DNA of 64,000 nucleotides from a virus. Location of the stretch: IMG/VR virus record IMGVR_UViG_3300023174_000062; one strand, 5' to 3'. The notes beneath the pieces are model-generated. The model ran no database searches and was not told the origin of the DNA. It saw only the letters and a list, made by a program, of their open reading frames with translations. Numbering within the stretch: the first letter of the stretch is position 1; every line of letters begins with the position of its first letter. The translations under genes were made by a program, and so were the position numbers. Of the stretch, positions 1 through 64,000 are shown one piece after another.

Positions 1-993
1 AAGATTATTGTTTCACATTTACACAAAGCAATCAAACCACTCAATCAATTACGTATGCTTGAAGATGCGACAGTTATCTATCGTATTTCAAGAGCACCAG
101 AACGTAGAATCTTTTACATTGACGTAGGTAACTTGCCTAAGATGAAGGCAGAACAGTACTTGCGTGAAATCATGCAGAAGTACAAAAACAAATTAGTGTA
201 TGATGCAACTACTGGTGAGATTCGTGATGATAGACGTTATCAAACAATGCTTGAAGACTTTTGGTTGCCACGTAGAGAAGGTGGTAAAGGTACTGAGATT
301 ACCACACTACAAGGTGGACAAAACTTAGGCGAGATTGATGACGTACTATATTTTCAAAAGAAAATGTTTAAGTCTTTGAATGTTCCAGTTTCACGTTTAG
401 AAGCAGACAACGGATTCTCTTTAGGTCGTGCTTCTGAAATCACTAGAGATGAATTGAAGTTTGGTAAGTTTGTTTCACGTTTACGTTTAAGATTTTCTAT
501 TCTATTTGATAAAATGCTCGAAACACAACTTCTTCTTAAAGGTGTTTGTACCCGTAAAGAGTGGGAACAAATGAAAGAAGAAATCAGTTATGACTATCAA
601 TCAGATGCACACTTTGCCGAATTAAAGAACGTTGAAATTATGAAAGAACGTTTATCTATTCTTTCAGACATTGATAACTATGTCGGCAAATACTTCTCCG
701 TTAACTATGTCAGAACAAACATTCTACGTCAGAGTGAAGACGATATTAAGCAGATGGACGAAGAGATGGAAGAAGACAAAGCAAAGATGGAAGAAGACGG
801 CATTTCAGCAGAAGATTTGCCGCCACCTCCACCTCCAGCACCTCCTCCACAACAACTTGTTGTCAGCGTAAAGAAGGAAGAAGCCGAAACTAGAGTAATT
901 GATGATGCAGACCAAAAAGAATTGGCTAAGTCTATGACTACACTTTTTGAACAAATGATTGAGAATTCTAAGAGTGACAAAGAATCTGAGTAA
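1..993 (+). CDS. gp20: portal vertex protein (5' end lies before the window)
   Basis: Frame open from base 1; T4 gp20 motifs YRISRAPERRIFYIDVGNLP, EDFWLPRREGGKGTEITTL, EITRDELKF. Confidence 0.97.
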   Translation, partial: KIIVSHLHKAIKPLNQLRMLEDATVIYRISRAPERRIFYIDVGNLPKMKAEQYLREIMQKYKNKLVYDATTGEIRDDRRYQTMLEDFWLPRREGGKGTEITTLQGGQNLGEIDDVLYFQKKMFKSLNVPVSRLEADNGFSLGRASEITRDELKFGKFVSRLRLRFSILFDKMLETQLLLKGVCTRKEWEQMKEEISYDYQSDAHFAELKNVEIMKERLSILSDIDNYVGKYFSVNYVRTNILRQSEDDIKQMDEEMEEDKAKMEEDGISAEDLPPPPPPAPPPQQLVVSVKKEEAETRVIDDADQKELAKSMTTLFEQMIENSKSDKESE

Positions 994-1010
994 CCAGAAT
1001 TCTTAAATTT

Positions 1011-1018
1011 TATAAATA
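1011..1018 (+). promoter_or_regulatory. T4-type late promoter TATAAATA
   Basis: Exact gp55 consensus, intergenic, followed by AAGGAG and ATG at 1038. Confidence 0.85.
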
Positions 1019-1037
1019 AAGAAAAAGGAGATATACT

Positions 1038-1265
1038 ATGGAAAATATTCAAACGGCAATTCAACACGCTTATGACGCAAAACCTTCTGAGTTCAAGTCA
1101 TCTATTTTAGATGCGATATCAGATAAAATGCAGAATCATTTAGACGTTAAGCGAATGGAACTTGCTAGTTCAATTTTCAAAGATGATAGCGAAGATCAAG
1201 ATTCAAATAACTTAGAAACAGAGTTTCAATCAAGTACAGAAGGAAACGTAGATGAAGACCTTTAA
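1038..1265 (+). CDS. small acidic prohead core protein (gp67-like position)
   Basis: Small acidic ORF directly after the portal with strong SD; call rests on synteny. Confidence 0.55.
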   Translation: MENIQTAIQHAYDAKPSEFKSSILDAISDKMQNHLDVKRMELASSIFKDDSEDQDSNNLETEFQSSTEGNVDEDL

Positions 1266-1758
1266 ATCTTTCATTCAATTGGATGAAATAGAACGAGTAA
1301 AGTATAAAGATGGCATCGCCAATAAAATGGCGGCCGTATCATATCTTGCACAGACTAAAGATCCAGGTGACTTAGAAAAAGTTGGACCTGAAGAAGTTGG
1401 TCCACATGACACCAAAAAAGGTTCTGGCAAGCGTCCTGCTGATAGACTTGACAATAAGCAACCATTCGGTGAAGCAGAAAGTCATCAGTCTAAGACTACA
1501 ATGAAGCACATCAACAATCCTAACGCCGCTGAAAAAAAAGCCGCTAAAGATATTAAGCCAGGAACGTCTGGATATAGAGATAGAATTGCAATGTTGAAAT
1601 CTGCACAGGCACGTGGTGCTTTGAAAAAAGAAGACGTTAATTTACTTTCTAATCTATACGATCAGTTAGATGAGAACAATCAAGAAATCTTTTTGAATCA
1701 GTTGGAAGAAGATGCTGAAGTACTTTTAGCATTTGCAAAAACTATAGCGGAAGAATAA
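1252..1758 (+). CDS. putative internal head protein with capsid-targeting-like N-terminus
   Basis: N-terminus MKTFKSFIQLDE resembles the T4 internal-protein CTS; in head operon. Confidence 0.55.
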   Translation: MKTFKSFIQLDEIERVKYKDGIANKMAAVSYLAQTKDPGDLEKVGPEEVGPHDTKKGSGKRPADRLDNKQPFGEAESHQSKTTMKHINNPNAAEKKAAKDIKPGTSGYRDRIAMLKSAQARGALKKEDVNLLSNLYDQLDENNQEIFLNQLEEDAEVLLAFAKTIAEE

Positions 1759-1759
1759 A

Positions 1760-2230
1760 ATGGCAGATACCGTAACCTCACAAACATTAAAAGACCATGC
1801 ATCAGCATGGGCAGTTAAGTTGACAAATATTTCTGATGGCACTGGTGAAACCAATGTCACTAAAGTTAACGCAAATACTTTGATTGCATCGAATGGTGAC
1901 GGTAGCACACGACTATCAATCACAAAATTATTTTGGAACGTAGCAAGAGGTACTTCATCATTGCAAGACCCTAGAGTTACTTTATTTTGGGCTAACTCAA
2001 TTGCTGGTGGCGCAAACACAACTATTGCAACATTAACTGGATCGGGCGTTTTAGATTTGACAACAGGCCTACAAGCACCATTCACAAACAATGCACCAAA
2101 CACAGCAGGTAATATTTTATTATCTACCACAGGCTTTACTGCATCAGCCGCATACACATTAGTTCTTGAAGGTAAAAAGACTGCCGGATATTCTAGCCGT
2201 GAAACTACCGATGATGGTATAAGTCCATAA
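1760..2230 (+). CDS. hypothetical virion structural protein
   Basis: T/G/A/N-rich beta-type composition; head operon. Confidence 0.5.
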   Translation: MADTVTSQTLKDHASAWAVKLTNISDGTGETNVTKVNANTLIASNGDGSTRLSITKLFWNVARGTSSLQDPRVTLFWANSIAGGANTTIATLTGSGVLDLTTGLQAPFTNNAPNTAGNILLSTTGFTASAAYTLVLEGKKTAGYSSRETTDDGISP

Positions 2231-2231
2231 T

Positions 2232-2555
2232 ATGTTGAAGTTTAAAGATTTTGTGTCTATGTCTAACGAACAGTTAGACGAGGCTAAACTTGTGAAAGTA
2301 AACAGAATACGTAATGGCGTGGTCCAACGCAGACACGCAGTATCTGCTACTCCTGGATACAAAATTATTGGAGGAAAACTTGTAAGAATGTCTTCACAAG
2401 AAAAAATGCATCGTAGAATTGCTCAACGTAAAGCCGCAATGAAAAGAAGACCAAAACTTGCAGTCGCTTTACGTAAGAGAGCAAAGTCAATTAAGAAAAG
2501 ATTTTCAACTGGCATCGAACGCAAAGCACCAGTAAATCAACAACAAAACGCATGA
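2232..2555 (+). CDS. basic prohead core protein (gp68-like)
   Basis: K/R-rich, immediately upstream of gp21; MLKFKDF...LDE/A N-terminus. Confidence 0.55.
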   Translation: MLKFKDFVSMSNEQLDEAKLVKVNRIRNGVVQRRHAVSATPGYKIIGGKLVRMSSQEKMHRRIAQRKAAMKRRPKLAVALRKRAKSIKKRFSTGIERKAPVNQQQNA

Positions 2556-2562
2556 GGCGAAA

Positions 2563-3213
2563 ATGAAATTAATCACAGAAATTAACGAACAAGTAAATAT
2601 CATTTCCGAAGCAAACGAAGCGGGCGGAAAAAGTTTTTACATTGAAGGCGTCTTCATGCAAGCCGAACAACAAAACCGAAATGGTAGAATGTATCCATTA
2701 GCAGTTTTGCAAAAAGAAACTGAACGATACGTTATTGAAAGCGTAATGAAGAATCGTGCTTATGGAGAATTAGGGCATCCAGATGGTCCTTCTATTAACT
2801 TAGAACGTGTATCACACATTACTAAGAGTTTGCGTCAAGATGGAAACAACTTCATCGGTAAAGCAAAGATTATGGAAACTCCATATGGTAATATTGTAAA
2901 GAATTTGATGACTGAAGGCGCAACTCTTGGAGTATCTACAAGAGGTATGGGAAGCCTTACAGAAGGTAAAAACGGAGTTAAAATAGTCGGCAACGACTTT
3001 TATCTTGCGACTTGTGCGGACATTGTAGCAGACCCTTCAGCACCAGATGCATATGTACGTGGTATTATGGAAAACAAAGAGTGGGTTTGGGATAACGGCG
3101 TCATTAGAGAAATAGACGTTCAGAAACAAAGAACTTTTATTGAGAAATCGTCTAAAAAAGATTTAGAAGAAAACATGATAAAAGTCTTCAAAGATTTCAT
3201 CTCCAAACTATAA
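2563..3213 (+). CDS. gp21: prohead protease
   Basis: MKLITE start, NRNGRMYP, GELGHP, GVSTRGMGSL, DIVADPSAPDA. Confidence 0.97.
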   Translation: MKLITEINEQVNIISEANEAGGKSFYIEGVFMQAEQQNRNGRMYPLAVLQKETERYVIESVMKNRAYGELGHPDGPSINLERVSHITKSLRQDGNNFIGKAKIMETPYGNIVKNLMTEGATLGVSTRGMGSLTEGKNGVKIVGNDFYLATCADIVADPSAPDAYVRGIMENKEWVWDNGVIREIDVQKQRTFIEKSSKKDLEENMIKVFKDFISKL

Positions 3214-3218
3214 TTTTG

Positions 3219-3226
3219 TATAAATA
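3219..3226 (+). promoter_or_regulatory. late promoter TATAAATA
   Basis: Exact consensus upstream of gp22. Confidence 0.85.
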
Positions 3227-3269
3227 CATGTACTAATAAATTTTAAATATCATACAAAGGAGACCTATT

Positions 3270-4145
3270 ATGACTGACACAATTAAGAAGGATGATGAGT
3301 TGCTCGAAGGAGAACTTCCACCTGCATTAAAAGCAGCCATCGAAAAGAAAAAATCTAAAGAAGTGGAAATGGACGATGAAGAAGGCGATGACAAAGAAGA
3401 AATGAAAGAGAAGAAAAAAGTCAAAGTTAAAGAAGACATTGATGCAATTTTCTCTGGAGAATCCCTTTCTGAAGAATTCAAAACAAACGCAAAAGCAATC
3501 TTTGAAGCGGCTATTACAGCCAAAGTCGAAGAAGCAAAAACATCTTTAGAAGAAGAATATGCAACAAAACTCGAAACAGAAGTTGCTTCTATCAATGAGA
3601 ATTTAGTCACTAAAGTTGATGAGTACTTAGAGTACGTTGTTAGCGAGTGGATGGAAGAGAACAAACTTGCCGTTGAAAAAGGTATTAAAGCCGAATTGGC
3701 TGAAGACTTTATGATCGGTCTTAAGAATTTGTTCACAGAACATTATGTTGACATTCCAGAAGACAAAGTTAATGTTGTTGAACAATTTGCAGAACAAGTT
3801 GAAGTGCTTGAGTCTGAATTAGACAAAGCAGTTACAGAAAATGCAAATTTAAACGCACAGATTAGTGTTTACAAAAAAGAACAAGTTGTTAGTGAAGTTT
3901 CAGAAGGTCTTAGCGAAGTTCAATCTGCAAAATTAAAATCTCTTGCAGAAGGTATTGAATTTGTTTCTGAACAAGACTACAAAGAAAAACTTCTTTTAAC
4001 TAAGAAGAAATATTTTGATGAATCGACAAAAGATACTGTCAAAAAAGCGGCTCCAATGGACGATGATGTTTCTACTATCGAAGAATCATTTACTCCAGTA
4101 ATGAACCATTATGTACAAAATATTTCTAGAACACTCAAGAAATAA
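3270..4145 (+). CDS. gp22: prohead core scaffold protein
   Basis: Acidic coiled coil with LSEEFK, IFEAA, YLEYVVSEWMEEN; lies between gp21 and gp23. Confidence 0.95.
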   Translation: MTDTIKKDDELLEGELPPALKAAIEKKKSKEVEMDDEEGDDKEEMKEKKKVKVKEDIDAIFSGESLSEEFKTNAKAIFEAAITAKVEEAKTSLEEEYATKLETEVASINENLVTKVDEYLEYVVSEWMEENKLAVEKGIKAELAEDFMIGLKNLFTEHYVDIPEDKVNVVEQFAEQVEVLESELDKAVTENANLNAQISVYKKEQVVSEVSEGLSEVQSAKLKSLAEGIEFVSEQDYKEKLLLTKKKYFDESTKDTVKKAAPMDDDVSTIEESFTPVMNHYVQNISRTLKK

Positions 4146-4150
4146 GTTTT

Positions 4151-4158
4151 TATAAATA
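4151..4158 (+). promoter_or_regulatory. late promoter TATAAATA
   Basis: Exact consensus upstream of gp23. Confidence 0.9.
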
Positions 4159-4186
4159 AATTAAACAATACTCAAAGGAGAAAAAC

Positions 4187-5530
4187 ATGAGCGTAGAAAA
4201 TCTTTTAAAAAAATGGGCACCAGTTCTTGACCATGGCGATCTAGCCGCAATCAAGGATTCCCACAAGCGTTCCGTAACGGCGCAACTTCTTGAGAACCAA
4301 GAACGTGCTTGCCGTGAAGACGCACAGGGTTCTGGTGGTTACCGCAACCAAACATCGTTGCTTTCTGAAGCCGCACCAACTAACGCAATGGGCGCATCTT
4401 CATCTACAGCGGCCGATGGCGCAATCGACATTTATGATCCAGTCTTAATCAGTTTGGTTCGCCGTTCTGCACCTAACTTAATCGCATACGACATTTGCGG
4501 TGTTCAGCCAATGACAGGTCCAACAGGCTTGATCTTTGCAATGCGTTCACGCTATGCGACACAAGGCGGTACAGAAGCATTGTTCAACGAAGCAAACACA
4601 GCATTCTCTTCTGCTGGTAGCGGTTATACAACACAATCACAAACAGGTTCTTCACCTGCTGACTTATCTGCTGGTACAGAGTACACACGTGGAACTGGTA
4701 TGACTACAGCACTCGCTGAAGCATTAGGTGACGCCGCAGGTAATGCATTCCAAGAGATGGCATTCTCCATCGAAAAGATTGCTGTTACTGCTAAGAGCCG
4801 TGCTTTGAAAGCAGAATACACAATGGAACTTGCACAAGACTTGAAAGCAGTCCATGGTTTGGATGCTGAACAAGAATTGGCTAACATTCTTTCTACAGAA
4901 ATCTTAGCAGAAATTAACCGTGAAGTTGTTCGTACAATTAACTTGACTGCTACAGTTGGCGCACAAGAAAACGTTACAACTGCTGGTACATTCAACCTTG
5001 ACGTTGATGCTAACGGTCGTTGGTCTGTTGAGAAATTCAAAGGCTTGATGTTCCAATTGGAGCGTGAGTCTAATGCGATTGCTAAAGCAACTCGCCGTGG
5101 TAAAGGTAACGTGCTTATCTGTTCTTCAGACGTAGCATCTGCATTGCAAATGGCTGGTGTTCTTGATTACACTCCAGCACTTGCAAACAACTTGCAAGTT
5201 GATGACACAGGTAACACATTCGCTGGTGTATTGAATGGTCGTATCAAGGTTTACATCGATCCATATTTCGCCGCAACATCTGGTACACACTACGCAACAA
5301 TCGGTTACAAAGGCACTTCTGCTTTTGACGCTGGTTTGTTCTACTGCCCATACGTTCCATTGCAAATGGTTCGTGCAGTTGGTCAAGACACATTCCAACC
5401 AAAGATCGGCTTCAAGACACGTTACGGTATGGTCGCAAACCCATTCGCAACATCTGCCGCTGATGGTACATTGTCTTTCGCTAACAAGAACATCTACTAT
5501 CGTAGAATCGCAATTACTAACTTGATGTAA
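4187..5530 (+). CDS. gp23: major capsid protein
   Basis: KWAPVL, LLENQE, GVQPMTGPTGLIFAMR, SRALKAEYTMELAQDLKAVHGLDAE, FQPKIGFKTRYG. Confidence 0.99.
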   Translation: MSVENLLKKWAPVLDHGDLAAIKDSHKRSVTAQLLENQERACREDAQGSGGYRNQTSLLSEAAPTNAMGASSSTAADGAIDIYDPVLISLVRRSAPNLIAYDICGVQPMTGPTGLIFAMRSRYATQGGTEALFNEANTAFSSAGSGYTTQSQTGSSPADLSAGTEYTRGTGMTTALAEALGDAAGNAFQEMAFSIEKIAVTAKSRALKAEYTMELAQDLKAVHGLDAEQELANILSTEILAEINREVVRTINLTATVGAQENVTTAGTFNLDVDANGRWSVEKFKGLMFQLERESNAIAKATRRGKGNVLICSSDVASALQMAGVLDYTPALANNLQVDDTGNTFAGVLNGRIKVYIDPYFAATSGTHYATIGYKGTSAFDAGLFYCPYVPLQMVRAVGQDTFQPKIGFKTRYGMVANPFATSAADGTLSFANKNIYYRRIAITNLM

Positions 5531-5562
5531 TTGATTAAGCCGAGATAAACATCGGTGTTAAG

Positions 5563-5589
5563 AAGAGGACCTTAGGGTCCTCTTTTTTT
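5563..5589 (+). terminator. Rho-independent terminator after gp23
   Basis: AAGAGGACC-TTAG-GGTCCTCTT followed by T run. Confidence 0.9.
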
Positions 5590-5594
5590 GTCTG

Positions 5595-5602
5595 TATAAA
5601 TA
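5595..5602 (+). promoter_or_regulatory. late promoter TATAAATA
   Basis: Exact consensus upstream of gp3. Confidence 0.85.
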
Positions 5603-5621
5603 TAAGACAATAGGAGATAAC

Positions 5622-6137
5622 ATGGCGACACTATCAACAGTACCAACAAATAAAAGTTTTCTTTCCAATAACAAATTCGAGTTTGTTCTTGGTCGAATTC
5701 CTAACTTCACTTTTTTTGTGCAAGGCGTAAACTTACCTGGAATGTCTCTTCAGTCTAGTTCAATCAATACTCCATTCTCTGCTGTTAGTCTTCCTGGAAA
5801 TCAAATTACATTTGGAACACTTTCATTGTCATTCATTGTAGATGAAGACATGCAATCGTGGTATGAGTTATACAATTGGATTATTCAATTAGGTAATCCA
5901 AAAGGATACAATAAAATTGGAAACTTAACAGGACAACCAGGCTCTGTTACAAGCATAACATCTGATGCAACATTAATTTTAAAATCGAATGCAAACAATC
6001 CAAACTTTCAATTTAATTTCTTTGATGTGTATCCTACCGATTTAGGTGAAATGTCTTTCACCACTACAGACAATCAAGAGTTTGTTACTTCCACAGCAAC
6101 GTTTAACTATGGTTTCTATGAAGCAGTAAGAATTTGA
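5622..6137 (+). CDS. gp3: tail completion / tube terminator protein
   Basis: FFVQGVNLPG, FIVDEDM..WYELYNW, SDATL, FFDVYPTDL; usual position after gp23 in aquatic T4-like phages. Confidence 0.85.
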   Translation: MATLSTVPTNKSFLSNNKFEFVLGRIPNFTFFVQGVNLPGMSLQSSSINTPFSAVSLPGNQITFGTLSLSFIVDEDMQSWYELYNWIIQLGNPKGYNKIGNLTGQPGSVTSITSDATLILKSNANNPNFQFNFFDVYPTDLGEMSFTTTDNQEFVTSTATFNYGFYEAVRI

Positions 6138-6162
6138 CATTTGCCTAGGAATGTGTTATTAT
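6134..6162 (+). promoter_or_regulatory. sigma70-type early promoter
   Basis: TTGACA-N17-TATTAT upstream of uvsY. Confidence 0.7.
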
Positions 6163-6186
6163 GTTTAGATTGACTTGATATGAGGA

Positions 6187-6630
6187 TTGAATATGACGTT
6201 AGACCAGATGATGGAAGAGTGGAGACTAGACGCTACAGTTGACTCCACAGAATTAGGTATCGCATCTTTAAAGATACCAGAACTGCACAGCAAATATCTC
6301 AAAATTTATTTTGACGAAAGACGCAAACTCAAAGCACTTGAGTTTCAAAGCAAAGATTTATCTTTGAAGAAGTATGAGTATTACAATGGAAAACTTTCAC
6401 AAGAAGAACTTGACGAACTCAATTGGGAGCCATTCGTTAAGCGTCTGATGAAAAATGAAGTTGATATGTATCTTGACTCCGACAAAGATATTATACACAA
6501 CAATGTTCGCATAATCAATCAAAAAGAAAAGTTAGCGTTTTTGGAAGAGGTTATTAAAAATATCAACCAACGCAATTTTCAGATTAAGAACGCTATAGAA
6601 TGGAAGAAGTTTACGCAAGGTGTACAATAA
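6187..6630 (+). CDS. uvsY: recombination mediator UvsY
   Basis: IPELHSKYL, YEYYNGK, YLDSDKD, RNFQIKNAIEW. Confidence 0.92.
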   Translation: MNMTLDQMMEEWRLDATVDSTELGIASLKIPELHSKYLKIYFDERRKLKALEFQSKDLSLKKYEYYNGKLSQEELDELNWEPFVKRLMKNEVDMYLDSDKDIIHNNVRIINQKEKLAFLEEVIKNINQRNFQIKNAIEWKKFTQGVQ

Positions 6631-8080
6631 ACTCTATATCTCAAAAGTAGATGAAGTCTACGCACACATCAAGTGTGAGAACTCCGATGCAATGGAGTTG
6701 AATGAATACTTCACGTTCTACGTTCCCGGTTACAAATTCATGCCTGCATTTAGAAACAAAGTGTGGGATGGAAAAATACGTCTATTCAATTCTCAGAACA
6801 GACAAATCTATTATGGCTTGATTCCATACTTAGAGAAGTTTGCTAAAGAACGTGACTACGTAATTGAATTTGATGAATCAGTAGAAACGTATGATGAATT
6901 TTCTGTAGCAGAAGCAAAAGATTTTATCGATACTCTAGGTGTACCATTTGAAGTTAGAGACTATCAAATAGATGCATTCATTCATGCAGTACGTAGCAGA
7001 AGAAACTTGCTAGTATCACCCACGGCATCTGGTAAGTCTCTTATCATATATCTCATTGCGAGATATTTAAATTGCAAGACTCTTATCATTGTTCCCACTA
7101 TCTCACTTGTCGCACAGTTGTATAAAGACTTTGAAGACTATGGATTCGAGAGTGATAAATATATACACCAGATTATGTCAGGTGCAAGCAAAGAAACTGA
7201 TTGCCCCATTGTCATATCTACATGGCAGTCAATTTACAAGATGCCAAAAGAATGGTTCGAAGAATTTGAATTAGTTGTTGGAGATGAAGCGCATTTGTTT
7301 AAAGCAAAGTCGCTGATATCTATCTTAACAAAACTAACAGAATGCAAGTATAGATTTGGTCTGACAGGTACGCTAGATGGCACACAGACACACAGATTAG
7401 TCTTAGAAGGTTTGTTCGGTAAAGTCAAACAGATTACAACAACAAAAGAATTGATTGACTCTGGACGATTAGCGAAGTTTAGAATTAAAGCATTGGTGCT
7501 TAAGCACAACGAAGAATCTTGTAAGTTGGGTAAGAATTTTAAATATCAAGATGAGATAAATTATATTATAGGTAAGCCGTCACGTAATAGATTCATTAGA
7601 AATTTAACTATGAGTTTAGAAGGTAACACTCTTCTACTGTATCAGTTCGTTGACAAGCACGGCAGAATATTGTATAATATGCTTAAGGACGCAGTAGAAG
7701 AAAATAGACCTGTATTCTTCATTCATGGTGCAGTTGGTGTAGATGAAAGAGAAGAAGTTCGTAGAATTACTGAAGAAGAAGAAAATGCAATTATCGTAGC
7801 ATCATACGGAACATTCTCTACTGGCATTAACATTCGTAATCTGCACAATGTTATTTTTGCTTCACCAAGCAAGAGTAAGATTAGAACACTACAGTCTATT
7901 GGTCGAGGATTGCGTTTGGGTGATAACAAGAAAGAAGCCATTCTATATGACATATCGGATGACATGACATATAAGAGTAGGAAGAATTTTACATTGGAAC
8001 ATTTTATCGAACGAATGAAAATTTATAATGATGAGAAGTTTGAATATAAAATTTACACGTTAAATTTAAAGGAAGAATAA
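6620..8080 (+). CDS. uvsW: SF2 helicase UvsW
   Basis: WDGKIRLF, RDYQ, SPTASGKS, DEAH, GLTGT, QSIGRGLR. Confidence 0.97.
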   Translation: MYNKLYISKVDEVYAHIKCENSDAMELNEYFTFYVPGYKFMPAFRNKVWDGKIRLFNSQNRQIYYGLIPYLEKFAKERDYVIEFDESVETYDEFSVAEAKDFIDTLGVPFEVRDYQIDAFIHAVRSRRNLLVSPTASGKSLIIYLIARYLNCKTLIIVPTISLVAQLYKDFEDYGFESDKYIHQIMSGASKETDCPIVISTWQSIYKMPKEWFEEFELVVGDEAHLFKAKSLISILTKLTECKYRFGLTGTLDGTQTHRLVLEGLFGKVKQITTTKELIDSGRLAKFRIKALVLKHNEESCKLGKNFKYQDEINYIIGKPSRNRFIRNLTMSLEGNTLLLYQFVDKHGRILYNMLKDAVEENRPVFFIHGAVGVDEREEVRRITEEEENAIIVASYGTFSTGINIRNLHNVIFASPSKSKIRTLQSIGRGLRLGDNKKEAILYDISDDMTYKSRKNFTLEHFIERMKIYNDEKFEYKIYTLNLKEE

Positions 8081-8475
8081 TGATTTGCAAGATACTCAAA
8101 TTGTCTAACGGCGATACATTGGTTGGAAATGTCGTTGAAGAAACTAAAGGCTTTATTGAAGTTCATCGACCAATGAGAGTTGTTGTTCTACCTAAAGGCG
8201 AACACATGTATAGTTTATCTCTTACGAAGTGGGATCCACTTATGAATTTTAGCATCCCTGCTAGAATCTTTAAACAGACTATTGTTTCCGTATCAGAGGC
8301 TACTACAGATGTTATTAGAATTTATGGGCAAGCGTATACAGAATTTGATGATGAGTCTGAAATTGAAGATGACAATGAAGTCGAATCAGAAAATAGAATT
8401 AATGATATCAAAGAAGAGATTGAGAAGATGAGAGAGGCATTGTCTTCATCATCTAACAATCATATATTACATTAA
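8080..8475 (+). CDS. conserved T4-like hypothetical protein (Sm-like KLxxGD/E family)
   Basis: KILKLSNGDTLVG; between uvsW and gp55; similar N-terminus to 31174..31476. Confidence 0.6.
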   Translation: MICKILKLSNGDTLVGNVVEETKGFIEVHRPMRVVVLPKGEHMYSLSLTKWDPLMNFSIPARIFKQTIVSVSEATTDVIRIYGQAYTEFDDESEIEDDNEVESENRINDIKEEIEKMREALSSSSNNHILH

Positions 8476-8499
8476 GTCTTTATCAAACAGGACACAGCA

Positions 8500-8528
8500 A
8501 TGATACCTTATTGTCAAGTGTTTGTCAA
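8500..8528 (-). promoter_or_regulatory. antisense sigma70-type promoter
   Basis: Minus strand reads TTGACA(8528-8523)-N17-TATCAT(8505-8500). Confidence 0.55.
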
Positions 8529-8544
8529 CTAACTGAGGTGAAAC

Positions 8545-9168
8545 ATGAGCATTACTACCACTATCGTGAAAACAAAAGAAAAGCATTACGTAAACAACGA
8601 ACATTTCCTAGAAGAGATGATTGTATTCCGTGCGGCTGTTAAAGAAGCAGAAGCAACAAACGGCGAACGCCCAAGAGTACCCGAGTACATTGGTGAATGC
8701 TTGTTTAAAATTGCAACGCACTTGGCACGTAAACCAAACTTTGCAAACTATACATTCAAAGAAGATATGGTATCTGATGGTATTGAAAATTGTCTACTGT
8801 ACATTGATAACTTTGATCCAGAGAAGTCTAAAAATCCATTTGCATACTTCACTCAAATCATTTACTATGCATTCTTGCGAAGAATTCAAAAAGAGAAAAA
8901 ACATTTATACATAAAATATAAGAGCATGGACAATCTTATTATTTCTGCGCTTGTTGAAAACAATGGCGAAGAGTATGTGACTGCTGGACTTAATGGTGTG
9001 CTACATGATGCATACAGCGAAGAATTCATTAGCGATTTCATTAATGCATTTGAAGCAAACAAAGAAAAGAAAGTTGCCGCAGCCAAGCCTAGGAAGAAAA
9101 AGAAAAAAACTGTATTTGATGAATTTTTGGAGAACGATGATGCAGACACCAATACCAGCCCAACTTGA
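8545..9168 (+). CDS. gp55: late-transcription sigma factor
   Basis: HYVNN, YIGECLFKIA, PNFANYTFKEDMVSDGIENC, NPFAYFTQIIYYAFLRRIQKEKK. Confidence 0.97.
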   Translation: MSITTTIVKTKEKHYVNNEHFLEEMIVFRAAVKEAEATNGERPRVPEYIGECLFKIATHLARKPNFANYTFKEDMVSDGIENCLLYIDNFDPEKSKNPFAYFTQIIYYAFLRRIQKEKKHLYIKYKSMDNLIISALVENNGEEYVTAGLNGVLHDAYSEEFISDFINAFEANKEKKVAAAKPRKKKKKTVFDEFLENDDADTNTSPT

Positions 9169-9328
9169 AAACTGGCTAAAGATTGTTAACGACAAAAGAT
9201 CACCACAAAATCTCAAAGAAACTGCCGTCTTGCATTTGACTGAGATTCGTGCTATAATCGACAAGTCTTTAGGTACAACAATGAAGAAGCAAGGGCAACG
9301 CAAGTATGAGAATATGTCTACTAGGTGA
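9137..9328 (+). CDS. hypothetical protein
   Basis: GGAG SD at 9129 before ATG 9137; bridges gp55 and gp47. Confidence 0.6.
   Translation: MMQTPIPAQLENWLKIVNDKRSPQNLKETAVLHLTEIRAIIDKSLGTTMKKQGQRKYENMSTR
9230..9258 (+). promoter_or_regulatory. sigma70-type promoter for gp47
   Basis: TTGCAT-N17-TATAAT with extended -10 TG. Confidence 0.6.
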
Positions 9329-10379
9329 TACGCACTTTGGTGTCAGAAATGATTCCAAAGCGTTTCATGCTTACTATGAAAAATTTTATAATGAAACATT
9401 CTTTCCAGAACTAAAACATCGTGGCGTAAGAACAATCATTCAACTCGGTGATTTATTTGATAGACGCAAGTACATCAACTTTCATTCGCTGATGGAAAGT
9501 CGCAGATACTTCTTTGACAGATGCGTTGAAGAAGGCATTACTCTTCATGCATTGATTGGCAATCACGATATCTTTTGGAAAGAAAGTCTTGAAGTTAATT
9601 CTCCAGACTTGTTGTTGAGAGACTATCATAACATTGTGCTATGGCAGAAACCTGGCACGATTGAAATTGATGGAATCAAAATCGATATGATACCATGGAT
9701 TTGCAAAAGCAATGAAGAAGAAATTTATGAGTTTGTAAAGAACACATCTTCTCCGTTATGCATGGGTCACTTTGAACTTGCTGGCTTCCCATTGTTCCGT
9801 GGTGTAGATAGCCATGAAGGACTTGACTATAAGTTTCTAAGCAACTATAATCATGTATACAGCGGACACTATCATACACCATCACAGCACGACAACATCA
9901 CGTATGTTGGTGCGCCATATGAATTGTTTTGGAATGACTACAAAGATAAAAAGCATTTTGGTATTTTAGATACCGAAACAATGAAAACAACATTCGTAGA
10001 GAATCCTCATCGAATGTTCTATAAGATAAATTATGATGATAATCAATTAAAGATTGAAGATTTGAAAGACTTAGATTTTTCTAAGTATGCAAATGCTTAT
10101 GTGAAAGTTGTTGTTTTGAATAAACAGGATCCTTATCTATTTGAAAAGTTGATAGATGAGATTTATAAGTTTGGTCCTGTAGATGTTACGATTGTTGAAG
10201 ACTTTACTGCATCGAATGAAGAAACTGATAGTGATATTATTGACCAAGCGCAAGATACTATGACAATTCTTTCTTCGTTCATTGATTCGCAAGGCCTAAA
10301 TATTTCAGACATAAACAAACTTAAAACATTAATGCGTGAACTTTATGTCGAAGCATTGAGTACCGAAAATTTAGAATAA
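9306..10379 (+). CDS. gp47: recombination nuclease subunit (Mre11/SbcD-like)
   Basis: GDTHFG, LGDLFDRRK, GNHD, GHFE, SGHYH. Confidence 0.96.
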   Translation: MRICLLGDTHFGVRNDSKAFHAYYEKFYNETFFPELKHRGVRTIIQLGDLFDRRKYINFHSLMESRRYFFDRCVEEGITLHALIGNHDIFWKESLEVNSPDLLLRDYHNIVLWQKPGTIEIDGIKIDMIPWICKSNEEEIYEFVKNTSSPLCMGHFELAGFPLFRGVDSHEGLDYKFLSNYNHVYSGHYHTPSQHDNITYVGAPYELFWNDYKDKKHFGILDTETMKTTFVENPHRMFYKINYDDNQLKIEDLKDLDFSKYANAYVKVVVLNKQDPYLFEKLIDEIYKFGPVDVTIVEDFTASNEETDSDIIDQAQDTMTILSSFIDSQGLNISDINKLKTLMRELYVEALSTENLE

Positions 10380-10392
10380 AGGATGGTAAAAT

Positions 10393-11037
10393 ATGAGTAA
10401 TTATAGCGGTGTGGTAAATCGACCACAAATTAGAGCCAACAGAATTTCTCCTTGGCTTTGGTGGGATGATGCATTTACTGATGATGAATTGAATCAGATA
10501 TGCGAACTGTCTTCTAAGAATTTAGAAGAGGCTAAAGTCTTTATGCCAAATAAAGAAACACCAGGAGCACCTGATTTTCCAAAAGCATTGCCTGATAAGA
10601 GAACATCTGAAATTAGTTTTAATTATGTGGATGATGACAATCGTTGGATATTTGAAAGAATCAATGGAGTTATTAATCATGTAAATTTTTCAGAATTTCA
10701 TTTTGATCTAAATGGATATGAAATGTATCAGTATGCAGAGTACAAGGCAGAGAATTCTGGTCACTATGTTTGGCATTCTGATTTACACATGAATGACCAT
10801 CTAACTCCAACAATGAGAAAGTTGTCTATTAGTTTGGTATTGAATGAGCCTGGAGTTGATTATGAAGGTGGAGACTTTCAGTTTATGAGATCAACACCAG
10901 AAAATTTAGAGACAGTTGAGTTTAAAAAAGGAAGAATGATATTGTTCCCTTCTTGGTTAACTCATCGTGTTACTCCAGTAACTAAAGGTGTTAGAAAGTC
11001 TGCTGTTATTTGGGTTTTAGGACCAAAATTTAGATAA
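10393..11037 (+). CDS. 2OG-Fe(II) oxygenase (prolyl-hydroxylase-like)
   Basis: WHSD, RKLSISLVLN, YEGGDF, FPSWLTHRVTPVTKGVRKS. Confidence 0.92.
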   Translation: MSNYSGVVNRPQIRANRISPWLWWDDAFTDDELNQICELSSKNLEEAKVFMPNKETPGAPDFPKALPDKRTSEISFNYVDDDNRWIFERINGVINHVNFSEFHFDLNGYEMYQYAEYKAENSGHYVWHSDLHMNDHLTPTMRKLSISLVLNEPGVDYEGGDFQFMRSTPENLETVEFKKGRMILFPSWLTHRVTPVTKGVRKSAVIWVLGPKFR

Positions 11038-11045
11038 TTTTAAAG

Positions 11046-12758
11046 ATGATTATTTTTCGTAATTTGAAGTGGAAGAATTTCTTGTCAACAGGAAATTTTT
11101 TCACCGAGTTGAATTTAGATTCCAACAATACTACATTAATTGTTGGGTCTAATGGTTCAGGTAAGTCTACGATGCTTGATGCATTGTGCTTTGTGCTGTT
11201 CGGCAAACCATTTCGTAATATCAACAAAGGACAACTTGTCAACACAATCAATCAAAAAGATTGTACTGTTGAAATCGAATTCGACACAGGCAACAAGTCA
11301 TACAAAATCGTTCGTGGTATCAAACCAAACGTGTTTGAAATTTACTGCAATGGGCATCTAGTCAATCAAGATGCCGCAGTCAAAGACTATCAAGAACATC
11401 TAGAGAAATTCATTCTCAAACTCAACTACAAATCGTTTACTCAAATCGTTCTGTTGGGTTCAGCATCATTTACTCCATTCATGCAATTGTCTGCAAGCGA
11501 TAGACGTTCTATCATTGAAGACTTGTTGGACATTCAAATCTTCTCACGCATGAATAGTGTTCTCAAAGATAGATTTCTTTTGTTGAAAGAAAAACATTCG
11601 CAGTCAAAGTATGCAATAGACTTGAAAAGTGAAAAGATTCAGTATCAGATTCAGTTTATCGATTCGCTAAACAAGAACAATGCAACTCAAATTTTATCTA
11701 AACAACAAGACATTGCCAACACTCAATTACTGATTGCTGAGAGTGAAACTAAATGTGCGACAATACAAACAAGTCTGTCAGAAATGATTACACAAATTTC
11801 TGACAAATCTAAAGTCGATGCAAAGTTATCTAAGTTTAAAACTCTACAACAAAGTTTAGTAAAGACTCATAAAAAAATTGATACTGACATTGAGTTTTAT
11901 CATAACAATGATGATTGCCCTACATGCAAACAAACAATCGGTAATGAATATAAACTACACATTGTAGAAGAACGAAATAAAAAATTAGTTGAAGTTGATG
12001 ATGCATTGTCAAAAGTCAAAACTGAACTTGATGTTGTGAATGGTAGACTTACTGAGATTGAAACAATTGCCGAACAGATTCAAACATTGAATTCGCAGTT
12101 GACATTTGAACAGAGTGAGATTAGAGTTAATCAGAGACACATTGATAATATCAATAAAGAAATCGAAAGATTGAATTCTGTTAAAGATGATGTTACTGCT
12201 GAACAAGAAAAACTTGCAACGTTGAATGTGGAACTTGCAGAATTAGAATCTGAAATTAAAGTTATTGCCGAAGAACGATTATACTATGAAGTCGCAACAA
12301 ACTTATTAAAAGACACAGGTATCAAAACGAAAATCATTCGACAATATATACCAGTAATCAACAAGTTAGTTAATAAATATCTTGCGGCATTAGATTTCTT
12401 TGTGAACTTTAATTTGGATGAATCTTTCAAAGAAACAATTAAGTCTCGCCATCGTGATGACTTTACATATGCATCATTCAGCGAAGGTGAAAAGCAACGT
12501 ATTGATATGGCATTGATGTTGACATGGCGTGCTGTTGCTAAGTTGAAGAACTCGGCAAGCACAAACATATTGATACTTGATGAGATTTTTGATTCGTCAT
12601 TAGATACGAATGGTACAGAAGACTTAATGAAAATTCTAAACATGCTTGAAGGTTCTAATTTGTTTGTCATATCACACAAAGGTGATATTCTGCAAGACAA
12701 GTTTGCTAACGTGATTAGGTTTGAAAAGGTCAATAATTTTTCAAGGATAACAAAATGA
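11046..12758 (+). CDS. gp46: recombination ATPase subunit (Rad50/SbcC-like)
   Basis: KNFLSTGN, GSNGSGKST, CPTC zinc hook, FSEGEK, LILDEIFD, ISHK. Confidence 0.97.
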   Translation: MIIFRNLKWKNFLSTGNFFTELNLDSNNTTLIVGSNGSGKSTMLDALCFVLFGKPFRNINKGQLVNTINQKDCTVEIEFDTGNKSYKIVRGIKPNVFEIYCNGHLVNQDAAVKDYQEHLEKFILKLNYKSFTQIVLLGSASFTPFMQLSASDRRSIIEDLLDIQIFSRMNSVLKDRFLLLKEKHSQSKYAIDLKSEKIQYQIQFIDSLNKNNATQILSKQQDIANTQLLIAESETKCATIQTSLSEMITQISDKSKVDAKLSKFKTLQQSLVKTHKKIDTDIEFYHNNDDCPTCKQTIGNEYKLHIVEERNKKLVEVDDALSKVKTELDVVNGRLTEIETIAEQIQTLNSQLTFEQSEIRVNQRHIDNINKEIERLNSVKDDVTAEQEKLATLNVELAELESEIKVIAEERLYYEVATNLLKDTGIKTKIIRQYIPVINKLVNKYLAALDFFVNFNLDESFKETIKSRHRDDFTYASFSEGEKQRIDMALMLTWRAVAKLKNSASTNILILDEIFDSSLDTNGTEDLMKILNMLEGSNLFVISHKGDILQDKFANVIRFEKVNNFSRITK

Positions 12759-12943
12759 AAATATTGAGTGAATATTTTGGAGACGAAATTGATAGACATG
12801 CAGAAATATACTTTGATGAAAACTTTTTCAAAGTTAGGGTAAGAAACGAACTTGGTTCTTATTTTGTTGCATTTTTTAATAATCTTGATGAAGCAGAAAA
12901 CTTTGCAGAAAATTATGTAAGAGGAGAAACAAATGAACCTTGA
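12755..12943 (+). CDS. hypothetical protein
   Basis: ATGA overlap with gp46; upstream AAGGA. Confidence 0.6.
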   Translation: MKILSEYFGDEIDRHAEIYFDENFFKVRVRNELGSYFVAFFNNLDEAENFAENYVRGETNEP

Positions 12944-13436
12944 ATTCGTACCAGAAACATCATCAGTTCTTTTAAGTGAATGTGATGATTTTGATTTTAA
13001 TAATCCTCCATACGATCCCAAAGAACTCGCACAAGCGTTACACGATAAAATGGTAGAGAGTGATGGACTTGGATTATCAGCAAATCAAGTTGGAATTCCA
13101 TATCGTGTTTTTGTTATGAGGACAGGTGATGAACCTTTTGCAATTTTTAATCCTAAAATTGTAGACGTATCAGATAGAGAACTTGTAATGAAAGAAGGCT
13201 GTTTAAGTTTTCCATTATTGTATTTGAATGTTAAACGTCCAGATGGCGTTCGCATTCGCTATCAAAAAGAAGATGGAAGCACCACAACCGAAAAGTTTAT
13301 TGGTATGACTGCCAGAATTGCATTGCACGAATTTGACCACATGATTGGAAAAGTGTATACTCAAAAGGCTTCACAATTTGAAACTCAACGTGCATTACGT
13401 AAACGCATGATTCTAAAACGTAAGGTAAAAAAATGA
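12933..13436 (+). CDS. def: peptide deformylase
   Basis: GLGLSANQVG, EGCLSFP, HEFDH motifs. Confidence 0.95.
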   Translation: MNLEFVPETSSVLLSECDDFDFNNPPYDPKELAQALHDKMVESDGLGLSANQVGIPYRVFVMRTGDEPFAIFNPKIVDVSDRELVMKEGCLSFPLLYLNVKRPDGVRIRYQKEDGSTTTEKFIGMTARIALHEFDHMIGKVYTQKASQFETQRALRKRMILKRKVKK

Positions 13437-13792
13437 GTGAAGATATGGTAGCGATGCGAGACAAGTACTGGTGGGAACATTATCCGTTGCATCAATTGTG
13501 GTGTAATGATTTGTGTCCATTGGTACCACGATTTGAATATCGTAAAGGCGATGAATACAACGCAAATAACTGGTCGTTACATTGGTTGTTTCTTCATGTG
13601 TGGACGATGGAACATTTTTCATTTGGTCTAGACGCAGGTCTAAGTTTTGATGAAATCTATGTTGGTGCTATTGTTCCTTGGTTTCGTATTACATTTGGAA
13701 TTCGTCATGCACACTCACAATTAGGATGGAAAATTTCTAGAATGCTACGCAGGCGATCAGCACTAAAGAATGAAAACGGTGAATACAATTAA
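13433..13792 (+). CDS. hypothetical Trp-rich protein
   Basis: ATGA-coupled ORF. Confidence 0.6.
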   Translation: MSEDMVAMRDKYWWEHYPLHQLWCNDLCPLVPRFEYRKGDEYNANNWSLHWLFLHVWTMEHFSFGLDAGLSFDEIYVGAIVPWFRITFGIRHAHSQLGWKISRMLRRRSALKNENGEYN

Positions 13793-13800
13793 ATTGGGGG

Positions 13801-14265
13801 ATGAATATTATGAGTAACATGACACGACACGCAGAACACGAACTTGACATTATCGGAATGACTGATGATGATGAAATGAATGGAATGATGCGAAAGCATA
13901 TTCTTCACATGATAGAAGAGTTTGCCGAAGAAGGACATAGTGGATTCTCAGCAAGTTATGCCATTCAATGTTTAGAAAAACTTTTGCGCTTTGAACCTTT
14001 GTCTCCTTTACAGGGTACAGATGATGAATGGGAAGATGTAGCAAGTATAAACGGTTCGCCTACGTGGCAGAACAAAAGATGTAGTAGAGTATTTAAAGAT
14101 GAAACAGGCGCATATGATATTAATGGAAAAGTTTTCTGGGAATGGTATACAGATGAAAATGGTGAAAAATTCAAATCGTATTTCACCGGACGTGAAAGCA
14201 GAGTTTATGTTACATTCCCGTATGTACCTACAACTGTCTACGAAGAAAGCGTTGCAGAGTCGTGA
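13801..14265 (+). CDS. hypothetical phage protein
   Basis: Contiguous ORF containing GHSGFSA and QNKRCSRVFK. Confidence 0.65.
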   Translation: MNIMSNMTRHAEHELDIIGMTDDDEMNGMMRKHILHMIEEFAEEGHSGFSASYAIQCLEKLLRFEPLSPLQGTDDEWEDVASINGSPTWQNKRCSRVFKDETGAYDINGKVFWEWYTDENGEKFKSYFTGRESRVYVTFPYVPTTVYEESVAES

Positions 14266-14486
14266 AAAAGTATAATTGTTGGTGCTACAACTGCTTGGAC
14301 GAATTACAAGATCCGGTAACAATGTTGCCGCTGACAATGAACATGTTTATTGTATGTCCTAGTTGTGGAAATAAACGTTGCCCGAGAGCAACTTGGCATG
14401 GATTAGAATGTACAAATAGTAATGAACCTGGACAAGAAGGGAGTAGATATGGCAATAGCGCAGGCGTTCAATTTCAATCAAAATAA
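14262..14486 (+). CDS. small Cys-rich Zn-binding protein
   Basis: CWCYNC and CPSCGNKRCP..H..C. Confidence 0.6.
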   Translation: MKKYNCWCYNCLDELQDPVTMLPLTMNMFIVCPSCGNKRCPRATWHGLECTNSNEPGQEGSRYGNSAGVQFQSK

Positions 14487-14784
14487 TCCTACAGATTTTT
14501 TTCCCAACGCAGACATAAACATACACGAATATGCAATTCAAGGTAAGATGATTGTCGCATCGTGTAGGATTAGCAGTTCACAAACTATTGGAATGACAGC
14601 AGATGTTAAAGATAAAATCAGAACAGAATTGATTCATCAGATTGCAGATTACGTTCTACAAAACAACTTAGTAGAATTTACCCAAATTAAAGATCCGATA
14701 ACATTAGACTTACTTGTTAAGGCACGGTGTTTTATGGCACCAAATGACAATGTACAAATTTTAAGAAGCCTACATAAAGTATAA
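14449..14784 (+). CDS. hypothetical protein
   Basis: GGGAG SD before ATG 14449. Confidence 0.55.
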   Translation: MAIAQAFNFNQNNPTDFFPNADINIHEYAIQGKMIVASCRISSSQTIGMTADVKDKIRTELIHQIADYVLQNNLVEFTQIKDPITLDLLVKARCFMAPNDNVQILRSLHKV

Positions 14785-14798
14785 TAGTGGAGAATGAA

Positions 14799-15899
14799 AT
14801 GAAACCTTGGCAACATGGATACGATATAGACTATCTTAAAGGACTTGAAGCGCAGTATGCAGACTACAATGCATATACGTTATCTCCTTTTGCGAAGTAT
14901 AAGAAGAATAACATTGCTGAGTCTTTGAAAAAAGGAACTCTTGTTTTGCTTGGTGATGCAATGATTGATGTAACAGTAAACAAAGTTGCGTCAGACATTA
15001 CAATGCATGGCGACACAGTTATTGCAACAAAATTAAAAGGTGATGTTACAATTGGAAAATTAGTTGGTGATCTCAATGCTATTGAGAAACAAATCAATAC
15101 ATTGTCCGGATCAAACTTTTGGCTATATGTGTGGGCAGAAAACAAAACACATTGTGATTTAGCAGAACAATTAGGATTCTGTTATGTTGGTCCTAAGATT
15201 ACAACCTATGGTGAAGTCTATGCAATTTACTATAAAGGCACAGGCATACCAAGATCATTTCCTAAAGTTGATCCAGCAGAATATTTGAGTATTAAAAAAG
15301 TTGGAAATTTGAACTTAGATTTCATTCAAAAAGTTTATGATAAATTAAATAAACTTCCTGAATTTACAAATCACTACAGCAATTATAACAAAGATAAAGC
15401 ATGGTCTGCATTGTCTTTACGTGGTTACACTAGAGATCCAGCATTCATTACAAAACCATCTGAGATGAATGATAAATGGAAAGAAGAAAACAAAGATAAC
15501 GTGTTTGGTTTAATTGATACGCCATTGTATGAGATGTTTCCCGAAGTGCGTGAATTTGTTGAACAATTGGGTAAAGAAGTGCATCGTGTTCGATTTATGC
15601 GTTTGAAACCAGGTGGTGGAGAACTTGAACGACATACGGATCAAGTTGATTCTGATTCTGGTGGTTCGAAAGGAAAACTTGCACGTATTCATGTACCAAT
15701 TAAAACAAATGATGACGTTATATTTACTGTTTGGAATACCAGAGGTGTTGCTGAAAAGGTAAACATGAAAGTTGGTGAGTATTGGTTTTTAGACACACGC
15801 AAACCACACCAAGCAATCAATGGTGGAACTGAAGAAAGAATTCATTTAGTAATTGACGTAGTGTCAGAAGGAAATTTATATGAGTCGCTTGTATCCTGA
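14799..15899 (+). CDS. fusion of a GNAT-like N-domain and an Asp/Asn beta-hydroxylase-type 2OG-Fe(II) domain
   Basis: C-term RVRFMRLKPGG..HTD, RIHVPI, KPHQAIN, RIHLVID; N-term LYVWAEN...LAEQLGF resembles the GNAT C-terminal motif. Confidence 0.75.
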   Translation: MKPWQHGYDIDYLKGLEAQYADYNAYTLSPFAKYKKNNIAESLKKGTLVLLGDAMIDVTVNKVASDITMHGDTVIATKLKGDVTIGKLVGDLNAIEKQINTLSGSNFWLYVWAENKTHCDLAEQLGFCYVGPKITTYGEVYAIYYKGTGIPRSFPKVDPAEYLSIKKVGNLNLDFIQKVYDKLNKLPEFTNHYSNYNKDKAWSALSLRGYTRDPAFITKPSEMNDKWKEENKDNVFGLIDTPLYEMFPEVREFVEQLGKEVHRVRFMRLKPGGGELERHTDQVDSDSGGSKGKLARIHVPIKTNDDVIFTVWNTRGVAEKVNMKVGEYWFLDTRKPHQAINGGTEERIHLVIDVVSEGNLYESLVS

Positions 15900-16644
15900 A
15901 GATGTTTCTGATATAATCAAAGATTGGAAAGACCCAAACCCTGCACCAATAGTTGAAATGCACAATGGCTTTTATGTTGTACGTGATGACTTATTAGAGT
16001 ATGGAAGTAAAAGTCGATTTATTGACCATCTAGTAAAAACTACTGAGTGTGATGAATGGGTCTTTGGTGGCGCAAACAAAGTTGGTTGGGGTCCTATATC
16101 ATTAACGCATGTGTGCAATCTGTATGGAAAAAAAGCAACGTTCTTCATGGCTAAACGCAAAGAGCCTACGTGGCATCAGCAAAGAGTGCTTGACCTTGGG
16201 GGTACAATTCATTGGGTTGACAATGGTATGCTTACTGTGACAAAAGCAAAAGCAAGACGTTATCAAGAAGAAGACACAAAGCGCAGACAATGTTTGCCTT
16301 TAGGGTTAGAACATCCATCTGTGCTTGCATCGATTGTTAAAGTTGCAAGAGATTTGAAAATCAAACCAACAGAGATTTGGACTGTTGCATCAAGCGGAAC
16401 ATTGAATCGTGGATTGCAAATGGCATTTCCCGATGTGCCTGCGTATGCAGTAGAAATTGGACATAAGATGAGTGACTACGAAAAAGGTCGTGCTATCACT
16501 ATGCGTTCACCATATAAGTATGACCAAGTAGTTGAAGAGAGTCAAGCACCACCATATCCATCTGAGAAATACTACGATGCTAAACTTTGGCAGTTTGTAG
16601 TGAGTAGTGGGAAACCAGGCGCACTAATCTGGAATGTAGCGTAA
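15880..16644 (+). CDS. PLP-dependent enzyme, fold type II (ACC deaminase / D-cysteine desulfhydrase-like)
   Basis: VVRDDLL..GSKSR (Schiff-base Lys), VASSGT phosphate loop, YYDAK. Confidence 0.8.
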   Translation: MSRLYPEDVSDIIKDWKDPNPAPIVEMHNGFYVVRDDLLEYGSKSRFIDHLVKTTECDEWVFGGANKVGWGPISLTHVCNLYGKKATFFMAKRKEPTWHQQRVLDLGGTIHWVDNGMLTVTKAKARRYQEEDTKRRQCLPLGLEHPSVLASIVKVARDLKIKPTEIWTVASSGTLNRGLQMAFPDVPAYAVEIGHKMSDYEKGRAITMRSPYKYDQVVEESQAPPYPSEKYYDAKLWQFVVSSGKPGALIWNVA

Positions 16645-16667
16645 TCAATATTCAAAGGAGTCGAAAC

Positions 16668-16925
16668 ATGAGTACAGAAGAAGATAAATTTAAACATTCT
16701 AAACGAATCCTTAAAGATGAAAATGCAATACGAAAGCAATTGAAAATTGCAAAAGCATATAACATACCAGTTGAGAATCCACACGAACTTGCTAAACATC
16801 ATGCTATGAACTGTGGAAATCCTAATTGTGTGATGTGTGCAAATCCTAGAAAAGTATGGAAAGAAAAAACGATTCAAGAAAAACGTTTTGAACAGACTGA
16901 AAAGTACAAAGAAGAAAATGATTAA
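16668..16925 (+). CDS. small Zn-finger protein
   Basis: HHAMNCGNPNCVMCANPR; AAGGAG SD. Confidence 0.7.
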   Translation: MSTEEDKFKHSKRILKDENAIRKQLKIAKAYNIPVENPHELAKHHAMNCGNPNCVMCANPRKVWKEKTIQEKRFEQTEKYKEEND

Positions 16926-17379
16926 AGAGAAATATCTTGGCGCATACATGAAGACTGCAAGAGTCTTTGCTGAATTGAGTACTGCTAGACGTAAACAAGT
17001 TGGTGCGGTTGTCGTTAAAGATGATCGCATCATATCAATTGGTTACAATGGTATGCCAAGTGGATGGGATAATAATTGTGAAGACATGTTTATTATCCAA
17101 GATGAAATTTCTACTGGTGTGTACTCTCTAACCAAAAGAACAGAACTTAAAACAAAACCTGAAGTTCTCCATGCAGAGTCTAATGCAATTGCCAAACTAG
17201 CAAAGTCTACCGAGAGTGGTGATGGTGCAAGTATGTTTATTACTTGCGCTCCATGCATGGATTGTGCTAAAATGATATTTCAAAGCGGTATCAAAGAAGT
17301 ATTTTACGGTGAAGACTACCGTGATGATGCTGGTATTCGTTTCCTAAATAAATGCGGAATAACTGTAAAACAAATATAA
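16918..17379 (+). CDS. cd: dCMP deaminase
   Basis: VGAVVV, GYNGMPSG, HAESNA, APCMDC. Confidence 0.95.
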   Translation: MIKEKYLGAYMKTARVFAELSTARRKQVGAVVVKDDRIISIGYNGMPSGWDNNCEDMFIIQDEISTGVYSLTKRTELKTKPEVLHAESNAIAKLAKSTESGDGASMFITCAPCMDCAKMIFQSGIKEVFYGEDYRDDAGIRFLNKCGITVKQI

Positions 17380-17380
17380 T

Positions 17381-18955
17381 ATGACAAAACATTTTTATGA
17401 ACGTAATGATTGGTTGTTGAACCACGAAACAAACAAGACATTTGAAGAAGTGCAATGGATGACTGAAGACGAATTTCGTCAATGGTTCATCGATTTGCGT
17501 AAAGCAGTCGTACACTCATGGGACACTATGGGTCAGCCACCAAGAGTTGGTTGGGATGAAGATGCAATCAAAAAACAATTCAAAGAGATGTATGGATTTC
17601 CTGTGCATGAGTTTGAACACGTTGACGAATTGACTGGTGAGAAAGATGTAATTCGAAACACTAGCGTAGTTGGCAATGCGGCTAATCAATGGTTCCCGAC
17701 TATGATGAAGACACGCATTAACTATACGAAGAATGATGATGGGCTTTCAATCTATGACCACTTTCTAAAAGATGAATTGCTTGAGAAGACATTGAAGTAT
17801 TCCAAACGACACTTCAAGCGTGATTCGTTCTATGCATATTCAAATACAATTAAAGTCAATGAGATTATCAGCGTTGGTTCTTACAATGTCAAATTTAAGA
17901 ATGGCAATGACTTTGTTCGTTGGTTTGAAGACAACAACATTCGACAATATGGTTATGACTATTGGGTAGAGAGTCGTGACGATGACGAAGAGTATAGTGG
18001 CTACAATGAAAAACTTAAAGATGCAAAGTATCTTGAAGTGACACAAGATATTCTAGAGACAATTCCATCTAAGTCTACAATGAACATAAAGTCGCATGAC
18101 CAGAAGAAGTATCGTCTGCGTATGTACAAGTATGGACAAAAGATTTTTCCTGTCGGCTTAAAAGCATTCCGTGTATCGTGGTGCCAATATGCTGTTAACT
18201 TCCCACCATTGACTGCAAAACTACTTTATGAAAAATTTACTCGACACGTTAAGAACCAAGATAGAATTGTTGTTTACGATCCCTCTTCTGGTTGGGGTGG
18301 GCGTATTTTGGGTGCTATGGCTTCTCGCACTTCTCTTCCTTTACACTATGTGGGTACTGATCCTAATACCGATCACACTATTAATGGCGATGGCGGCACT
18401 ACTAGTACTAAATATGCCGACTTGGCTAATTTCTATAACTCCTCAAAGAACGAAGGAGTTTTGTTTGAACAGTCCAACACTTATGAAATTTTTCAACTTG
18501 GTTCAGAAGTTGTCAGAGATGATAGTTCGTTCCAAAAGTACAAGGGCGAATTAGACATGGTGTTCACTAGCCCTCCTTACTTTGCTAAGGAAGCGTATAG
18601 TGAAGATCCAACGCAATCGTATAAAAAGTTTACTGGCTATGATGCATGGCGTGAAGGCTTCTTACGTCCAACGCTAGAAACTGCTGTTGAGTATTTGCGT
18701 AATGACAGATATCTACTTTGGAATATTGCTGACGCTAAGTTTGGTGCTGACATGTTGCCACTTGAAAAAGATAGCAAAGACATTTTGGAATCACTCGGTA
18801 TGCAATTCAAAGGTGTCGTTAAAATGGCACTAGCACAAATGCCAGGCGGCAATCGTATTGACCCTGATACTGGTTTACCTAAAGCAAAAAACTTTTGCAA
18901 AGTAAACGGGATGTGGTTGAAGTATGAACCAATCTTTGTATTTTACAAGCCATGA
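17381..18955 (+). CDS. SAM-dependent amino (N4-C/N6-A) DNA methyltransferase-like protein with large N-terminal domain
   Basis: Motif I YDPSSGWGGR, then GTDPN, motif IV FTSPPYF. Confidence 0.8.
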   Translation: MTKHFYERNDWLLNHETNKTFEEVQWMTEDEFRQWFIDLRKAVVHSWDTMGQPPRVGWDEDAIKKQFKEMYGFPVHEFEHVDELTGEKDVIRNTSVVGNAANQWFPTMMKTRINYTKNDDGLSIYDHFLKDELLEKTLKYSKRHFKRDSFYAYSNTIKVNEIISVGSYNVKFKNGNDFVRWFEDNNIRQYGYDYWVESRDDDEEYSGYNEKLKDAKYLEVTQDILETIPSKSTMNIKSHDQKKYRLRMYKYGQKIFPVGLKAFRVSWCQYAVNFPPLTAKLLYEKFTRHVKNQDRIVVYDPSSGWGGRILGAMASRTSLPLHYVGTDPNTDHTINGDGGTTSTKYADLANFYNSSKNEGVLFEQSNTYEIFQLGSEVVRDDSSFQKYKGELDMVFTSPPYFAKEAYSEDPTQSYKKFTGYDAWREGFLRPTLETAVEYLRNDRYLLWNIADAKFGADMLPLEKDSKDILESLGMQFKGVVKMALAQMPGGNRIDPDTGLPKAKNFCKVNGMWLKYEPIFVFYKP

Positions 18956-19587
18956 TTTTCTCACATAAAACATTACGTAATTTTGGATATATGGAATTCA
19001 AATTTAATGAATTTGAATTGAAACCAATTCACGATGAAATTCGAGAAATTCAAAATGAGAATTTTACTAGACACCGTGCAGATGTTCAATTGGTTTCAAA
19101 TTTTGCAAATGAGTACACGCTACCAAAATGCCATGACTACGTTGAAAAACTTTTGAAACCATATGCTCTAGATTATTTTAGAAATTCTGAATTGTGGTCA
19201 AACAACTTAGTTACAGATGACCATGAAGTAAATACGAATATTAAGATGACTCCTTTATGGGTTAATTTTCAAAAGAAGTATGAATTTAATCCAATCCATA
19301 GGCATAGTGGAGTTCTTAGTTTTGTTATTTGGATTGATATTCCATATAGAAAAGAAGATGAGAAATATATAAAATCAGACAATTCGGTTGCGGCCGCACC
19401 TGGATGTTTTAGTTTTGTATATACTGATATTTTGGGTGGTGTAAAAACACATTGGATCCCAGCAGATTGCACTTACAACAATACGATGGTTCTTTTTCCT
19501 GCTGGACTAAATCATTGTGTATATCCATTTTACACTTCAGACAAGTATAGAATTTCTGTCGCAGGAAATTTCTCTCTTGCAATATAA
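18952..19587 (+). CDS. 2OG-Fe(II) oxygenase-like protein
   Basis: WVNFQKKYEFNPIHRH, FPAGLNHCVYPF, RISVAGN. Confidence 0.85.
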   Translation: MIFSHKTLRNFGYMEFKFNEFELKPIHDEIREIQNENFTRHRADVQLVSNFANEYTLPKCHDYVEKLLKPYALDYFRNSELWSNNLVTDDHEVNTNIKMTPLWVNFQKKYEFNPIHRHSGVLSFVIWIDIPYRKEDEKYIKSDNSVAAAPGCFSFVYTDILGGVKTHWIPADCTYNNTMVLFPAGLNHCVYPFYTSDKYRISVAGNFSLAI

Positions 19588-19600
19588 AGGAGAAAATAAT

Positions 19601-20278
19601 ATGAAAAAAAATGAATTTGAATTTGAATTTGGTGAGTTTCACAATTTAGGATTTATTGGATTGCAATTGTCTGAAGAACAACTAAAACCAATTCGAAATG
19701 AAGTTGAAACAATTCGTAAAAATTTCAAAGGCCATTTAAAGATAAACAAAGAGTTGGCAGGAAATATTGAACATGAGTATGAATTAAACAAATGTAAAAG
19801 TCATATCTTCAGTATACTTATGCCATTGATGGCTCAGTACATTGAACGTTGGGGCGTCTTCAATAAAATTGGTATGTTGACGAATGATGTTCCAATGGTA
19901 CTTAGTAGTCTATGGGTTAATTTTCAAAAGAAACATGAATTTAATCCTCCTCATGTGCATCAAGGCTTAGCAAGTTTTGTTATATGGCTTGATACTCCAT
20001 TTTCAATGGAAGATGAATTGAATACTCTATCAAGTAAAGATGCCGCTATTAAAATTCCTGGACATTTTCAGTTTCTATATACGGACTCACAAGGACATAT
20101 TCGTCAATGCAATATGCCAGTAGACAAAACATGGAATGGAAGAATGGTTCTCTTTCCTTCAACTATGGTACATGCTGTATATCCATTTTCTACTTCCGAT
20201 GAGTATAGAATAAGTATTTCTGGTAACGTTAAACTAGATACAAGTAAATCTAAAATATCAAATTACAATATGAGATGA
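19601..20278 (+). CDS. 2OG-Fe(II) oxygenase-like protein (paralog of previous)
   Basis: WVNFQKKHEFNPPHVH, FPSTMVHAVYPF, RISISGN. Confidence 0.85.
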   Translation: MKKNEFEFEFGEFHNLGFIGLQLSEEQLKPIRNEVETIRKNFKGHLKINKELAGNIEHEYELNKCKSHIFSILMPLMAQYIERWGVFNKIGMLTNDVPMVLSSLWVNFQKKHEFNPPHVHQGLASFVIWLDTPFSMEDELNTLSSKDAAIKIPGHFQFLYTDSQGHIRQCNMPVDKTWNGRMVLFPSTMVHAVYPFSTSDEYRISISGNVKLDTSKSKISNYNMR

Positions 20279-20862
20279 GTTTATATTTTACTAATCACAT
20301 TGTTTCACCTTTATCTCAAGATGTTATAGATGATCTTAGAAAGTTTGACTGGCACACAATCATAGATAAAGGAAATAAATTAGAAGACTTGAATGATAGA
20401 CAATGGAGATTCATCAAAGGCTTGGTTATAGAATTGATTGTGGAGAAGTATAGTGGAGAAGATGGACTAACTTATGTTGGAGATTCATTCAAAGATTATT
20501 TTTGGAAAAAATATAATCTAACTGTAGAATTAAAAAGTGGTTTGTCTGGAAGCATGTATGGTAAAAAAGGAAATTTAAATAAAAATTTCAACATCAAACT
20601 TAACAACAGTAACGGCACCAATAAAAAATCTACATTAGAACTAAGTGAAGTTGCCGACATATTGCTTGTAATCAAAAATGACGGAGCATTTGTTGTTGAC
20701 AACAATACTATAATCAGATGCAGTATGAAAAGTGGAGATGGATTTGATCTTGTATTGAATAGGGGTGACGTTACTCCTATAACTGGTAAACTATATTCAA
20801 ATACTTGTGGCGAATTGAATCTAAAAGAAAAAATTATGAATGCTATCAGAGGTGTAATCTAA
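20275..20862 (+). CDS. PD-(D/E)xK restriction-endonuclease-like protein
   Basis: KGLVIE...KDY...VELKS spacing fits the E..D..ExK active site. Confidence 0.5.
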   Translation: MSLYFTNHIVSPLSQDVIDDLRKFDWHTIIDKGNKLEDLNDRQWRFIKGLVIELIVEKYSGEDGLTYVGDSFKDYFWKKYNLTVELKSGLSGSMYGKKGNLNKNFNIKLNNSNGTNKKSTLELSEVADILLVIKNDGAFVVDNNTIIRCSMKSGDGFDLVLNRGDVTPITGKLYSNTCGELNLKEKIMNAIRGVI

Positions 20863-20883
20863 TATTTTTTATTTTGTCCTCTG

Positions 20884-20896
20884 TAAGTTGTTGATT
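20884..20896. promoter_or_regulatory. IHF consensus site
   Basis: TAAGTTGTTGATT is the reverse complement of WATCAANNNNTTR; in the largest intergenic region. Confidence 0.55.
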
Positions 20897-20928
20897 TTAA
20901 AGGGTTTTTTACTCTATTTTTGGTAAAA

Positions 20929-20968
20929 TGTTGTTTAAATGCGACAAATGTGTTGTTTTAATGCTACA
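20929..20968. promoter_or_regulatory. two tandem imperfect TGTTG-N8-CAACA palindromes
   Basis: TGTTGTTTAAATGCGACA (20929) and TGTTGTTTTAATGCTACA (20951), 22 bp apart. Confidence 0.65.
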
Positions 20969-20984
20969 CTATGTCAAATAATCG

Positions 20985-21012
20985 TTGACTTCAGTTCCTA
21001 CTGTGCTATACT
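20985..21012 (+). promoter_or_regulatory. sigma70-type early promoter
   Basis: TTGACT-N16-TATACT with extended -10 TG. Confidence 0.7.
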
Positions 21013-21045
21013 AGATACATAGATTGAGATTACAGAGGAACTTAC

Positions 21046-21645
21046 ATGTCACATATCGAACGTCCTGGTGCCTACGAAGCCGCTATCAAGCGTAACATCT
21101 TGAACAATGCTACCAAAACTTTCTACAGGACATATCCTGATGCTGGCGATATTGTCACATTCCTGAATGCTAATTACAAAAATTCGTTTTACTCAAACCT
21201 TCTTGGTTCATTGAACACTTATGGTAAGTTGACAGAAAAACAAGTCCTTGCTGTACGCAAGTCTATGGCAACAATGGCTGAACGTAAAGCGCAATGGCAA
21301 GCCGAAGCGGTTGCTAAAAATGCAACCCGTACATTCGTTGGTACTGAAAAGAAAAAGATTACTGTTACTCTTACAGTTAAAAAAGCAATTGTGGTTGAGC
21401 GTCCTCGCTTCCACTACTATGATTCTGGCACCAGCCTTCTCCGTATTTGTGAAGATGCCGCTGGCAATGTTATCGTATTCAGCGGCAATGCAGATTTTCC
21501 TGCCGAAGGCGAGACTGCCACTATCACCGCTACAGTAAAGATGCACCGCTACTATAAACAAGGTGACATTGAAGTGCCACAGACAGTTATCATCCGTCCT
21601 AAGACTGTTGCAACGGTACAACAACCTGTTGCAGAAACCGCTTGA
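21046..21645 (+). CDS. early hypothetical protein with possible C-terminal OB-fold
   Basis: GAGGA SD; GKLTEKQ motif; beta-rich C-term ending ATVKMH...QTVIIRPK. Confidence 0.65.
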   Translation: MSHIERPGAYEAAIKRNILNNATKTFYRTYPDAGDIVTFLNANYKNSFYSNLLGSLNTYGKLTEKQVLAVRKSMATMAERKAQWQAEAVAKNATRTFVGTEKKKITVTLTVKKAIVVERPRFHYYDSGTSLLRICEDAAGNVIVFSGNADFPAEGETATITATVKMHRYYKQGDIEVPQTVIIRPKTVATVQQPVAETA

Positions 21646-21670
21646 CATTTAATTCATACTAAGTTAAGAT
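21642..21670 (+). promoter_or_regulatory. sigma70-type promoter, probably giving a leaderless mRNA
   Basis: TTGACA-N17-TAAGAT with ATG at 21677 and no SD; perfect TGTTG-N8-CAACA at 21606-21623. Confidence 0.65.
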
Positions 21671-21676
21671 ACATAC

Positions 21677-23854
21677 ATGCTTAATAAACAACTTTCAAAA
21701 TCCACTTTAGCAAAGTTACTTGCTACAGAGAATATTTCGGTAGACTATCGCAAGGTGCAGACTGCATCATTCGATATCGTGAATCGCCGTCTTACTCTTC
21801 CCATTATGAATGACACCACACCAGAAATGACAGACCTTTTGGTCGGGCATGAAGTGGGTCACGCATTAGACACACCACAATCATACGTTGAATCGGCTAA
21901 GGCTGGCGGTTCTGCATTCTCTACATTCTTGAATGTGGTTGAAGATGCAAGGATCGAACGTAGAATGAAGGATCGATATCCAGGTTTGCGTAAGCCAATG
22001 GCTATTGCATATCGTCAATTTACCGAACGTGACTTCTTTGGTATCAAAGGTCAAGATGTAAACGCAATGATGTTGATTGATAGAATCAATTTGCATTTTA
22101 AACTTGGTGCTATTGCGGGCATTAAATTCAATGCAGAAGAAATGCTGTACGTTAAAGAGGTTGAAACGGCAGATTCTTTTGAGCAAGTAAAAGATATCAC
22201 CGAACGTTTGTATGCTTTTTGCAAAGCAGAGTTAGAACAAAAACGTCAAGAGGCTAAAGAAGAATTCGAAAAGCGCAAAGAGAATGGCGAATTCGATGAT
22301 GAAGATTTTGGTGACGATAGTTTCGGTGGTGATGATACTGAAGACTATGAAGACAAAAATCCAAATGATTATGATTCTGGATCCGATGACGGTGATGATG
22401 ATTTCGAATCTGAAGATCAATTCGACAATGGCTATTCTAATACGCCAACATTCGAAGATGCTATGCCTAATGAGTTGAAGGCATATGGTGATGAAGTGAA
22501 ATCTGTAACGGATGAAAAATTTCAACAAGCATTAAAAGGTCTTGCCGAAACAAAAGAAATTTATGTTGGTAAAATTGCTAGCCAATCTAAAATCAATGTA
22601 AAAGAATATGTTGTTCCGTTTAAAGAGTTAAAATTCTTTAATGATGAATTGTACAATGATCCTGAGTTGGAACCACACCAGCGTTATGATTCTACTTTGC
22701 TAACAAAATTTGAAGCCAAGAATAAAAATCCAATTGCGTATCTTGTAAAAGAATTTGAAATGAAAAAGAAAGCGGCTGAATTGCGCCGTGTAACAGTCTC
22801 CGATACTGGTACGCTGGACACCAACAAGTTGCATACTTACAAATTCAATGACGATATCTTCCGTAAGATTGGTTCTGTTGCTGAAGGTAAGAATCACGGT
22901 ATTGTGATGTTCATTGACTGGTCTGGTTCTATGCAAGATAATCTGTCTGGCACAATTGAACAGTTGATTACAATGGCAACGTTCTGCCGCAAAGTGAATA
23001 TTCCGTTTGATGTTTATGCCTTCAGTACCGAATATCAAAAGGCTAAAAAAGAATATGTTCCTGCGCCAGAAGGTCAATTGCAAATTGATAATTTTTCTCT
23101 GTTAAACATTTTGTCTAGCAGTATGAAGAATCCAACATATCGTAAATTTGCAAATGATTTGTTGCAAGTGGCTGAGGCATATCAACCTTATGTAAATCAT
23201 CGTAGAAATTACAAGTCTAGTTATATCTGTGATGGTATGGGACTTGGTGGTACTCCGTTGAATGCGACAATTCAAGTTGCATCTAATGTTGTGAATGATT
23301 TCCGTAAACGCACTCGGTCAGAAATTGTGAATGTTATCTTTTTGACTGATGGAGAAGATTCTTCTACTCTTTGGACTGATAATGAATTAGGTCGTAGTGT
23401 TCGTATCGGACCTTCTGACTTCCGTTCAGTATCTTACATTGAAGATAAAGATTCTGCAAAAACCTATCGTGTAAGTGACAAAGGTGTAACACCTACTCTG
23501 TTGGAAATTCTAAAGGATCGTACTGGTTGCAATTTGATTGGATTCTACATTCTGCCAAAAAGCAAACGTTACTTCCAAAATGCAATGGCACGTTTCAACA
23601 TGATGATGACGGATGATAAGTACAAACAATTCCGTAATGAAAAATTCTTTTCTGTTAACGGATATGGCTACTCAGAATATTTTCTGATTCCTGGTGGTGA
23701 TGATTTGTCTACCGAAGATGATTCGCTATCAGACATTCTTGGCGAAGCCAAAGATGTTTCCGCACGTAAGTTGAAAGGCGCATTCTTGAAAATGAACCAA
23801 AACCGTTTGACTAATCGTGTTCTTCTCTCTAAGGTAATCAAGGAAATTGCTTGA
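21677..23854 (+). CDS. CobT-like protein (HExxH N-domain, acidic linker, VWA domain)
   Basis: LAKLLATENI, GHEVGHAL, NVVEDARIE, MIDAS DWSGSM, GGTPL, FLTDGE. Confidence 0.88.
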   Translation: MLNKQLSKSTLAKLLATENISVDYRKVQTASFDIVNRRLTLPIMNDTTPEMTDLLVGHEVGHALDTPQSYVESAKAGGSAFSTFLNVVEDARIERRMKDRYPGLRKPMAIAYRQFTERDFFGIKGQDVNAMMLIDRINLHFKLGAIAGIKFNAEEMLYVKEVETADSFEQVKDITERLYAFCKAELEQKRQEAKEEFEKRKENGEFDDEDFGDDSFGGDDTEDYEDKNPNDYDSGSDDGDDDFESEDQFDNGYSNTPTFEDAMPNELKAYGDEVKSVTDEKFQQALKGLAETKEIYVGKIASQSKINVKEYVVPFKELKFFNDELYNDPELEPHQRYDSTLLTKFEAKNKNPIAYLVKEFEMKKKAAELRRVTVSDTGTLDTNKLHTYKFNDDIFRKIGSVAEGKNHGIVMFIDWSGSMQDNLSGTIEQLITMATFCRKVNIPFDVYAFSTEYQKAKKEYVPAPEGQLQIDNFSLLNILSSSMKNPTYRKFANDLLQVAEAYQPYVNHRRNYKSSYICDGMGLGGTPLNATIQVASNVVNDFRKRTRSEIVNVIFLTDGEDSSTLWTDNELGRSVRIGPSDFRSVSYIEDKDSAKTYRVSDKGVTPTLLEILKDRTGCNLIGFYILPKSKRYFQNAMARFNMMMTDDKYKQFRNEKFFSVNGYGYSEYFLIPGGDDLSTEDDSLSDILGEAKDVSARKLKGAFLKMNQNRLTNRVLLSKVIKEIA

Positions 23855-23914
23855 TGTTGCGTAAAAACAACAGTTTGAATAACCCTTGACTTACCATAAA
23901 TACTCTGTTATACT
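23855..23914 (+). promoter_or_regulatory. TGTTG-N8-CAACA palindrome plus sigma70 promoter
   Basis: TGTTGCGTAAAAACAACA 23855-23872; TTGACT(23886)-N17-TATACT(23909). Confidence 0.75.
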
Positions 23915-23957
23915 ACTAGTATTGAAATTGATTTTTAACTGAAAGGCAAATTATATT

Positions 23958-25145
23958 ATGATTACGCAAAGTGAAAAAATTGCATTCGTTACCGAAGCCG
24001 CCAAACGTTTCGGTGCCATTGTAACCCGCCAGCAATTGGTGACACTTTCTGAAGAGACTGGCACCAAGCGCCAGTTCTGGCTTGAAGCCGACCAGTACCG
24101 AGTTGGTCGTGGCAAGTATCAATTGCCCCTCCAAGAATTTAATGTTAACATGGCTGGTCTTGCACTAGTGCAATCCACTCCAGTTCCTTCTATGCCAATT
24201 ACTGAACCTATCAAGGCTCCTGTTGCAAAGGCAGTAGCAAAAATGTCTTCCGTTGCACGTATGCAAGAAGGCGCAATTATTCCTAAAGTGAATTCTCTAT
24301 ACGTTCCTTTTGGATTCTTTGACAACATGAAACGTATTGTTGCATCGAAGAAATTTTATCCAGTATTTGTTTCTGGTCTCTCTGGTAACGGCAAGACTTT
24401 CATGGTCGAACAAGCCTGTGCCCAATTGAAAACAGAATGTCTCCGTGTGAATATTTCACCAGAGACTGATGAAGATGATTTGATTGGTGGTTTCCGTTTG
24501 ATTGACGGTGAGACAAAATGGTTTGATGGTCCAGTTGTTCAAGCAATGAAGTCTGGCGCCGTTTTGATTCTTGATGAAATTGATCGTGGTTCAAATAAAC
24601 TAATGTGCTTGCAAGGTGTACTTGAAGGCAAAGGTTTGTTTGTTAAAAAGACTGGTGAGTTTGTTGAGCCAATGCAAGGTTTCAACGTTATCGCTACTGC
24701 AAACACCAAAGGTAAAGGTGATGAATCTGGTCGCTATATGGCCGCTACAATTCTTGATGATGCGTTCCTTGAGCGTTTCCCAATTACTGTAGAACAAGAA
24801 TATCCTGATGTTAAAGTTGAAACAAAGATTTTGACTAAGTTGTTTACCAGCCTTGGTATTGATGACAAAGCATTCGCAGAAAATCTTGTGAAGTGGGCTG
24901 ATATCATTCGTAAGACTTTCGAAGAAGGTGCTATCGATGAATTGATTTCTACTCGCCGTTTGTCGCACATTGCTGAAGCCTATACTATCTTCAATGATAA
25001 GATGGAAGCAATTAAGTATTGTATCAACCGCTTTGATGCAGAGACTAAAACTTCATTCCTTGATTTGTATACCAAGATTGATGCTGGCATTGATCCTACT
25101 GCGGAAGTGACACCTGCGCCAGCAGTTGATGACGTACCGTTCTAA
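23958..25145 (+). CDS. cobS: CobS/MoxR-like AAA+ ATPase
   Basis: GLSGNGKT, ETDEDDLIGG, LILDEID, ATANTKG, AFLERF, ISTRRL. Confidence 0.92.
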   Translation: MITQSEKIAFVTEAAKRFGAIVTRQQLVTLSEETGTKRQFWLEADQYRVGRGKYQLPLQEFNVNMAGLALVQSTPVPSMPITEPIKAPVAKAVAKMSSVARMQEGAIIPKVNSLYVPFGFFDNMKRIVASKKFYPVFVSGLSGNGKTFMVEQACAQLKTECLRVNISPETDEDDLIGGFRLIDGETKWFDGPVVQAMKSGAVLILDEIDRGSNKLMCLQGVLEGKGLFVKKTGEFVEPMQGFNVIATANTKGKGDESGRYMAATILDDAFLERFPITVEQEYPDVKVETKILTKLFTSLGIDDKAFAENLVKWADIIRKTFEEGAIDELISTRRLSHIAEAYTIFNDKMEAIKYCINRFDAETKTSFLDLYTKIDAGIDPTAEVTPAPAVDDVPF

Positions 25146-25166
25146 ATCTCCTGGCAGTAATGCCTT

Positions 25167-25204
25167 AGAGGCTACTTGACGTAGCCTCTTTTTTTATATA
25201 TAAT
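25167..25204 (+). terminator. Rho-independent terminator overlapping a sigma70 promoter
   Basis: AGAGGCTAC-TTGAC-GTAGCCTCT-T run; TTGACG(25176)-N17-TATAAT(25199). Confidence 0.8.
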
Positions 25205-25236
25205 AGTGAGATAATTTTTAATAATATGGAGAATTT

Positions 25237-26094
25237 ATGGAATTTGAATTGAACATTCAGCAATTAAGAACTAAAAAACTTTTTATTGCGACACCAATGT
25301 ATGGCGGACAATGCCATGGTGCATACACAAAAGCAATCACCGATCTTATGGTACTATGTACCAAGTATGGTATTGAAGCCAAACTCTTTTTCATCTTCAA
25401 CGAATCACTAGTGCAACGTGCTAGGAATTATTTGACGGATGAATTTGTTCGTAGTGGATTCGATTATATGCTTTTCATCGATAGCGATATTCACTTTGAA
25501 GCGCAAGACGTTTTAGTGATGATGCACTTTGCGGTAACCCGTGAAGATATGGATGTTGTTTGTGCGCCATATCCAAAGAAAGCAATTTCTTGGGAGAAAA
25601 TTAAAGTTGCAGTTGACAAAGGATTCGCAGATGCTAATCCAAATCAATTGGAAGAATTTGTTGGTGACTACGTTTTCAATCCAGCAGATGGTGTTACTCA
25701 ATTCCGAATTGATGAACCAATCGAAGTGAAAGAAAGTGGTACAGGCTTTATGCTTATCACACGTACTGCACTTGAAAAATATGATGTTGCATTCCCAACA
25801 CAAAGTTATAAGCCAGATCATGTGCGTACAGAAAACTTTGATGGTAGCCGAGAAATCATGGCGTACTTTGATTGCGTTATTTGTCCAGATACAAAACGTT
25901 ATCTCTCAGAAGATTACATGTTCTGTCAATGGATGCGTAAAGCAGGTGGTAAGGTTTGGTTGCTTCCATGGATTCGTTTGAAACATGCTGGTAGTTATAT
26001 CTTTGGTGGTTCTTTGCAAGCACTTGCGGCTATCAATGCATCACCAACCGCCGATGCTACAGCAGTTAAAAGAAGTGTTACTGCACTAAGATGA
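25237..26094 (+). CDS. GT-A fold glycosyltransferase-like protein
   Basis: IATPMYGG, ESLVQRARN, LFIDSDI (DxD), GTGFMLI, YLSEDYMFC. Confidence 0.75.
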   Translation: MEFELNIQQLRTKKLFIATPMYGGQCHGAYTKAITDLMVLCTKYGIEAKLFFIFNESLVQRARNYLTDEFVRSGFDYMLFIDSDIHFEAQDVLVMMHFAVTREDMDVVCAPYPKKAISWEKIKVAVDKGFADANPNQLEEFVGDYVFNPADGVTQFRIDEPIEVKESGTGFMLITRTALEKYDVAFPTQSYKPDHVRTENFDGSREIMAYFDCVICPDTKRYLSEDYMFCQWMRKAGGKVWLLPWIRLKHAGSYIFGGSLQALAAINASPTADATAVKRSVTALR

Positions 26095-26378
26095 TAGACT
26101 ATCGATATAATGAAGATAAGACTTTGGAGGAACTGAAGTCTTATATTGACGCAACATACGGGCAACATTATTCCCGTGACAAATTCCAAGCAACAGAATT
26201 CATCATCGATGGTGGACATGGTGAAGGATTCTGTATCGGGAACGTGCTGAAATATGCACAAAGGTATGGCAAGAAAGACGGCCGCAATCGTAAAGACTTG
26301 CTTAAAATTTTACACTATGCTATAATCATGCTACACGTACATGACTTGAATGAAGGAAAACAAAATGAAACTAAGTGA
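26091..26378 (+). CDS. DUF3310-like phage protein
   Basis: TYGQHY, GFCIGNVLKYAQRYGKK, DLLKILHY. Confidence 0.75.
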   Translation: MIDYRYNEDKTLEELKSYIDATYGQHYSRDKFQATEFIIDGGHGEGFCIGNVLKYAQRYGKKDGRNRKDLLKILHYAIIMLHVHDLNEGKQNETK

Positions 26379-27036
26379 ATCAACAATCAACGTTCTTAAA
26401 AACTTTGCTACCATTAATGCTGGTATGCAATTTAAAGAAGGCTCTGTAGTGCGAACTATCTCCAAAGGACAGAACGTACTAGGCAAAGCAACAGTAACGG
26501 AAGCATTCGAAAAAGATTTTGTCATTTATGATTTGAATCGTTTCTTGTCTCTCTGTGGTTCTTTGACTGACCCTGAGATTGTTATCAATAGTGATAGCAA
26601 TAATCTCACAATCAAATCTGGAACATCCAAGACAACATATGGTCTTGCAGATGAATCTATGATTATTGCACCGCCAGCAAAAGAGATTAAAGTAGAAAAT
26701 GCCGAAGTGAATTTTCGACTGACAAAAGATGACTTGAATCAAGTATTGAAGTTGTCTGGCATCTTGGGTCTTCCAAACATTGCAGTAACTGGTAATGGTT
26801 CGGAAATCTCTATCTCTGCGCTTGACGTTAAGAATGCAGACTCTGATGACTTCTCAATTAAAGTTGGTGAGACTTCAGCAAACTTCCGAATGATTTTCGT
26901 TACAGAAAATCTTAAGATGGTTCCTGGTACATATGATGTATCTATTTCGTCCAAAGGCATTTCACATTTCAAACATGCGACTGATGCAATTGAATATTGG
27001 ATTGCTACTGAAGCCGGTTCTAAGTACGAAGGTTAA
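26365..27036 (+). CDS. gp45: sliding clamp
   Basis: MKLSESTINVLKNFATIN, IYDLNRFL, YWIATE. Confidence 0.95.
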   Translation: MKLSESTINVLKNFATINAGMQFKEGSVVRTISKGQNVLGKATVTEAFEKDFVIYDLNRFLSLCGSLTDPEIVINSDSNNLTIKSGTSKTTYGLADESMIIAPPAKEIKVENAEVNFRLTKDDLNQVLKLSGILGLPNIAVTGNGSEISISALDVKNADSDDFSIKVGETSANFRMIFVTENLKMVPGTYDVSISSKGISHFKHATDAIEYWIATEAGSKYEG

Positions 27037-27040
27037 TATT

Positions 27041-27301
27041 ATGAGTAATGTGATTGTTCCGTCCTCTCCAGAGGACCGTAAAAAGATTCTGGATGCACTT
27101 GTCGAAATTTCAAATTCACTCACTCGCATTGAAGCGGAACGTGATTTGATTAAAGACATTCTTGTTTCGGTTGAAGATAAATTTGAGTTGCCTAAAAAGT
27201 ACACTCGCAAACTTGCAAAAATTTATCACAAACAAAACTTCACCGAGGTACAACAAGAACAAGACGATGTTGAAACCCTTTATGAGAGTGTGGCTAAGTA
27301 A
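27041..27301 (+). CDS. dsbA: T4 DsbA-like dsDNA-binding protein
   Basis: EISNSLTRIEAERDLIKDI...LAKIYHKQNF...ETLYE pattern. Confidence 0.7.
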   Translation: MSNVIVPSSPEDRKKILDALVEISNSLTRIEAERDLIKDILVSVEDKFELPKKYTRKLAKIYHKQNFTEVQQEQDDVETLYESVAK

Positions 27302-27309
27302 CACTCAGT

Positions 27310-27338
27310 TTGCATTCTAACATGCAATGTGTTAGAAT
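27310..27338 (+). promoter_or_regulatory. sigma70 promoter inside an inverted repeat
   Basis: TTGCAT-N17-TAGAAT; ATTCTAACA-N7-TGTTAGAAT. Confidence 0.6.
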
Positions 27339-27367
27339 ATATTTTTATGTTATGATAAGGTGAACAC

Positions 27368-28306
27368 ATGCTACAAGATTTTTTGTGGGTCGAAAAGTAT
27401 CGACCAAAAACTGTTGAAGATACAATTCTTCCAGCAGACTTAAAGGCAACATTCCAACAATTCGTTGACCAAAAGAATGTTCCCAATCTGATTCTTACAG
27501 GCGGTCCTGGCGTTGGTAAAACTACTATCGCCAAGGCTATGCTTGAAGAACTTGGATGTACTTATATTGTTATTAACGGATCGATGAATGGCAACATCGA
27601 TACCTTGCGAAATGAAATTAAAAACTTTGCCTCAACTGTATCATTCTCTGGTGGTCGCAAATATGTTATTCTTGACGAGGCTGATTATCTTAATCCGCAA
27701 TCTACTCAACCCGCATTACGAAACTTCATGGAAGAGTTTTCTGCTAATTGTGGTTTTATCCTTACTTGCAACTTTCTCAATCGTATCATCGCCCCTCTTC
27801 ACAGCCGATGCTCTGTTGTACAGTTTAAGATAAACGCATCAGACAAGCCAAAACTTGCTGGTCGTTTTATGAAACGTATGACTGGCATTCTACAAAAAGA
27901 AAACGTAGAGTATGAAGAGAAGGTTGTTGCTGAACTTATTATGAAACACTTTCCTGATTGGAGGCGTGTTCTCAATGAACTGCAACGTTACTCCGCTACG
28001 GGTAAGATTGATACTGGAATTCTTGCGAATATCTCAAGTGACAATTTCAAGTCATTAGTTGATAAACTGAAAGCAAAAGACTTCACAGGTATGCGTAAGT
28101 GGGTTGCAGAGAATCTAGACAATGAGCCATCAGTACTATTCAAACGAATCTTTGATAACAGCAATGAATGCTTAGTGCCAGATTCTGTTCCACGTTTGGT
28201 TCTATTGCTTGCCGACTATCAATACAAGTCTGCATTTGTCGTTGACCAAGAAATTAACTTTGTCGCTTTCTTGACTGAAGTGATGGTTGACTGTGAATTC
28301 AAATGA
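27368..28306 (+). CDS. gp44: clamp loader ATPase subunit
   Basis: LWVEKYRP, GGPGVGKT, ILDEAD, LHSRC, FPDWRR. Confidence 0.97.
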   Translation: MLQDFLWVEKYRPKTVEDTILPADLKATFQQFVDQKNVPNLILTGGPGVGKTTIAKAMLEELGCTYIVINGSMNGNIDTLRNEIKNFASTVSFSGGRKYVILDEADYLNPQSTQPALRNFMEEFSANCGFILTCNFLNRIIAPLHSRCSVVQFKINASDKPKLAGRFMKRMTGILQKENVEYEEKVVAELIMKHFPDWRRVLNELQRYSATGKIDTGILANISSDNFKSLVDKLKAKDFTGMRKWVAENLDNEPSVLFKRIFDNSNECLVPDSVPRLVLLLADYQYKSAFVVDQEINFVAFLTEVMVDCEFK

Positions 28307-28722
28307 CACCATTTGACTACCTAAACGCTATCAACCAATCAAAAGAAAACATGATGGTTGGTACTGACAATGATGACTTGGCAGAAAAATCGTACAATGC
28401 GTACATCGTTAATAAAGGACTATCTTACTTTCCAGACACCGTACTCTATGCTAATGAGATGAATCTCCGTCATTTACTTGACAACAAACCTCAATTTCTC
28501 TATTTACTAAATACCATCAGGCCTAAAAAAAGGTTCAGCAAATGGTTTAAAAATGAAATAGTTGAGGACATTAATGTGATTTCAGAATATTTTGGCTATA
28601 GTTACGCTAAGGCTAAACAAGTACAGAATCTCATAACCTCCGATCAACTTAAAATCATGCGACAAAAATTAGAAAAAGGTGGTTTGAAGTCTAAGGAGAA
28701 AAAAAATGGCGGTGAACGTTGA
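28303..28722 (+). CDS. gp62: clamp loader small subunit
   Basis: PFDYLNAIN, GLSYFPDT, ANEMN, KRFSKW, YFGYS. Confidence 0.93.
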   Translation: MTPFDYLNAINQSKENMMVGTDNDDLAEKSYNAYIVNKGLSYFPDTVLYANEMNLRHLLDNKPQFLYLLNTIRPKKRFSKWFKNEIVEDINVISEYFGYSYAKAKQVQNLITSDQLKIMRQKLEKGGLKSKEKKNGGER

Positions 28723-29119
28723 AGACCTACTTGAGGTAAGATTAAAACAAGAAGACGATTTTTTAAAAGTAAAAGAAACACTAACCCGTATTGGCGTTGC
28801 ATCCCGTAAGGATAAAACATTGTACCAATCGTGTCATATTTTACATAAAAAAGGTAAATATTATATTGTACATTTTAAAGAGTTATTTGCATTAGATGGC
28901 AAACCAACTGACTTTGAAGAGAATGATTTAGCGAGAAGAAACACAATTGCAAAATTGCTAGCCGAATGGGGACTAATTGAAATTGTTCCTAGGGCAACAA
29001 ATGTTGAAGAGCCTATAGCACCATTGTCTCAAATCAAAATCATATCTTACAAAGAAAAAAATGATTGGCTCTTAACTGCTAAATATAATATCGGAAACAA
29101 AAAGAGGGAAGTAGAATAA
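28706..29119 (+). CDS. regA: translational repressor RegA
   Basis: DDFLKVKETLTRIGVAS, LYQSCHILHKKGKYYIVHFKELF. Confidence 0.97.
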   Translation: MAVNVEDLLEVRLKQEDDFLKVKETLTRIGVASRKDKTLYQSCHILHKKGKYYIVHFKELFALDGKPTDFEENDLARRNTIAKLLAEWGLIEIVPRATNVEEPIAPLSQIKIISYKEKNDWLLTAKYNIGNKKREVE

Positions 29120-29120
29120 A

Positions 29121-29564
29121 ATGGATGAACTAGTACAATCGCTAAAAGTGACTTTAGCAAATCACTATGCGTTTTATTTGAAGACACATTACTATCATTG
29201 GAATGTAACAGGCTCTAATTTTCCACAGTATCATGTTTTTCTAGAAGGAATCTATACTGAAGTTTATGGTGTAGTTGACCAAATTGCAGAAGAGATTCGT
29301 GGATTGGATTCATATGCACCAGGAAGTTTTAATCGATTCATTCAGTTGTCTCAAATTCAAGGTGATGAAACTGTGCCACCAGCAGAAGTAATGTTGCAAA
29401 GATTATTGGATGATATTCCTGTAATGTTATCAAACATTGAACGTACATATGAACTTGCAGAACAAGTACATGCACATCATATCAGCAACTTTTTGGCGGA
29501 AAGACAAGACGCATTTAACAAACATGCATGGATGCTTAGAGCAACATTAAAAAAATTGGCATAA
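29121..29564 (+). CDS. dps: Dps-family mini-ferritin
   Basis: HYYHWNVTGSNFPQYH, D.IAEEIR, KHAWML. Confidence 0.92.
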   Translation: MDELVQSLKVTLANHYAFYLKTHYYHWNVTGSNFPQYHVFLEGIYTEVYGVVDQIAEEIRGLDSYAPGSFNRFIQLSQIQGDETVPPAEVMLQRLLDDIPVMLSNIERTYELAEQVHAHHISNFLAERQDAFNKHAWMLRATLKKLA

Positions 29565-29587
29565 ATAAATTTGTCAACCAAATACAC

Positions 29588-29616
29588 TTGACAAGCGTTA
29601 TATAATATGAGATAAT
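29588..29616 (+). promoter_or_regulatory. sigma70-type promoter
   Basis: TTGACA-N17-GATAAT with TG extension. Confidence 0.55.
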
Positions 29617-29644
29617 GTTATCTCAAACTAAATTAGGAGATTCT

Positions 29645-29866
29645 ATGAAATCCATGAAAGTATTGACAGCAGTAGCACTTACTACTCTCTCCCTAGTTGC
29701 CGTTGCGGCAGACAAACCAGCAGAAACAAAACCTGCGCCTGCAACAACAGCATCAGCACCTGCCGCTAAAGCAGACTCTAAAAAAGAGAAACCACATCCC
29801 AAAGTGATTACTCCAAAAGAGAAAGCCGCAAAAAAAGCAGAGGCTAAAGTAGACGCTAAGAAATAA
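29645..29866 (+). CDS. small secreted Ala/Lys/Pro-rich protein
   Basis: AGGAG SD; signal peptide MKSMKVLTAVALTTLSLVAVAA. Confidence 0.7.
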   Translation: MKSMKVLTAVALTTLSLVAVAADKPAETKPAPATTASAPAAKADSKKEKPHPKVITPKEKAAKKAEAKVDAKK

Positions 29867-29908
29867 TTCTTAGCAAATTTTTTATCATTATTTGATGAGG
29901 TATATAAA

Positions 29909-30136
29909 ATGGCATTCGTAAATTCTAGCAAAACACAGACAGAACTCTTGGTATCATACTTGCGTGGTACTGGTCGTGGAATCTCTGCACCCCAAGCAAA
30001 GTCTTTGTTTGGTATCAAAAACCTTCGTGCCCGTATCAGCGACTTGCGCCAAGCAGGTTTCAAAATCCGTAAGGATATGAACACAGAAGGTAACACAACA
30101 TATTTTGTTTCCCGCAGAATGGTTGGACAGGCTTAA
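29909..30136 (+). CDS. winged helix-turn-helix DNA-binding protein
   Basis: ISAPQAKSLFGIKNLRARISDLRQAGFKI; GAGG SD. Confidence 0.75.
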   Translation: MAFVNSSKTQTELLVSYLRGTGRGISAPQAKSLFGIKNLRARISDLRQAGFKIRKDMNTEGNTTYFVSRRMVGQA

Positions 30137-30141
30137 TCTGT

Positions 30142-30149
30142 TATAAATA
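30142..30149 (+). promoter_or_regulatory. late promoter TATAAATA
   Basis: Exact consensus at the start of a structured intergenic region. Confidence 0.75.
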
Positions 30150-30150
30150 A

Positions 30151-30246
30151 ACGTATCTCAGGGATGGGAACGTAAATGGCTCTTCTACCTTAGGAGCGTC
30201 TAACGCTGGTACAACGATATGGTACCCCTGTATTCAGTAAGCAGGA
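30151..30246 (+). ncRNA. candidate structured RNA (unassigned)
   Basis: GC-richer intergenic region with several stems including a GGGA tetraloop hairpin and a possible pseudoknot. Confidence 0.45.
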
Positions 30247-30253
30247 TTTTAAT

Positions 30254-30310
30254 GATACGCCTTCGGGGTATCGAATTTTATTTTTAACTCGCTTAATAGG
30301 AGAAACTATG
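30254..30310 (+). promoter_or_regulatory. ROSE-like RNA thermometer
   Basis: cUUCGg hairpin, then CUCGCU pairing with the AGGAG SD via a bulged G; upstream of the hsp20-containing unit. Confidence 0.55.
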
Positions 30311-30535
30311 TTACAAAACATCAATAGTGCTATCGATGCATTTCAAAGCACAAAAACGCAATTCGTCAAAACATTCGTCAAGAATGAAGAACTTGCAAAA
30401 CCCCTCAACACTTTCATTGAAGCGCAAACATCTTACGCAAAGGCTGTCGCTGTAGAAGTCAATAAGTTTTTTACAACTCTTGGCATGTCTGCATACACAT
30501 TTGATGCTAAGAAAGCATTTTCAAAATCTAAGTAA
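30308..30535 (+). CDS. small amphipathic helical protein, phasin-like
   Basis: AGGAG SD; helical pattern IDAFQSTKTQFVKTFV...FIEAQTSYAK; weak recognition. Confidence 0.45.
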   Translation: MLQNINSAIDAFQSTKTQFVKTFVKNEELAKPLNTFIEAQTSYAKAVAVEVNKFFTTLGMSAYTFDAKKAFSKSK

Positions 30536-30548
30536 GAGGAGATATAAA

Positions 30549-31049
30549 ATGGGACACACACCAATTCCCGCTATCTTTGGCGGACAAGGTTTCAAAGATT
30601 TTGATAAATTCTTTGTTGGCTTCGATGAGCAATTCAATCGACTAGCAAAAATACATGATGATGTGACTAAAAACATTCCTAACTACCCACCTTACAACAT
30701 TCGCAAGACTGGTGACAATACCTACGTCATTGAAATTGCGGTTGCTGGTTTTGGTAAACAAGAAATCGATATCACTTTAGAAGACAACAAATTAATTGTT
30801 GCGGGTAACACAAAAGATGATGGAGACAATTTCTTGTTTAAGGGTATTGCTAATCGTGCATTCACTCGCACATTTGCACTTGATGACCAAATCGAAATTC
30901 AAGATGCCGCTTTGATTAATGGCATGTTGAAGATTGCTTTGGAACGAATCATTCCAGAACATAAGAAGCCTAAGAAGATTGAAGTTAAGGATGCTGAATC
31001 TAAAACTAAAAAATCATCTCAGCAATATTTAACTGAGGATGAATTATGA
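30549..31049 (+). CDS. hsp20: small heat shock protein (IbpA type)
   Basis: NYPPYNI, IEIAVAGF, KGIANRAFTRTF, A.LINGML.I.LERIIPE. Confidence 0.95.
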   Translation: MGHTPIPAIFGGQGFKDFDKFFVGFDEQFNRLAKIHDDVTKNIPNYPPYNIRKTGDNTYVIEIAVAGFGKQEIDITLEDNKLIVAGNTKDDGDNFLFKGIANRAFTRTFALDDQIEIQDAALINGMLKIALERIIPEHKKPKKIEVKDAESKTKKSSQQYLTEDEL

Positions 31050-31129
31050 AATCAATAAAAAACTTCTTTATTGCTTTACTTGAATCTATTCAAGAAATAA
31101 AAAAACATAAAGCAGAGCGTTTTAAGTAA
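31046..31129 (+). CDS. 27-aa micro-protein (not in ORF track)
   Basis: GAGGA SD, ATGA overlap with hsp20 stop; MKSIKNFFIALLESIQEIKKHKAERFK; ends just before the terminator. Confidence 0.5.
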   Translation: MKSIKNFFIALLESIQEIKKHKAERFK

Positions 31130-31135
31130 ACACCG

Positions 31136-31158
31136 AGGGGGCGCAACGCCCCCTTTTT
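31136..31158 (+). terminator. Rho-independent terminator
   Basis: AGGGGGCG-CAA-CGCCCCCT-TTTT. Confidence 0.88.
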
Positions 31159-31173
31159 ATTATAGGATATAAA

Positions 31174-31476
31174 ATGGCAAACTTGAGAATTTTAAAATTG
31201 GCAACAGGTGAAGAACTTGTCGGTGACATTGTAGAAGAAACTCCAGAAAAATATCGTGTAGAGAACCCATGTGTTCTTGGTATTGCAATGGGACCAAATG
31301 GCAAAGCAAGCCTTCAAATGCAACCTCTCCTAATCTTTTCAGAACAAAAAGTGGTAGAGTTTAATCCCAACCACGTAATTTACAACGTATCAGTTGCACA
31401 AGAAATAAAAAACAAGTATAATGAGATTTATGGTTCAGGAATTGTCCTGCCACCGACTCAAGGCATTATTACTTAA
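31174..31476 (+). CDS. conserved T4-like Sm-like hypothetical protein
   Basis: RILKLATGEELVG...YNEIYGSGIVLP; immediately upstream of gp43. Confidence 0.7.
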   Translation: MANLRILKLATGEELVGDIVEETPEKYRVENPCVLGIAMGPNGKASLQMQPLLIFSEQKVVEFNPNHVIYNVSVAQEIKNKYNEIYGSGIVLPPTQGIIT

Positions 31477-33968
31477 TGAAATTTTATACGCATTTTTCTA
31501 AACTCGGCAACAACATTCTTGTTCGTGGATATAATAACGGTAAGAGGTTCAGCGATAAAGTTGAATACAACCCAACGTTATATCTACAATCTAAAGATGG
31601 TGATTATCGAACGTTAGATGGTCAATCACTTGCGCCTGTGTCGCAAGGCACAATGCGTGATGCTACTGAATTTATGAAACGTTATGAAGATGTTGACAAC
31701 TTCAAAGTTTATGGCTCAACAAACTTCCCATACGTTTATATCAATGAAGCCTATCCAGGAAAAATAGATTATGATCCAGAACAAATTAAGATTGCGAATA
31801 TTGACATTGAGGTTGGTTCTGAAAATGGCTTTCCTGAACCTGCGTCTGCGAGTGAGCCAATTACTGCCATCACGTTTAAGATAGCAGGACACTTCTATGT
31901 GTCTGGCTGTGGTGACTACGATAACAATCGTGATGATGTAACATATATCAAGTGCCGTGATGAGAATAATCTTATCATGCGCTTTCTCGACATGTGGGAA
32001 GAAACATCACCAGACATTGTGACTGGTTGGAACATTCAATTCTTTGATATTCCATATCTGCACAATCGTATCAACAAACTCATGGGCGAGAATACTGCAA
32101 AGCGTTTATCTCCATTCCGTAGAATTGGTGAACGTACAACTACGATTCACAACAAACAGCAAACAGCATTTGATTTGGTTGGCATTGCTATTCTTGATTA
32201 CATTGAATTGTACAAGAAGTTTACATACTCACAACAAGAAAGTTTTAGTCTTAATCACATTGCGTTCCTTGAACTCGGTGAGAAGAAACTTGACTACTCT
32301 GAAGTTGAAAGTCTGCATCAATTGTATCGAACAAACTTTCAAAAGTTTATTGAGTATAACATCCATGACGTTGAACTTGTGGATCGTATTGATGCTAAGA
32401 TGCAATTGATTGACATGGCACTTGCACTTGCATATGATGCTAAAGTTAATTACACCGATGTGTTCACGCAAGTACGCATGTGGGATACTTTGATTCATAA
32501 TGAATTGATTGCAGACAATATTGTTGTGCCTCAAAATGTTCATACTGCAAAAGATGAACAGTATGCTGGCGCTTATGTGAAAGACCCAATCGTTGGTATG
32601 CACGAATGGGTTGTGTCGTTTGACTTGAACTCATTGTATCCACACTTGATTATGCAGTACAATGTTTCACCTGAAACAATTGTTGAAGGTCGCCACACAA
32701 GTATCTCTATTGATAATTTGCTGAACAACGAATATCAAGCATCTGGTGAATATTGCATGGCAGCCAATGGACATTACTTCAAACGTGACAAGCAAGGCTT
32801 CTTGCCTGCTATGATGCAACGCATGTATGATGATCGGTCATTGTACAAAAAGAAAATGATTGAGGCTCAAAAGGCTTACGAAAAAGAAACTGATAAAGAA
32901 CGTAAACGTGAAATATCAAATCAAATTTCAAAGTACAAGAACTTGCAGTTGGCAAAGAAAGTACAATTGAACTCCGCTTATGGCGCACTTGGTAATCAAT
33001 ATTTTAGGTTCTTTGACATTCGACAAGCAGAGGCAATCACTCTGTCTGGTCAATTGTCCATTCGATGGATTGAAATGAAGTTGAATGGTTATCTAAACAA
33101 ACTATTGAAGACTAAGGATATTGATTATGTTATTGCGTCAGATACAGACTCGGTGTACGTCAATCTTGGTCCGCTTGTTAATATGGTCTACGGATCGAAG
33201 AGTGAAACGAAAGTTGAAACGATTGTTGATTTCGTCAACAAAGCATGTACAGAAAAATTCGAACCATTCATCGACAAGGCATATCAAGAACTAGCAGACT
33301 ACATGAATGCATTCGACCAGAAGATGCAGATGAAGCGTGAGGTCATTGCAAACAAAGGCATCTGGACTGCAAAGAAGCGTTACATTCTAAACGTGTACGA
33401 TTCAGAAGGTGTTCGATTCGCAGAGCCAAAGTTAAAGATGATGGGCATTGAAGCCGTTAAGTCTTCCACACCAATGTCATGCCGTGAGAAGATTAAAGAA
33501 TCTTTGAAGATTGTGATGAATGGTAGCGAACAAGAGTTTCAATCTTTTGTTGAAGCATTCAAACAAGAATTCAAAACTCTTCCGTTTGAAGACATTGCAT
33601 TTCCACGTGGTGTTAGTGACCTATCTAAATATACAAGCAGTTCGGAACTATATTCAAAAGGCACACCTATGCATGTGCGTGGTGCGATAATGTTTAATGC
33701 GTTTCTGAAAAAGTATAAACTGACTAAGAAGTATCAACTTATTCAGGATGGTGACAAGACTAAATTCTGCTACATGAAAGTTCCAAATCCCGTTCAAGAA
33801 AATGTATTTTCTATTCTCACAGTCTTGCCTAAAGAGTTTGGCGTAGAAAAATATATCGACTACGATACGCAGTTTGATAAAGCATATCTTGAACCATTAA
33901 AAACAATCGTAAACACAATTGGTTGGAAGACCGAACGTGTTTCTTCATTGGAGAGTTTTTTCGCATGA
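31476..33968 (+). CDS. gp43: family B DNA polymerase
   Basis: DIEV, TGWNIQFFD, YNIHDV, SFDLNSLYP, KVQLNSAYG, ASDTDS, KKRY. Confidence 0.99.
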   Translation: MKFYTHFSKLGNNILVRGYNNGKRFSDKVEYNPTLYLQSKDGDYRTLDGQSLAPVSQGTMRDATEFMKRYEDVDNFKVYGSTNFPYVYINEAYPGKIDYDPEQIKIANIDIEVGSENGFPEPASASEPITAITFKIAGHFYVSGCGDYDNNRDDVTYIKCRDENNLIMRFLDMWEETSPDIVTGWNIQFFDIPYLHNRINKLMGENTAKRLSPFRRIGERTTTIHNKQQTAFDLVGIAILDYIELYKKFTYSQQESFSLNHIAFLELGEKKLDYSEVESLHQLYRTNFQKFIEYNIHDVELVDRIDAKMQLIDMALALAYDAKVNYTDVFTQVRMWDTLIHNELIADNIVVPQNVHTAKDEQYAGAYVKDPIVGMHEWVVSFDLNSLYPHLIMQYNVSPETIVEGRHTSISIDNLLNNEYQASGEYCMAANGHYFKRDKQGFLPAMMQRMYDDRSLYKKKMIEAQKAYEKETDKERKREISNQISKYKNLQLAKKVQLNSAYGALGNQYFRFFDIRQAEAITLSGQLSIRWIEMKLNGYLNKLLKTKDIDYVIASDTDSVYVNLGPLVNMVYGSKSETKVETIVDFVNKACTEKFEPFIDKAYQELADYMNAFDQKMQMKREVIANKGIWTAKKRYILNVYDSEGVRFAEPKLKMMGIEAVKSSTPMSCREKIKESLKIVMNGSEQEFQSFVEAFKQEFKTLPFEDIAFPRGVSDLSKYTSSSELYSKGTPMHVRGAIMFNAFLKKYKLTKKYQLIQDGDKTKFCYMKVPNPVQENVFSILTVLPKEFGVEKYIDYDTQFDKAYLEPLKTIVNTIGWKTERVSSLESFFA

Positions 33969-34369
33969 GCAAAATACCATCAGAATATCTAGCGTTTAGA
34001 AAAGAAGATGATTTTGGATTTAGTGCAGTTGACGAATCAACGTTAACTAGACTTACGGATCCAAATACATTAGAAGATACAATTGCTGTTAAAGAAACAG
34101 TAGCACAATCTTCTGAATCTTTACAGCGTGTAGAAGAGAAATTAGATTCAATGCTATCATTGTACAATCAAGGTAAACTTGGTCTTGACGCAGAACGTCA
34201 GAACATGACAGCAGAAGTAAAAAAAGATTTAAAAGAATTAGAACAACTTATCATGCCTTTACTTGTCAACTTGATGAAGAATCCAGAAAAAGAATATATC
34301 TACTGGCCAAATCGCACAGCAAAAATTCAAGAACAAATCGACAAAGTATTAGCATTAACTAGAGGATAA
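33965..34369 (+). CDS. conserved hypothetical protein
   Basis: DDFGFSAVDE...PLLVNLMKNPEKEYIYWPNR. Confidence 0.7.
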   Translation: MSKIPSEYLAFRKEDDFGFSAVDESTLTRLTDPNTLEDTIAVKETVAQSSESLQRVEEKLDSMLSLYNQGKLGLDAERQNMTAEVKKDLKELEQLIMPLLVNLMKNPEKEYIYWPNRTAKIQEQIDKVLALTRG

Positions 34370-34373
34370 ACTT

Positions 34374-35354
34374 ATGCTATTTGCTTTGATTACATTATTG
34401 AGTGCGATATCTCTTTCTGCTATTGCCGCATACTATTCAGTCATTGGTCTAATGGCTATCTTTGCGGCTAGCCCAATCCCAATTGCAATCATGGGTGGTG
34501 CGCTTGAGTTTTCGAAACTCATTGCCGCATCATGGGCATATAAGAATTGGAAAATCGCACCAAGATTTTTGAAGTACTATTTCACAGTAGCGGTTATGAT
34601 TCTAATGTTGATTACATCATTAGGAATCTTTGGATATCTTTCTAAAGCACATAACGATCAAAATCTAATAAGCGGTGATGTATCTGCAAAAATTGCAATG
34701 ATCGATGAGAAGATTAAAGTTGAGAAGGATAATATTGATGTTAATCGCAAAACGCTCAAACAGATGGATGAGGCTGTGGACCAAGTTATGGTTCGTTCAA
34801 CAAACGAAAAGGGTGCAGAGAAAGCGGCAAGTCTACGCAAAGCCCAACAGGTTGAACGTGGTCGCTTACTTAAAGAAATCGAAACATATAACAAGCGGAT
34901 TTCGACTCTTAATGAAGAAAGAGCACCTATCGCAACCGAAATTCGTAAAGTGGAAGCAGAGGTTGGTCCGATTAAATATATTGCGGCGTTAATCTATGGC
35001 GATAGCGTTGATTCTAGTTTACTAGATAAGTCTGTACGATTCGTTATTATTCTTTTGGTTCTTGTGTTTGACCCAATGGCAGTCTTGCTTGTCATTGCTG
35101 GTAACTTTTCTCTGAAAGAAATTGCAAGAGCAAAAGAAGAAAAGTCTGGTGGATATGAAGTTAATATTCCTCCACCTGCTGAAGTTGCACCAAAACAAAA
35201 GAGAAAACAAAAAGTACAACAACCCGTTGGTGATGAAAATTTGAATGCGTCATTGGTGGAACCTATACCCATGACAAAGGAAGAACTAGAAGAGTTTAAG
35301 CGCAAATACACCAGAGATGGTAGATCAAAATTTGCGGAGTATGCTGAAAGGTAA
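34374..35354 (+). CDS. membrane protein with coiled coil
   Basis: Three N-terminal hydrophobic helices, coiled coil, EVGPIKY, C-terminal TM VFDPMAV. Confidence 0.75.
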   Translation: MLFALITLLSAISLSAIAAYYSVIGLMAIFAASPIPIAIMGGALEFSKLIAASWAYKNWKIAPRFLKYYFTVAVMILMLITSLGIFGYLSKAHNDQNLISGDVSAKIAMIDEKIKVEKDNIDVNRKTLKQMDEAVDQVMVRSTNEKGAEKAASLRKAQQVERGRLLKEIETYNKRISTLNEERAPIATEIRKVEAEVGPIKYIAALIYGDSVDSSLLDKSVRFVIILLVLVFDPMAVLLVIAGNFSLKEIARAKEEKSGGYEVNIPPPAEVAPKQKRKQKVQQPVGDENLNASLVEPIPMTKEELEEFKRKYTRDGRSKFAEYAER

Positions 35355-35357
35355 TTT

Positions 35358-35858
35358 ATGAAGATTGGTTTTAATTGTTCGTCATTTGATTTATTCCATG
35401 CTGGTCATGTAACAATGCTAAAGATGGAAAAAAAATTATGTGACTATTTGATTGTTGCATTACAAGTTGATCCTACTGTAGATAGACCTAGCACAAAGAA
35501 TAAACCTGTGCAATCGGTATATGAAAGATATGTTCAATTGCAAGCATGTAAGTATGTAGATGAGATTCTTGTTTACCATACTGAAGAAGACTTAGCCAAT
35601 CTGATTATGACACAAACAATGAACATAAGATTTCTTGGCGAAGAATATAAAAATAAAGACTTTACCGGTAAACAGTATTGCATTGAGAACGGAATTGAGT
35701 TATACTATCATGTGAGGAATCATAGTTACAGTACATCGGAACTCCGTCAACGTACTTATGATTTAGAAGTGCAGAAGAAAAGCGAACCTGATGTTACTGA
35801 GTATGAACAACATTCGCCAAAGTTATTAAACAAATATTATGAAGGAAAAACACAATGA
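35358..35858 (+). CDS. TagD-like cytidylyltransferase
   Basis: FDLFHAGH (HxGH), DYLIVAL, KYVDEI, YSTSELR. Confidence 0.88.
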
Positions 35859-36928
35859 GTAATTTTTTTACAGACTTAGTGGATCAGTTGAAAGACGAAG
35901 ACACTAAAATTTTATCTGAAGGTGGCGCATCTGCTGAGTATAGTGGATGCATTGATACAGGTTCATATGCATTGAATGCTGTTCTATCAGGTAGCATCTA
36001 TGGTGGTGTGCCTAATAACAAAGTGACTGCATTCGCTGGTGAATCGTCAACGGGTAAAACATTCTTTGTGCTTGGCATTGTCAAACAATTTCTTGATGCA
36101 AATCCTGAAGGCGGTGTTATCTACTTTGATACAGAAGCCGCAGTTACAAAACAAATGATGGAATCCCGTGGTGTTGACACTAAGCGTGTCGTTATCTCTG
36201 AGCCAGATACAATTCAAAAGTTTCGTCATACTGCATTGCAAATCATTGAGAAGTATCAAGCACAACCAGAAGCAAAGCGTAAGCCAATGATTATGGTTCT
36301 TGATTCTCTTGGTCAGTTGTCTTCTACTAAAGAGATGGAAGATACTGCTGAAGGCAAAGAGACTAAAGACATGACCAAGTCTGCTATTCTCAAAGCAACA
36401 TTCCGTGTATTGAATTTGAAACTCGCTAAGATTGGTGTGCCTTTGCTTGTAACAAATCACGTTTATGATGTTGTTGGTGCATACATCCCAACTAAAGAAA
36501 TGTCTGGTGGTTCTGGCTTGAAGTATACAGCATCCACAATCATTTATTTGTCTAAGCGTAAAGACAAAGATGGTACTGAAGTTGTTGGTAATATTGTTCG
36601 TTGCAAGTTGCAGAAGTCACGTTTGACTAAAGAGAACTCTCAAGTTGAAGTAAAGATCACATACAGTAAAGGTCTTGACCGCTACTACGGATTGCTTGAA
36701 ATTGCAGAGAAACATGGTATCATTAAGAAAGTATCCACAAGATATGAACTTGCCAATGGTACTAAAGTATTTGGTAAGAACATCAACGAAGAGCCAGAAA
36801 AGTATTTCACGCCTGATATCTTAGCATTGATTGACGAAGCGTGTAAGAAAGAATTCTTGTATGGGCAAGAAAACGATAGCGGTATTGTTGATGAGGTAGA
36901 AGAATTGGAGTTAGCAAATGAAGATTAA
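35855..36928 (+). CDS. uvsX: RecA-like recombinase
   Basis: [34 protein letters not shown]. Confidence 0.96.
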
Positions 36929-37262
36929 TGAAGACTACGAAATCACAACCCGTGATATCAAATACAAAGACAAAGATACTGTAGCATCTATCAAAATTAA
37001 TTCTGGCATGTATAAAGATGTGGAATTTAATTTTGGTGAGATTAATTTCTCCGAAGAAGAAAATCCCGATGGAACGTATTCAATCGGCTTCAACTATGAT
37101 ATAATAGATGAAGAACACAAAGCGTTACAAGGCAATAAAGACTTTGAAGCGCACCTCGGTGAAATTTTAAATGATCTTCTAAGAATCTCATTAGAAGAAG
37201 CAGAAAAAAGGTATAAGAATGAACTTGGAACAAAAAATACTGAAACACCTGATATTGGATGA
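36918..37262 (+). CDS. gp40: head vertex assembly chaperone-like protein
   Basis: Position between uvsX and gp41; size and acidic composition. Confidence 0.55.
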
Positions 37263-38628
37263 AGAGTATACACGTAAGACACTACCATTCATTAGAGGCG
37301 AGTATTTTCAAGAATCTTCAGAAAAACTATTGTTTACTGAGATTCAAAACTATGTGAATAAGTATAACTCAATGCCAACGCAAGAAGCGTTGGTTATTGA
37401 GATTGACAAGAGAATTAATCTAACAGATGACCAGCACAAGAAAACTATTGCGTTAGTCAAACAGATTACAATCGATCCTGAAGTATCAGACACTAAATGG
37501 TTGATTGATGCGACAGAAGATTTCTGTCAAGAGAAAGCAATCTACAATGGCATCATGCAGAGTATTCAAATTCTGGATGACAAAAACAAAACTGAAAAAC
37601 TTGATAAAGGTTCAATCCCTAAAATCTTAGCAGATGCACTTTCAGTTTCTTTTGATAATCACATTGGTCACGATTTTATTGATGACGCAGAAACACGATA
37701 TGACTTTTATCATAAAGTTGAAAAGCGAATCCCATTCGACCTAGACTATCTGAATCGAATCACTAAAGGTGGGCTTGCGGAAAAATCTTTGAACATTGTT
37801 CTTGCTGGTACTGGTGTTGGTAAGTCATTGTTCATGTGTCATTGTGCGGCAGCCAATCTAACAATGGGTAAGAATGTTTTATACATTACAATGGAAATGG
37901 CTGAAGAACGTATTGCAGAACGTATCGATGCAAACTTGATGAACGTTGAATTGGATCGATTGGTTGGTATGCCTAAAGAAACTTATCTACGCAAAGTTGA
38001 ATCTTTACGTGAGAAGACTAAGGGTAAACTAATCATCAAAGAATATCCAACCGCTAGTGCAAACGTAAATCACTTCTCACATTTGTTGAATGAGTTGAAA
38101 TTGAAACGTCAATTCATTCCCGATATCATCTACATTGACTATCTGAACATTTGTTCTTCCGCACGTATGAAGATGGGTTCTTCTATTAACTCATACACAT
38201 ACATTAAAGCAATCGCAGAAGAATTGCGTGGACTTGCAGTTGAACATAAAGTGCCAGTTGTATCTGCTACACAAACAACAAGAAGTGGTTACACAAACTC
38301 AGACGTTGGACTTGAAGATACTTCAGAATCGTTTGGTTTGCCTGCAACAGCAGACTTGATGTTTGCTTTGATTTCAACCGAAGAACTTGCAGAGTTGAAT
38401 CAGATTATGGTCAAGCAGTTAAAGAATCGATACAGCGACCCAACAACAAACAAGCGTTTTGTGATTGGTGTTGACAGAGCGAAAATGAAACTGTATGATG
38501 CAGAAGAGTCAGCGCAGACTAACATTTCCGATAGTGGGCAGATCGAAGACGATAGACCCGTATTCGATAAGTCTGGTTTCGGCAAACGAATGCAGAAAAA
38601 CCGAGATTTTGGCAATTTAAAGGTTTAA
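37219..38628 (+). CDS. gp41: replicative DNA helicase
   Basis: LAGTGVGKS, YITMEMAEE, IKEYPT, IDYLNI, SATQTTR, SESFGLPATAD, KQLKNRY. Confidence 0.98.
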   Translation: MNLEQKILKHLILDEEYTRKTLPFIRGEYFQESSEKLLFTEIQNYVNKYNSMPTQEALVIEIDKRINLTDDQHKKTIALVKQITIDPEVSDTKWLIDATEDFCQEKAIYNGIMQSIQILDDKNKTEKLDKGSIPKILADALSVSFDNHIGHDFIDDAETRYDFYHKVEKRIPFDLDYLNRITKGGLAEKSLNIVLAGTGVGKSLFMCHCAAANLTMGKNVLYITMEMAEERIAERIDANLMNVELDRLVGMPKETYLRKVESLREKTKGKLIIKEYPTASANVNHFSHLLNELKLKRQFIPDIIYIDYLNICSSARMKMGSSINSYTYIKAIAEELRGLAVEHKVPVVSATQTTRSGYTNSDVGLEDTSESFGLPATADLMFALISTEELAELNQIMVKQLKNRYSDPTTNKRFVIGVDRAKMKLYDAEESAQTNISDSGQIEDDRPVFDKSGFGKRMQKNRDFGNLKV

Positions 38629-38696
38629 TTTCATAATGTGAAATATACCCCTTTCCCTAAATATCTCTTGACAAAGTACCATAACTGTACTATAAT
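38628..38696 (+). promoter_or_regulatory. perfect sigma70 promoter with upstream palindrome
   Basis: TTGACA(38668)-N17-TATAAT(38691); ATTTCA-N5-TGAAAT at 38628-38644. Confidence 0.8.
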
Positions 38697-38722
38697 AGAT
38701 ATTGTTAAGAAAGGGACTCAGC

Positions 38723-39196
38723 ATGAAACTCATTCTCAGGGCAAAAGGGGTAACCTTGACACCGAAAGAGAGAAAGATTTTAAAGATGGCTACGCATTTT
38801 TATGCTAGTCGTTTGATGAGTGACAGGTTGTCAAATACATTAGAAATTAGCATAAACGTCATAAAAGATTTTTATGTGAAAAACCGAATTCTCGGTGAAG
38901 CGTTTCCTAAAGACGATGAACGTGGAAACAACAAACAATTTGTAATAAATTTGGAATGGAATAAAATGGGCAAGCGTGTTTTACAATGTCTTGCACATGA
39001 GATGGTTCACATTAAGCAATATGCTAAAGGTGAATTAAAATTCCATGAAAAAAGGAACTTGGTAACGTTCCAACGAGAACAATACCAAGGTGATGAATAT
39101 TGGGAATCATTATGGGAGATTGAAGCATATGGACGTGAAGTCGGACTCTATCAAAAATTTAGACCTACTCTTAAACTACTTAAGAAAGAAATTTGA
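38723..39196 (+). CDS. zincin-like metallopeptidase
   Basis: LAHEMVHIKQY and WEIEAY. Confidence 0.8.
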   Translation: MKLILRAKGVTLTPKERKILKMATHFYASRLMSDRLSNTLEISINVIKDFYVKNRILGEAFPKDDERGNNKQFVINLEWNKMGKRVLQCLAHEMVHIKQYAKGELKFHEKRNLVTFQREQYQGDEYWESLWEIEAYGREVGLYQKFRPTLKLLKKEI

Positions 39197-39197
39197 A

Positions 39198-39485
39198 ATG
39201 ATTAAAGTAACAGAATGGTATAACTGGATTGTACGTCAGTTTGGTGAGATTTGCGGTTGGATTGGATTAGTTCTAATTCATGGATCTACAGTACCAGTAA
39301 CCTATCTAGCAATTCAAGGTGAACCTACAGTATTACCCCCATTAAGTATGGTCATACTAATTTGGAGTGGCTTGTTATTATTCTTTGTCCGTTCAGCAAT
39401 TATGAAAGACAAACTATACATGTTGTCAAACGGCATCGGATTTTTCATGCAAAGTATTATGTTAGCATTCTTGGTGTTAAAATGA
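39198..39485 (+). CDS. small three-TM membrane protein
   Basis: Three hydrophobic segments. Confidence 0.65.
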   Translation: MIKVTEWYNWIVRQFGEICGWIGLVLIHGSTVPVTYLAIQGEPTVLPPLSMVILIWSGLLLFFVRSAIMKDKLYMLSNGIGFFMQSIMLAFLVLK

Positions 39486-39679
39486 GTGTAGATAGTATAA
39501 GAGCATACAACAATAAGATGTATGAACAACTTATTCTTAACAGAACTGATAGAAGAATTGATGAACTACGTTTAGAAGAACGTAGAGTTAAACATCTACG
39601 TGAAGTGTCAGAACAAGCACGTATCGAAATGAATCGTAGAATGAATCGTCCTGGACAGAATGTAGATAGAATGGCATAG
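39482..39679 (+). CDS. hypothetical protein
   Basis: ATGA-coupled; ends GQNVDRMA. Confidence 0.55.
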   Translation: MSVDSIRAYNNKMYEQLILNRTDRRIDELRLEERRVKHLREVSEQARIEMNRRMNRPGQNVDRMA

Positions 39680-39680
39680 A

Positions 39681-40328
39681 GTGAAATCAATAGCATTGTT
39701 TGTTAATCATCCCGAATGTTCAACAGATTGTTGTGATGGGATGATTAAAGCACTATCGTCAAACTATGAAATTAATTTATTTAATGTTGATAGTGATTTA
39801 GTGACAGTATTAAACAATGCAGATGTTGTTGCGTTTCCTGGAGGTATCGGAGATGCAGATTCTTATGATAAATTCTTTAGACGCAAACGTGCTAATATGA
39901 TAGCCGACTTTGTTGAATCTAAAGGATATTATCTCGGAATATGCATGGGTGCGTATTGGGCTGGTAGTCACTATTTTGATATACTAGATGACATTGAACC
40001 CGTTCAGTATATTAAACAACCAAATGCTGATATTCGTAGGTCTTATTCTACCATTGCGAACGTAACATGGAACGGCAAACCTGAGACAATGTTCTTCTAC
40101 GATGGATGTGCATTGACAGGCAATCTAGAACGTGCTAAAATAGTCTCTACTTATGCGAATGGTGACGCTATGGCAATCATTCAAAATAGAGTAGGAGTGA
40201 TTGGTTGCCATCCTGAGAGTCAGAAGTATTGGTATGAGAAGCCTAGAGCATACATATCAGAATACTGGCACGAAGAACGAAACCATAAATTGTTGTTAAA
40301 CTTTGTTGACGAACTTACATCATGTTAA
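39681..40328 (+). CDS. class I glutamine amidotransferase-like protein (BPL_N-like)
   Basis: FPGG, YLGICMGAY nucleophile elbow, GCHPE. Confidence 0.85.
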   Translation: MKSIALFVNHPECSTDCCDGMIKALSSNYEINLFNVDSDLVTVLNNADVVAFPGGIGDADSYDKFFRRKRANMIADFVESKGYYLGICMGAYWAGSHYFDILDDIEPVQYIKQPNADIRRSYSTIANVTWNGKPETMFFYDGCALTGNLERAKIVSTYANGDAMAIIQNRVGVIGCHPESQKYWYEKPRAYISEYWHEERNHKLLLNFVDELTSC

Positions 40329-40660
40329 TTTATACATATCAGAAATCAAAGAAGAAAAAAACTCCTGCAAAGAAAGTTGCAGAGTATCAAAAGTGGCTCG
40401 ACAACTTACCGACAACTTCATTCTCTAAAGGTTATAAGAAACCTAAAGAAGTTGAGGCATATCAACCGCCAAAAGCATATGTGCGTGAAACTGTACGTCA
40501 TCCCAGTTTAGCGACAGTTGGCGACAATTGCACTAAACCGATTCACGGCAAAGTTTACACTGGCGACAAAATGATCGGTATTGGCACACTACACAAAAGC
40601 AATGCAGTACCTATTTTCTCTAGTGATGATGCAAAGGATCAAGCATCAATGCGAAGGTAA
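40322..40660 (+). CDS. conserved T4-like hypothetical protein
   Basis: YTGDKMIGIGTLHKSNAVPIF...MRR. Confidence 0.7.
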   Translation: MLIYTYQKSKKKKTPAKKVAEYQKWLDNLPTTSFSKGYKKPKEVEAYQPPKAYVRETVRHPSLATVGDNCTKPIHGKVYTGDKMIGIGTLHKSNAVPIFSSDDAKDQASMRR

Positions 40661-40661
40661 T

Positions 40662-40693
40662 TATAAATAGGTCTATTGCAACGACAGACCTAT
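40662..40693 (+). promoter_or_regulatory. late promoter overlapping a translation-blocking hairpin
   Basis: TATAAATA 40662-40669; ATAGGTCT-N11-AGACCTAT ends 1 nt before ATG 40695. Confidence 0.7.
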
Positions 40694-40694
40694 C

Positions 40695-41921
40695 ATGTTT
40701 AAATTTAAAGAATACCTTATTGAGAAGAAAAACACTCACATGGAACATGCGGAAGACGATGTTCTGAATGGTGGTGTTGAAGGAACTAGAGATAGCATAA
40801 ACGCACTCAGAGCGGTACGTGATATGCTTGCTGGACATTCCAAAAGCAAAGTTGACATTTCAGTCAAATGGGATGGTGCGCCAGCAGTCTTTGCAGGACA
40901 AGACCCAACTGACGGCAAGTTCTTTGTTGCGAAGAAGGGTGTCTTTAATAAAAATCCCAAAGTATACAAAACTCCAGCAGATATCGATGCAGACACTTCT
41001 GGTGACTTAGCAGACAAACTCAAAGCGTGTTTGATGTGGTTACCTAAGATCGGCATCAAAGGCGTCATTCAAGGCGACTTGCTATTCACACAATCCGACT
41101 TGAAGACAGAGACAATCGATGGTGAATCATATGTCACGTTTCACCCAAATACTTTAGTATATGCAGTACCAACAGGAACAGAACTTGCTAAACAGATACA
41201 AAAAGCAAAGATTGGTATTGTCTGGCACACAATCTACGAAGGTGATTCTTTCGAAACAATGTCAGCGGTCTTTGGCAAAGACATTCTAAGCACACTTACT
41301 CAAAGTCCAAACGTTTGGATGACAAGTGCAGTCTATCACGATGTTTCGGGTAAAGCGACATTGACACAAGCAGAAAATGACCAAGTGACAGCAATTCTAT
41401 CTGATGCTGGAAAGATATTCCAAAAACTAGATGCCGCTACTCTAAACTACATCAATACAGATGAAGACTTGATTGAACGCATCAAGACATTCAACAATTC
41501 AAAAGTACGTCAACAGTTAAAAATCACTAACGTCAAAGCGCACGTTAAAGAATTGATTACATACATTGAAGACTATTACGAGAAACAAGCCGAAGGAAAA
41601 GGTGAACGTGGCCGTGCTACTCAGATGTTAAAGAAGAGCAAAGTACTTAGATTTTTCTCACCAAAAAACAAAGCACACCTAGAAGACATTTTCACAATGA
41701 TGAATTTATTAGCAGAAGCGAAGTTGATTTTAATTAAGAAGATGGATGAAGTCAAAACGTTGAATACTTTCTTGTTGACAAAGAAAGGTTACGAAGTGAC
41801 TGGTGTTGAAGGTTATGTTGCTATCGATAAGATTAAAGGTAATGCAGTCAAGTTAGTTGACAGAATGCAATTCAGTTATGCAAACTTCTCACCTGATGTT
41901 ATTAAAGGTTGGCAGAGGTAA
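40695..41921 (+). CDS. RNA/DNA-ligase-superfamily nucleotidyltransferase-like protein with CTS-like N-terminus
   Basis: Motifs in order: SVKWDG (I), IQGDLL (III), EGYV (IV), AVKLVD (V); N-term MFKFKEYLIE. Confidence 0.6.
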   Translation: MFKFKEYLIEKKNTHMEHAEDDVLNGGVEGTRDSINALRAVRDMLAGHSKSKVDISVKWDGAPAVFAGQDPTDGKFFVAKKGVFNKNPKVYKTPADIDADTSGDLADKLKACLMWLPKIGIKGVIQGDLLFTQSDLKTETIDGESYVTFHPNTLVYAVPTGTELAKQIQKAKIGIVWHTIYEGDSFETMSAVFGKDILSTLTQSPNVWMTSAVYHDVSGKATLTQAENDQVTAILSDAGKIFQKLDAATLNYINTDEDLIERIKTFNNSKVRQQLKITNVKAHVKELITYIEDYYEKQAEGKGERGRATQMLKKSKVLRFFSPKNKAHLEDIFTMMNLLAEAKLILIKKMDEVKTLNTFLLTKKGYEVTGVEGYVAIDKIKGNAVKLVDRMQFSYANFSPDVIKGWQR

Positions 41922-42011
41922 TAAGGTTTAATCTGAAACCGGACACCTTTATGTATACATCGGGTAACTATATTTAATGGTAGATATGCACTAAACAAGG
42001 AAAATAATAAA

Positions 42012-42806
42012 ATGGCACAAGAAGGTTTTTTATATGAGGAGAATGCATATAAAGCATTGCAGAAATACAAAATTTCTACTGGCGGAGTTGCGGGTGCGTC
42101 CCATGATAAACCAGACCTGACCATTCAAAATAAATCGAAGAAAACTACTGGTTGCGAATTGAAGAACTCTCCGACTGCCGCAGGTTCTTTAGTTATGAAA
42201 TACTACGATGGTAAGTGGCAATTCGGTGACATTGGAACTGATCCTGAGAAAGAATTCTTAGTTGAATTAGCAAAGAAGTTCAATTTGCTAAGAGAGATGA
42301 ACACTAGCGGAACTCATGGTAAAGACTGGCGTGGTAAAGTGCCGTGTTTGCAAAATGACGCTAAAGGCAAGAAAATCATTGTTGGTGCTAAAGACAAGAC
42401 TGCCGCATACAAATCAGACTTAGAAAAGTTTGGTGCCCAAAATGAAGTGCATGTACCTATTCCAGCAAAAGCAATCTGTGACTATTATATTGCTAAAAAA
42501 TGTTCGTATATCAACGTAGGAACTCACGGATTCTTTACACTAGCAGGCAAAGATTTATTGGGTCTACAGCCAAAACTCAAAGCAAACAAGAATTCTCCGA
42601 TTCCCGATTTTGCTACTAATGCTTCTGCTGTTATTCGTGTTCGCTGTCAATATAAGGGTGGCGGAGACTATCAATTCGTTATGACGCTACAGTTTGGTAA
42701 AGTGTCAAAATCACCATATAACATTGCACCAATCAAAAAAGGTTCTGGTGCTACAATCGATGAAGCCGCATTAAAAGCAGACCCATTGCTTCTAGCGTTT
42801 ATGTAA
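42012..42806 (+). CDS. PD-(D/E)xK nuclease-like protein
   Basis: GFLYE...KPDLTI...CELK. Confidence 0.6.
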   Translation: MAQEGFLYEENAYKALQKYKISTGGVAGASHDKPDLTIQNKSKKTTGCELKNSPTAAGSLVMKYYDGKWQFGDIGTDPEKEFLVELAKKFNLLREMNTSGTHGKDWRGKVPCLQNDAKGKKIIVGAKDKTAAYKSDLEKFGAQNEVHVPIPAKAICDYYIAKKCSYINVGTHGFFTLAGKDLLGLQPKLKANKNSPIPDFATNASAVIRVRCQYKGGGDYQFVMTLQFGKVSKSPYNIAPIKKGSGATIDEAALKADPLLLAFM

Positions 42807-42808
42807 AT

Positions 42809-42816
42809 TATAAATA
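42809..42816 (+). promoter_or_regulatory. late promoter TATAAATA
   Basis: Exact consensus upstream of the 897-aa ORF. Confidence 0.85.
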
Positions 42817-42826
42817 AAGTATAACT

Positions 42827-42870
42827 CAGTTAGGCTACGGCAAACCTGTACAGATAAGTCTACGGAAAAC
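42827..42870 (+). repeat. tandem imperfect repeat in the late leader
   Basis: CAGTTAGGCTACGGCAAAC / CAGATAAGTCTACGGAAAAC. Confidence 0.6.
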
Positions 42871-42879
42871 TCTAAAAAT

Positions 42880-45573
42880 ATGAAATCGTTTAAAGAATCA
42901 GTATTGCTTGATGAAGCAAAAGCAAAAGGCAAAGTAATTGTCGTGTACGGTGGTGGCTTTCAGCCATTTCACGCAGGACATTTGAGTAGTTACACTCAAG
43001 CCAAACAGAAATTCCACACTCCAGACTTTTATGTTGCATCTAGCAACGACACAAAAGTTCGCCCAATCCCATTCAAAGATAAAGAATTCCTAGCGCAACA
43101 AGCAGGAGTTACAGACGATTTCGTTCAGGTCGTTCAGCCGATTAATCCAGAAGAGATTATGAAGAAGTATGACGAAAAGAAAGATATTCTTATTCTTATT
43201 CGTTCAGAACGTGACCCAATGAAGTACACAAAGAAAGATGGTTCACCAGCATATTATCAGCCATTTGTCAGCATTGACAAATGTGAATCATTTGAAACAC
43301 ACGCATACATTTTTGTAACTAAGAAACATGACTTTAAAGTCAATGGTCAAGAAGCATTCTCCGGCAGTCAAGTTAGAAAAATGTATTCAGATGCAGACTC
43401 AGAAGGTAGAGATAAAATCATTGGAGATTTATATCCAAAAGCAAAAAACAAGGCTAAGGTAAAAAAACTTTTAGACAAATACATAGGCGGTGGCATGAAC
43501 GAAGAAATAGAACAACAAGACGAAGCGGTACTTGGCTATGCACAACGTAGACAAAGGGCGCAAAGATTTAGAACAATGAACAAGCGTTTAGTAAGAGCAA
43601 GAGCGATGCAAGCAAAACGTTTTGCTGATCCTAAGAGATTGAAAAGAAGAGCCGCTAAGATGGCATATCAATTCTTCAGAGGGCGCCTTGCTGGTGGTAA
43701 GAACTATGCAGACTTGGGTGCTGGAGAGAAAATTGCAATCGACACTAGATTGCAAAAGATGTTGCCTGCAATTAAAAAGTTTGCAGTACGTTTAGTGCCA
43801 GCCGCTAGAAGTAAAGAGATTGCACGTAAACAAAACATGATGATGCGAAAAGAAGATTTGAATTTTATGTTTGCAGACTTCATTGTAGAGAAGCCAACTC
43901 TACCGCAAGATAAAGATGTTGCGAAGAAAGATGGAACACAACCTAAGAAGTATTATGTTGGTTTAGACAAAGACACAAAAGACGCTAGAGCATCACACTT
44001 TGCGACAAATGGACCAAAATCGGATTCAGATAAGAGTGCATACAAAGATGCGCCTGGTGACAAAGAGGCAAGAGAAAAAGGTATGCAACAATCAAAGCAT
44101 ACTAAGAAATTCAAACAGATGTATGGTGAAGCAGTAAAGACACCAGAAGAAAGAAAAGAAGTTTCTAGATTAGATCAATTGGTTCGTTTAGGATTAGCAG
44201 ATACCAAATCTCTTACAGTCATCAAACGTTCTGTTGAGAAATTAAAATCTGGTGACATGCTGAATCCGTCAGAGCGCAACGTCACAAATGATTTGTTGAC
44301 TACGTTACTTGATATGGTAACTTCAAGCGATGCATTGTTCAGAATGACAAAGACGCAGTTACAAAAAGAATCTATTGATGAAGCCGCATACAAAGGCAAC
44401 ATTGGTGCAATGGAGATGATGAAGTTCTTTCAAGTTGCAACGCCACAAGAAAAAGAAAAACTCAAAAAACTTATTGCAGATAAGAATCAATCAGCCGCTT
44501 GGAAAATGATTCAAGACGTTACTGGCATGAAACTCATGGGCGAAGAAGATGAGTATGATGATAGCGACTATGATGAGACTGATGGTCTCTCAATGGCACA
44601 GATTGAAGTTTCTAACATGATTCAAGACGCAGAAGAATTGCTTGAAATGATGGATGAAATGGATGAAGAACCAGATGCTTGGGTTCTATCTAAAATTACT
44701 AAAGCGGCCGACTATGTTTCAACAGTACGTGATTACTTAGAATTCGAAGGCGACTTTGATTATCAAGATGATGACGAAGAAGGTAATGGCGAAGATGATG
44801 ATGGTGAATTCACTGGTGCAGAATTAGACATGTATGCAAGTGAAATGGGACCAGATGAGTTTGGTGATGCATACGAAGAGTTTAAGCCAATCTTAGAAGA
44901 GATCGAAGGCTTGAAAAAGAAAGCAGAAAAGTCTGGCATTGCTTATGGTATTCTCAAAGCAGTTTACGACAGAGGTATGGCGGCTTGGCAAGGTGGCCAT
45001 CGTCCTGGAACAACACCACAGCAATGGGCATTCGCTAGAGTGAATTCGTTCATTACAAAAGGTCCTGGCACTTGGGGTAAAGCAGATAAAGATTTGGCTT
45101 CCAAAGTAAACAAGAATGAAGAGTTTTCTAAATTTGCTGAAGCATTAGAGTGGGGTACGGATGCAATGCGTAAAGCATATGCCTCAGATACTCCTGGTCA
45201 ATCTACAGAAATTCAAACAGCAGATCATCAATCTTGTTGCGGTGATTGCGAAAAAGATTCAATTGGAGAAGAAGTTGATTGGGAACAAGTTGTCAATGAA
45301 GCAGACTATCAAGGTAAATCTGTTAAGTTGAATGATCCATTCAGAACACCTGATGGTCCAAAGAAGTTTGGCGTATACACTATGGGACCAAATGGTAAAG
45401 TTGTTGTTGTTCGTTTTGGTGATCCTAATATGGAAATCAAACGTGACGATCCTGAGAGATTAAAGAGTTATCGTGCTAGACACGGTTGCGACAATCCTGG
45501 ACCAAAGTGGAAAGCAAACTATTGGTCTTGCCAAATGTGGCGTTCAGACAAAAGCGTAAGCGATTTAGATTAA
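42880..45573 (+). CDS. modular virion protein: HIGH-family nucleotidyltransferase domain plus many small domains
   Basis: MKSFKESVLLDE N-term; GGGFQPFHAGH and SGSQVR; later modules QPKKYY, TPQQWAFARVNSF, VRFGDP..ARHGC..YWSC. Confidence 0.75.
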   Translation: MKSFKESVLLDEAKAKGKVIVVYGGGFQPFHAGHLSSYTQAKQKFHTPDFYVASSNDTKVRPIPFKDKEFLAQQAGVTDDFVQVVQPINPEEIMKKYDEKKDILILIRSERDPMKYTKKDGSPAYYQPFVSIDKCESFETHAYIFVTKKHDFKVNGQEAFSGSQVRKMYSDADSEGRDKIIGDLYPKAKNKAKVKKLLDKYIGGGMNEEIEQQDEAVLGYAQRRQRAQRFRTMNKRLVRARAMQAKRFADPKRLKRRAAKMAYQFFRGRLAGGKNYADLGAGEKIAIDTRLQKMLPAIKKFAVRLVPAARSKEIARKQNMMMRKEDLNFMFADFIVEKPTLPQDKDVAKKDGTQPKKYYVGLDKDTKDARASHFATNGPKSDSDKSAYKDAPGDKEAREKGMQQSKHTKKFKQMYGEAVKTPEERKEVSRLDQLVRLGLADTKSLTVIKRSVEKLKSGDMLNPSERNVTNDLLTTLLDMVTSSDALFRMTKTQLQKESIDEAAYKGNIGAMEMMKFFQVATPQEKEKLKKLIADKNQSAAWKMIQDVTGMKLMGEEDEYDDSDYDETDGLSMAQIEVSNMIQDAEELLEMMDEMDEEPDAWVLSKITKAADYVSTVRDYLEFEGDFDYQDDDEEGNGEDDDGEFTGAELDMYASEMGPDEFGDAYEEFKPILEEIEGLKKKAEKSGIAYGILKAVYDRGMAAWQGGHRPGTTPQQWAFARVNSFITKGPGTWGKADKDLASKVNKNEEFSKFAEALEWGTDAMRKAYASDTPGQSTEIQTADHQSCCGDCEKDSIGEEVDWEQVVNEADYQGKSVKLNDPFRTPDGPKKFGVYTMGPNGKVVVVRFGDPNMEIKRDDPERLKSYRARHGCDNPGPKWKANYWSCQMWRSDKSVSDLD

Positions 45574-45586
45574 AGCGGAGATACAC

Positions 45587-47302
45587 ATGAAAGATATAGA
45601 AGAAGCAAAAGTTGGATCAGGTACAGCAATCGCAGATAAGTCTGCTGAGAAACGTGCCCAATTATCATTGAAAATGGTTCAGTTACGCATGAAACAAAAT
45701 AAAGAACGTGAGGCACTTGCCGCACAAAGAAAGTCTTTACAAAAGGAAGAGACAATGACTGAATCATTTAGCGCATCTCAAATTGCCGCTTTGAAAACAG
45801 AGTACTCTAAGATTAATGGAATTGATCCATCAAGTGACACATACAAGAAATTGATTGCTATGCTTGATAGATTAGATTTGAAATCTTTGAAATCTCTTGC
45901 TGGCGCTGAAATCAAGTTCGTATCTAAACTCGCACAGAATCGTGTTGCTAGAAAAAACGTAAAAGAAGAAATTCAACTTGCCGAGTTGTCAACAAATAAA
46001 CTAGCAGACTATAAAAAGAAAGCAGGTGCATCCGCATCGGCGGCTGATAAAGCAGGCGACACAAAAACAGGCAACAAACGTTTCTCTGGCATTATGAAAG
46101 CAACCAGAAAGCAATTCGACAATGACGCAAAGAAAAGTGTGTCAGAGGCTTCACAAAGAGTTGACTCACTTGTGACTGACGCATTAAAAGTAATGCAAGG
46201 TTCAGAGTTAAAAGATGCCGTACAAGCATTAAAGACTGTGCTTGGAGATAGAGAATACAATGACCGCCGTGGGCATTACAATTTCTATGTCAAACAACTA
46301 GTTGACATGTATGGTAAGAAAACAAACGAAGAGTTGTCACCAAAGCAAAAACAAATCGACAAGAATAAGAACGGCAAGATTGACGGATTCGATTTAGCAC
46401 ACTTACGTAAGAAGACTGAAGAGTTGTCACCAAAACAAAAAGCACTTGATAAAAACAAGAATGGTAAAATTGATGGTTCTGATTTAGCAAAGTTACGCAA
46501 AGAAGAAACAGACTTACAAGAAAAGTCTGACTACGAAGTTTATCATAAAGACTATTCTGGTGCAGTACAAGCCGCTATCAAGCAAGCAGAGAAGCGTGGC
46601 TTTGAAGTAGACATGGACGATTGGCACGACAAAGTTGCTACTGGTCCTAAGAAGCCTTCTGCTGGTAAAACAAATTCATTCTCTGTCAAGTTGAAGAAAG
46701 ACGGCAAAGAATCTAAGAAAGCATTGCATCTTCAAGTGTACAACATGGACAATCACAAGTATGAGTTGAACATGTACATTGAATCTGTAAAAGAAGCATC
46801 CTCACCTGCACAACAAGCGGCTATCGCTATTGCTATGAAGAAGGCTGGTAAGAAGCCTAAAGACATGGAAGAGAGTGACGCATACGACAAAGACGTTAAG
46901 CCAAGCGACAAGCCACACGATAAAGAAGCGGCCGCCAAACGTGCAAAACTAGCCGCATTAGCCGCTAGAAAGAAAATGACCGAAGGTCTAATGGATAAGA
47001 TTAAAGCGATTAAGCGTGGTATGCAGGCTAAAGATAAAGCAGATGACCATTGGGACAAAGCAGGCGATCCAAAGAATCCAGAAGCAAAGAAAGATTTGAA
47101 GAAAGCAGTTCGCTATACCAATCTTTTAAACAAAGAAGAAGTTATCGTGACTGAAGCCAAAAAGAAAACTTGGAAAGACATGAGAAAAAAAGTAAAGAAT
47201 GAAGAAGCACCCAATAAGGCTACAGTTAAAAAAGGCGATGATTTGAGTGGTAAGAGAGAACCAATCGAAATTAATCCAGAATTGAAAGACACGGCGAAAT
47301 AA
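45587..47302 (+). CDS. modular basic virion protein with two EF-hand-like repeats
   Basis: Short K/A-rich modules separated by xxE/EE; DKNKNGKIDGxD twice. Confidence 0.7.
   Translation: MKDIEEAKVGSGTAIADKSAEKRAQLSLKMVQLRMKQNKEREALAAQRKSLQKEETMTESFSASQIAALKTEYSKINGIDPSSDTYKKLIAMLDRLDLKSLKSLAGAEIKFVSKLAQNRVARKNVKEEIQLAELSTNKLADYKKKAGASASAADKAGDTKTGNKRFSGIMKATRKQFDNDAKKSVSEASQRVDSLVTDALKVMQGSELKDAVQALKTVLGDREYNDRRGHYNFYVKQLVDMYGKKTNEELSPKQKQIDKNKNGKIDGFDLAHLRKKTEELSPKQKALDKNKNGKIDGSDLAKLRKEETDLQEKSDYEVYHKDYSGAVQAAIKQAEKRGFEVDMDDWHDKVATGPKKPSAGKTNSFSVKLKKDGKESKKALHLQVYNMDNHKYELNMYIESVKEASSPAQQAAIAIAMKKAGKKPKDMEESDAYDKDVKPSDKPHDKEAAAKRAKLAALAARKKMTEGLMDKIKAIKRGMQAKDKADDHWDKAGDPKNPEAKKDLKKAVRYTNLLNKEEVIVTEAKKKTWKDMRKKVKNEEAPNKATVKKGDDLSGKREPIEINPELKDTAK
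46328..46507 (+). repeat. 90-bp tandem duplication encoding an EF-hand-like module
   Basis: GAAGAGTTGTCACCAAA at 46328 and 46418. Confidence 0.85.
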
Positions 47303-47303
47303 C

Positions 47304-47798
47304 ATGACAAACGAGTTGCCACAAATTTATTGTGACATGGATCAAGTATTGGTCAATTTCATTGGCGGTGCAAACAAAGCATTGTCGGATCAGGGATTAG
47401 GTCGATTTCAAGACATAGAGAAGTCTGTTAAGTGGGAAGCACTACAGAAAGTTCCTAAGTTTTGGGCTAATCTTCCGCCAATGTCTGATGCTATGACACT
47501 TTGGAGATTCATTCGTCCACACGGACCATTCATTCTTTCGACTCCTTCTAAGCATATGGCTACATGTAAGCAAGAAAAAACTGAATGGGTCAGAAAGCAT
47601 TTAGGTAATGTAGAACACATTTACCTTGTTCCGAGAGAAAACAAGCAAAAATTTGCAGTTACTGAAGACGGAAAGCCTAATCTATTAATTGATGATTACG
47701 AAAAAAACATCAAAGAATGGGTTTCTGCTGGAGGAATTGGAATACGACATATAAATAGTATGAACACTATTTTACAATTACGAAAACTAGGATATTAA
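47304..47798 (+). CDS. HAD-family 5'(3')-deoxyribonucleotidase
   Basis: IYCDMDQVL, ILSTP, EKTEWV, LLIDDYEKN. Confidence 0.85.
   Translation: MTNELPQIYCDMDQVLVNFIGGANKALSDQGLGRFQDIEKSVKWEALQKVPKFWANLPPMSDAMTLWRFIRPHGPFILSTPSKHMATCKQEKTEWVRKHLGNVEHIYLVPRENKQKFAVTEDGKPNLLIDDYEKNIKEWVSAGGIGIRHINSMNTILQLRKLGY
47750..47757 (+). promoter_or_regulatory. late promoter inside the nucleotidase 3' end
   Basis: TATAAATA about 60 bp upstream of ATG 47814, which has an AAGGAG SD. Confidence 0.65.
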
Positions 47799-47813
47799 TA
47801 AAAGGAGAACACC

Positions 47814-48293
47814 ATGGCACTATGGGGAACAAGAGATTCATTTGCAATCACAGGAACAGTTAGCGTAGCCAACACTACCACAACAGTTACAGGTAATGCA
47901 AACACAGTTTTTACTACACAACTTAACATTGGTGACACATTAGTCATTAATGGTAGAAGACGCAGAGTTGATGCGATTTCAGCGGCCAATAACTTAACTA
48001 TTGGTACTGCTTGGAATACAGCAAACGTATCTGCTGGAACCATTACGGGTCAAGACACACCAGTTTATGTATCAGCAGAAGAAATTTCTTCTAATAACAT
48101 TATTGGTGTAGACACAACTGAAGCCGGCATTACTGCTAACAAAGCAAGAGGTATTAATACACCAGGCTGGACTAAGTATGTGACATATACAGACATGCAT
48201 GGCAATACACGATACAAAACAGAACCTTTAGTGGTTATGGGTGCTGGCGTATCTTCTGATGCACCAGATGACACTATTGCGGCAGACAGTTAA
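47814..48293 (+). CDS. virion structural protein
   Basis: MALWG start, T-rich beta domain, PGW..Y..Y.D.HG..R.K.E.LV. Confidence 0.7.
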   Translation: MALWGTRDSFAITGTVSVANTTTTVTGNANTVFTTQLNIGDTLVINGRRRRVDAISAANNLTIGTAWNTANVSAGTITGQDTPVYVSAEEISSNNIIGVDTTEAGITANKARGINTPGWTKYVTYTDMHGNTRYKTEPLVVMGAGVSSDAPDDTIAADS

Positions 48294-48361
48294 TTTTCAA
48301 TATTGACCTGAGTCCCAGGAGTAGCATTCCCATTCAATTGGGTTTACATTAAGGAAAAGAA

Positions 48362-48898
48362 ATGGCAGATAAAAAAGTAACGCAGTTAACAGCATTGACT
48401 GCACCGACACAAGACGATTTATTATTAATCATTGATGATCCAGCAGGCTCACCAGTAAGTAAGAAAATTACTGTTGGTGATCTATTGGGTAGAACATCAC
48501 AAGTATCATCAAACACAATCAATCTTGCTTCAGTAGGTGACACATCATTGAATGCAAACAATTTTACAGTAACAACAACCAATCAAGTTACATTCACTAA
48601 AGGTCTTTCGATCAATAGTGGCGGTACGCAATCTGATACTAAAATTGCGACTGACAATCAAGCAAACATGTTCTATGTTAATGCGACTACAGATAAGATT
48701 GGTTTGATGACAAACACACCATCTGAAGTATTAGACATTAATTCTGATGCAGTTCGTGTGCGTACTGCTAGAACACCAGCAAGTTCAAACAATACAGCAG
48801 TTGGTTGGGGTGTTGGCACTATTGCTTGGGATGCAAGTTATTTGTATGTTGCAGTTAATGCATCCACAATTAAGCGAGTAGCACTAAGTTCATTCTAA
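48362..48898 (+). CDS. virion structural / fibre-like protein
   Basis: MADKKVTQLTAL...DLLLIID..KKIT; C-term GTIAWDASYLYVAV...KRVALSSF. Confidence 0.7.
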   Translation: MADKKVTQLTALTAPTQDDLLLIIDDPAGSPVSKKITVGDLLGRTSQVSSNTINLASVGDTSLNANNFTVTTTNQVTFTKGLSINSGGTQSDTKIATDNQANMFYVNATTDKIGLMTNTPSEVLDINSDAVRVRTARTPASSNNTAVGWGVGTIAWDASYLYVAVNASTIKRVALSSF

Positions 48899-49254
48899 TG
48901 ATTATTTTAAATAATGATAATTTTGATGAATATGCAGTAGGCAATTATATCAATCCAAATTGTGTATCTGTGCTAGAATTTCTAGATGATTTAAAAATAA
49001 TTAAATACATCAAGAGACTCATAAACAAATATGCAGACAAACAGGAATTGAAAGAGAGATTGATACTTAATCACATCATATCTCTTTCAAATGTTTTTGG
49101 AGTTGAGGCTACTGTAAATATGTTGATGTTCAGAATAGATAAAACACATCATCATATTTTGAGTGCATTTTTTGTTTATCTTGATTACATCGAATTAGAA
49201 AACGTAGAAGTTTTAGATTTAGCATTGTATAATAAATTAAAGAAGATCATTTAA
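48898..49254 (+). CDS. conserved T4-like hypothetical protein
   Basis: YINPNC...EFLDDLK..KYIKRL...ERLILNHII...NVFG. Confidence 0.75.
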   Translation: MIILNNDNFDEYAVGNYINPNCVSVLEFLDDLKIIKYIKRLINKYADKQELKERLILNHIISLSNVFGVEATVNMLMFRIDKTHHHILSAFFVYLDYIELENVEVLDLALYNKLKKII

Positions 49255-50294
49255 TGGCAAATTTAGTAGACTTATACTTAGTGTATCGAATTTTAAGATT
49301 GTTTACTACTCCGTTCGCAGAGTGGGAAGCAAACAAAACTGGTGTTATTGATGACGAAGGAAACATTGTTGTTCCTCAAGATAAAAGAACAATAGCACAA
49401 GATGATTCATTCACTAAGTTCGACTTATTGATTCTAAAACTCAAACGAGTTTTGGAAAAATTGCCGTTTGGTAAAACTAAACTAGCATCATATGCGGCCG
49501 CATTGTTCCTTCTCAAAGAAGAAAAGAATATTAAAGAAGATACATTAGAAGAACAGTTCTTAGAGTATTACAATGGGCAAAGTTATTTAACTGAAAATGT
49601 ACCAGTAAACAATGTTGGTGGTGGAAACATTGCTGGCGCTAATGGTGATCCACCAAAGCCAACTAAAGTTATGATACGTAGATTTGCAAATCACGATGTG
49701 TTTGTTGTTGATGGAAAGAAATTCAATGACGCACGTTTTGGTAAAAAGAAATATCTTAAGTATGAGAAGTATGTTGGCAACGATGAAGTTGGAAATGCGA
49801 TTCGTGACTATGGGCGCAAGTATCCTAAGAAGCCAATTATCATACAAGACGAATTAACGGGTGCTATGACATTCTTACGTCATGGGCGCAACGGAATGTT
49901 CAGAGAGCAATTTGAACGAGAGCAATTAGTTGAAGAAGTGTCCCAAGCGCAATTGACTGAATTGGAAAAATACTTAGATCAATTGTTCAAAGTGTTAAAT
50001 GTTGATGTTGCATTCACTAAGCATTTTTTAGATAGAGTTAACGATGCACGTAATGGTAAACCTATCACAGTAGATGAATTGCAGTTGTTATTTAAGAAGA
50101 CGATTCAGAAGTATGGTAAGAAAATACCTGCTTTAGGACCTGATGCTGAAGCAGTATTGAATGATATGAAGACGCAAATCAATTTACCATTTGTATTGAA
50201 GTGGGATAGAGATGCGGAAGAGTTAGATTTAGTAGCAAAGACAGTTATGCGTAAAAAGAATTTTATGACGCATAATCAAAAATTCACAGTATAA
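49254..50294 (+). CDS. conserved T4-like protein with C-terminal BECR/RelE-like domain
   Basis: N-term TTPFAEW...GVIDDEG; C-term FTKHFLDRVND...LVAKTVMRK after LVEE. Confidence 0.6.
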   Translation: MANLVDLYLVYRILRLFTTPFAEWEANKTGVIDDEGNIVVPQDKRTIAQDDSFTKFDLLILKLKRVLEKLPFGKTKLASYAAALFLLKEEKNIKEDTLEEQFLEYYNGQSYLTENVPVNNVGGGNIAGANGDPPKPTKVMIRRFANHDVFVVDGKKFNDARFGKKKYLKYEKYVGNDEVGNAIRDYGRKYPKKPIIIQDELTGAMTFLRHGRNGMFREQFEREQLVEEVSQAQLTELEKYLDQLFKVLNVDVAFTKHFLDRVNDARNGKPITVDELQLLFKKTIQKYGKKIPALGPDAEAVLNDMKTQINLPFVLKWDRDAEELDLVAKTVMRKKNFMTHNQKFTV

Positions 50295-50303
50295 GGAAAC
50301 GAT

Positions 50304-50423
50304 ATGTTAGAAACAATTTTTTGGATTTTAATCGGTGCATTTGTTGGATGGCACTTTCCTCAACCTGCATGGGCTAAGACTTTAGAAACTAAAGCACGTT
50401 CACTATTCGCACCTAAAGAGTAA
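50304..50423 (+). CDS. 39-aa membrane micro-protein (not in ORF track)
   Basis: AAGGA SD; MLETIFWILIGAFVGWHFPQPAWAK... Confidence 0.6.
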   Translation: MLETIFWILIGAFVGWHFPQPAWAKTLETKARSLFAPKE

Positions 50424-50428
50424 TTGTC

Positions 50429-50875
50429 ATGTGGATTTTAGAATGGTTGCCTAATTGGATTTTCTATGCAGTCTTCTTTGCAGGATTGCTTGGACTTGTT
50501 GCAACGTATTTTCTAAAGTTCATTCCATTTTTATCAACGTATCAGATTCCGATACAAGTATTGTCTGTTATCGCATTGTGCTTTGGTACATACATGGCAG
50601 GTGCTATATCAGACAATGAATCTTGGCTTGCTAAAGTAAAAGATGTTGAAGCAAAAGTTGCAGAAGTTCAAGTACAGTCTGCTAAAGAAAATGTAAAGAT
50701 TGTTGAAAAGGTAGTTAAGAAAATTGAAATTGTTAGAGTGCAAGGTAACGAAGTCATAAAGTATGTTGACCGAGAAGTTGTGAAGTACGACACTAAATTT
50801 GCACCAGGTGGTATTTGTGAAATACCTAAAGAATTTTTCGTAGCACATAATGATGCGGCAAAGGATTCAAGATGA
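50429..50875 (+). CDS. inner-membrane spanin (Rz-like)
   Basis: N-terminal TM helices, coiled coil, C-terminal Cys (CEIP); directly upstream of a lipoprotein. Confidence 0.7.
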   Translation: MWILEWLPNWIFYAVFFAGLLGLVATYFLKFIPFLSTYQIPIQVLSVIALCFGTYMAGAISDNESWLAKVKDVEAKVAEVQVQSAKENVKIVEKVVKKIEIVRVQGNEVIKYVDREVVKYDTKFAPGGICEIPKEFFVAHNDAAKDSR

Positions 50876-51141
50876 ATAAATACCTTGCACCATTATTGCT
50901 TATATTAGTAACGGGATGTTCAACTGTCGTTCCAGTGACAGTAAAATTTCCTGATGCACCAGATAGAATAAAAATTAAATGCCCCCAGTTAAAAACCCTA
51001 AACGAAGAGGCTAAGTTGTCCGACATAGCCAAGACAATAACCGAAAACTACACAACGTATTACGAATGTGCAGTTAGAAATGACGCTTGGATAGAATGGT
51101 ACGAGACCCAAAAAATAATTTTCGAGAAGTTAAACAAATGA
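50872..51141 (+). CDS. outer-membrane spanin lipoprotein (Rz1-like)
   Basis: Lipobox LVTG-C, Pro-rich segment, two further Cys. Confidence 0.75.
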   Translation: MNKYLAPLLLILVTGCSTVVPVTVKFPDAPDRIKIKCPQLKTLNEEAKLSDIAKTITENYTTYYECAVRNDAWIEWYETQKIIFEKLNK

Positions 51142-51569
51142 GTGATACCGTAGAATTAAAAGTCGATGTGGAAGTTCTCAAGAATCAAGTATTGACTATT
51201 ACACAACTTTGTAGTAAAATGGATTCGGTTATCGAAAAACTGGTGGATAATCACGACCGTATGGTCAATCAAATCTACAACGACATGGAAAAAAGAAAAA
51301 ACGATACCAATACTGATGTTAAAGAATTGCATTCCAGAATCACGACAATTAGCCGTGAGGTATCGGATAAGGTTGAATTGACGGAACGTAGAATCATGGA
51401 TGAAATTAAAGCCCTCCGTGAAGAGATTCAAGAGCATAATCGCAAAGAAGATAATGAATTACGTAAGATCATGGAATGGAAATGGATGGCAGCCGGTGCA
51501 ATTGTTGTTCTTGCGTGGATCATGTCCAATATCAAAATAGATGCAGTATCAAAACTATTCGGTAACTAA
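51138..51569 (+). CDS. coiled-coil protein with C-terminal TM helix (possible lysis accessory)
   Basis: Heptad pattern, WKWMAAGAIVVLAWIM. Confidence 0.55.
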   Translation: MSDTVELKVDVEVLKNQVLTITQLCSKMDSVIEKLVDNHDRMVNQIYNDMEKRKNDTNTDVKELHSRITTISREVSDKVELTERRIMDEIKALREEIQEHNRKEDNELRKIMEWKWMAAGAIVVLAWIMSNIKIDAVSKLFGN

Positions 51570-51608
51570 TTGACTTCCAGTCGAATGTACGCTATAATAT
51601 ACATTCGA
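51570..51608 (+). promoter_or_regulatory. sigma70 promoter with -10 inside an inverted repeat
   Basis: TTGACT-N17-TATAAT; TCGAATGTA-N10-TACATTCGA. Confidence 0.7.
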
Positions 51609-51639
51609 TGAACATTGTATAGTATGAGAAACATTAATT

Positions 51640-52662
51640 ATGAGTATTTGGATAGACCAAAAGTACATTGGTACACTCTCGGTTCGCTTGGACAAATTTG
51701 TCCGTAAAGGCGACTACACCTACAACTTCAGATGCCCTATCTGCGGTGACTCCCAAACAAATCGAAACAAGGCACGTGGATACATCTTTGCACAAAAAGG
51801 TGGACTCTTCTACAAGTGTCACAATTGTGCTGTCAGCATTTCGCTAGGCAGTCTAATCAAAGCAGTTGACCCAAACCTTTACAAAGAGTATTGCCTAGAG
51901 CGATACAAAGAAGGCGAGACAGGTCGCAAAGCACACAAAGAACACGGATTTATTTTTAAGCCTGTCACATTTGGCAGTAACAAAACAGACAATCTAAAAG
52001 GTGTTCTAACTTCCTTATCTAAACTCGGCGATACGCATGAGGCGATTGTATATGCACGTTCACGAAAGATTCCTGAGAACAAACTAAAGACGTTATACTA
52101 CGTTGACAATGTTCAGAAGTTGAAAGTCTTTTCTCCAGAGTATGAAGAGAAGATTGTGACTGAAGAACCTAGAATCGTATTGCCGTTCTATGATAAAGAT
52201 GATGAACTAGTTGGATTAACAGCCCGTGGTATTCGTGGTGAGAAACAGCGTTATCTTGTGATGAAAATAAAAGATGATTCGCCCATGATTTACAACATGA
52301 ACGGGATAGATATAACACAGACTATTTTTGTTACTGAAGGTCCGATTGATAGTTTGTTCTTACCTAATGCAGTCGCAGTTGGAAATTCTAATTTGAAGTA
52401 TGTACTTAATTACTTACCGAAAGATAAGTTAGTATTGATTTACGACAACGAACCACGTAATAAAGAAATCGTAAGAGAGATTGGTGATGCAATTGACGCA
52501 GGCGCAAACGTAGTCATATGGCCAAAATCATATGAAGAAAAAGATATAAATGATATGATACTTGCCGGAAAAACGCAGGATGAAATCTTGAATACTATAA
52601 ATAAATTTACTTTTCGTGGTCCTAAAGCACTACTTGAATACAACATATGGAAGATGAGATGA
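51640..52662 (+). CDS. gp61: DNA primase
   Basis: NFRCPICGDS, CHNC, TEGPIDSLF, YDNEPRN, KDINDM. Confidence 0.96.
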   Translation: MSIWIDQKYIGTLSVRLDKFVRKGDYTYNFRCPICGDSQTNRNKARGYIFAQKGGLFYKCHNCAVSISLGSLIKAVDPNLYKEYCLERYKEGETGRKAHKEHGFIFKPVTFGSNKTDNLKGVLTSLSKLGDTHEAIVYARSRKIPENKLKTLYYVDNVQKLKVFSPEYEEKIVTEEPRIVLPFYDKDDELVGLTARGIRGEKQRYLVMKIKDDSPMIYNMNGIDITQTIFVTEGPIDSLFLPNAVAVGNSNLKYVLNYLPKDKLVLIYDNEPRNKEIVREIGDAIDAGANVVIWPKSYEEKDINDMILAGKTQDEILNTINKFTFRGPKALLEYNIWKMR

Positions 52663-53366
52663 ACGTAAAATTAATAAGTTATTCACAACAAGCGATTGAT
52701 GCAGACAAACAAGATGAATTCGAATTCGATTTACCCAACTTGCAAGACCTTGTCGCATACTGTGCAAGAGTATCTAATCCCTCCAATCAAGCCAATTCCG
52801 AGACTTCAGAAAGACTCATCAAATACCTCATCAAACACAAGCATTGGAGTCCTCTTGAAATGGTCTCCGCATGTATTGAAGTTGAGACAACAAGAGATAT
52901 CGCAAGACAACTCTTAAGGCATAGAAGTTTTTCGTTTCAAGAATTCAGTCAACGATATGCTGATCCGACAGCAGAATTAGATGACGCATTTGTTTTACGT
53001 GAAGCAAGATTGCAAGACACAAAGAATCGTCAAAACTCTGTAGAGTTTGATATGTCTGATGAAAAGCAAAGACTGTTAGCATACGAATGGGAACGTGCCC
53101 AAAAGCGAGTATTGTATGCAGTTAAAAAAGAATATGAATGGGCGATTAAGAATGGTATTGCAAAAGAACAAGCAAGAGCAGTATTACCAGAAGGACTTAC
53201 TGTATCAAGATTGTATGTGAATGGTACGTTGAGATCGTGGATTCATTACATCGATTTGAGAGATGGTAATGGTACACAAAAAGAACACGCAGAAATTGCA
53301 AGAGCATGTGCTGAAGTAATTGCAAAAGTATTTCCAATAATTAAAAGCATAAGGCAAGGAACTTGA
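52659..53366 (+). CDS. thyX: flavin-dependent thymidylate synthase
   Basis: ARVSNP, HWSPLE, RQLLRHRSFSFQEFSQRY, QKEH. Confidence 0.96.
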   Translation: MNVKLISYSQQAIDADKQDEFEFDLPNLQDLVAYCARVSNPSNQANSETSERLIKYLIKHKHWSPLEMVSACIEVETTRDIARQLLRHRSFSFQEFSQRYADPTAELDDAFVLREARLQDTKNRQNSVEFDMSDEKQRLLAYEWERAQKRVLYAVKKEYEWAIKNGIAKEQARAVLPEGLTVSRLYVNGTLRSWIHYIDLRDGNGTQKEHAEIARACAEVIAKVFPIIKSIRQGT

Positions 53367-55148
53367 ATGACAAATGACATTGTAATCGACTATAGTAGAG
53401 ATTCACTATTCGATGAGTTGGGTATTAAAAGATTGAAAGAAAGTTATATGAAGGAGGATGAAAATTCTCCACAGGAAAGGTTTGCACATGTCTCAAAATC
53501 GTTTGGTTCCAATCCAGAACACGCACAGCGATTATACGAATACAGCAGTAGGCATTGGTTGTCTTATTCTACTCCCATTCTTTCTTTTGGTCGCAGTAGT
53601 CGTGGGCTTCCTATATCATGCTTTCTACCATACTTACATGATAGTGCAGAGGGGCTTGTCAATTGTCTCGCTGAAGTCAATTGGTTATCGATGTTGGGTG
53701 GTGGTGTCGGCATCGGTGTCGGCATTCGCAGTTCGGATGATAAGTCGGTTGGAGTCATGCCCCACCTTCGCACATATGACGCATCATCTCTCGCTTATAG
53801 ACAAGGTAGGACTCGCCGTGGTTCCTACGCTACTTATCTTGATATTTCTCATCCAGACATTCTTCTATTTCTTGAAATGAGAAAACCAACAGGCGATCCC
53901 AATCTACGTACATTGAATCTACATCATGGCATTAACATTCCAGATTCATTCATGCAAATCGTTGAGAATTGTATGCAAGACAAAGATGCAGATGATTCTT
54001 GGGAATTAAGAGACCCACACAGTAATGAAGTTCGTGAAGTTGTTTCTGCAAAAGACTTGTGGCAACGTATACTTGACATTCGTATGCAAACTGGTGAACC
54101 ATATTTGCATTTCATTGATGCAAGCAATCGTGCTATGCCACAGTTTCAAAAAGACTTGGGACTAAGTATTAAGCAAAGTAATCTTTGCTCTGAAATTATT
54201 TTACCTACAGACAAAGATAGAACAGCAGTATGTTGTTTGTCTTCAGTTAATTTGGAGTACTTTGATGAGTGGAAAACGGATCCTTTATTTCTTTCTGATA
54301 TTGCAGAAATGCTTGACAATGTTCTTCAGTATTTTATTGATAATGCTCCTGCCGCCGTTGAACGTGCAAGGTTCTCTGCCATACGTGAGCGCAGTATTGG
54401 CATCGGTGCTCTTGGGTTTCATGCTTATCTACAACGAAATAACGTCCCATTCGAATCCGCACTCGCAGTCGGAAGAAACAAACAAATCTTCTCACATATA
54501 AGAGGACAACTTGATGATGCAAATCTTAAATTGGGTAAAGAACGTGGTGAAGCGCCTGATGCTGTTGGTACTGGGAAGCGTTTTAGTCATATGCTCGCCA
54601 TTGCTCCTAATGCTTCAAGTTCTATTATTATGGGTAATACTTCTCCTTCAATTGAACCCCTACGTGCGAATGCGTATAGACAAGACACTCTCAGCGGTTC
54701 TTCATTGAATAAGAATAAATGGCTTGACAGAATCATCAAGAGTATAGTAAAATCAGACGATGAATATCAGACAGTTTGGTCTAGCATCATTGCGAATGAT
54801 GGTAGCGTACAGCACTTAGATATTCTAGATGATTGGCAGAAAGATGTATTCAAAACATCTATGGAGATTGACCAGCGTTGGTTAGTCAATCATGCCGCAG
54901 ATAGACAAGAGTATATCGACCAAGCACAATCATTGAATCTGTTCTTCCGTCCTGATGTAAACATTAAATATCTACATGCAGTACACTTTCAAGCGTGGAA
55001 GCAAGGATTGAAAACATTGTACTACTGTCGTTCAGAAAAGATTGGTAAAGCAGATAAAGTTTCAAAACGTATTGAACGTGAAGTTATTAAAGAACTAGAT
55101 ATGAAAGCACTTATTGATGGTGATGCATGTCTTGCATGTGAAGGATAA
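53367..55148 (+). CDS. nrdA: ribonucleotide reductase class Ia alpha subunit (no ATP cone)
   Basis: STPIL, PISCFL, SNLCSEI, CCLSS, APNASSS, KTLYY, C-terminal CLACEG. Confidence 0.95.
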   Translation: MTNDIVIDYSRDSLFDELGIKRLKESYMKEDENSPQERFAHVSKSFGSNPEHAQRLYEYSSRHWLSYSTPILSFGRSSRGLPISCFLPYLHDSAEGLVNCLAEVNWLSMLGGGVGIGVGIRSSDDKSVGVMPHLRTYDASSLAYRQGRTRRGSYATYLDISHPDILLFLEMRKPTGDPNLRTLNLHHGINIPDSFMQIVENCMQDKDADDSWELRDPHSNEVREVVSAKDLWQRILDIRMQTGEPYLHFIDASNRAMPQFQKDLGLSIKQSNLCSEIILPTDKDRTAVCCLSSVNLEYFDEWKTDPLFLSDIAEMLDNVLQYFIDNAPAAVERARFSAIRERSIGIGALGFHAYLQRNNVPFESALAVGRNKQIFSHIRGQLDDANLKLGKERGEAPDAVGTGKRFSHMLAIAPNASSSIIMGNTSPSIEPLRANAYRQDTLSGSSLNKNKWLDRIIKSIVKSDDEYQTVWSSIIANDGSVQHLDILDDWQKDVFKTSMEIDQRWLVNHAADRQEYIDQAQSLNLFFRPDVNIKYLHAVHFQAWKQGLKTLYYCRSEKIGKADKVSKRIEREVIKELDMKALIDGDACLACEG

Positions 55149-55150
55149 GA

Positions 55151-55930
55151 ATGAAATACAAAAGCATATTCATTAGTGATGTGCATTTGGGTACGAATGA
55201 CTGTAAAGCAGATTTGTTAAATAATTTTTTGAAACACAACAAGTGTGATACACTTTATCTTGTAGGTGATATAATAGATGCGTGGCGCATACAGCAAAAC
55301 AAATGGCGCTGGAAGCAAAGCCATACCAATGTTGTTCGTAGAGTATTAGGTCACGCTAAACGTGGTACCCGTGTTGTTTACATTGCGGGTAACCATGATG
55401 AATTCCTTAGACCAATGATACCATATGGTTTCAGTTTTGGTTTAGTGGAAATACACAACCAAATAGAACACATTGGTGTTGATGGTAAACACTATCTAGT
55501 CACACACGGTGACTTGTTTGATGGTATAACAAGATTAGCACCATGGCTAGCATTTTTGGGAGACAAAGCATATGATTTCATTTTATCGCTCAATAGTAAA
55601 TTCAATTGGATACGTCATCGTTTTGGTTTTGGGTACTTTAGTCTTAGTAAATTCCTTAAGCACAAAGTCAAAAAAGCAGTAGATTTTATATTTCAGTTTG
55701 AAAAGAATTTAGCGGGCTATTGTAAGAAGCGTGGCTATGATGGTGTTATATGTGGACACATACATCATGCAGAAATAAAAGAAATAGACGGAATCATTTA
55801 TATGAATGATGGTGATTGGGTAGAATCTTGTACAGCATTGGTTGAAAACATGAATGGTACGTGGGAAATTATTCATTGGGAAAAAATAGTAACTGTAGAA
55901 GATCAAGTAAAATGTCAAGAAGTATCGTAG
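55151..55930 (+). CDS. metallophosphoesterase, PlcP-like (LpxH-related family)
   Basis: ISDVHLG, LVGDIID.W, W.W...H..VV, GNHD, HGD, CGHIH, Y.NDGDWVESCTA. Confidence 0.8.
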   Translation: MKYKSIFISDVHLGTNDCKADLLNNFLKHNKCDTLYLVGDIIDAWRIQQNKWRWKQSHTNVVRRVLGHAKRGTRVVYIAGNHDEFLRPMIPYGFSFGLVEIHNQIEHIGVDGKHYLVTHGDLFDGITRLAPWLAFLGDKAYDFILSLNSKFNWIRHRFGFGYFSLSKFLKHKVKKAVDFIFQFEKNLAGYCKKRGYDGVICGHIHHAEIKEIDGIIYMNDGDWVESCTALVENMNGTWEIIHWEKIVTVEDQVKCQEVS

Positions 55931-56631
55931 AAGAAAAAATTACAATAGTTGTTCCTTGTAAAAATGAAGAAAACTATATTCATCATTTATTAGATTCTTT
56001 GCGTCTACAAGAAATTGGAAATACAAGGATCATTATCGCTGATTGCTCGACCGACAATACCCGAGAAGTTATTCGAATAATGAAAGGTGAATTAAATGTT
56101 GAAATTATTGACGGCGGTTCAGTTTCATTTGCTAAGAATAGTGGTGCCAAGTTGGTTACGACACCATATATACTATTTCTTGATGCGGATGTTCGTTTCT
56201 TTAAGAATAATGCAATACGAGATGCTGTCAATACAATTGAATCAAAAAACTTGGATCTTGTAGGATTAAAAATTAAATGCTATGATGGAAATGTTAGAAC
56301 ACAAATTGGATTTACATTGTTCAACACAATCAACAGTATTATGAAATATAAAGTTCCTTTTGCTGTTGGTGCTTTCATGTTAACTAGAACAGATAAATTT
56401 AAAGAATTTGATGGGTTTTCTGAAAAATATAAAGTAAGTGAAGATTTTTTTCTATCAAAAAAATATGATCCGAAAAAATTTAAATTAATGAATCATCATT
56501 TTGGTCAAGATAGTAGAAGATTTAAAATAATGGGATACACAGGTATGACTTGGTATCTTATTAAGAATTTTTGGAATCGTAATAACGAAAAGTATTGGAA
56601 TAATATTGATTATTCGAAATATTGGAAATAA
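55912..56631 (+). CDS. family 2 glycosyltransferase
   Basis: IVVPCKNEE, ADCSTDNT, LFLDAD, GAFML, SEDF, SRRF. Confidence 0.9.
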   Translation: MSRSIVEEKITIVVPCKNEENYIHHLLDSLRLQEIGNTRIIIADCSTDNTREVIRIMKGELNVEIIDGGSVSFAKNSGAKLVTTPYILFLDADVRFFKNNAIRDAVNTIESKNLDLVGLKIKCYDGNVRTQIGFTLFNTINSIMKYKVPFAVGAFMLTRTDKFKEFDGFSEKYKVSEDFFLSKKYDPKKFKLMNHHFGQDSRRFKIMGYTGMTWYLIKNFWNRNNEKYWNNIDYSKYWK

Positions 56632-56645
56632 CTTAAGGATAAAAA

Positions 56646-56888
56646 ATGAAAGTACTTAGATTTACAGCATCATGGTGTCAGCCGTGTAAGATGTTAGCAA
56701 AAACATTAGAAGACGTTGATACTCAAATTCCAATTGAAGTTATTGACATTGATGAGAATCAACAAGTTGCAATGGACTACGGCATTCGTGGTGTTCCAAC
56801 TTTAGTGATGATAGACGGTGACGTTGAAGTCAAACGCTTCTCTGGTATGAAAATGAAAAATGAATTGACTGAATGGTTGGGGGCTTAA
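56646..56888 (+). CDS. trxA: thioredoxin
   Basis: FTASWCQPCK, IRGVPT. Confidence 0.92.
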   Translation: MKVLRFTASWCQPCKMLAKTLEDVDTQIPIEVIDIDENQQVAMDYGIRGVPTLVMIDGDVEVKRFSGMKMKNELTEWLGA

Positions 56889-57191
56889 ATGGAATTTTCA
56901 ACATTAGATGTAGTATTTTTAATTGTATTGGCAATTTATTTGTTATTCAGAGATTTGAAAAAAAGATTTCAAGTAAAAGAAAATGAAATAGATAGAGTAC
57001 TGGCTGAAGCAGAACAAGTCAAACATAAAGACATTATGATCTGTAAAAGCGAAATCGTTAATGGCCAGATTTTCGTTTATGAAAAAAGAACAAGTGCATT
57101 CATCACGCAACAGCCTGACGTTGAAAGCATGGTTAAGTTTTTTGTGAACAATTACCCAAACAAAAGAATAATATTCGGAGATAAACAATAA
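56889..57191 (+). CDS. hypothetical membrane-anchored protein
   Basis: N-terminal TM helix. Confidence 0.6.
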   Translation: MEFSTLDVVFLIVLAIYLLFRDLKKRFQVKENEIDRVLAEAEQVKHKDIMICKSEIVNGQIFVYEKRTSAFITQQPDVESMVKFFVNNYPNKRIIFGDKQ

Positions 57192-58187
57192 ATGAGTGCA
57201 ACAAAAGTAAAAAGTAATTTAATGGATGGCAGAGATGCATTCAAGCCATTTAACTATCCATGGGCATATGACTCATGGCTAAAACACGAACAGAGTCATT
57301 GGTTACATACAGAAGTGCCAATGGCTGAAGACGTTAAAGATTGGAAGAAAAAATTAACAGCAGAAGAGAAACATTTTCTCACAAACATTTTTCGCTTCTT
57401 CACACAAGGCGACATTGACGTTGCTGGTGGTTATGTAAAAAACTATCTACCATACTTTCCACAACCTGAAGTACGAATGATGTTGCTTGGCTTTGCCGCT
57501 AGAGAAGCACTACACGTGGCTGCCTATTCACACTTGATTGAAACATTGGGTCTACCAGACACAACATATAATGAATTCTTAGCATATCAAGAGATGAAAG
57601 ACAAACACGATTATGTGCTAGACATTTCAAGTAAGAATGGAAACTTGCAATCTACAGCAACACACATTGCAGTATTCTCAGCATTCACAGAAGGTATGCA
57701 GTTGTTCTCTTCATTCATTATGCTATTGAACTTTCCACGCATGGGTAAGATGAAAGGCATGGGACAGATTATTACATGGTCTATTGTTGATGAAACGCAA
57801 CATGCAGAATCTATGATTAAATTATTCAGATCATTTATTCAAGAGAATAATGAAATCTGGAATGATGAATTAAAATCTAAGATATATACTATTGCAGAAC
57901 GAATGGTTGAACTTGAAGACAAGTTTATTGACTTGGCGTTCGGTATCAATGCGATGGAAGGACTTACTTCGGAAGAAGTTAAGAAATACATTCGCTATAT
58001 TGCAGACAGGCGCCTTATCAGCCTTGGGTTGAAAGGCATATTTAAAGTTAAAAAGAATCCATTACCTTGGGTTGAAGAAATGATTAATGCTCCAACGCAT
58101 ACAAATTTCTTTGAGAACAGAGCAACCGACTACGCAAAGGGTGCGACCAAAGGTGATTGGGCAGACGTATGGGGTAAAGCGGCATGA
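57192..58187 (+). CDS. nrdB: ribonucleotide reductase class Ia beta subunit
   Basis: FFTQGD, REALH..AY (radical Tyr), FTEG, DETQH, NFFE. Confidence 0.96.
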   Translation: MSATKVKSNLMDGRDAFKPFNYPWAYDSWLKHEQSHWLHTEVPMAEDVKDWKKKLTAEEKHFLTNIFRFFTQGDIDVAGGYVKNYLPYFPQPEVRMMLLGFAAREALHVAAYSHLIETLGLPDTTYNEFLAYQEMKDKHDYVLDISSKNGNLQSTATHIAVFSAFTEGMQLFSSFIMLLNFPRMGKMKGMGQIITWSIVDETQHAESMIKLFRSFIQENNEIWNDELKSKIYTIAERMVELEDKFIDLAFGINAMEGLTSEEVKKYIRYIADRRLISLGLKGIFKVKKNPLPWVEEMINAPTHTNFFENRATDYAKGATKGDWADVWGKAA

Positions 58188-58657
58188 ACTATTTAAGATA
58201 CACATTTTGGATTACATTGATAATTGCAGGATTTGCATTCTCGGCATGGAACAATTCAGTATTCGCACAAACAGGAAAACAAAAACCGGGAGTTATCTAT
58301 GACGCTAATATTACTAGGGTTATTGATGGCGATACTGTTGCGTTTGAAGCGACATTCTTACCAGATCCACTCAAAAAAGAATTGAGTATTCGAGTCTTTG
58401 GTGTTGACACACCAGAAAAAGGATTCAGAGCGCAATGTCCACAAGAAGACTTAAGAGGACAACGTGCTACAGAATTCACAAAGAAAGCAGTTGCATCAGC
58501 AAAACACAGACAAGTTATGTTGATGGATTGGGATAAGTATGGTGGGCGTGTTTTAGGTGACGTTATCTTAGACGGAAATAGTTTAAGACAAGCATTGATC
58601 GCAAATGGTTTAGCCCGTGAATACTACGGCGAGGCTAAAACTTCTTGGTGTAACTAA
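58184..58657 (+). CDS. exported thermonuclease (SNase family)
   Basis: Signal/TM then RVIDGDT, IRVFGVDTPE, DKYGGRVLG, L..GLA. Confidence 0.9.
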   Translation: MNYLRYTFWITLIIAGFAFSAWNNSVFAQTGKQKPGVIYDANITRVIDGDTVAFEATFLPDPLKKELSIRVFGVDTPEKGFRAQCPQEDLRGQRATEFTKKAVASAKHRQVMLMDWDKYGGRVLGDVILDGNSLRQALIANGLAREYYGEAKTSWCN

Positions 58658-58957
58658 ATGAAAAAACTATTAACTATATTTTTGTTGATGGTGTCTGCTT
58701 CAACATTTGCACAACATCATCATGGTCATCATCACGGCCATGGGCTTAGACCATACAGTTGGATCGGACCTACAATCATAGGCGGTGTTATTGGATATGA
58801 AATTGCACGACAACAACCTATAATTGTTCAGCAACAGCCCGTATTTGTTCAACAGCAACCTGTTATAATTCAACAGTCACCGCAAGTGTGTACTGATTGG
58901 AAAGAAATTCAATATCCTGATGGAAGAATCTATCGTGAAAGAACTTGTACTCAATAA
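58658..58957 (+). CDS. secreted His/Gln/Pro-rich protein
   Basis: Signal peptide, HHHGHHHGH, QQP repeats. Confidence 0.7.
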   Translation: MKKLLTIFLLMVSASTFAQHHHGHHHGHGLRPYSWIGPTIIGGVIGYEIARQQPIIVQQQPVFVQQQPVIIQQSPQVCTDWKEIQYPDGRIYRERTCTQ

Positions 58958-58959
58958 TC

Positions 58960-59109
58960 ATGTGGAGACTATGGGCAAAAGCATTGGGTAGTAAGGCTAG
59001 TGCATGTGATAACGAGTCCGACAAAGTTGCAATCATCAGAACGTGTATTGTGCTTTGCTATATAATAACGAACCTGTTTATTGTAGCAGGTGTTATAAGG
59101 CATTGGTAA
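58960..59109 (+). CDS. 49-aa membrane micro-protein (not in ORF track)
   Basis: MWRLWAKALG...DKVAIIRT...FIVAGVIRHW fills the gap exactly. Confidence 0.6.
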   Translation: MWRLWAKALGSKASACDNESDKVAIIRTCIVLCYIITNLFIVAGVIRHW

Positions 59110-59112
59110 AAC

Positions 59113-59739
59113 ATGGCACACATCGTAGCAAATCTTCCGGCAGTTAAATGTTTTGTACGCAAAGAATTTCTCTATGACTTTGAAAAGGGTCATGGAGAAT
59201 TAGTTCCTTGCTGGTGGATAACAATAAAATCATTAAGAAGTCAAGCATTTCGTATAGAATCATATTTAAACGAATATGGTGCATTGTACGATAAATTACC
59301 TCTTCATGCATATTGTTGGAAACCAATTCAAGGTGAGCCATTGTCATTAGACTATTTACAGTTGTGGAATAGTTTATCGTCAGATATAACAGTCATAAGA
59401 AAATCTATGATTGCTAACATGAAATGTAAGTTTAAGTTAAAAGGCGGCGATTGGATGTATGGCGAGTATCTCTTCACCGTTGATTCTGCACATACAGATT
59501 TCAATACATTGGATTGTGGTCATAGTGAAGATATTGAAGATCACAAATCATTTAATTTTATCAAATGTGATAATGGACAGTTTGCGGCTCAACCAAATAA
59601 TAGATTAATCATATTAGAACCCGCAAGCAATCCTAAACAAATGAAGACACCAGATTTTAAAGTTGCTACAAAAAGATGGAATGTTGAATTAGACCCAAAA
59701 TGGGCACTTGGAGACACAAGTACAGTAATGTACGAATAA
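59113..59739 (+). CDS. conserved hypothetical phage protein
   Basis: VRKEFLYD, GALYDKLP, GQFAAQPNNR. Confidence 0.7.
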   Translation: MAHIVANLPAVKCFVRKEFLYDFEKGHGELVPCWWITIKSLRSQAFRIESYLNEYGALYDKLPLHAYCWKPIQGEPLSLDYLQLWNSLSSDITVIRKSMIANMKCKFKLKGGDWMYGEYLFTVDSAHTDFNTLDCGHSEDIEDHKSFNFIKCDNGQFAAQPNNRLIILEPASNPKQMKTPDFKVATKRWNVELDPKWALGDTSTVMYE

Positions 59740-59749
59740 GGAGAAAAAA

Positions 59750-59962
59750 ATGACAACATATAACGTATTTTGCGATGGCTGTGCGGCTGAATATTCAGTA
59801 ACTCCATTGATAGGCGGAGACAAAACACAACCAACAAATTGCGCTTACTGCGGTTCAACAATAACCGAAGAAGCAATATCAGAAAAAGACGAAGAGTGGG
59901 CAGATGAGGATTGGGACAAACTAATAGAACATGATGAATGGTCCTCGGAAGATGATAGATGA
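59750..59962 (+). CDS. Zn-ribbon protein with acidic tail
   Basis: CDGC...CAYCG; AAGGAG SD. Confidence 0.7.
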   Translation: MTTYNVFCDGCAAEYSVTPLIGGDKTQPTNCAYCGSTITEEAISEKDEEWADEDWDKLIEHDEWSSEDDR

Positions 59963-60543
59963 TCGTAGCAGGAGTAGATTATTCTCTAACATGCCCTGCA
60001 ATGTGTGTGTTTGATACAGGAGACAATAATGACAGGATTGGACATTTTAACTTTTCTGATTGTAATTTTTATTTTCTAACTCAATCTAGAAAATACGATG
60101 TACAATTCAAGAATATAAGAGGCAAGTTTTTCGACCATGAAGGAATGACTGACGTATTACGATACGATGGTATATCAAATTTCTTTATTGACAGACTGTT
60201 AGAGACAGACAAAGAGTGCCACGTATTCCTAGAAGGATATTCTATGGGATCAAAAGGCAGAGTATTCAACATTGCAGAGAACGCTGGCATCCTAAAATAC
60301 AGACTATGGTTGTTTGCCGTAGAATGTACTGAAGTACCACCAACAGTACTTAAGAAATATGCTACTGGTAAAGGCAATGCGAATAAAGAACGAATGCAGG
60401 AAGTCTTTGAAGAATTCAATGATATTCGTTTAAAGGAAGAACTACATATGACTGAAAAGCAATGGAATCCTTCTTCTGACTTGATTGATGCATACTGGTT
60501 GTGCAAATATGGAGTTGAAAGTTTGACAACTAAAACAAAATAG
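59959..60543 (+). CDS. RuvC-like Holliday junction resolvase
   Basis: GVDYSLT, FLEGYS, PTVLKKYATGKGNANK, DLIDAY. Confidence 0.85.
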   Translation: MIVAGVDYSLTCPAMCVFDTGDNNDRIGHFNFSDCNFYFLTQSRKYDVQFKNIRGKFFDHEGMTDVLRYDGISNFFIDRLLETDKECHVFLEGYSMGSKGRVFNIAENAGILKYRLWLFAVECTEVPPTVLKKYATGKGNANKERMQEVFEEFNDIRLKEELHMTEKQWNPSSDLIDAYWLCKYGVESLTTKTK

Positions 60544-60554
60544 AGTATACTCTA
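60523..60554 (+). promoter_or_regulatory. sigma70 promoter with palindromic -10
   Basis: TTGACA-N17-TATACT; perfect palindrome TAGAGTATACTCTA. Confidence 0.7.
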
Positions 60555-60568
60555 CATTACTATAGAAA

Positions 60569-61249
60569 GTGATAATCATGGAAGAAGAAAAAATCAGTTC
60601 GTTATTTGGTTTAGATGACGCTAAAAAACCTAGACAACCAAAAGTACTAGGACAACTATACACATTGTATTTGGTTGGAGAAATAACTACTCCAGATGAT
60701 TACGTTGAATGGTATGAAATAATTAGAAACGCAACAGAGAATGATGTTATCAAAATTCACATCAATTCTCCAGGCGGTAATTTATTTACTGCTGTACAAC
60801 TAATGCGTGTCATGGCAGAATCTCAAGCAAATATTTTAACATCAGTAGAAGGCGCATGTATGTCTGCCGCTACAATGGTATTCTTATCTGGCGATGGATT
60901 CGAAATCTCAGAACACTCTATGTTTATGTTCCACAATTACTCAGGTGGTACTATAGGCAAAGGTGGTGAGATGTACGACAACATTATGTACGAACGTAAA
61001 TGGTCTGACAGATTCATGCGTAGCGTATATGCTGGATTCTTGACAGATGATGAAATTAAGTCTATACTAGAGAATAAAGATATCTGGATGGAACCAGAAG
61101 AAGTATTCAAACGTTTGAACAAACGTGGAGAAGATATAATGAAAGAAGCCGAGGCTAAACTCAAAAAGCCTAGGGCTAAACCAGCGGCTAAAAAGACGCC
61201 AGTTAAACAAGTGAGGAAGAAATCAAATGCAAGAACAAGCAAAGAGTGA
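60569..61249 (+). CDS. ClpP-like protease
   Basis: HINSPGG, GACMSAA (Ser), FMFH (His), DIWM. Confidence 0.85.
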   Translation: MIIMEEEKISSLFGLDDAKKPRQPKVLGQLYTLYLVGEITTPDDYVEWYEIIRNATENDVIKIHINSPGGNLFTAVQLMRVMAESQANILTSVEGACMSAATMVFLSGDGFEISEHSMFMFHNYSGGTIGKGGEMYDNIMYERKWSDRFMRSVYAGFLTDDEIKSILENKDIWMEPEEVFKRLNKRGEDIMKEAEAKLKKPRAKPAAKKTPVKQVRKKSNARTSKE

Positions 61250-61952
61250 GAGTGTATTTTTAGTATCTTCTGCAATTCACGCAAAGCATGGAATCTATGA
61301 TACACAAACTAGACTTGAGCAAACAATCGAAACTTGTAAGTCTATTCGAAATAAATGCGATGCAGAAATTATCGTGTTGGATGGTGGCTATCAAGACATA
61401 ACAGAACAAGAACGAGAAACTCTATCAAAGTATATTGATAAGTTTTATAGTTTTGCAGACGCAGAAAACGTTCGACAACTTCAACAAGTACCAAATCACG
61501 ATATCGTAAAGAATATGATTGAGATTATCATATTCGGTTCGTTCTTTGATAAAGTTGATTCTGAAGGCTGGCGAGACAAATACAAACGCATCTTCAAAAT
61601 GAGTGGGCGATATACATTGAATGATAACTTCAATTACGATAAGCACATGCAGGCTAAAGATAAGGTTGTTATTCGTGGTCCATTCACAAGTCAATTCTCT
61701 AGTAGCACAACTGGTGGAGTGCGTCTTCAATACATGAGTCGCTTGTGGAGTTTTGATGCATTCTTGTTGCCATACATCAAAGACACATATCTCGACATGT
61801 TTAATCATATGTCAGAACGATTGAACAATAAAGGCTACATTGACATTGAACATTTATTGTTCCATCACATTGATGTTGGTTTGGTTGAGAACATTGGTGT
61901 GCTTGGTGTTCAAGGTAACATTGCACCTAATGGTGTGGAGGTTTCAGATTGA
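61227..61952 (+). CDS. hypothetical protein, possibly glycosyltransferase-related
   Basis: RLEQT..T..SIR, FKMSGRY, DIEH. Confidence 0.5.
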   Translation: MQEQAKSESVFLVSSAIHAKHGIYDTQTRLEQTIETCKSIRNKCDAEIIVLDGGYQDITEQERETLSKYIDKFYSFADAENVRQLQQVPNHDIVKNMIEIIIFGSFFDKVDSEGWRDKYKRIFKMSGRYTLNDNFNYDKHMQAKDKVVIRGPFTSQFSSSTTGGVRLQYMSRLWSFDAFLLPYIKDTYLDMFNHMSERLNNKGYIDIEHLLFHHIDVGLVENIGVLGVQGNIAPNGVEVSD

Positions 61953-62767
61953 ACTATAAGATATTTCAAATTTGTTTTGAGAACAGTCAAATTCCTCAAG
62001 TTGATCCGATACTAACTCCATTCGACAATACATTAAACGAACGTCCAGAGTTACGTGAGTTTCATTCTTTCAATCGTATTATCGATGAAGGCTTTGCAGA
62101 TGACTTAGATGCATGGGGTGTGTTTGGTCCACGTTGGCAAGGCAAAATGCGCTATGATGCAAAAGAGATTAAAACTGCTATCGATGAGAATCCAAACTTT
62201 GATGTGTATATTTTCAATCATGCTAGAGTACAAAATGCATTGACAATGAACGTATGGGAACAAGGCGATTACTTCCATCCAGGAATTAAACAGGTCGTTC
62301 GTTCTGCACTTACTGCTGGTGGATATTCTACTGAAGGATTAGATGTTGTCATGGCAGATTCAACTTGCTATTGCAGTTACTTTGTTGCGACAAAAGCATT
62401 TTGGTTAGAGTATATTGCATTCGTTAAAGATGTTAAAAAACATCTTGAAGAATTGACGGGAGAAGACGCAGAAATTTATCATGGTAGTGCAAACTATAGC
62501 AGAGATGCAAATCTGAATATGTTTCCATTTATTGTCGAACGATTATTCTCTACGTTTCTTCAGATGAAAGAATATAACGTGTATGCACATCCATATGACT
62601 ACAGAGTTTATGATAGTCAAATTAATGACTTCAGTAGAATCATAGAATCATTGTATGGCATCAAGTGTATGGTTGTTGAACGACAATCACATGAATTGTT
62701 TGAACATTGGAATTTGTTGAGGTTATATTTCGCAAAGACACATCCCGATTTATTTAACTTGGATTAG
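61949..62767 (+). CDS. hypothetical protein, possibly polysaccharide-related
   Basis: KIFQICF, NVWEQG..HPG, YCSYFVA, PFIVERLF. Confidence 0.55.
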   Translation: MNYKIFQICFENSQIPQVDPILTPFDNTLNERPELREFHSFNRIIDEGFADDLDAWGVFGPRWQGKMRYDAKEIKTAIDENPNFDVYIFNHARVQNALTMNVWEQGDYFHPGIKQVVRSALTAGGYSTEGLDVVMADSTCYCSYFVATKAFWLEYIAFVKDVKKHLEELTGEDAEIYHGSANYSRDANLNMFPFIVERLFSTFLQMKEYNVYAHPYDYRVYDSQINDFSRIIESLYGIKCMVVERQSHELFEHWNLLRLYFAKTHPDLFNLD

Positions 62768-62771
62768 TATT

Positions 62772-63065
62772 ATGATTATTGATTTGTTTAGACCAACTAT
62801 AGAATGGATTAAAGATGATTTTAAGTCTAACAGAATTCGCTTTGTTATTGAGTTGCTTGCTTGGGCTATTAGTATTGGCTGTAGTATTACTATGGCACTC
62901 ACGGTCCCCAACCCTCCGCTTCTTGCTCTTTATCCTGTCTGGATTACTGGCTGTGCCTTGTATGCTTGGGCTAGTTGGACTAGGAAATCTTTTGGCATGT
63001 TGGCTAACTATCTACTGTTGACAACAATAGATACCATAGGGCTATTCAGAATGCTTGCCGTTTGA
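62772..63065 (+). CDS. small three-TM membrane protein
   Basis: Three hydrophobic segments. Confidence 0.7.
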   Translation: MIIDLFRPTIEWIKDDFKSNRIRFVIELLAWAISIGCSITMALTVPNPPLLALYPVWITGCALYAWASWTRKSFGMLANYLLLTTIDTIGLFRMLAV

Positions 63066-63090
63066 CTTTCCATTGTACTTGAGTTATAAT
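63062..63090 (+). promoter_or_regulatory. sigma70-type promoter
   Basis: TTGACT-N17-TATAAT. Confidence 0.75.
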
Positions 63091-63114
63091 AAGTGTATCG
63101 CTTAAGGAGTACAT

Positions 63115-63603
63115 ATGGCAAATAAAACTTGGACTATAGAATTGGAAGAAGACCCTGAGACTGGTGACTTGATTCTTCCTTTGAATGATGAGATACTAGA
63201 GGGAACTGGTTGGCAAACTGGTGACAGTATTGAATGGATTGACAACAAAGATGGAAGTTGGACTATGAAGAAAATTGAAACACAATGGGTGCTTGTTGAA
63301 ACTGTATCCATGTTCCGTGAACGCTACATGGTAGAAGTGCCTGTTGGTGTTGACAGATATGGTAAAGACAAAGCAGATTGGGCGCTTGATACAGTTACAC
63401 TAGAAGAAGCCAAAGAGTTTTCACAAGAACATTTGGGCGAGACTATCACATCACACCGTGTCGTTACAAAAGAAGAAGCACTTGCGTTGTGTGATAAAGA
63501 CAATGCGTACTGCAAAGCGTGGACTGAAGAAATGAAAATGAAAAATTTCTTCACGACAATGGCAGAACACATTCAGGAGAATGACTACAATGACGCTACC
63601 TGA
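63115..63603 (+). CDS. protein with N-terminal AbrB/MazE-like domain
   Basis: GDLILPL...GWQTGDSIEW; AAGGAG SD. Confidence 0.65.
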   Translation: MANKTWTIELEEDPETGDLILPLNDEILEGTGWQTGDSIEWIDNKDGSWTMKKIETQWVLVETVSMFRERYMVEVPVGVDRYGKDKADWALDTVTLEEAKEFSQEHLGETITSHRVVTKEEALALCDKDNAYCKAWTEEMKMKNFFTTMAEHIQENDYNDAT

Positions 63604-63823
63604 CGAAAGATATCGTGCGTTGCGTTGCGGGCATCAAATGCTTTTAGATTTGTTGAACCCCAAAGTAACGCCAAAAGTACCAAAATACATACGTCAACGT
63701 GCCGGCAGTATTTTAAGACACTATCCAGATTCTTATCATTTCACAAAGATTGTGGAGAATTTGCCTGAAGATTTTGCCGTCAACAGTCCATTTGTGAAGG
63801 TGACGAATGAAACTGGAAACTGA
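63590..63823 (+). CDS. hypothetical protein
   Basis: MTLPDERYRA...TPKVPK.IR..A..LRHYP. Confidence 0.65.
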   Translation: MTLPDERYRALRCGHQMLLDLLNPKVTPKVPKYIRQRAGSILRHYPDSYHFTKIVENLPEDFAVNSPFVKVTNETGN

Positions 63824-63977
63824 AAATGAAATTGTGCATTTTTTGCAAGAGTTGCTACATCCAGAAGGTTTTGGTTGGTCGGTAACTGCTGAGGTTCGTA
63901 AAGAATCAAAGCGCCTTTTAATTATGATAGAAAGTGAAAGTAATGAGCAAGATTCAACAATTCGGCAGAGTCTATGA
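63807..63977 (+). CDS. 56-aa hypothetical protein (not in ORF track)
   Basis: AAGGTG SD; overlaps both neighbours. Confidence 0.5.
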   Translation: MKLETENEIVHFLQELLHPEGFGWSVTAEVRKESKRLLIMIESESNEQDSTIRQSL

Positions 63978-64000
63978 AACGTTCGATCCCAGTAATAAAA

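Follow-up and report, generated by a model that had tools for sequence, protein, structure and literature searches.

A methyltransferase-fold enzyme, a PLP enzyme and a hydroxylase form a conserved gene unit in T4-like phages and may modify DNA bases

Among eight closely packed genes of an uncultured, T4-like phage, only three form a conserved unit: g5, which encodes a class-I methyltransferase (MTase)-fold enzyme, g2, which encodes a PLP enzyme, and g1, which encodes a GNAT-fold domain fused to an AspH-like hydroxylase. We tentatively propose that this trio is a DNA base modification module, in which g5 would attach a SAM-derived group site-specifically, for g2 and g1 to tailor; the module probably adds something larger than a methyl group. 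A literature search found no publication describing a g1-g2-g5 module.

The locus lies in a window of 64,000 nt (the whole stretch of DNA that was analysed). The first-pass annotation had described a contiguous, often overlapping run of eight genes at 14799-20862 and had taken it as a whole for a candidate base-modification pathway. All eight ORFs are present on the + strand (Table 1): g1 and g2 overlap by 20 nt, g5/g6 and g7/g8 by 4 nt each, and the g4 stop at 17379 is followed by the g5 start at 17381. The g1 start is ATG 14799, and its residue numbers below follow the 370-aa GTG-started ORF; g4 likely starts at ATG 16918 and g7 probably at 19598. The pathway reading survives for the trio, through synteny, Rosetta-stone fusions and the family of g2, and not for the eight genes together.

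Table 1. Genes of the locus, with positions in the window
Gene	Position	Strand	Description
g1	14799..15899	+	GNAT-fold domain fused to AspH-like Fe(II)/2OG hydroxylase
g2	15880..16644	+	254-aa fold-type-II PLP enzyme, M6 gp52 family
g3	16668..16925	+	85-aa conserved protein, H-C-C-C set
g4	16918..17379	+	dCMP deaminase, T4 cd-type nucleotide metabolism
g5	17381..18955	+	524-aa class-I SAM-dependent amino-transferase-fold enzyme, motif I then SPPY
g6	18952..19587	+	PF13759 2OG-Fe(II) oxygenase
g7	19598..20278	+	PF13759 2OG-Fe(II) oxygenase, g6 paralogue
g8	20275..20862	+	195-aa ORF, function unassigned

Conservation of the GNAT-AspH, PLP and MTase neighbourhood had been named as a check on the original idea, and the slot is indeed kept in T4-like IMG/VR contigs, with fusions elsewhere. 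T4-like IMG/VR loci retrieved with g5 and g2 as queries retain the order gp46-(PDF)-g1-g2-(g3-g4)-g5 ... CobT-CobS down to ~45-60% gp46 identity, and in the ~63% clade the three genes adjoin directly, with g2 against g5. Triple g5-g1-g2 fusions of 994-1191 aa (mostly ~1080-1190) have a domain order unlike that of the window. Fusion of g1 to both partners is seen in P0001, P0005-09 and P0011-15, where P0011 lies on a ~50% GC contig and adjoins a resolvase, an integrase and a type I R-M system; there are also g5-g2 fusions of ~680 aa and one g1-g2 fusion of 547 aa. An independent lineage repeats the MTase-PLP association: gp1 of Erythrobacter phage R6L carries a PALP domain (40.6 bits, above cut-off) between MTase motif I and an SCPPY motif IV, and in Microcystis phage Mae-JY30 a PF01555 gene lies directly upstream of the PLP gene.

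Broader searches gave the same picture. A g2 profile search returned 1410 cluster representatives, and PF01555 was found in 13 of the 35 long ones. Using a divergent PLP query we found 78 viral loci, 58 of which encode a protein matching the g5 MTase-domain HMM no more than three ORFs from the PLP gene (~45 strong, E <=1e-25; the rest E 1e-4 to 1e-11). In the remaining, non-T4 PLP loci, no other neighbour is nearly as frequent as PF01555, which accounts for 19 of 73 proteins (best 1.1e-43), and none of the 73 Pfam-scanned neighbours belongs to the 5-hmdU pathway. ParB-N fusions and DNA-replication neighbours also occur. Around a near-unchanged g5 we observed the trio, g5 with g1, g5 with g2, g5 on its own and g5 with just the oxygenase domain. 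Because all these combinations occur, with at least seven state changes required on the g5 tree, we regard g5 as the installer at the heart of the module, the member that persists while the tailoring enzymes are optional. All three proteins have invariant catalytic residues.

In g5, motif I (DPSxGWGGR) lies at ~300-308, motif II is D327 and motif IV (SPPY) occupies 397-400, in agreement with the earlier description of an amino-MTase-like protein with about 290 aa before motif I. Residues D300, P301, G304, G307, R308, D327, S397-P-P-Y400, E404 and Y406 are invariant in homologues. The AF2 model (pLDDT 84) has the class-I MTase fold (Z 13-15), and its best structural matches are the amino-MTases Trm11, TrmN and Trm14 (Z ~15), then METTL5, PrmC and TrmM, with a polyamine synthase at Z 12.8. 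tRNA, rRNA and protein amino-methyltransferases tie with generic class-I MTases among these neighbours of the model, so the fold does not fix the target class. The PF01555 score of g5 is under the gathering threshold (19.2 vs 26.7 bits), and the protein has the motifs and fold of that type: motif I, acidic motif II, a (D/N/S)PP(Y/F) motif IV and a class-I Rossmann fold. Fused homologues match PF01555 or PF07669, some of them reaching the PF01555 threshold (P0009 with 26.8 bits; best 3.2e-08); some fusions carry the JGI name TrmN6. The g5 group resembles the orphan and ParB-fused phage amino-methyltransferases (PF01555 N6_N4_Mtase, PF07669 Eco57I), with which it shares motif I, acidic motif II and (S/D/N)PPY, and in whose families g5 homologues and partners score. 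It differs from them in having motif I before motif IV behind a long N-terminal region, and in that a PLP enzyme and a hydroxylase are recurrently linked or fused to it.

The assignment of g2 as a fold-II PLP enzyme was borne out by a match to phrog_7093 (6.2e-28 over residues 27-254), to which Pseudomonas phage M6 gp52 also belongs (2.2e-159); the match to Pfam PALP is under the cut-off (16.9 vs 35 bits). BLASTP aligns g2 and M6 gp52 directly (2e-8), with an identity of only 22-26%. The invariant K44 of g2 aligns with K36 of M6 gp52, the Schiff-base lysine (PMC8989533). The phosphate-binding loop SSGT is kept, with S172-G173 invariant, and the two proteins share a family-specific C-terminal signature, PxPS..YDxKxW..WN. 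M6 gp52 is a proven PLP decarboxylase, whose substrate is C-alpha-glycinyl-thymidine in polymeric DNA (PMC8989533). We predict that g2 processes a side chain resembling an amino acid, for which decarboxylation is the precedent; given the low identity, its reaction type could differ from that of M6 gp52.

The C-terminal half of g1 (~160-366) matches PF05118 AspH (5.4e-13, 49.5 bits vs a cut-off of 22.6), and H283, D285, H341 and R351, the HxD...H iron triad and the 2OG-binding Arg, are invariant in 24 homologues. The AF2 model (pLDDT 92.8) shows the DSBH fold, closest to L-proline cis-4-hydroxylase (4p7x, Z 15.9) and AspH (Z 15.2); the oxygenase half thus lies nearest to enzymes that hydroxylate amino acids or Asp/Asn side chains. 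The N-terminal half (~11-155) compares best with GNAT structures: 2pc1 (Z 12.0, rmsd 3.3, 138 aligned), 2fia (Z 11.2) and Naa60 (Z 10.5-10.7). The proposed GNAT-like/AspH fusion holds at the level of fold. Further marks of an acetyltransferase were not found in the GNAT half: by inspection the Gly-rich loop of the acyl-CoA pyrophosphate signature Q/RxxGxG/A is absent at the beta4-alpha3 junction (~92-100), none of the 24 homologues matches an Acetyltransf family in Pfam at E up to 1, and this half is weakly conserved and missing in L034, L036 and L048. We predict g1 to be an optional tailoring enzyme of the module.

What the sequences show is that the three genes are linked and sometimes fused, belong to these families and keep their catalytic residues intact. 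The scheme that we infer, in its target (DNA), base, group and order of steps, would run as follows. g5 would bind SAM, its ~270-aa N-terminal domain being the probable recognition part, and its (S)PPY pocket would receive, at specific sites, a flipped-out base by an exocyclic amine, on which g5 would install a SAM-derived group. g2 would then act on the resulting primary-amine-bearing, amino-acid-like side chain, by precedent through decarboxylation, and the oxygenase half of g1 would hydroxylate that side chain. The 3-amino-3-carboxypropyl (acp) group of SAM is the most parsimonious choice, because PLP enzymes require a free alpha-amine and the locus has neither an amino-acid:DNA transferase nor 5-hmdU machinery; trimmed, it would give a (hydroxy)aminopropyl-type adduct. 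We rate this particular identity as speculative and rather unlikely.

The closest known counterparts are the thymidine hypermodification pathways of phages M6, ViI and PaMx11, whose PLP decarboxylases include M6 gp52 and ViI gp226 (Lee et al., PMC8989533, PMC5889632). g2 falls in the PHROG of M6 gp52 with its lysine kept, and the common logic is an amino-acid-like group on a DNA base that is tailored after replication; the PaMx11 pathway also uses an acetyltransferase. Here, in contrast, the partners are an MTase-fold enzyme and a 2OG hydroxylase. In agreement with the first-pass annotation, which had seen no hydroxymethylase or amino acid:DNA transferase, tblastn of M6 gp51, gp53, gp54 and gp58 against the window gave nothing under E 0.3 (at low sensitivity), with no relative of a dUMP hydroxymethylase, 5-hmdU DNA kinase, amino-acid:DNA transferase (aGPT-Pplase2) or radical-SAM isomerase detected. 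The module target is probably an exocyclic amine and not pyrimidine C5 as in M6-type pathways. For the chemistry, the wybutosine tRNA pathway offers an analogy of mechanism only: TYW2 is an MTase-fold aminocarboxypropyl transferase and TYW5 a 2OG hydroxylase of the acp chain, such that an MTase fold can move the acp group of SAM to a base and a 2OG oxygenase can hydroxylate the chain. It differs in its RNA substrate and the lack of a PLP step, and TYW2 does not appear among the listed structural matches of g5. Phage Mu Mom, a GNAT-like enzyme making N6-carbamoylmethyl-adenine, likewise places a small amino-acid-derived group on a purine exocyclic amine in phage DNA for restriction evasion, but belongs to an unrelated family and has no SAM-fold, PLP or oxygenase partners.

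Simple methylation is still a serious alternative because g5 persists without g1 or g2. In that case g5 would be an ordinary sequence-specific N6-adenine/N4-cytosine DNA methyltransferase for anti-restriction, with g2 and g1 as helpers whose substrate is a cofactor or by-product (for instance SAH or SAM at its amino-acid end) or else some unrelated small amino acid; we consider this possible, if doubtful. In 11 syntenic loci g5 has neither partner and in a further 13 it is accompanied by g1 only, although its sequence is nearly the same there; its motif I and SPPY are canonical. No PLP gene is annotated next to its remote homologues in cultured Vibrio and Bacteroides phages, one of which is annotated as an N4-cytosine methylase. 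Restriction sites are also strongly avoided in the window: AGCT (0 observed vs 133 expected) and CGCG (0 vs 64) are absent, GGCC (19 vs 68) and GCWGC (6 vs 65) are depleted, and six 6-bp palindromes are at zero. Other trio-carrying relatives share this avoidance, which would fit a methylase of narrow site specificity; any modification therefore leaves the genome without global protection. However, a methylated base gives a PLP enzyme no primary amine, repeated independent fusions, including a PLP domain inside an MTase, are hard to square with unrelated functions, and the nearest characterised relative of g2 acts on DNA-tethered amino acids. A literature search found no precedent for a PLP helper of a methyltransferase.

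We find it improbable that the order is reversed, with g2 decarboxylating SAM, g5 acting as a spermidine-synthase-type aminopropyl transferase onto the base amine and g1 hydroxylating the product. The polyamine synthase among the structural matches of g5 is consistent with this, since aminopropyl transferases have the class-I MTase fold, as are the insertion of the R6L gp1 PLP domain beside SAM-binding motifs and the proven decarboxylation activity of the g2 family. Known SAM decarboxylases, though, are pyruvoyl enzymes, and the many phages with g5 and no g2 would have no donor. Moreover, M6 gp52 acts on a polymer, not on a cofactor (PMC8989533).

Equally, there is only an outside chance that the module targets an RNA (tRNA or rRNA) or protein amine. 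The best structural matches of g5 are tRNA m2G enzymes, the TrmN6 name points the same way, and the combination of acp transfer with hydroxylation is known from tRNA wybutosine. Yet the partners, whether fused or encoded next door, score in the DNA methylase families PF01555 and PF07669 (up to 1.1e-43), the ParB-N fusions and replication neighbours speak for DNA, the characterised relatives of g2 act on DNA, and neither Pfam nor the structural matches revealed a THUMP or other RNA-binding domain in g5.

That all eight genes, with the dCMP deaminase, both PF13759 oxygenases and the 195-aa ORF, serve one pathway is highly improbable: the genes are co-directional, overlapping and uninterrupted, and a 2OG oxygenase follows g5 in a few relatives, but most relatives lack g6, g7 and g8, which are never part of the fusions, and in other clades g3 and g4 are missing or lie elsewhere. 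Of the eight first-pass identities, seven were confirmed, g8 being the exception. g3, called a small Zn finger, matches phrog_4499 (6.8e-09), and its H39, C49, C54 and C57, invariant in 27 sequences, form a probable zinc knuckle; it is present only in the closer clade and absent from the ~63% clade. g4 is confirmed as a dCMP deaminase (PF00383, 6.5e-22, 77.8 bits vs 25; phrog_174, 1.2e-51) with an intact, invariant zinc site, H85-A-E87, P112-C113 and C116 (HAE, PCxxC); in other clades it is kilobases away or absent. Both are ordinary inserts between g2 and g5, outside the module. The PD-(D/E)xK nuclease call for g8 was not confirmed, as the protein has no match in Pfam, PHROG, NCBIfam, PDB sequences or phage tblastn; the only leads are from a language model ('restriction endonuclease family' at 0.96, which may be the cluster of g8 itself, and T4 endonuclease IV at 0.91) and a weak PADLOC match, besides a D...ELK string seen by eye. 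The two oxygenases are paralogues as stated, both PF13759 (g6 9.8e-08, also phrog_81; g7 6.7e-11) and 40% identical (E 2e-53). A close g6 copy occurs on one contig only (L027/L090), with 44-48% identical copies in L014/L098 and L101; g7 is patchily distributed among relatives, g8 is present only in L027/L090 and L115, and all three are variable cargo.

The window comes from an uncultured T4-like myovirus. Besides the features collected in the table it encodes a UvsW-type helicase, gp47, gp46, gp43 polymerase, gp41 helicase, NrdA and NrdB, and the closest cultured capsids (64-68% identical) are those of Stenotrophomonas phage DLP_6, Pelagibacter phage Mosig, Methylophilales phage Melnitz and cyanomyoviruses. 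Compared with cultured phages by blastn, the flagged region matches only in ~100-nt 2OG-oxygenase fragments, and its methyltransferase-fold gene g5 is absent from DLP_6, Mosig and Melnitz, whose capsid proteins are 68% identical. A scan for promoters and terminators gave no signal above that of shuffled sequences. The Tad3 anti-defence gene close upstream of the module is found in only some relatives; the two conserved ORFs of unknown function that flank CobT/CobS are syntenic in most of them.

Features in and around the putative modification module (window coordinates)
Feature	Position	Strand	Remark
gp23 major head protein	4187-5530		
Peptide deformylase (PDF)	12933-13436		
154-aa ORF, Tad3	13801-14265	+	PF25185, type I Thoeris inhibitor, 2.7e-42
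g1-g8	14799-20862	+	eight-ORF run
Conserved ORF	21046-21645	+	phrog_27218
CobT + CobS	21677-25145		
Conserved ORF	25237-26094	+	phrog_1574

The eight ORFs are co-directional and abut or overlap, as the first-pass annotation had described, and its assignments for g1 to g7 stood. The GNAT-like/AspH-hydroxylase fusion g1 matches PF05118 in its C-terminal half (5.4e-13), and its structural model (pLDDT 92.8) places a GNAT fold in the N-terminal half, at residues ~11-155 (2pc1, Z 12.0; 2fia, Z 11.2). The C-terminal half is modelled as a double-stranded beta-helix nearest to L-proline cis-4-hydroxylase (Z 15.9) and AspH (Z 15.2), with a further resemblance to a nucleoside-antibiotic beta-hydroxylase (Z 15.1); residues H283, D285, H341 and R351 are invariant in g1 homologues. 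The N-terminal half is weakly conserved and missing from some relatives, and acetyltransferase profiles matched none of 24 g1 homologues. The fold-II PLP enzyme g2 (254 aa) belongs to phrog_7093 (6.2e-28). In the amino-methyltransferase-like g5, motif I (preceded by ~290 aa), the acidic motif II and SPPY are all invariant; the protein adopts a class-I methyltransferase fold, for which structure searches (Foldseek, VIA) do not separate DNA, RNA and protein amino-methyltransferases. As for the remaining genes, the small probable Zn finger g3 conserves H39, C49, C54 and C57, the dCMP deaminase g4 is intact, and the paralogous 2OG oxygenases g6 and g7 both match PF13759 and are 40% identical, while the call of g8 as a PD-(D/E)xK nuclease could not be confirmed. 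NCBIfam models matched none of the proteins, and PADLOC returned weak type II methyltransferase matches only.

We fetched 125 IMG/VR loci via g5 and g2 and mapped 19 window proteins onto them. The neighbourhood conservation looked for in g1, g2 and g5 was found, this trio being kept among the fetched loci in a gp46-(PDF)-...-CobT-CobS slot. Gene order in close relatives is g1-g2-g3-g4-g5; in the ~63% clade g1, g2 and g5 directly adjoin one another, with g3 and g4 missing. Only one other contig (L027/L090) has g6, g7 and g8 in closely similar form; g8 recurs on L115, and a few relatives have 2OG-oxygenase copies at 44-48% identity. The proposal that all eight genes form a single pathway is not supported, g3-g4 and g6-g8 being rejected as members because across the relatives' loci they are not consistently kept with the trio. 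Where the interval was fully covered, the trio is present in 50 loci, g1 with g5 in 13, g5 alone in 11, g2 with g5 in 3 and the oxygenase domain only with g5 in 3; a PLP gene elsewhere on these stretches was not found. On the g5 tree these states require at least seven changes, with adjacent tips differing at branch lengths of ~0.02-0.09. The combination counts and tree changes together indicate that g5 is a persistent core around which g1 and g2 come and go.

The PLP decarboxylase gp52 of Pseudomonas phage M6 matches the PHROG of g2 at 2.2e-159. Purified M6 gp52 and ViI gp226 are yellow, PLP-dependent decarboxylases that strip CO2 from C-alpha-glycinyl-thymidine and O-serinyl-thymidine in polymeric DNA, K36 being the proposed aldimine lysine of M6 gp52 (PMC8989533). 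The invariant K44 of g2 aligns to this lysine, and the two proteins have in common an SSGT loop and a C-terminal PxPS..YDxKxW..WN signature. The g2 profile found 1410 cluster representatives (220 of them <1e-30) and a divergent PLP query recovered >565 viral stretches, on which basis we take the module to be carried by hundreds of uncultured phage contigs. A match to the g5 methyltransferase-domain HMM lies at most three ORFs from the PLP gene in 58 of the 78 loci analysed, ~45 of these being strong (E <=1e-25) and the others between E 1e-4 and 1e-11. Many of them come from another T4-like group, in which the genes run gp47-gp46-PLP-g5. Among the other loci, the family seen most often beside the PLP gene is PF01555 (19/73 proteins, best 1.1e-43), ahead of replication and packaging genes, and in Microcystis phage Mae-JY30 a PF01555 gene stands immediately upstream of the PLP gene. 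Long members of the PLP family carry PF01555 (13/35), YunG (PF24585; 9/35), AspH (3/35), Eco57I (2/35), DUF3102 (2/35) or ParB_N (1/35) domains (P0023-P0169, alignment A5), which makes YunG the second commonest fused domain, behind PF01555.

The trio also occurs as single polypeptides. Longer g2 relatives include proteins of 994-1191 aa with the domain order g5-g1-g2, unlike the gene order of the window, as well as ~680-aa g5-g2 proteins and one 547-aa g1-g2 protein; one fusion carries a Nitrosomonas nitrosa name in nr. The triple fusion P0011 (1191 aa; L142:5001-8576, metagenome contig Ga0224510_10000612; also L141) is encoded on an apparently cellular contig of ~50% GC, where its flanks (a serine resolvase, a tyrosine integrase and a complete type I R-M system, HsdM/S/R) place it in a mobile or defence-island setting. 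Beside it are unknown ORFs of 455 and 325 aa, the latter ending 28 nt upstream of P0011 and belonging to no detectable family. PDB sequence searches with g2, g5, g8 and the L142 neighbours gave nothing useful; a genome-contig search with the fusion protein P0013 found no relative, and a viral-contig scan with protein P0018 found only the window's own clade. In the unrelated siphovirus Erythrobacter phage R6L, gp1 combines a ParB-like N-terminus, methyltransferase motif I, a PALP domain scoring above the Pfam cut-off and then an SCPPY motif IV. A PAPS-reductase gene lies near R6L gp1; among the PLP-gene neighbours of IMG/VR loci L144-L223, PAPS reductase and the Mom protein family (PF25680, 1.1e-26) each occur once.

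We show here that three enzymes are functionally coupled, namely one of SAM fold that has an exocyclic-amine pocket (g5), a PLP enzyme of the M6 type (g2) and a hydroxylase of the amino-acid type (g1), and that the active sites of all three are intact. A PLP enzyme cannot act unless its substrate offers a primary alpha-amine; with no amino-acid:DNA transferase present, the 3-amino-3-carboxypropyl (acp) group of SAM would be the simplest source. In such a scheme g5 would act at particular sites, transferring acp, the amino-acid end of SAM rather than its methyl, onto an exocyclic amine of A or C, by analogy with TYW2, which transfers acp on tRNA in wybutosine formation; g2, working on the DNA polymer, would then remove CO2 to leave an aminopropyl group, whose chain g1 would hydroxylate. 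Every observed gene combination would then yield a chemically sensible product. That the module builds a DNA mark larger than methyl is a serious if tentative possibility; that g5 is the first DNA aminocarboxypropyl transferase, with g2 decarboxylating and g1 hydroxylating, is a bolder proposal that we rate as improbable in its full form. The main rival, in which g5 plainly methylates and g2 is a helper PLP enzyme, draws on the persistence of g5, unchanged, without g1 or g2, and on the lack of an annotated PLP neighbour for remote g5 homologues in cultured phages. We consider it only somewhat less likely than the larger mark, and even if g5 merely methylates, one would still have to explain why DNA methylases repeatedly have a PLP enzyme as partner.

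Restriction-site counts bear on where any mark laid down by the module could lie. Observed over expected numbers in window 1-64000 are 0/133 for AGCT, 0/64 for CGCG, 19/68 for GGCC, 15/40 for CCGG, 104/251 for GATC and 6/65 for GCWGC, and the 6-bp palindromes CTGCAG, GCATGC, GTGCAC, TCATGA, TGATCA and TGCGCA are at zero. Trio-carrying relatives avoid such sites at least as much as relatives without the trio. Avoidance this extreme implies that some A or C residues are left unprotected by the module's product; it argues against blanket base replacement, which we reject, and a site-specific mark is a better fit than a global one. The avoidance pattern is itself clade-specific among related contigs. 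A 5-hmdU pathway was rejected, as neither 5-hmdU kinase nor aGPT-Pplase occurs among PLP-gene neighbours in the remaining loci and, of the M6 pathway genes, gp52 alone finds a match in the window.

To our knowledge, the only starting points of post-replicative DNA hypermodification are 5-hydroxymethylpyrimidines, the exchange of 7-deazaguanine and acylation of the Mom type, and our literature search found no description of a methyltransferase-PLP DNA-modification pair or of acp or aminopropyl DNA bases. A module headed by a methyltransferase fold, in which a PLP enzyme and a hydroxylase do the tailoring, would be a new entry route, probably with new base chemistry. The acp reading, if true, would add a new cationic class of DNA base and hypermodified DNA made without a modified dNTP pool or 5-hydroxymethylpyrimidine, widespread in T4-like aquatic phages, other phages and some bacterial mobile islands. 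The ~1100-aa single-polypeptide fusions are a ready construct for heterologous expression, which makes the question directly testable.

A remote g5 homologue in Vibrio phage 2.058.O (L225:3704-5323), annotated as an N4-cytosine methylase, adjoins a dCMP/cytidine deaminase gene. The window's g5 likewise lies next to a deaminase; the deaminase neighbourhood in the Vibrio phage may be a coincidence of a nucleotide-metabolism block.

Follow-up and report, generated by a model that had tools for sequence, protein, structure and literature searches.

The window analysed here, a stretch of 64,000 nucleotides, is from an uncultured aquatic T4-like myovirus. Between the genes for a DnaB-like helicase (37219-38628) and a primase (51640-52662), where a previous sequence-only reading had placed it, lies a block of nine ORFs (40662-50294) with three T4-type late promoters. 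As that reading had claimed, these match the motif TATAAATA exactly, and they are located on the plus strand at 40662..40669 (33 nt before the start of a DUF6267 gene), 42809..42816 (71 nt before ORF 42880) and 47750..47757 (64 nt before ORF 47814). The window contains 9 copies of the motif, all on the plus strand, and besides the three in the block, 4 of 6 precede head or tail genes. Upstream of the DUF6267 gene the motif was kept in 56 of 74 relatives, with a modal distance of 33 nt, and it was kept at the same distance for the homologs of ORF 42880 (29/29 relatives) and ORF 47814 (24/25); upstream of the remaining block genes no copy was found in relatives.

The first gene of the block (40695..41921, plus strand) codes for the DUF6267 protein of 408 aa (Pfam DUF6267, E=3.6e-107), which begins with the 10-residue leader MFKFKEYLIE (40695..40724, plus strand). 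ORF 42880 (42880..45573, plus strand) codes for a modular protein of 897 aa, as seen from Pfam and PHROG domains and alignment, and starts with the 12-residue leader MKSFKESVLLDE (42880..42915, plus strand). Both leaders resemble the capsid targeting sequence (CTS) of T4, MKTYQEFIAE (PMC8442874), in which residues 4 and 7 govern targeting and residues 8 and 10 govern processing by gp21, a protease that cleaves after L/I-x-E (PMC9026906). In the DUF6267 leader these positions are F4, Y7, L8 and E10, and cleavage by gp21 is predicted after E10; in the longer leader position 7 is a serine, not an aromatic residue, and the predicted cut follows E12 (L-D-E↓A). Leaders of this type also head two plus-strand ORFs of the head operon, one between portal and protease (1252..1758, 168 aa, leader MKTFKSFIQLDE) and one whose product is very basic after a predicted L-D-E↓A cut (2232..2555, 107 aa, leader MLKFKDFVSMSNEQLDE). 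The four N-termini are as previously quoted. A gp21-type prohead maturation protease is encoded at 2563..3213 on the plus strand (phrog_207, E=1.2e-76), and gp23, the major capsid protein, contains L-S-E↓A (aa 59-61) where the propeptide site is expected.

When every ATG was scanned on both strands, the leader was found only at these four ORFs, and in a complete 150-kb relative it heads the same four genes and no others. A strict pattern, defined after seeing the data, matched 2 ORFs versus 0.037 expected (P=0.001); a loose pattern, also set post hoc, matched 4 ORFs versus 0.09 expected, a number reached by 0 of 5000 resamplings. Among 43 distinct DUF6267 leaders, F4, Y/F7, L/I8 and E10 are the sole invariant positions (100%), and they coincide with the residues to which mapping in T4 assigned targeting (4 and 7) and gp21 processing (8 and 10). 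The codons at these invariant positions vary synonymously, which indicates that selection acts on the protein. Among 150 representatives of the DUF6267 family (36-56% identity), 53 have a canonical leader, 38 a non-canonical N-terminal extension with [LIVM]xE, and 22 (about 15%) no leader; where DUF6267 is an internal domain, [LIVM]xE is present at most 14 aa upstream in 17 of 18 cases. In two related loci (L044 and L046) DUF6267 is fused to the homolog of the 897-aa protein, and a leader-like MKESFIRE↓A is kept at the junction. Relatives of the 897-aa protein start with MKTFKASLTE or MKSFKQAFSTSITE, an unrelated 348-aa protein in relatives bears the leader MKFKQFITE, and free-standing modules have leaders of their own, e.g., MKSFKEFLEE or MKSFKEYGAVEE. 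The leader thus appears to be portable between unrelated proteins.

The leader is missing in the DUF6267 homolog of cyanophage S-PM2 and in 16 of 33 unique homologs of the 897-aa protein. The sequence-only reading had made its case depend on conservation of CTS-like N-termini in homologs, and the missing leaders partly count against it. Either the tag is dispensable or leaderless forms behave differently. The absence in about half of the 897-aa homologs and some 15% of DUF6267 representatives would also fit an N-terminus that is no capsid tag at all, reflecting a translation-start or N-terminal stability preference of late genes, or some other function, with the enzymes being cytoplasmic late in infection. 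The leaders are AAA- and TTT-rich, as in efficient starts, and the leaderless S-PM2 DUF6267 gene is still preceded by the late-promoter-like AATAAATA. However, conservation at the amino acid level falls exactly on positions 4, 7, 8 and 10 with varying synonymous codons, the motif is kept internally at fusion joints, where it is useless for initiation, strongly expressed late genes (gp22, gp23, tail tube, ORF 47814) have no such leader, and it is confined to four genes in the complete genome. We consider this explanation improbable.

Since the DUF6267 and 897-aa proteins share the N-terminal tag for T4 head loading, both are likely to be loaded into the capsid, where the head protease would trim them. 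In a comparison of 80 related protease loci, the ORFs located between the portal and protease genes keep their leader (e.g., MKTFKQIIAE, MKTFRDILNE), and the relatives with leader-headed ORFs share 63-97% protease identity. As this is the site of the core proteins in T4, leader-bearing proteins could alternatively belong to the prohead core or scaffold only, being targeted and cut like T4 gp22, gp67 and gp68, with fragments that exit before DNA packaging, and the next host would receive nothing functional. Basic helical and strongly acidic stretches give the long proteins a scaffold-like look, and the core proteins of T4 leave the head after cleavage into several fragments (PMC9026906). This alternative, which we regard as rather unlikely, is opposed by the conserved catalytic motifs of DUF6267 and the nucleotidyltransferase, which point to enzymes and not to scaffold filler, and by published proteomes of mature particles. 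In purified virions of S-SM1, 25 peptides were assigned to SSM1_190 (PMC3037559, Table S8), a member of the cyanophage core gene T4-GC190 ('cytidylyltransferase'), and its neighbours T4-GC1454 and T4-GC1455 were likewise present in virions. In S-CREM2, gp154 of the same group was detected in virions (PMC10665884). The two proteins begin with MKKFSAFLNE and MKNFSSFLTE, respectively, and TATAAATA lies upstream of gp154. The T4-GC190 genes have a DUF6267-adjacent neighbourhood, and the SSM1_190 protein is 42-46% identical to the nucleotidyltransferase module in close relatives of the product of ORF 42880. This product itself differs, as its own module is of an alternative type, the GGGFQPFHAGH cassette, and some 690 aa of further modules come after it. 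No link between the T4-GC190 protein and the capsid targeting sequence was drawn in either study (PMC3037559, PMC10665884). The view that leader-bearing nucleotidyltransferases remain in DNA-filled heads is thus supported by two proteomes of homologs. T4-GC190 was not detected in the virion proteomes of S-PM2 and Syn9, the leaderless S-SM1 DUF6267 homolog (T4-GC71) is absent from the virion table (PMC3037559), and no DUF6267 protein has so far been reported from virions.

The AF2 model of the DUF6267 protein has a pLDDT of 93.8, with residues 1-10 below 50 (disordered). Its best structural matches in VIA-align were RNA ligases (Z 8.2-7.2), while a sequence comparison to solved structures gave no match. 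The model shares the adenylyltransferase-domain fold with Rnl2/REL1, Rnl1 and Trl1 (PDB 1xdn, 5cot, 9do4, 6n0t, 2hvq) with Z 8.2-7.4 over 176-201 aligned residues, and has the KxDG lysine motif, EG and K in canonical order; K58, D60, G61, E372, G373 and K386 are invariant in 87 sequences. It differs from these ligases by an identity of 11-15%, a helical insert of about 125 residues (about aa 225-351) and an invariant N-terminal H-x-x-H motif. The modelled fold suggests a putative RNA-ligase-like covalent nucleotidyltransferase with a helical insert, which agrees with the ligase-like KxDG protein proposed earlier.

For the 897-aa protein the full-length AF2 model was of low confidence. A (H/T)xGH nucleotidyltransferase (aa 13 to about 205), as had been predicted from a HIGH motif, scores 27.2 bits against Pfam CTP_transf_like (cut-off 21), shows weak similarity to NadD, NMNAT and PPAT, and exists in two swapped types among relatives. 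It is followed by basic helical and conserved small modules, an acidic stretch, DUF5824 (aa 678-738) and a C-terminal phrog_7595 module (aa 806-887). Candidate internal gp21 sites, with their conservation, follow E337 (10/11), E501 (10/10), E673/674 (11/11), E797 (9/11) and E807 (7/11). An automated comparison gave an enrichment of [LI]xE at indel boundaries (0.29 versus 0.19 and 0.41 versus 0.22), a modest and non-independent signal. Downstream, ORF 45587 (45587..47302, plus strand) encodes a modular protein of 571 aa with two EF-hand/dockerin-type Ca loops at aa 255-305 (Dockerin_1 26.1 bits versus a cut-off of 22.9, EF-hand models below their cut-offs), and the EF-hand modules of the earlier reading are thereby recovered. 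It has a short N-terminal I-E-E↓A site, and further candidate sites follow E133, E187, E312, E403 and E523. The N-terminal [IV]xE↓A(K/E)VGSGT was kept in 9 of 9 cases, and some relatives put MRLLDKFKSVTE ahead of it. This protein, co-transcribed with ORF 42880, probably belongs with the tagged cargo.

Taken together, we find it fairly likely that ORFs 40695 and 42880 are two late genes with a T4-type capsid targeting sequence, probably joined by ORF 45587. If so, the T4 loading mechanism reaches enzyme cargo in environmental phages. Given the conserved motif, the cargo genes would be transcribed from gp55-type late promoters, presumably late in infection. Because residues 4 and 7 match the T4 CTS, we infer that the leader M-x-x-F-x-x-[Y/F]-[L/I]-x-E attaches to the scaffold core during its assembly, as the two head-operon proteins would do. 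The gp21-type protease would then cut after [L/I]-x-E, and probably also at the conserved [L/I/V]-x-E sequences that join the modules of the long proteins. The mature enzymes would be kept in the DNA-filled head, consistent with the two virion proteomes for nucleotidyltransferase homologs, and, if they behave like Alt and the internal proteins of T4, might exit together with the DNA upon infection.

In phiKZ, 201phi2-1 and SPN3US the cleavage motif is S/A/G-x-E, unlike the L/I-x-E found here. Head and inner-body proteins of these phages are heavily processed after Glu by a gp21-like protease (PMC9026906, PMC5694885); short Glu-ending motifs, multiple sites in some proteins and ejection proteins that ride in the head are common features, but they represent another phage lineage with no common cargo families and no T4-type 10-residue leader. 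[quoted passage not shown] They share the 10-residue portable leader with aromatics at 4 and 7, L/I at 8 and E at 10, the gp21-family protease and late promoters. These proteins are small and basic, unlike the proposed cargo here with its RNA-ligase-like enzyme of 408 aa and its multi-module protein of 897 aa. The tagged cargo genes are located between helicase and primase, and the tag is also present on ORFs at the gp67/gp68 position, whose T4 counterparts start differently. T4 also packages an ADP-ribosyltransferase, Alt, in its head; gp21 trims both ends of this protein, which is then injected (PMC9026906). Alt resembles the proposed cargo in enzyme size, propeptide loading, prohead protease processing and a presumed early action in the next infection; it differs from ligase-like and (H/T)xGH nucleotidyltransferase enzymes with possible internal cuts that free several modules.

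The sequence-only reading had gone further and taken the whole interval as one injected enzyme toolkit against tRNA-cleaving or NAD-depleting host defences. The RNA-ligase-like fold of DUF6267, the weak NadD, NMNAT and PPAT similarity of the nucleotidyltransferase and the conserved late promoters are in line with this. However, only two, perhaps three, of the nine ORFs have the look of tagged cargo by a leader or N-terminal cut site, and the nucleotidyltransferase module swaps between two types in relatives. The core observation stands, and the interpretation is partly supported: packaging and gp21 processing are backed for ORFs 40695 and 42880 by leader, protease, late promoters and virion mass spectrometry of nucleotidyltransferase homologs. 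The block as a whole is not one cargo module, and we give the full toolkit little credence. Purely by inference, one might propose that the cargo is ejected into the host and acts against anticodon nucleases or NADases.

The remainder of the interval is untagged. It comprises an accessory gene, possibly nuclease-like, one for an NT5C nucleotidase and a late unit of its own that includes a relative of a virion structural protein. The leaderless ORF 42012 (42012..42806, plus strand, 264 aa) lies between the two cargo genes and is sporadic: homologs occur in 10 of 74 related loci, and its flanking genes are the ones fused in L044 and L046. The PD-(D/E)xK nuclease postulated there is not confirmed, a weak Atlas lead to R-HINP1I being the one match; the product possibly has a restriction-nuclease-like fold. 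ORF 47304 (47304..47798, plus strand), also leaderless and in the same late unit as 42880 and 45587, encodes an NT5C/HAD 5'(3')-deoxyribonucleotidase (Pfam NT5C 26.3 bits, cut-off 24.8; phrog_2643 E=3.9e-27), in agreement with the predicted HAD nucleotidase and not with a Pnkp-type healing enzyme. The third late unit (47814..50294, plus strand) comprises ORFs 47814, 48362, 48898 and 49254, none with a CTS-like leader. ORF 49254 (346 aa), for which a BECR-like RNase had been suggested, gave no match in Pfam, PHROG function, PDB sequences or Atlas. ORF 48362 has a weak tail-protein-like match, and 48898 is DUF7207, a cyanophage core gene. S-SM1 SSM1_195 (T4-GC425), at the same position as 47814 and without a BLASTP link to it, was found in virions. 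ORF 47814 itself belongs to a virion structural/head-protein family (phrog_613 head protein, E=8e-22), and its homolog S-PM2d145 (T4-GC537) is a virion structural protein detected by mass spectrometry.

The window contains a T4-type head operon that comprises the portal gene (55-993), then three small ORFs and genes for a gp21-type protease, for the scaffold (gp22) and for the capsid protein (gp23). The protease (2563-3213) belongs to the gp21 family of prohead maturation proteases (phrog_207, E=1.2e-76). At 4187-5530 lies the gene for the major capsid protein, which shares 64-68% identity with its counterparts in Pelagibacter phage Mosig, Methylophilales phage Melnitz, Stenotrophomonas phage DLP6 and T4-like cyanophages, and has L-S-E/A at the expected propeptide site. 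Megablast of the block at 40662-50294 against known phages returned no DNA-level match. Many uncultured relatives are present in IMG/VR. Comparisons were based on IMG/VR loci and on G001, a complete relative of 150,107 bp with terminal repeats that is ~87% identical to and syntenic with the window.

The sequence-only reading had pointed out that two ORFs of this block, 40695 (a 408-aa DUF6267 protein, MFKFKEYLIE) and 42880 (897 aa), start like the head-operon ORFs 1252 and 2232, and all four N-termini were confirmed. A strict pattern for this leader was found in 2 ORFs (0.037 expected, P=0.001) and a loose pattern in 4 ORFs (0.09 expected; 4 were reached in 0 of 5000 resamplings), both patterns having been written post hoc with the data already seen. 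A scan of every ATG on both strands of the window revealed no leader beyond these four, and on the coding strand of G001 matches were limited to the same four genes.

The capsid targeting sequence (CTS) of T4 is MKTYQEFIAE (PMC8442874). Suppressor analysis assigned targeting mainly to residues 4 and 7 and processing to residues 8 and 10, and gp21 cleaves after L/I-x-E (PMC9026906). Comparison of 43 distinct leaders from close homologs of DUF6267 shows F4, Y/F7, L/I8 and E10 each in 43/43, while positions 2, 3, 5, 6 and 9 vary. The invariant positions are encoded by synonymous codons (TTT/TTC; TAT/TAC/TTC/TTT; CTT/TTA/CTA/ATT/ATA; GAA/GAG), which argues for selection on the peptide and not on a nucleotide signal in the start region. 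The conserved DUF6267 domain starts directly after residue 10, the predicted cut, and leaderless homologs such as S-PM2d138 begin at the post-cut point. In the AF2 model of the protein (pLDDT 93.8, pTM 0.90) only residues 1-10 have pLDDT <50, and these residues are thus predicted to be disordered. Among 150 representatives of the family (36-56% identity, drawn from 2639 matches) the leader is canonical in 53 and missing in 22, and a further 38 have an N-extension of non-canonical type with [LIVM]xE. Where the DUF6267 domain is internal, [LIVM]xE lies at most 14 residues upstream of it in 17 of 18 proteins. A DUF6267 homolog with 54.5% identity across residues 1-406 is present in Phage C48C1.

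The leaders of ORFs 42880, 1252 and 2232 all end in L-D-E. ORF 1252 has F4 and F7; ORF 42880, in which a 12-residue leader precedes strand 1 of a nucleotidyltransferase, has F4 but S7, so that the targeting determinants are only partly present. Conservation of the leader in homologs is divided: the determinants are kept in every DUF6267 leader compared. Among the unique homologs of the 897-aa protein, 16 of 33 lack the leader altogether, which suggests that the tag is often gained and lost. A predicted 10-19-aa N-terminal propeptide starting from Met1, determinants at positions 4 and 7, an L/I-x-E site and a gp21-family protease are all found in this phage.

We collected 80 head-operon loci of relatives via the protease (63-97% identity). 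In these loci the ORF after the portal gene starts with MKTFKSFIQLDE, MKTFKQIIAE, MKTFRDILNE, MKTFKQLFE or similar, and the small, very basic ORF preceding the protease in relatives starts with MLKFKDFIS..LDE, MFGFKDFLSE or MIRFKEFLEE. The leader-bearing head-operon ORFs occupy the position of gp67/gp68. The N-termini of T4 gp67 and gp68 show no resemblance to the leader, and the ORFs are therefore positional and not sequence counterparts of these genes. Between both leader-bearing ORFs, nearly all relatives have a conserved 156-aa ORF (MADTVTSQTLKDHASAWAVK...; 1760-2230 in the window) with neither a leader nor a family match.

T4-like cyanophages have a syntenic counterpart of the block in their gp41-gp61 interval. 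In S-SM1 the DUF6267 homolog is followed by SSM1_190, annotated as 'cytitidyltransferase' (protein cluster T4-GC190). Its product starts with MKKFSAFLNE and matches the nucleotidyltransferase module of the window protein's close relatives at 42-46% identity (E ~1e-45). It was detected with 25 peptides in purified S-SM1 virions, together with its neighbours T4-GC1453, T4-GC1454, T4-GC1455, T4-GC425 and T4-GC426 (Sullivan et al. 2010, PMC3037559 text, Table S8). T4-GC1455 of S-SM1 starts with MLSFKELQE. The DUF6267 homolog of S-SM1 (T4-GC71) is leaderless and absent from Table S8 (PMC3037559). The 'cytidylyltransferase' gp154 of S-CREM2, which starts with MKNFSSFLTE and has the late-promoter motif TATAAATA upstream of its gene, was also detected in virions, and its encapsidation was proposed by the authors (PMC10665884). 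Neither study mentions a targeting sequence (PMC3037559, PMC10665884). Our literature search found no paper that connects the CTS with these cyanophages beyond a passing citation, and none that mentions DUF6267.

The leader is also portable between proteins. In two uncultured relatives (L044, L046) the DUF6267 gene is fused to the gene for the 897-aa protein, and the joint keeps ...GSAMKESFIRE/AKTK. When the C-terminal modules of the 897-aa protein occur as separate genes they bear leaders of their own (MKSFKEFLEE, MKSFKEYGAVEE, MIPFKKFNAISE). In a third relative (L068:2531-3577) an unrelated 348-aa protein with the leader MKFKQFITE and no family match follows directly after DUF6267, as putative different cargo under the same tag.

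Cutting may extend into the long proteins. ORF 42880 has just eight [LIV]xE motifs, mostly conserved and at module joints; candidate sites are E12, E337 (conserved in 10/11), E501 (10/10), E673/674 (11/11), E797 (9/11) and E807 (7/11). ORF 45587, which encodes a 571-aa protein, has seven, six of which were counted as candidate cut sites (E6 and E133, both 9/9, E187, E312, E403 and E523); the remaining one, V-K-E at aa 125-127, is shared by only 3/9. Where relatives of ORF 45587 have cassette insertions, these start and end at L-D-E, I-D-E or I-A-E. An automated test of alignment indel boundaries, which are non-independent, gave only a modest excess of [LI]xE. The full-length AF2 model of the 897-aa protein (mean pLDDT 54, pTM 0.29) is too poor for a linker test of the cut sites: 4/6 candidate sites lie in segments with pLDDT <50, which is not significant because such segments make up 43% of the chain. 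Both formal tests were weak, and internal cutting at [LIV]xE joints is treated here as no more than plausible from the conservation of the motifs.

The block had been described as driven by late promoters at 40662, 42809 and 47750. The motif TATAAATA is present at all three positions and occurs nine times in the window, on the + strand only, with copies also preceding the scaffold, capsid and tail-tube genes. The raw count is weak evidence, since nine copies were reached in 5 of 100 shuffles. In relatives the motif precedes the DUF6267 gene at a constant distance in 56/74, the gene for the 897-aa protein in 29/29 and the homolog of ORF 47814 in 24/25, and none of the remaining block genes has it upstream. 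This conservation of position, and not the copy number, is decisive for the predicted promoters. It divides the interval into three putative late units, each with its own motif: 40695(+42012) with the motif at 40662, 42880-45587-47304 with the motif at 42809, and 47814-48362-48898-49254 with the motif at 47750. A literature search on the expression timing of the cyanophage homologs yielded nothing usable. The block is indeed flanked by a DnaB-like helicase on one side and a primase on the other. Strong sigma-70-like promoters bracket it at 38668-38696 and 51570-51598 (12/12 and 11/12 consensus matches), and are candidate early promoters for the post-helicase genes and the primase.

The ligase-like KxDG protein of the sequence-only reading is the DUF6267 protein, and this call held. 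Phmmer against PDB sequences gave no meaningful match, and Foldseek of the model gave none at E<=0.001, the best rows being DNA ligases (E 0.07-0.5). In VIA-align the seven best matches of the model, over 176-207 aligned residues, were all RNA ligases: REL1 (1xdn, Z 8.2), the Naegleria nick-sealing ligase (5cot, 8.0), T4 Rnl1, Trl1, T4 Rnl2 and a second Rnl2 entry (1s68; all 7.4), and fungal Trl1 (7.2). DNA ligases ranked next (Z 5.5-6.5). As these Z values are moderate, the match depends on fold and motifs jointly. All 87 sequences compared, at identities as low as 36%, keep motif I (KxDG; K58-W-D60-G61) unchanged, and likewise D128, E372-G373 and K386 in the canonical order of motifs III, IV (EG) and V (K), the assignment being made by order and without residue-level superposition. 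We filed DUF6267 as a putative RNA-ligase-like covalent nucleotidyltransferase. An invariant H15-x-x-H18 (in KNTHMEHAEDD; window 40737-40751, aa 15-19) directly follows the predicted protease cut; once the leader is gone, a metal-binding N-terminus could become exposed or active.

The proposed HIGH nucleotidyltransferase was recovered at aa 13-205 of ORF 42880 (PF01467, CTP_transf_like, 27.2 bits versus a cut-off of 21), with G33 and H34 of (H/T)xGH and S161 and R166 of SxxxxR invariant in 33 homologs. NadD/NMNAT models scored 12-17 bits against cut-offs of 112-397, the best PDB sequence matches were PPAT (E=0.05) and NadD (0.4), and similarity to CCT is also weak. The module (window 42916-43494) exists at the same position in two unalignable versions, with GGGFQPFHAGH or FGRMNPMTNGH, which are swapped among relatives (L035, L043, L016, L070) in proteins otherwise 60-80% identical. 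This looks like an intragenic cassette swap.

Considering these data, we favour, with some reservation, the view that a T4-type leader sends the DUF6267 protein, the protein headed by the nucleotidyltransferase and, probably, the co-transcribed 571-aa protein to the prohead, that the gp21-type protease trims them, and that at least the nucleotidyltransferase is kept in the mature particle. The closest known systems are the internal proteins of T4 and Alt, and the present case would be a variant of their kind. So far the T4 CTS has chiefly been seen as a property of T-even internal proteins and as a tool for biotechnology. In the present case its four determinant positions are kept on cargo of enzyme size, in T4-like phages that are abundant in the environment. 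Such a tag would account for the unexplained 'cytidylyltransferase' in two cyanophage virion proteomes and would provide a simple sequence rule for predicting capsid-carried proteins of uncultured T4-like phages. The idea is open to direct test in cultured cyanophages. DUF6267, a family of more than 2600 cluster representatives without known function, is nominated as an RNA-ligase-like enzyme that is maybe delivered at infection. Delivery into the host and any role in counter-defence, which had also been proposed, we regard as rather improbable. Equally doubtful is the broader picture of a widespread marine and freshwater T4-like clade whose capsids are pre-loaded with a chain of small modules headed by a nucleotidyltransferase and with a catalytically active RNA-ligase-like enzyme, tagged, protease-cut and injected. 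If it held, damage that host defences cause to RNA or to nucleotide cofactors could be mended before phage gene expression.

The proposal that the whole block is tagged cargo did not hold: ORFs 42012 and 47304 have no leader, and the third late unit includes DUF7207, a core gene, and a gene whose product is related to a virion structural protein. The suggested EF-hand modules were found in ORF 45587 as two DKNKNGKIDG(F/S)DL repeats fitting the DxNxNGxIDxxD Ca-loop; at aa 255-305 Dockerin_1 scored 26.1 bits (cut-off 22.9) and EF-hand_1 23.5 bits, below its cut-off of 25.4. A PD-(D/E)xK nuclease and a HAD nucleotidase had been described as interleaved. The latter was borne out by ORF 47304, an NT5C-type deoxyribonucleotidase, but the nuclease lead for ORF 42012 is weak (in the Atlas, R-HINP1I for 14% of a single neighbouring cluster, score 0.93), and Pfam, PHROG and NCBIfam gave no match for this ORF. 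A BECR-like RNase domain in ORF 49254 was unsupported: aa ~225-346 had no BECR/RelE family in Pfam or NCBIfam, PDB phmmer gave only Cgi121 (E=0.1), and Atlas neighbours were without family. ORF 49254 was also considered as the counterpart of the virion-detected cyanophage protein T4-GC426 and was rejected, with nothing from BLASTP and an hhalign probability of 0.3%.

With a presence in 10/74 loci, ORF 42012 is a sporadic accessory gene; the genes on either side of it are otherwise adjacent or fused. This slot between the DUF6267 and nucleotidyltransferase genes is variable: it is empty or holds ORF 42012 or a different 266-aa gene (L019:4233-5033, L023:4182-4982). The product of the latter is 33% identical (E 4e-34) to SSM1_188 of S-SM1 (T4-GC1453), a virion-detected protein, and the similarity of the L023 version to ORF 42012 is marginal and at motif level (E=0.1).

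Further features were seen in and around the block. A perfect hairpin (GGTCT, 11-nt loop, AGACC) at 40670-40692 follows just after the 40662 promoter and ends 2 nt before the ATG. Just upstream of the block, 39681-40328 encodes a class-I glutamine amidotransferase/BPL_N-like protein without PHROG family, and an Rz/Rz1-like spanin pair (50429-51141; a membrane-anchored ORF and an overlapping lipoprotein-like ORF) closes the block before the primase. The phrog_7595 module at the C-terminus of ORF 42880 (aa 802-887, window 45283-45540) occurs elsewhere as a free small gene (40-57% identity), in podo- and siphoviruses of Roseobacter and Pelagibacter, in Flavobacterium phages and in spindle-shaped archaeal viruses of Nitrosopumilaceae.
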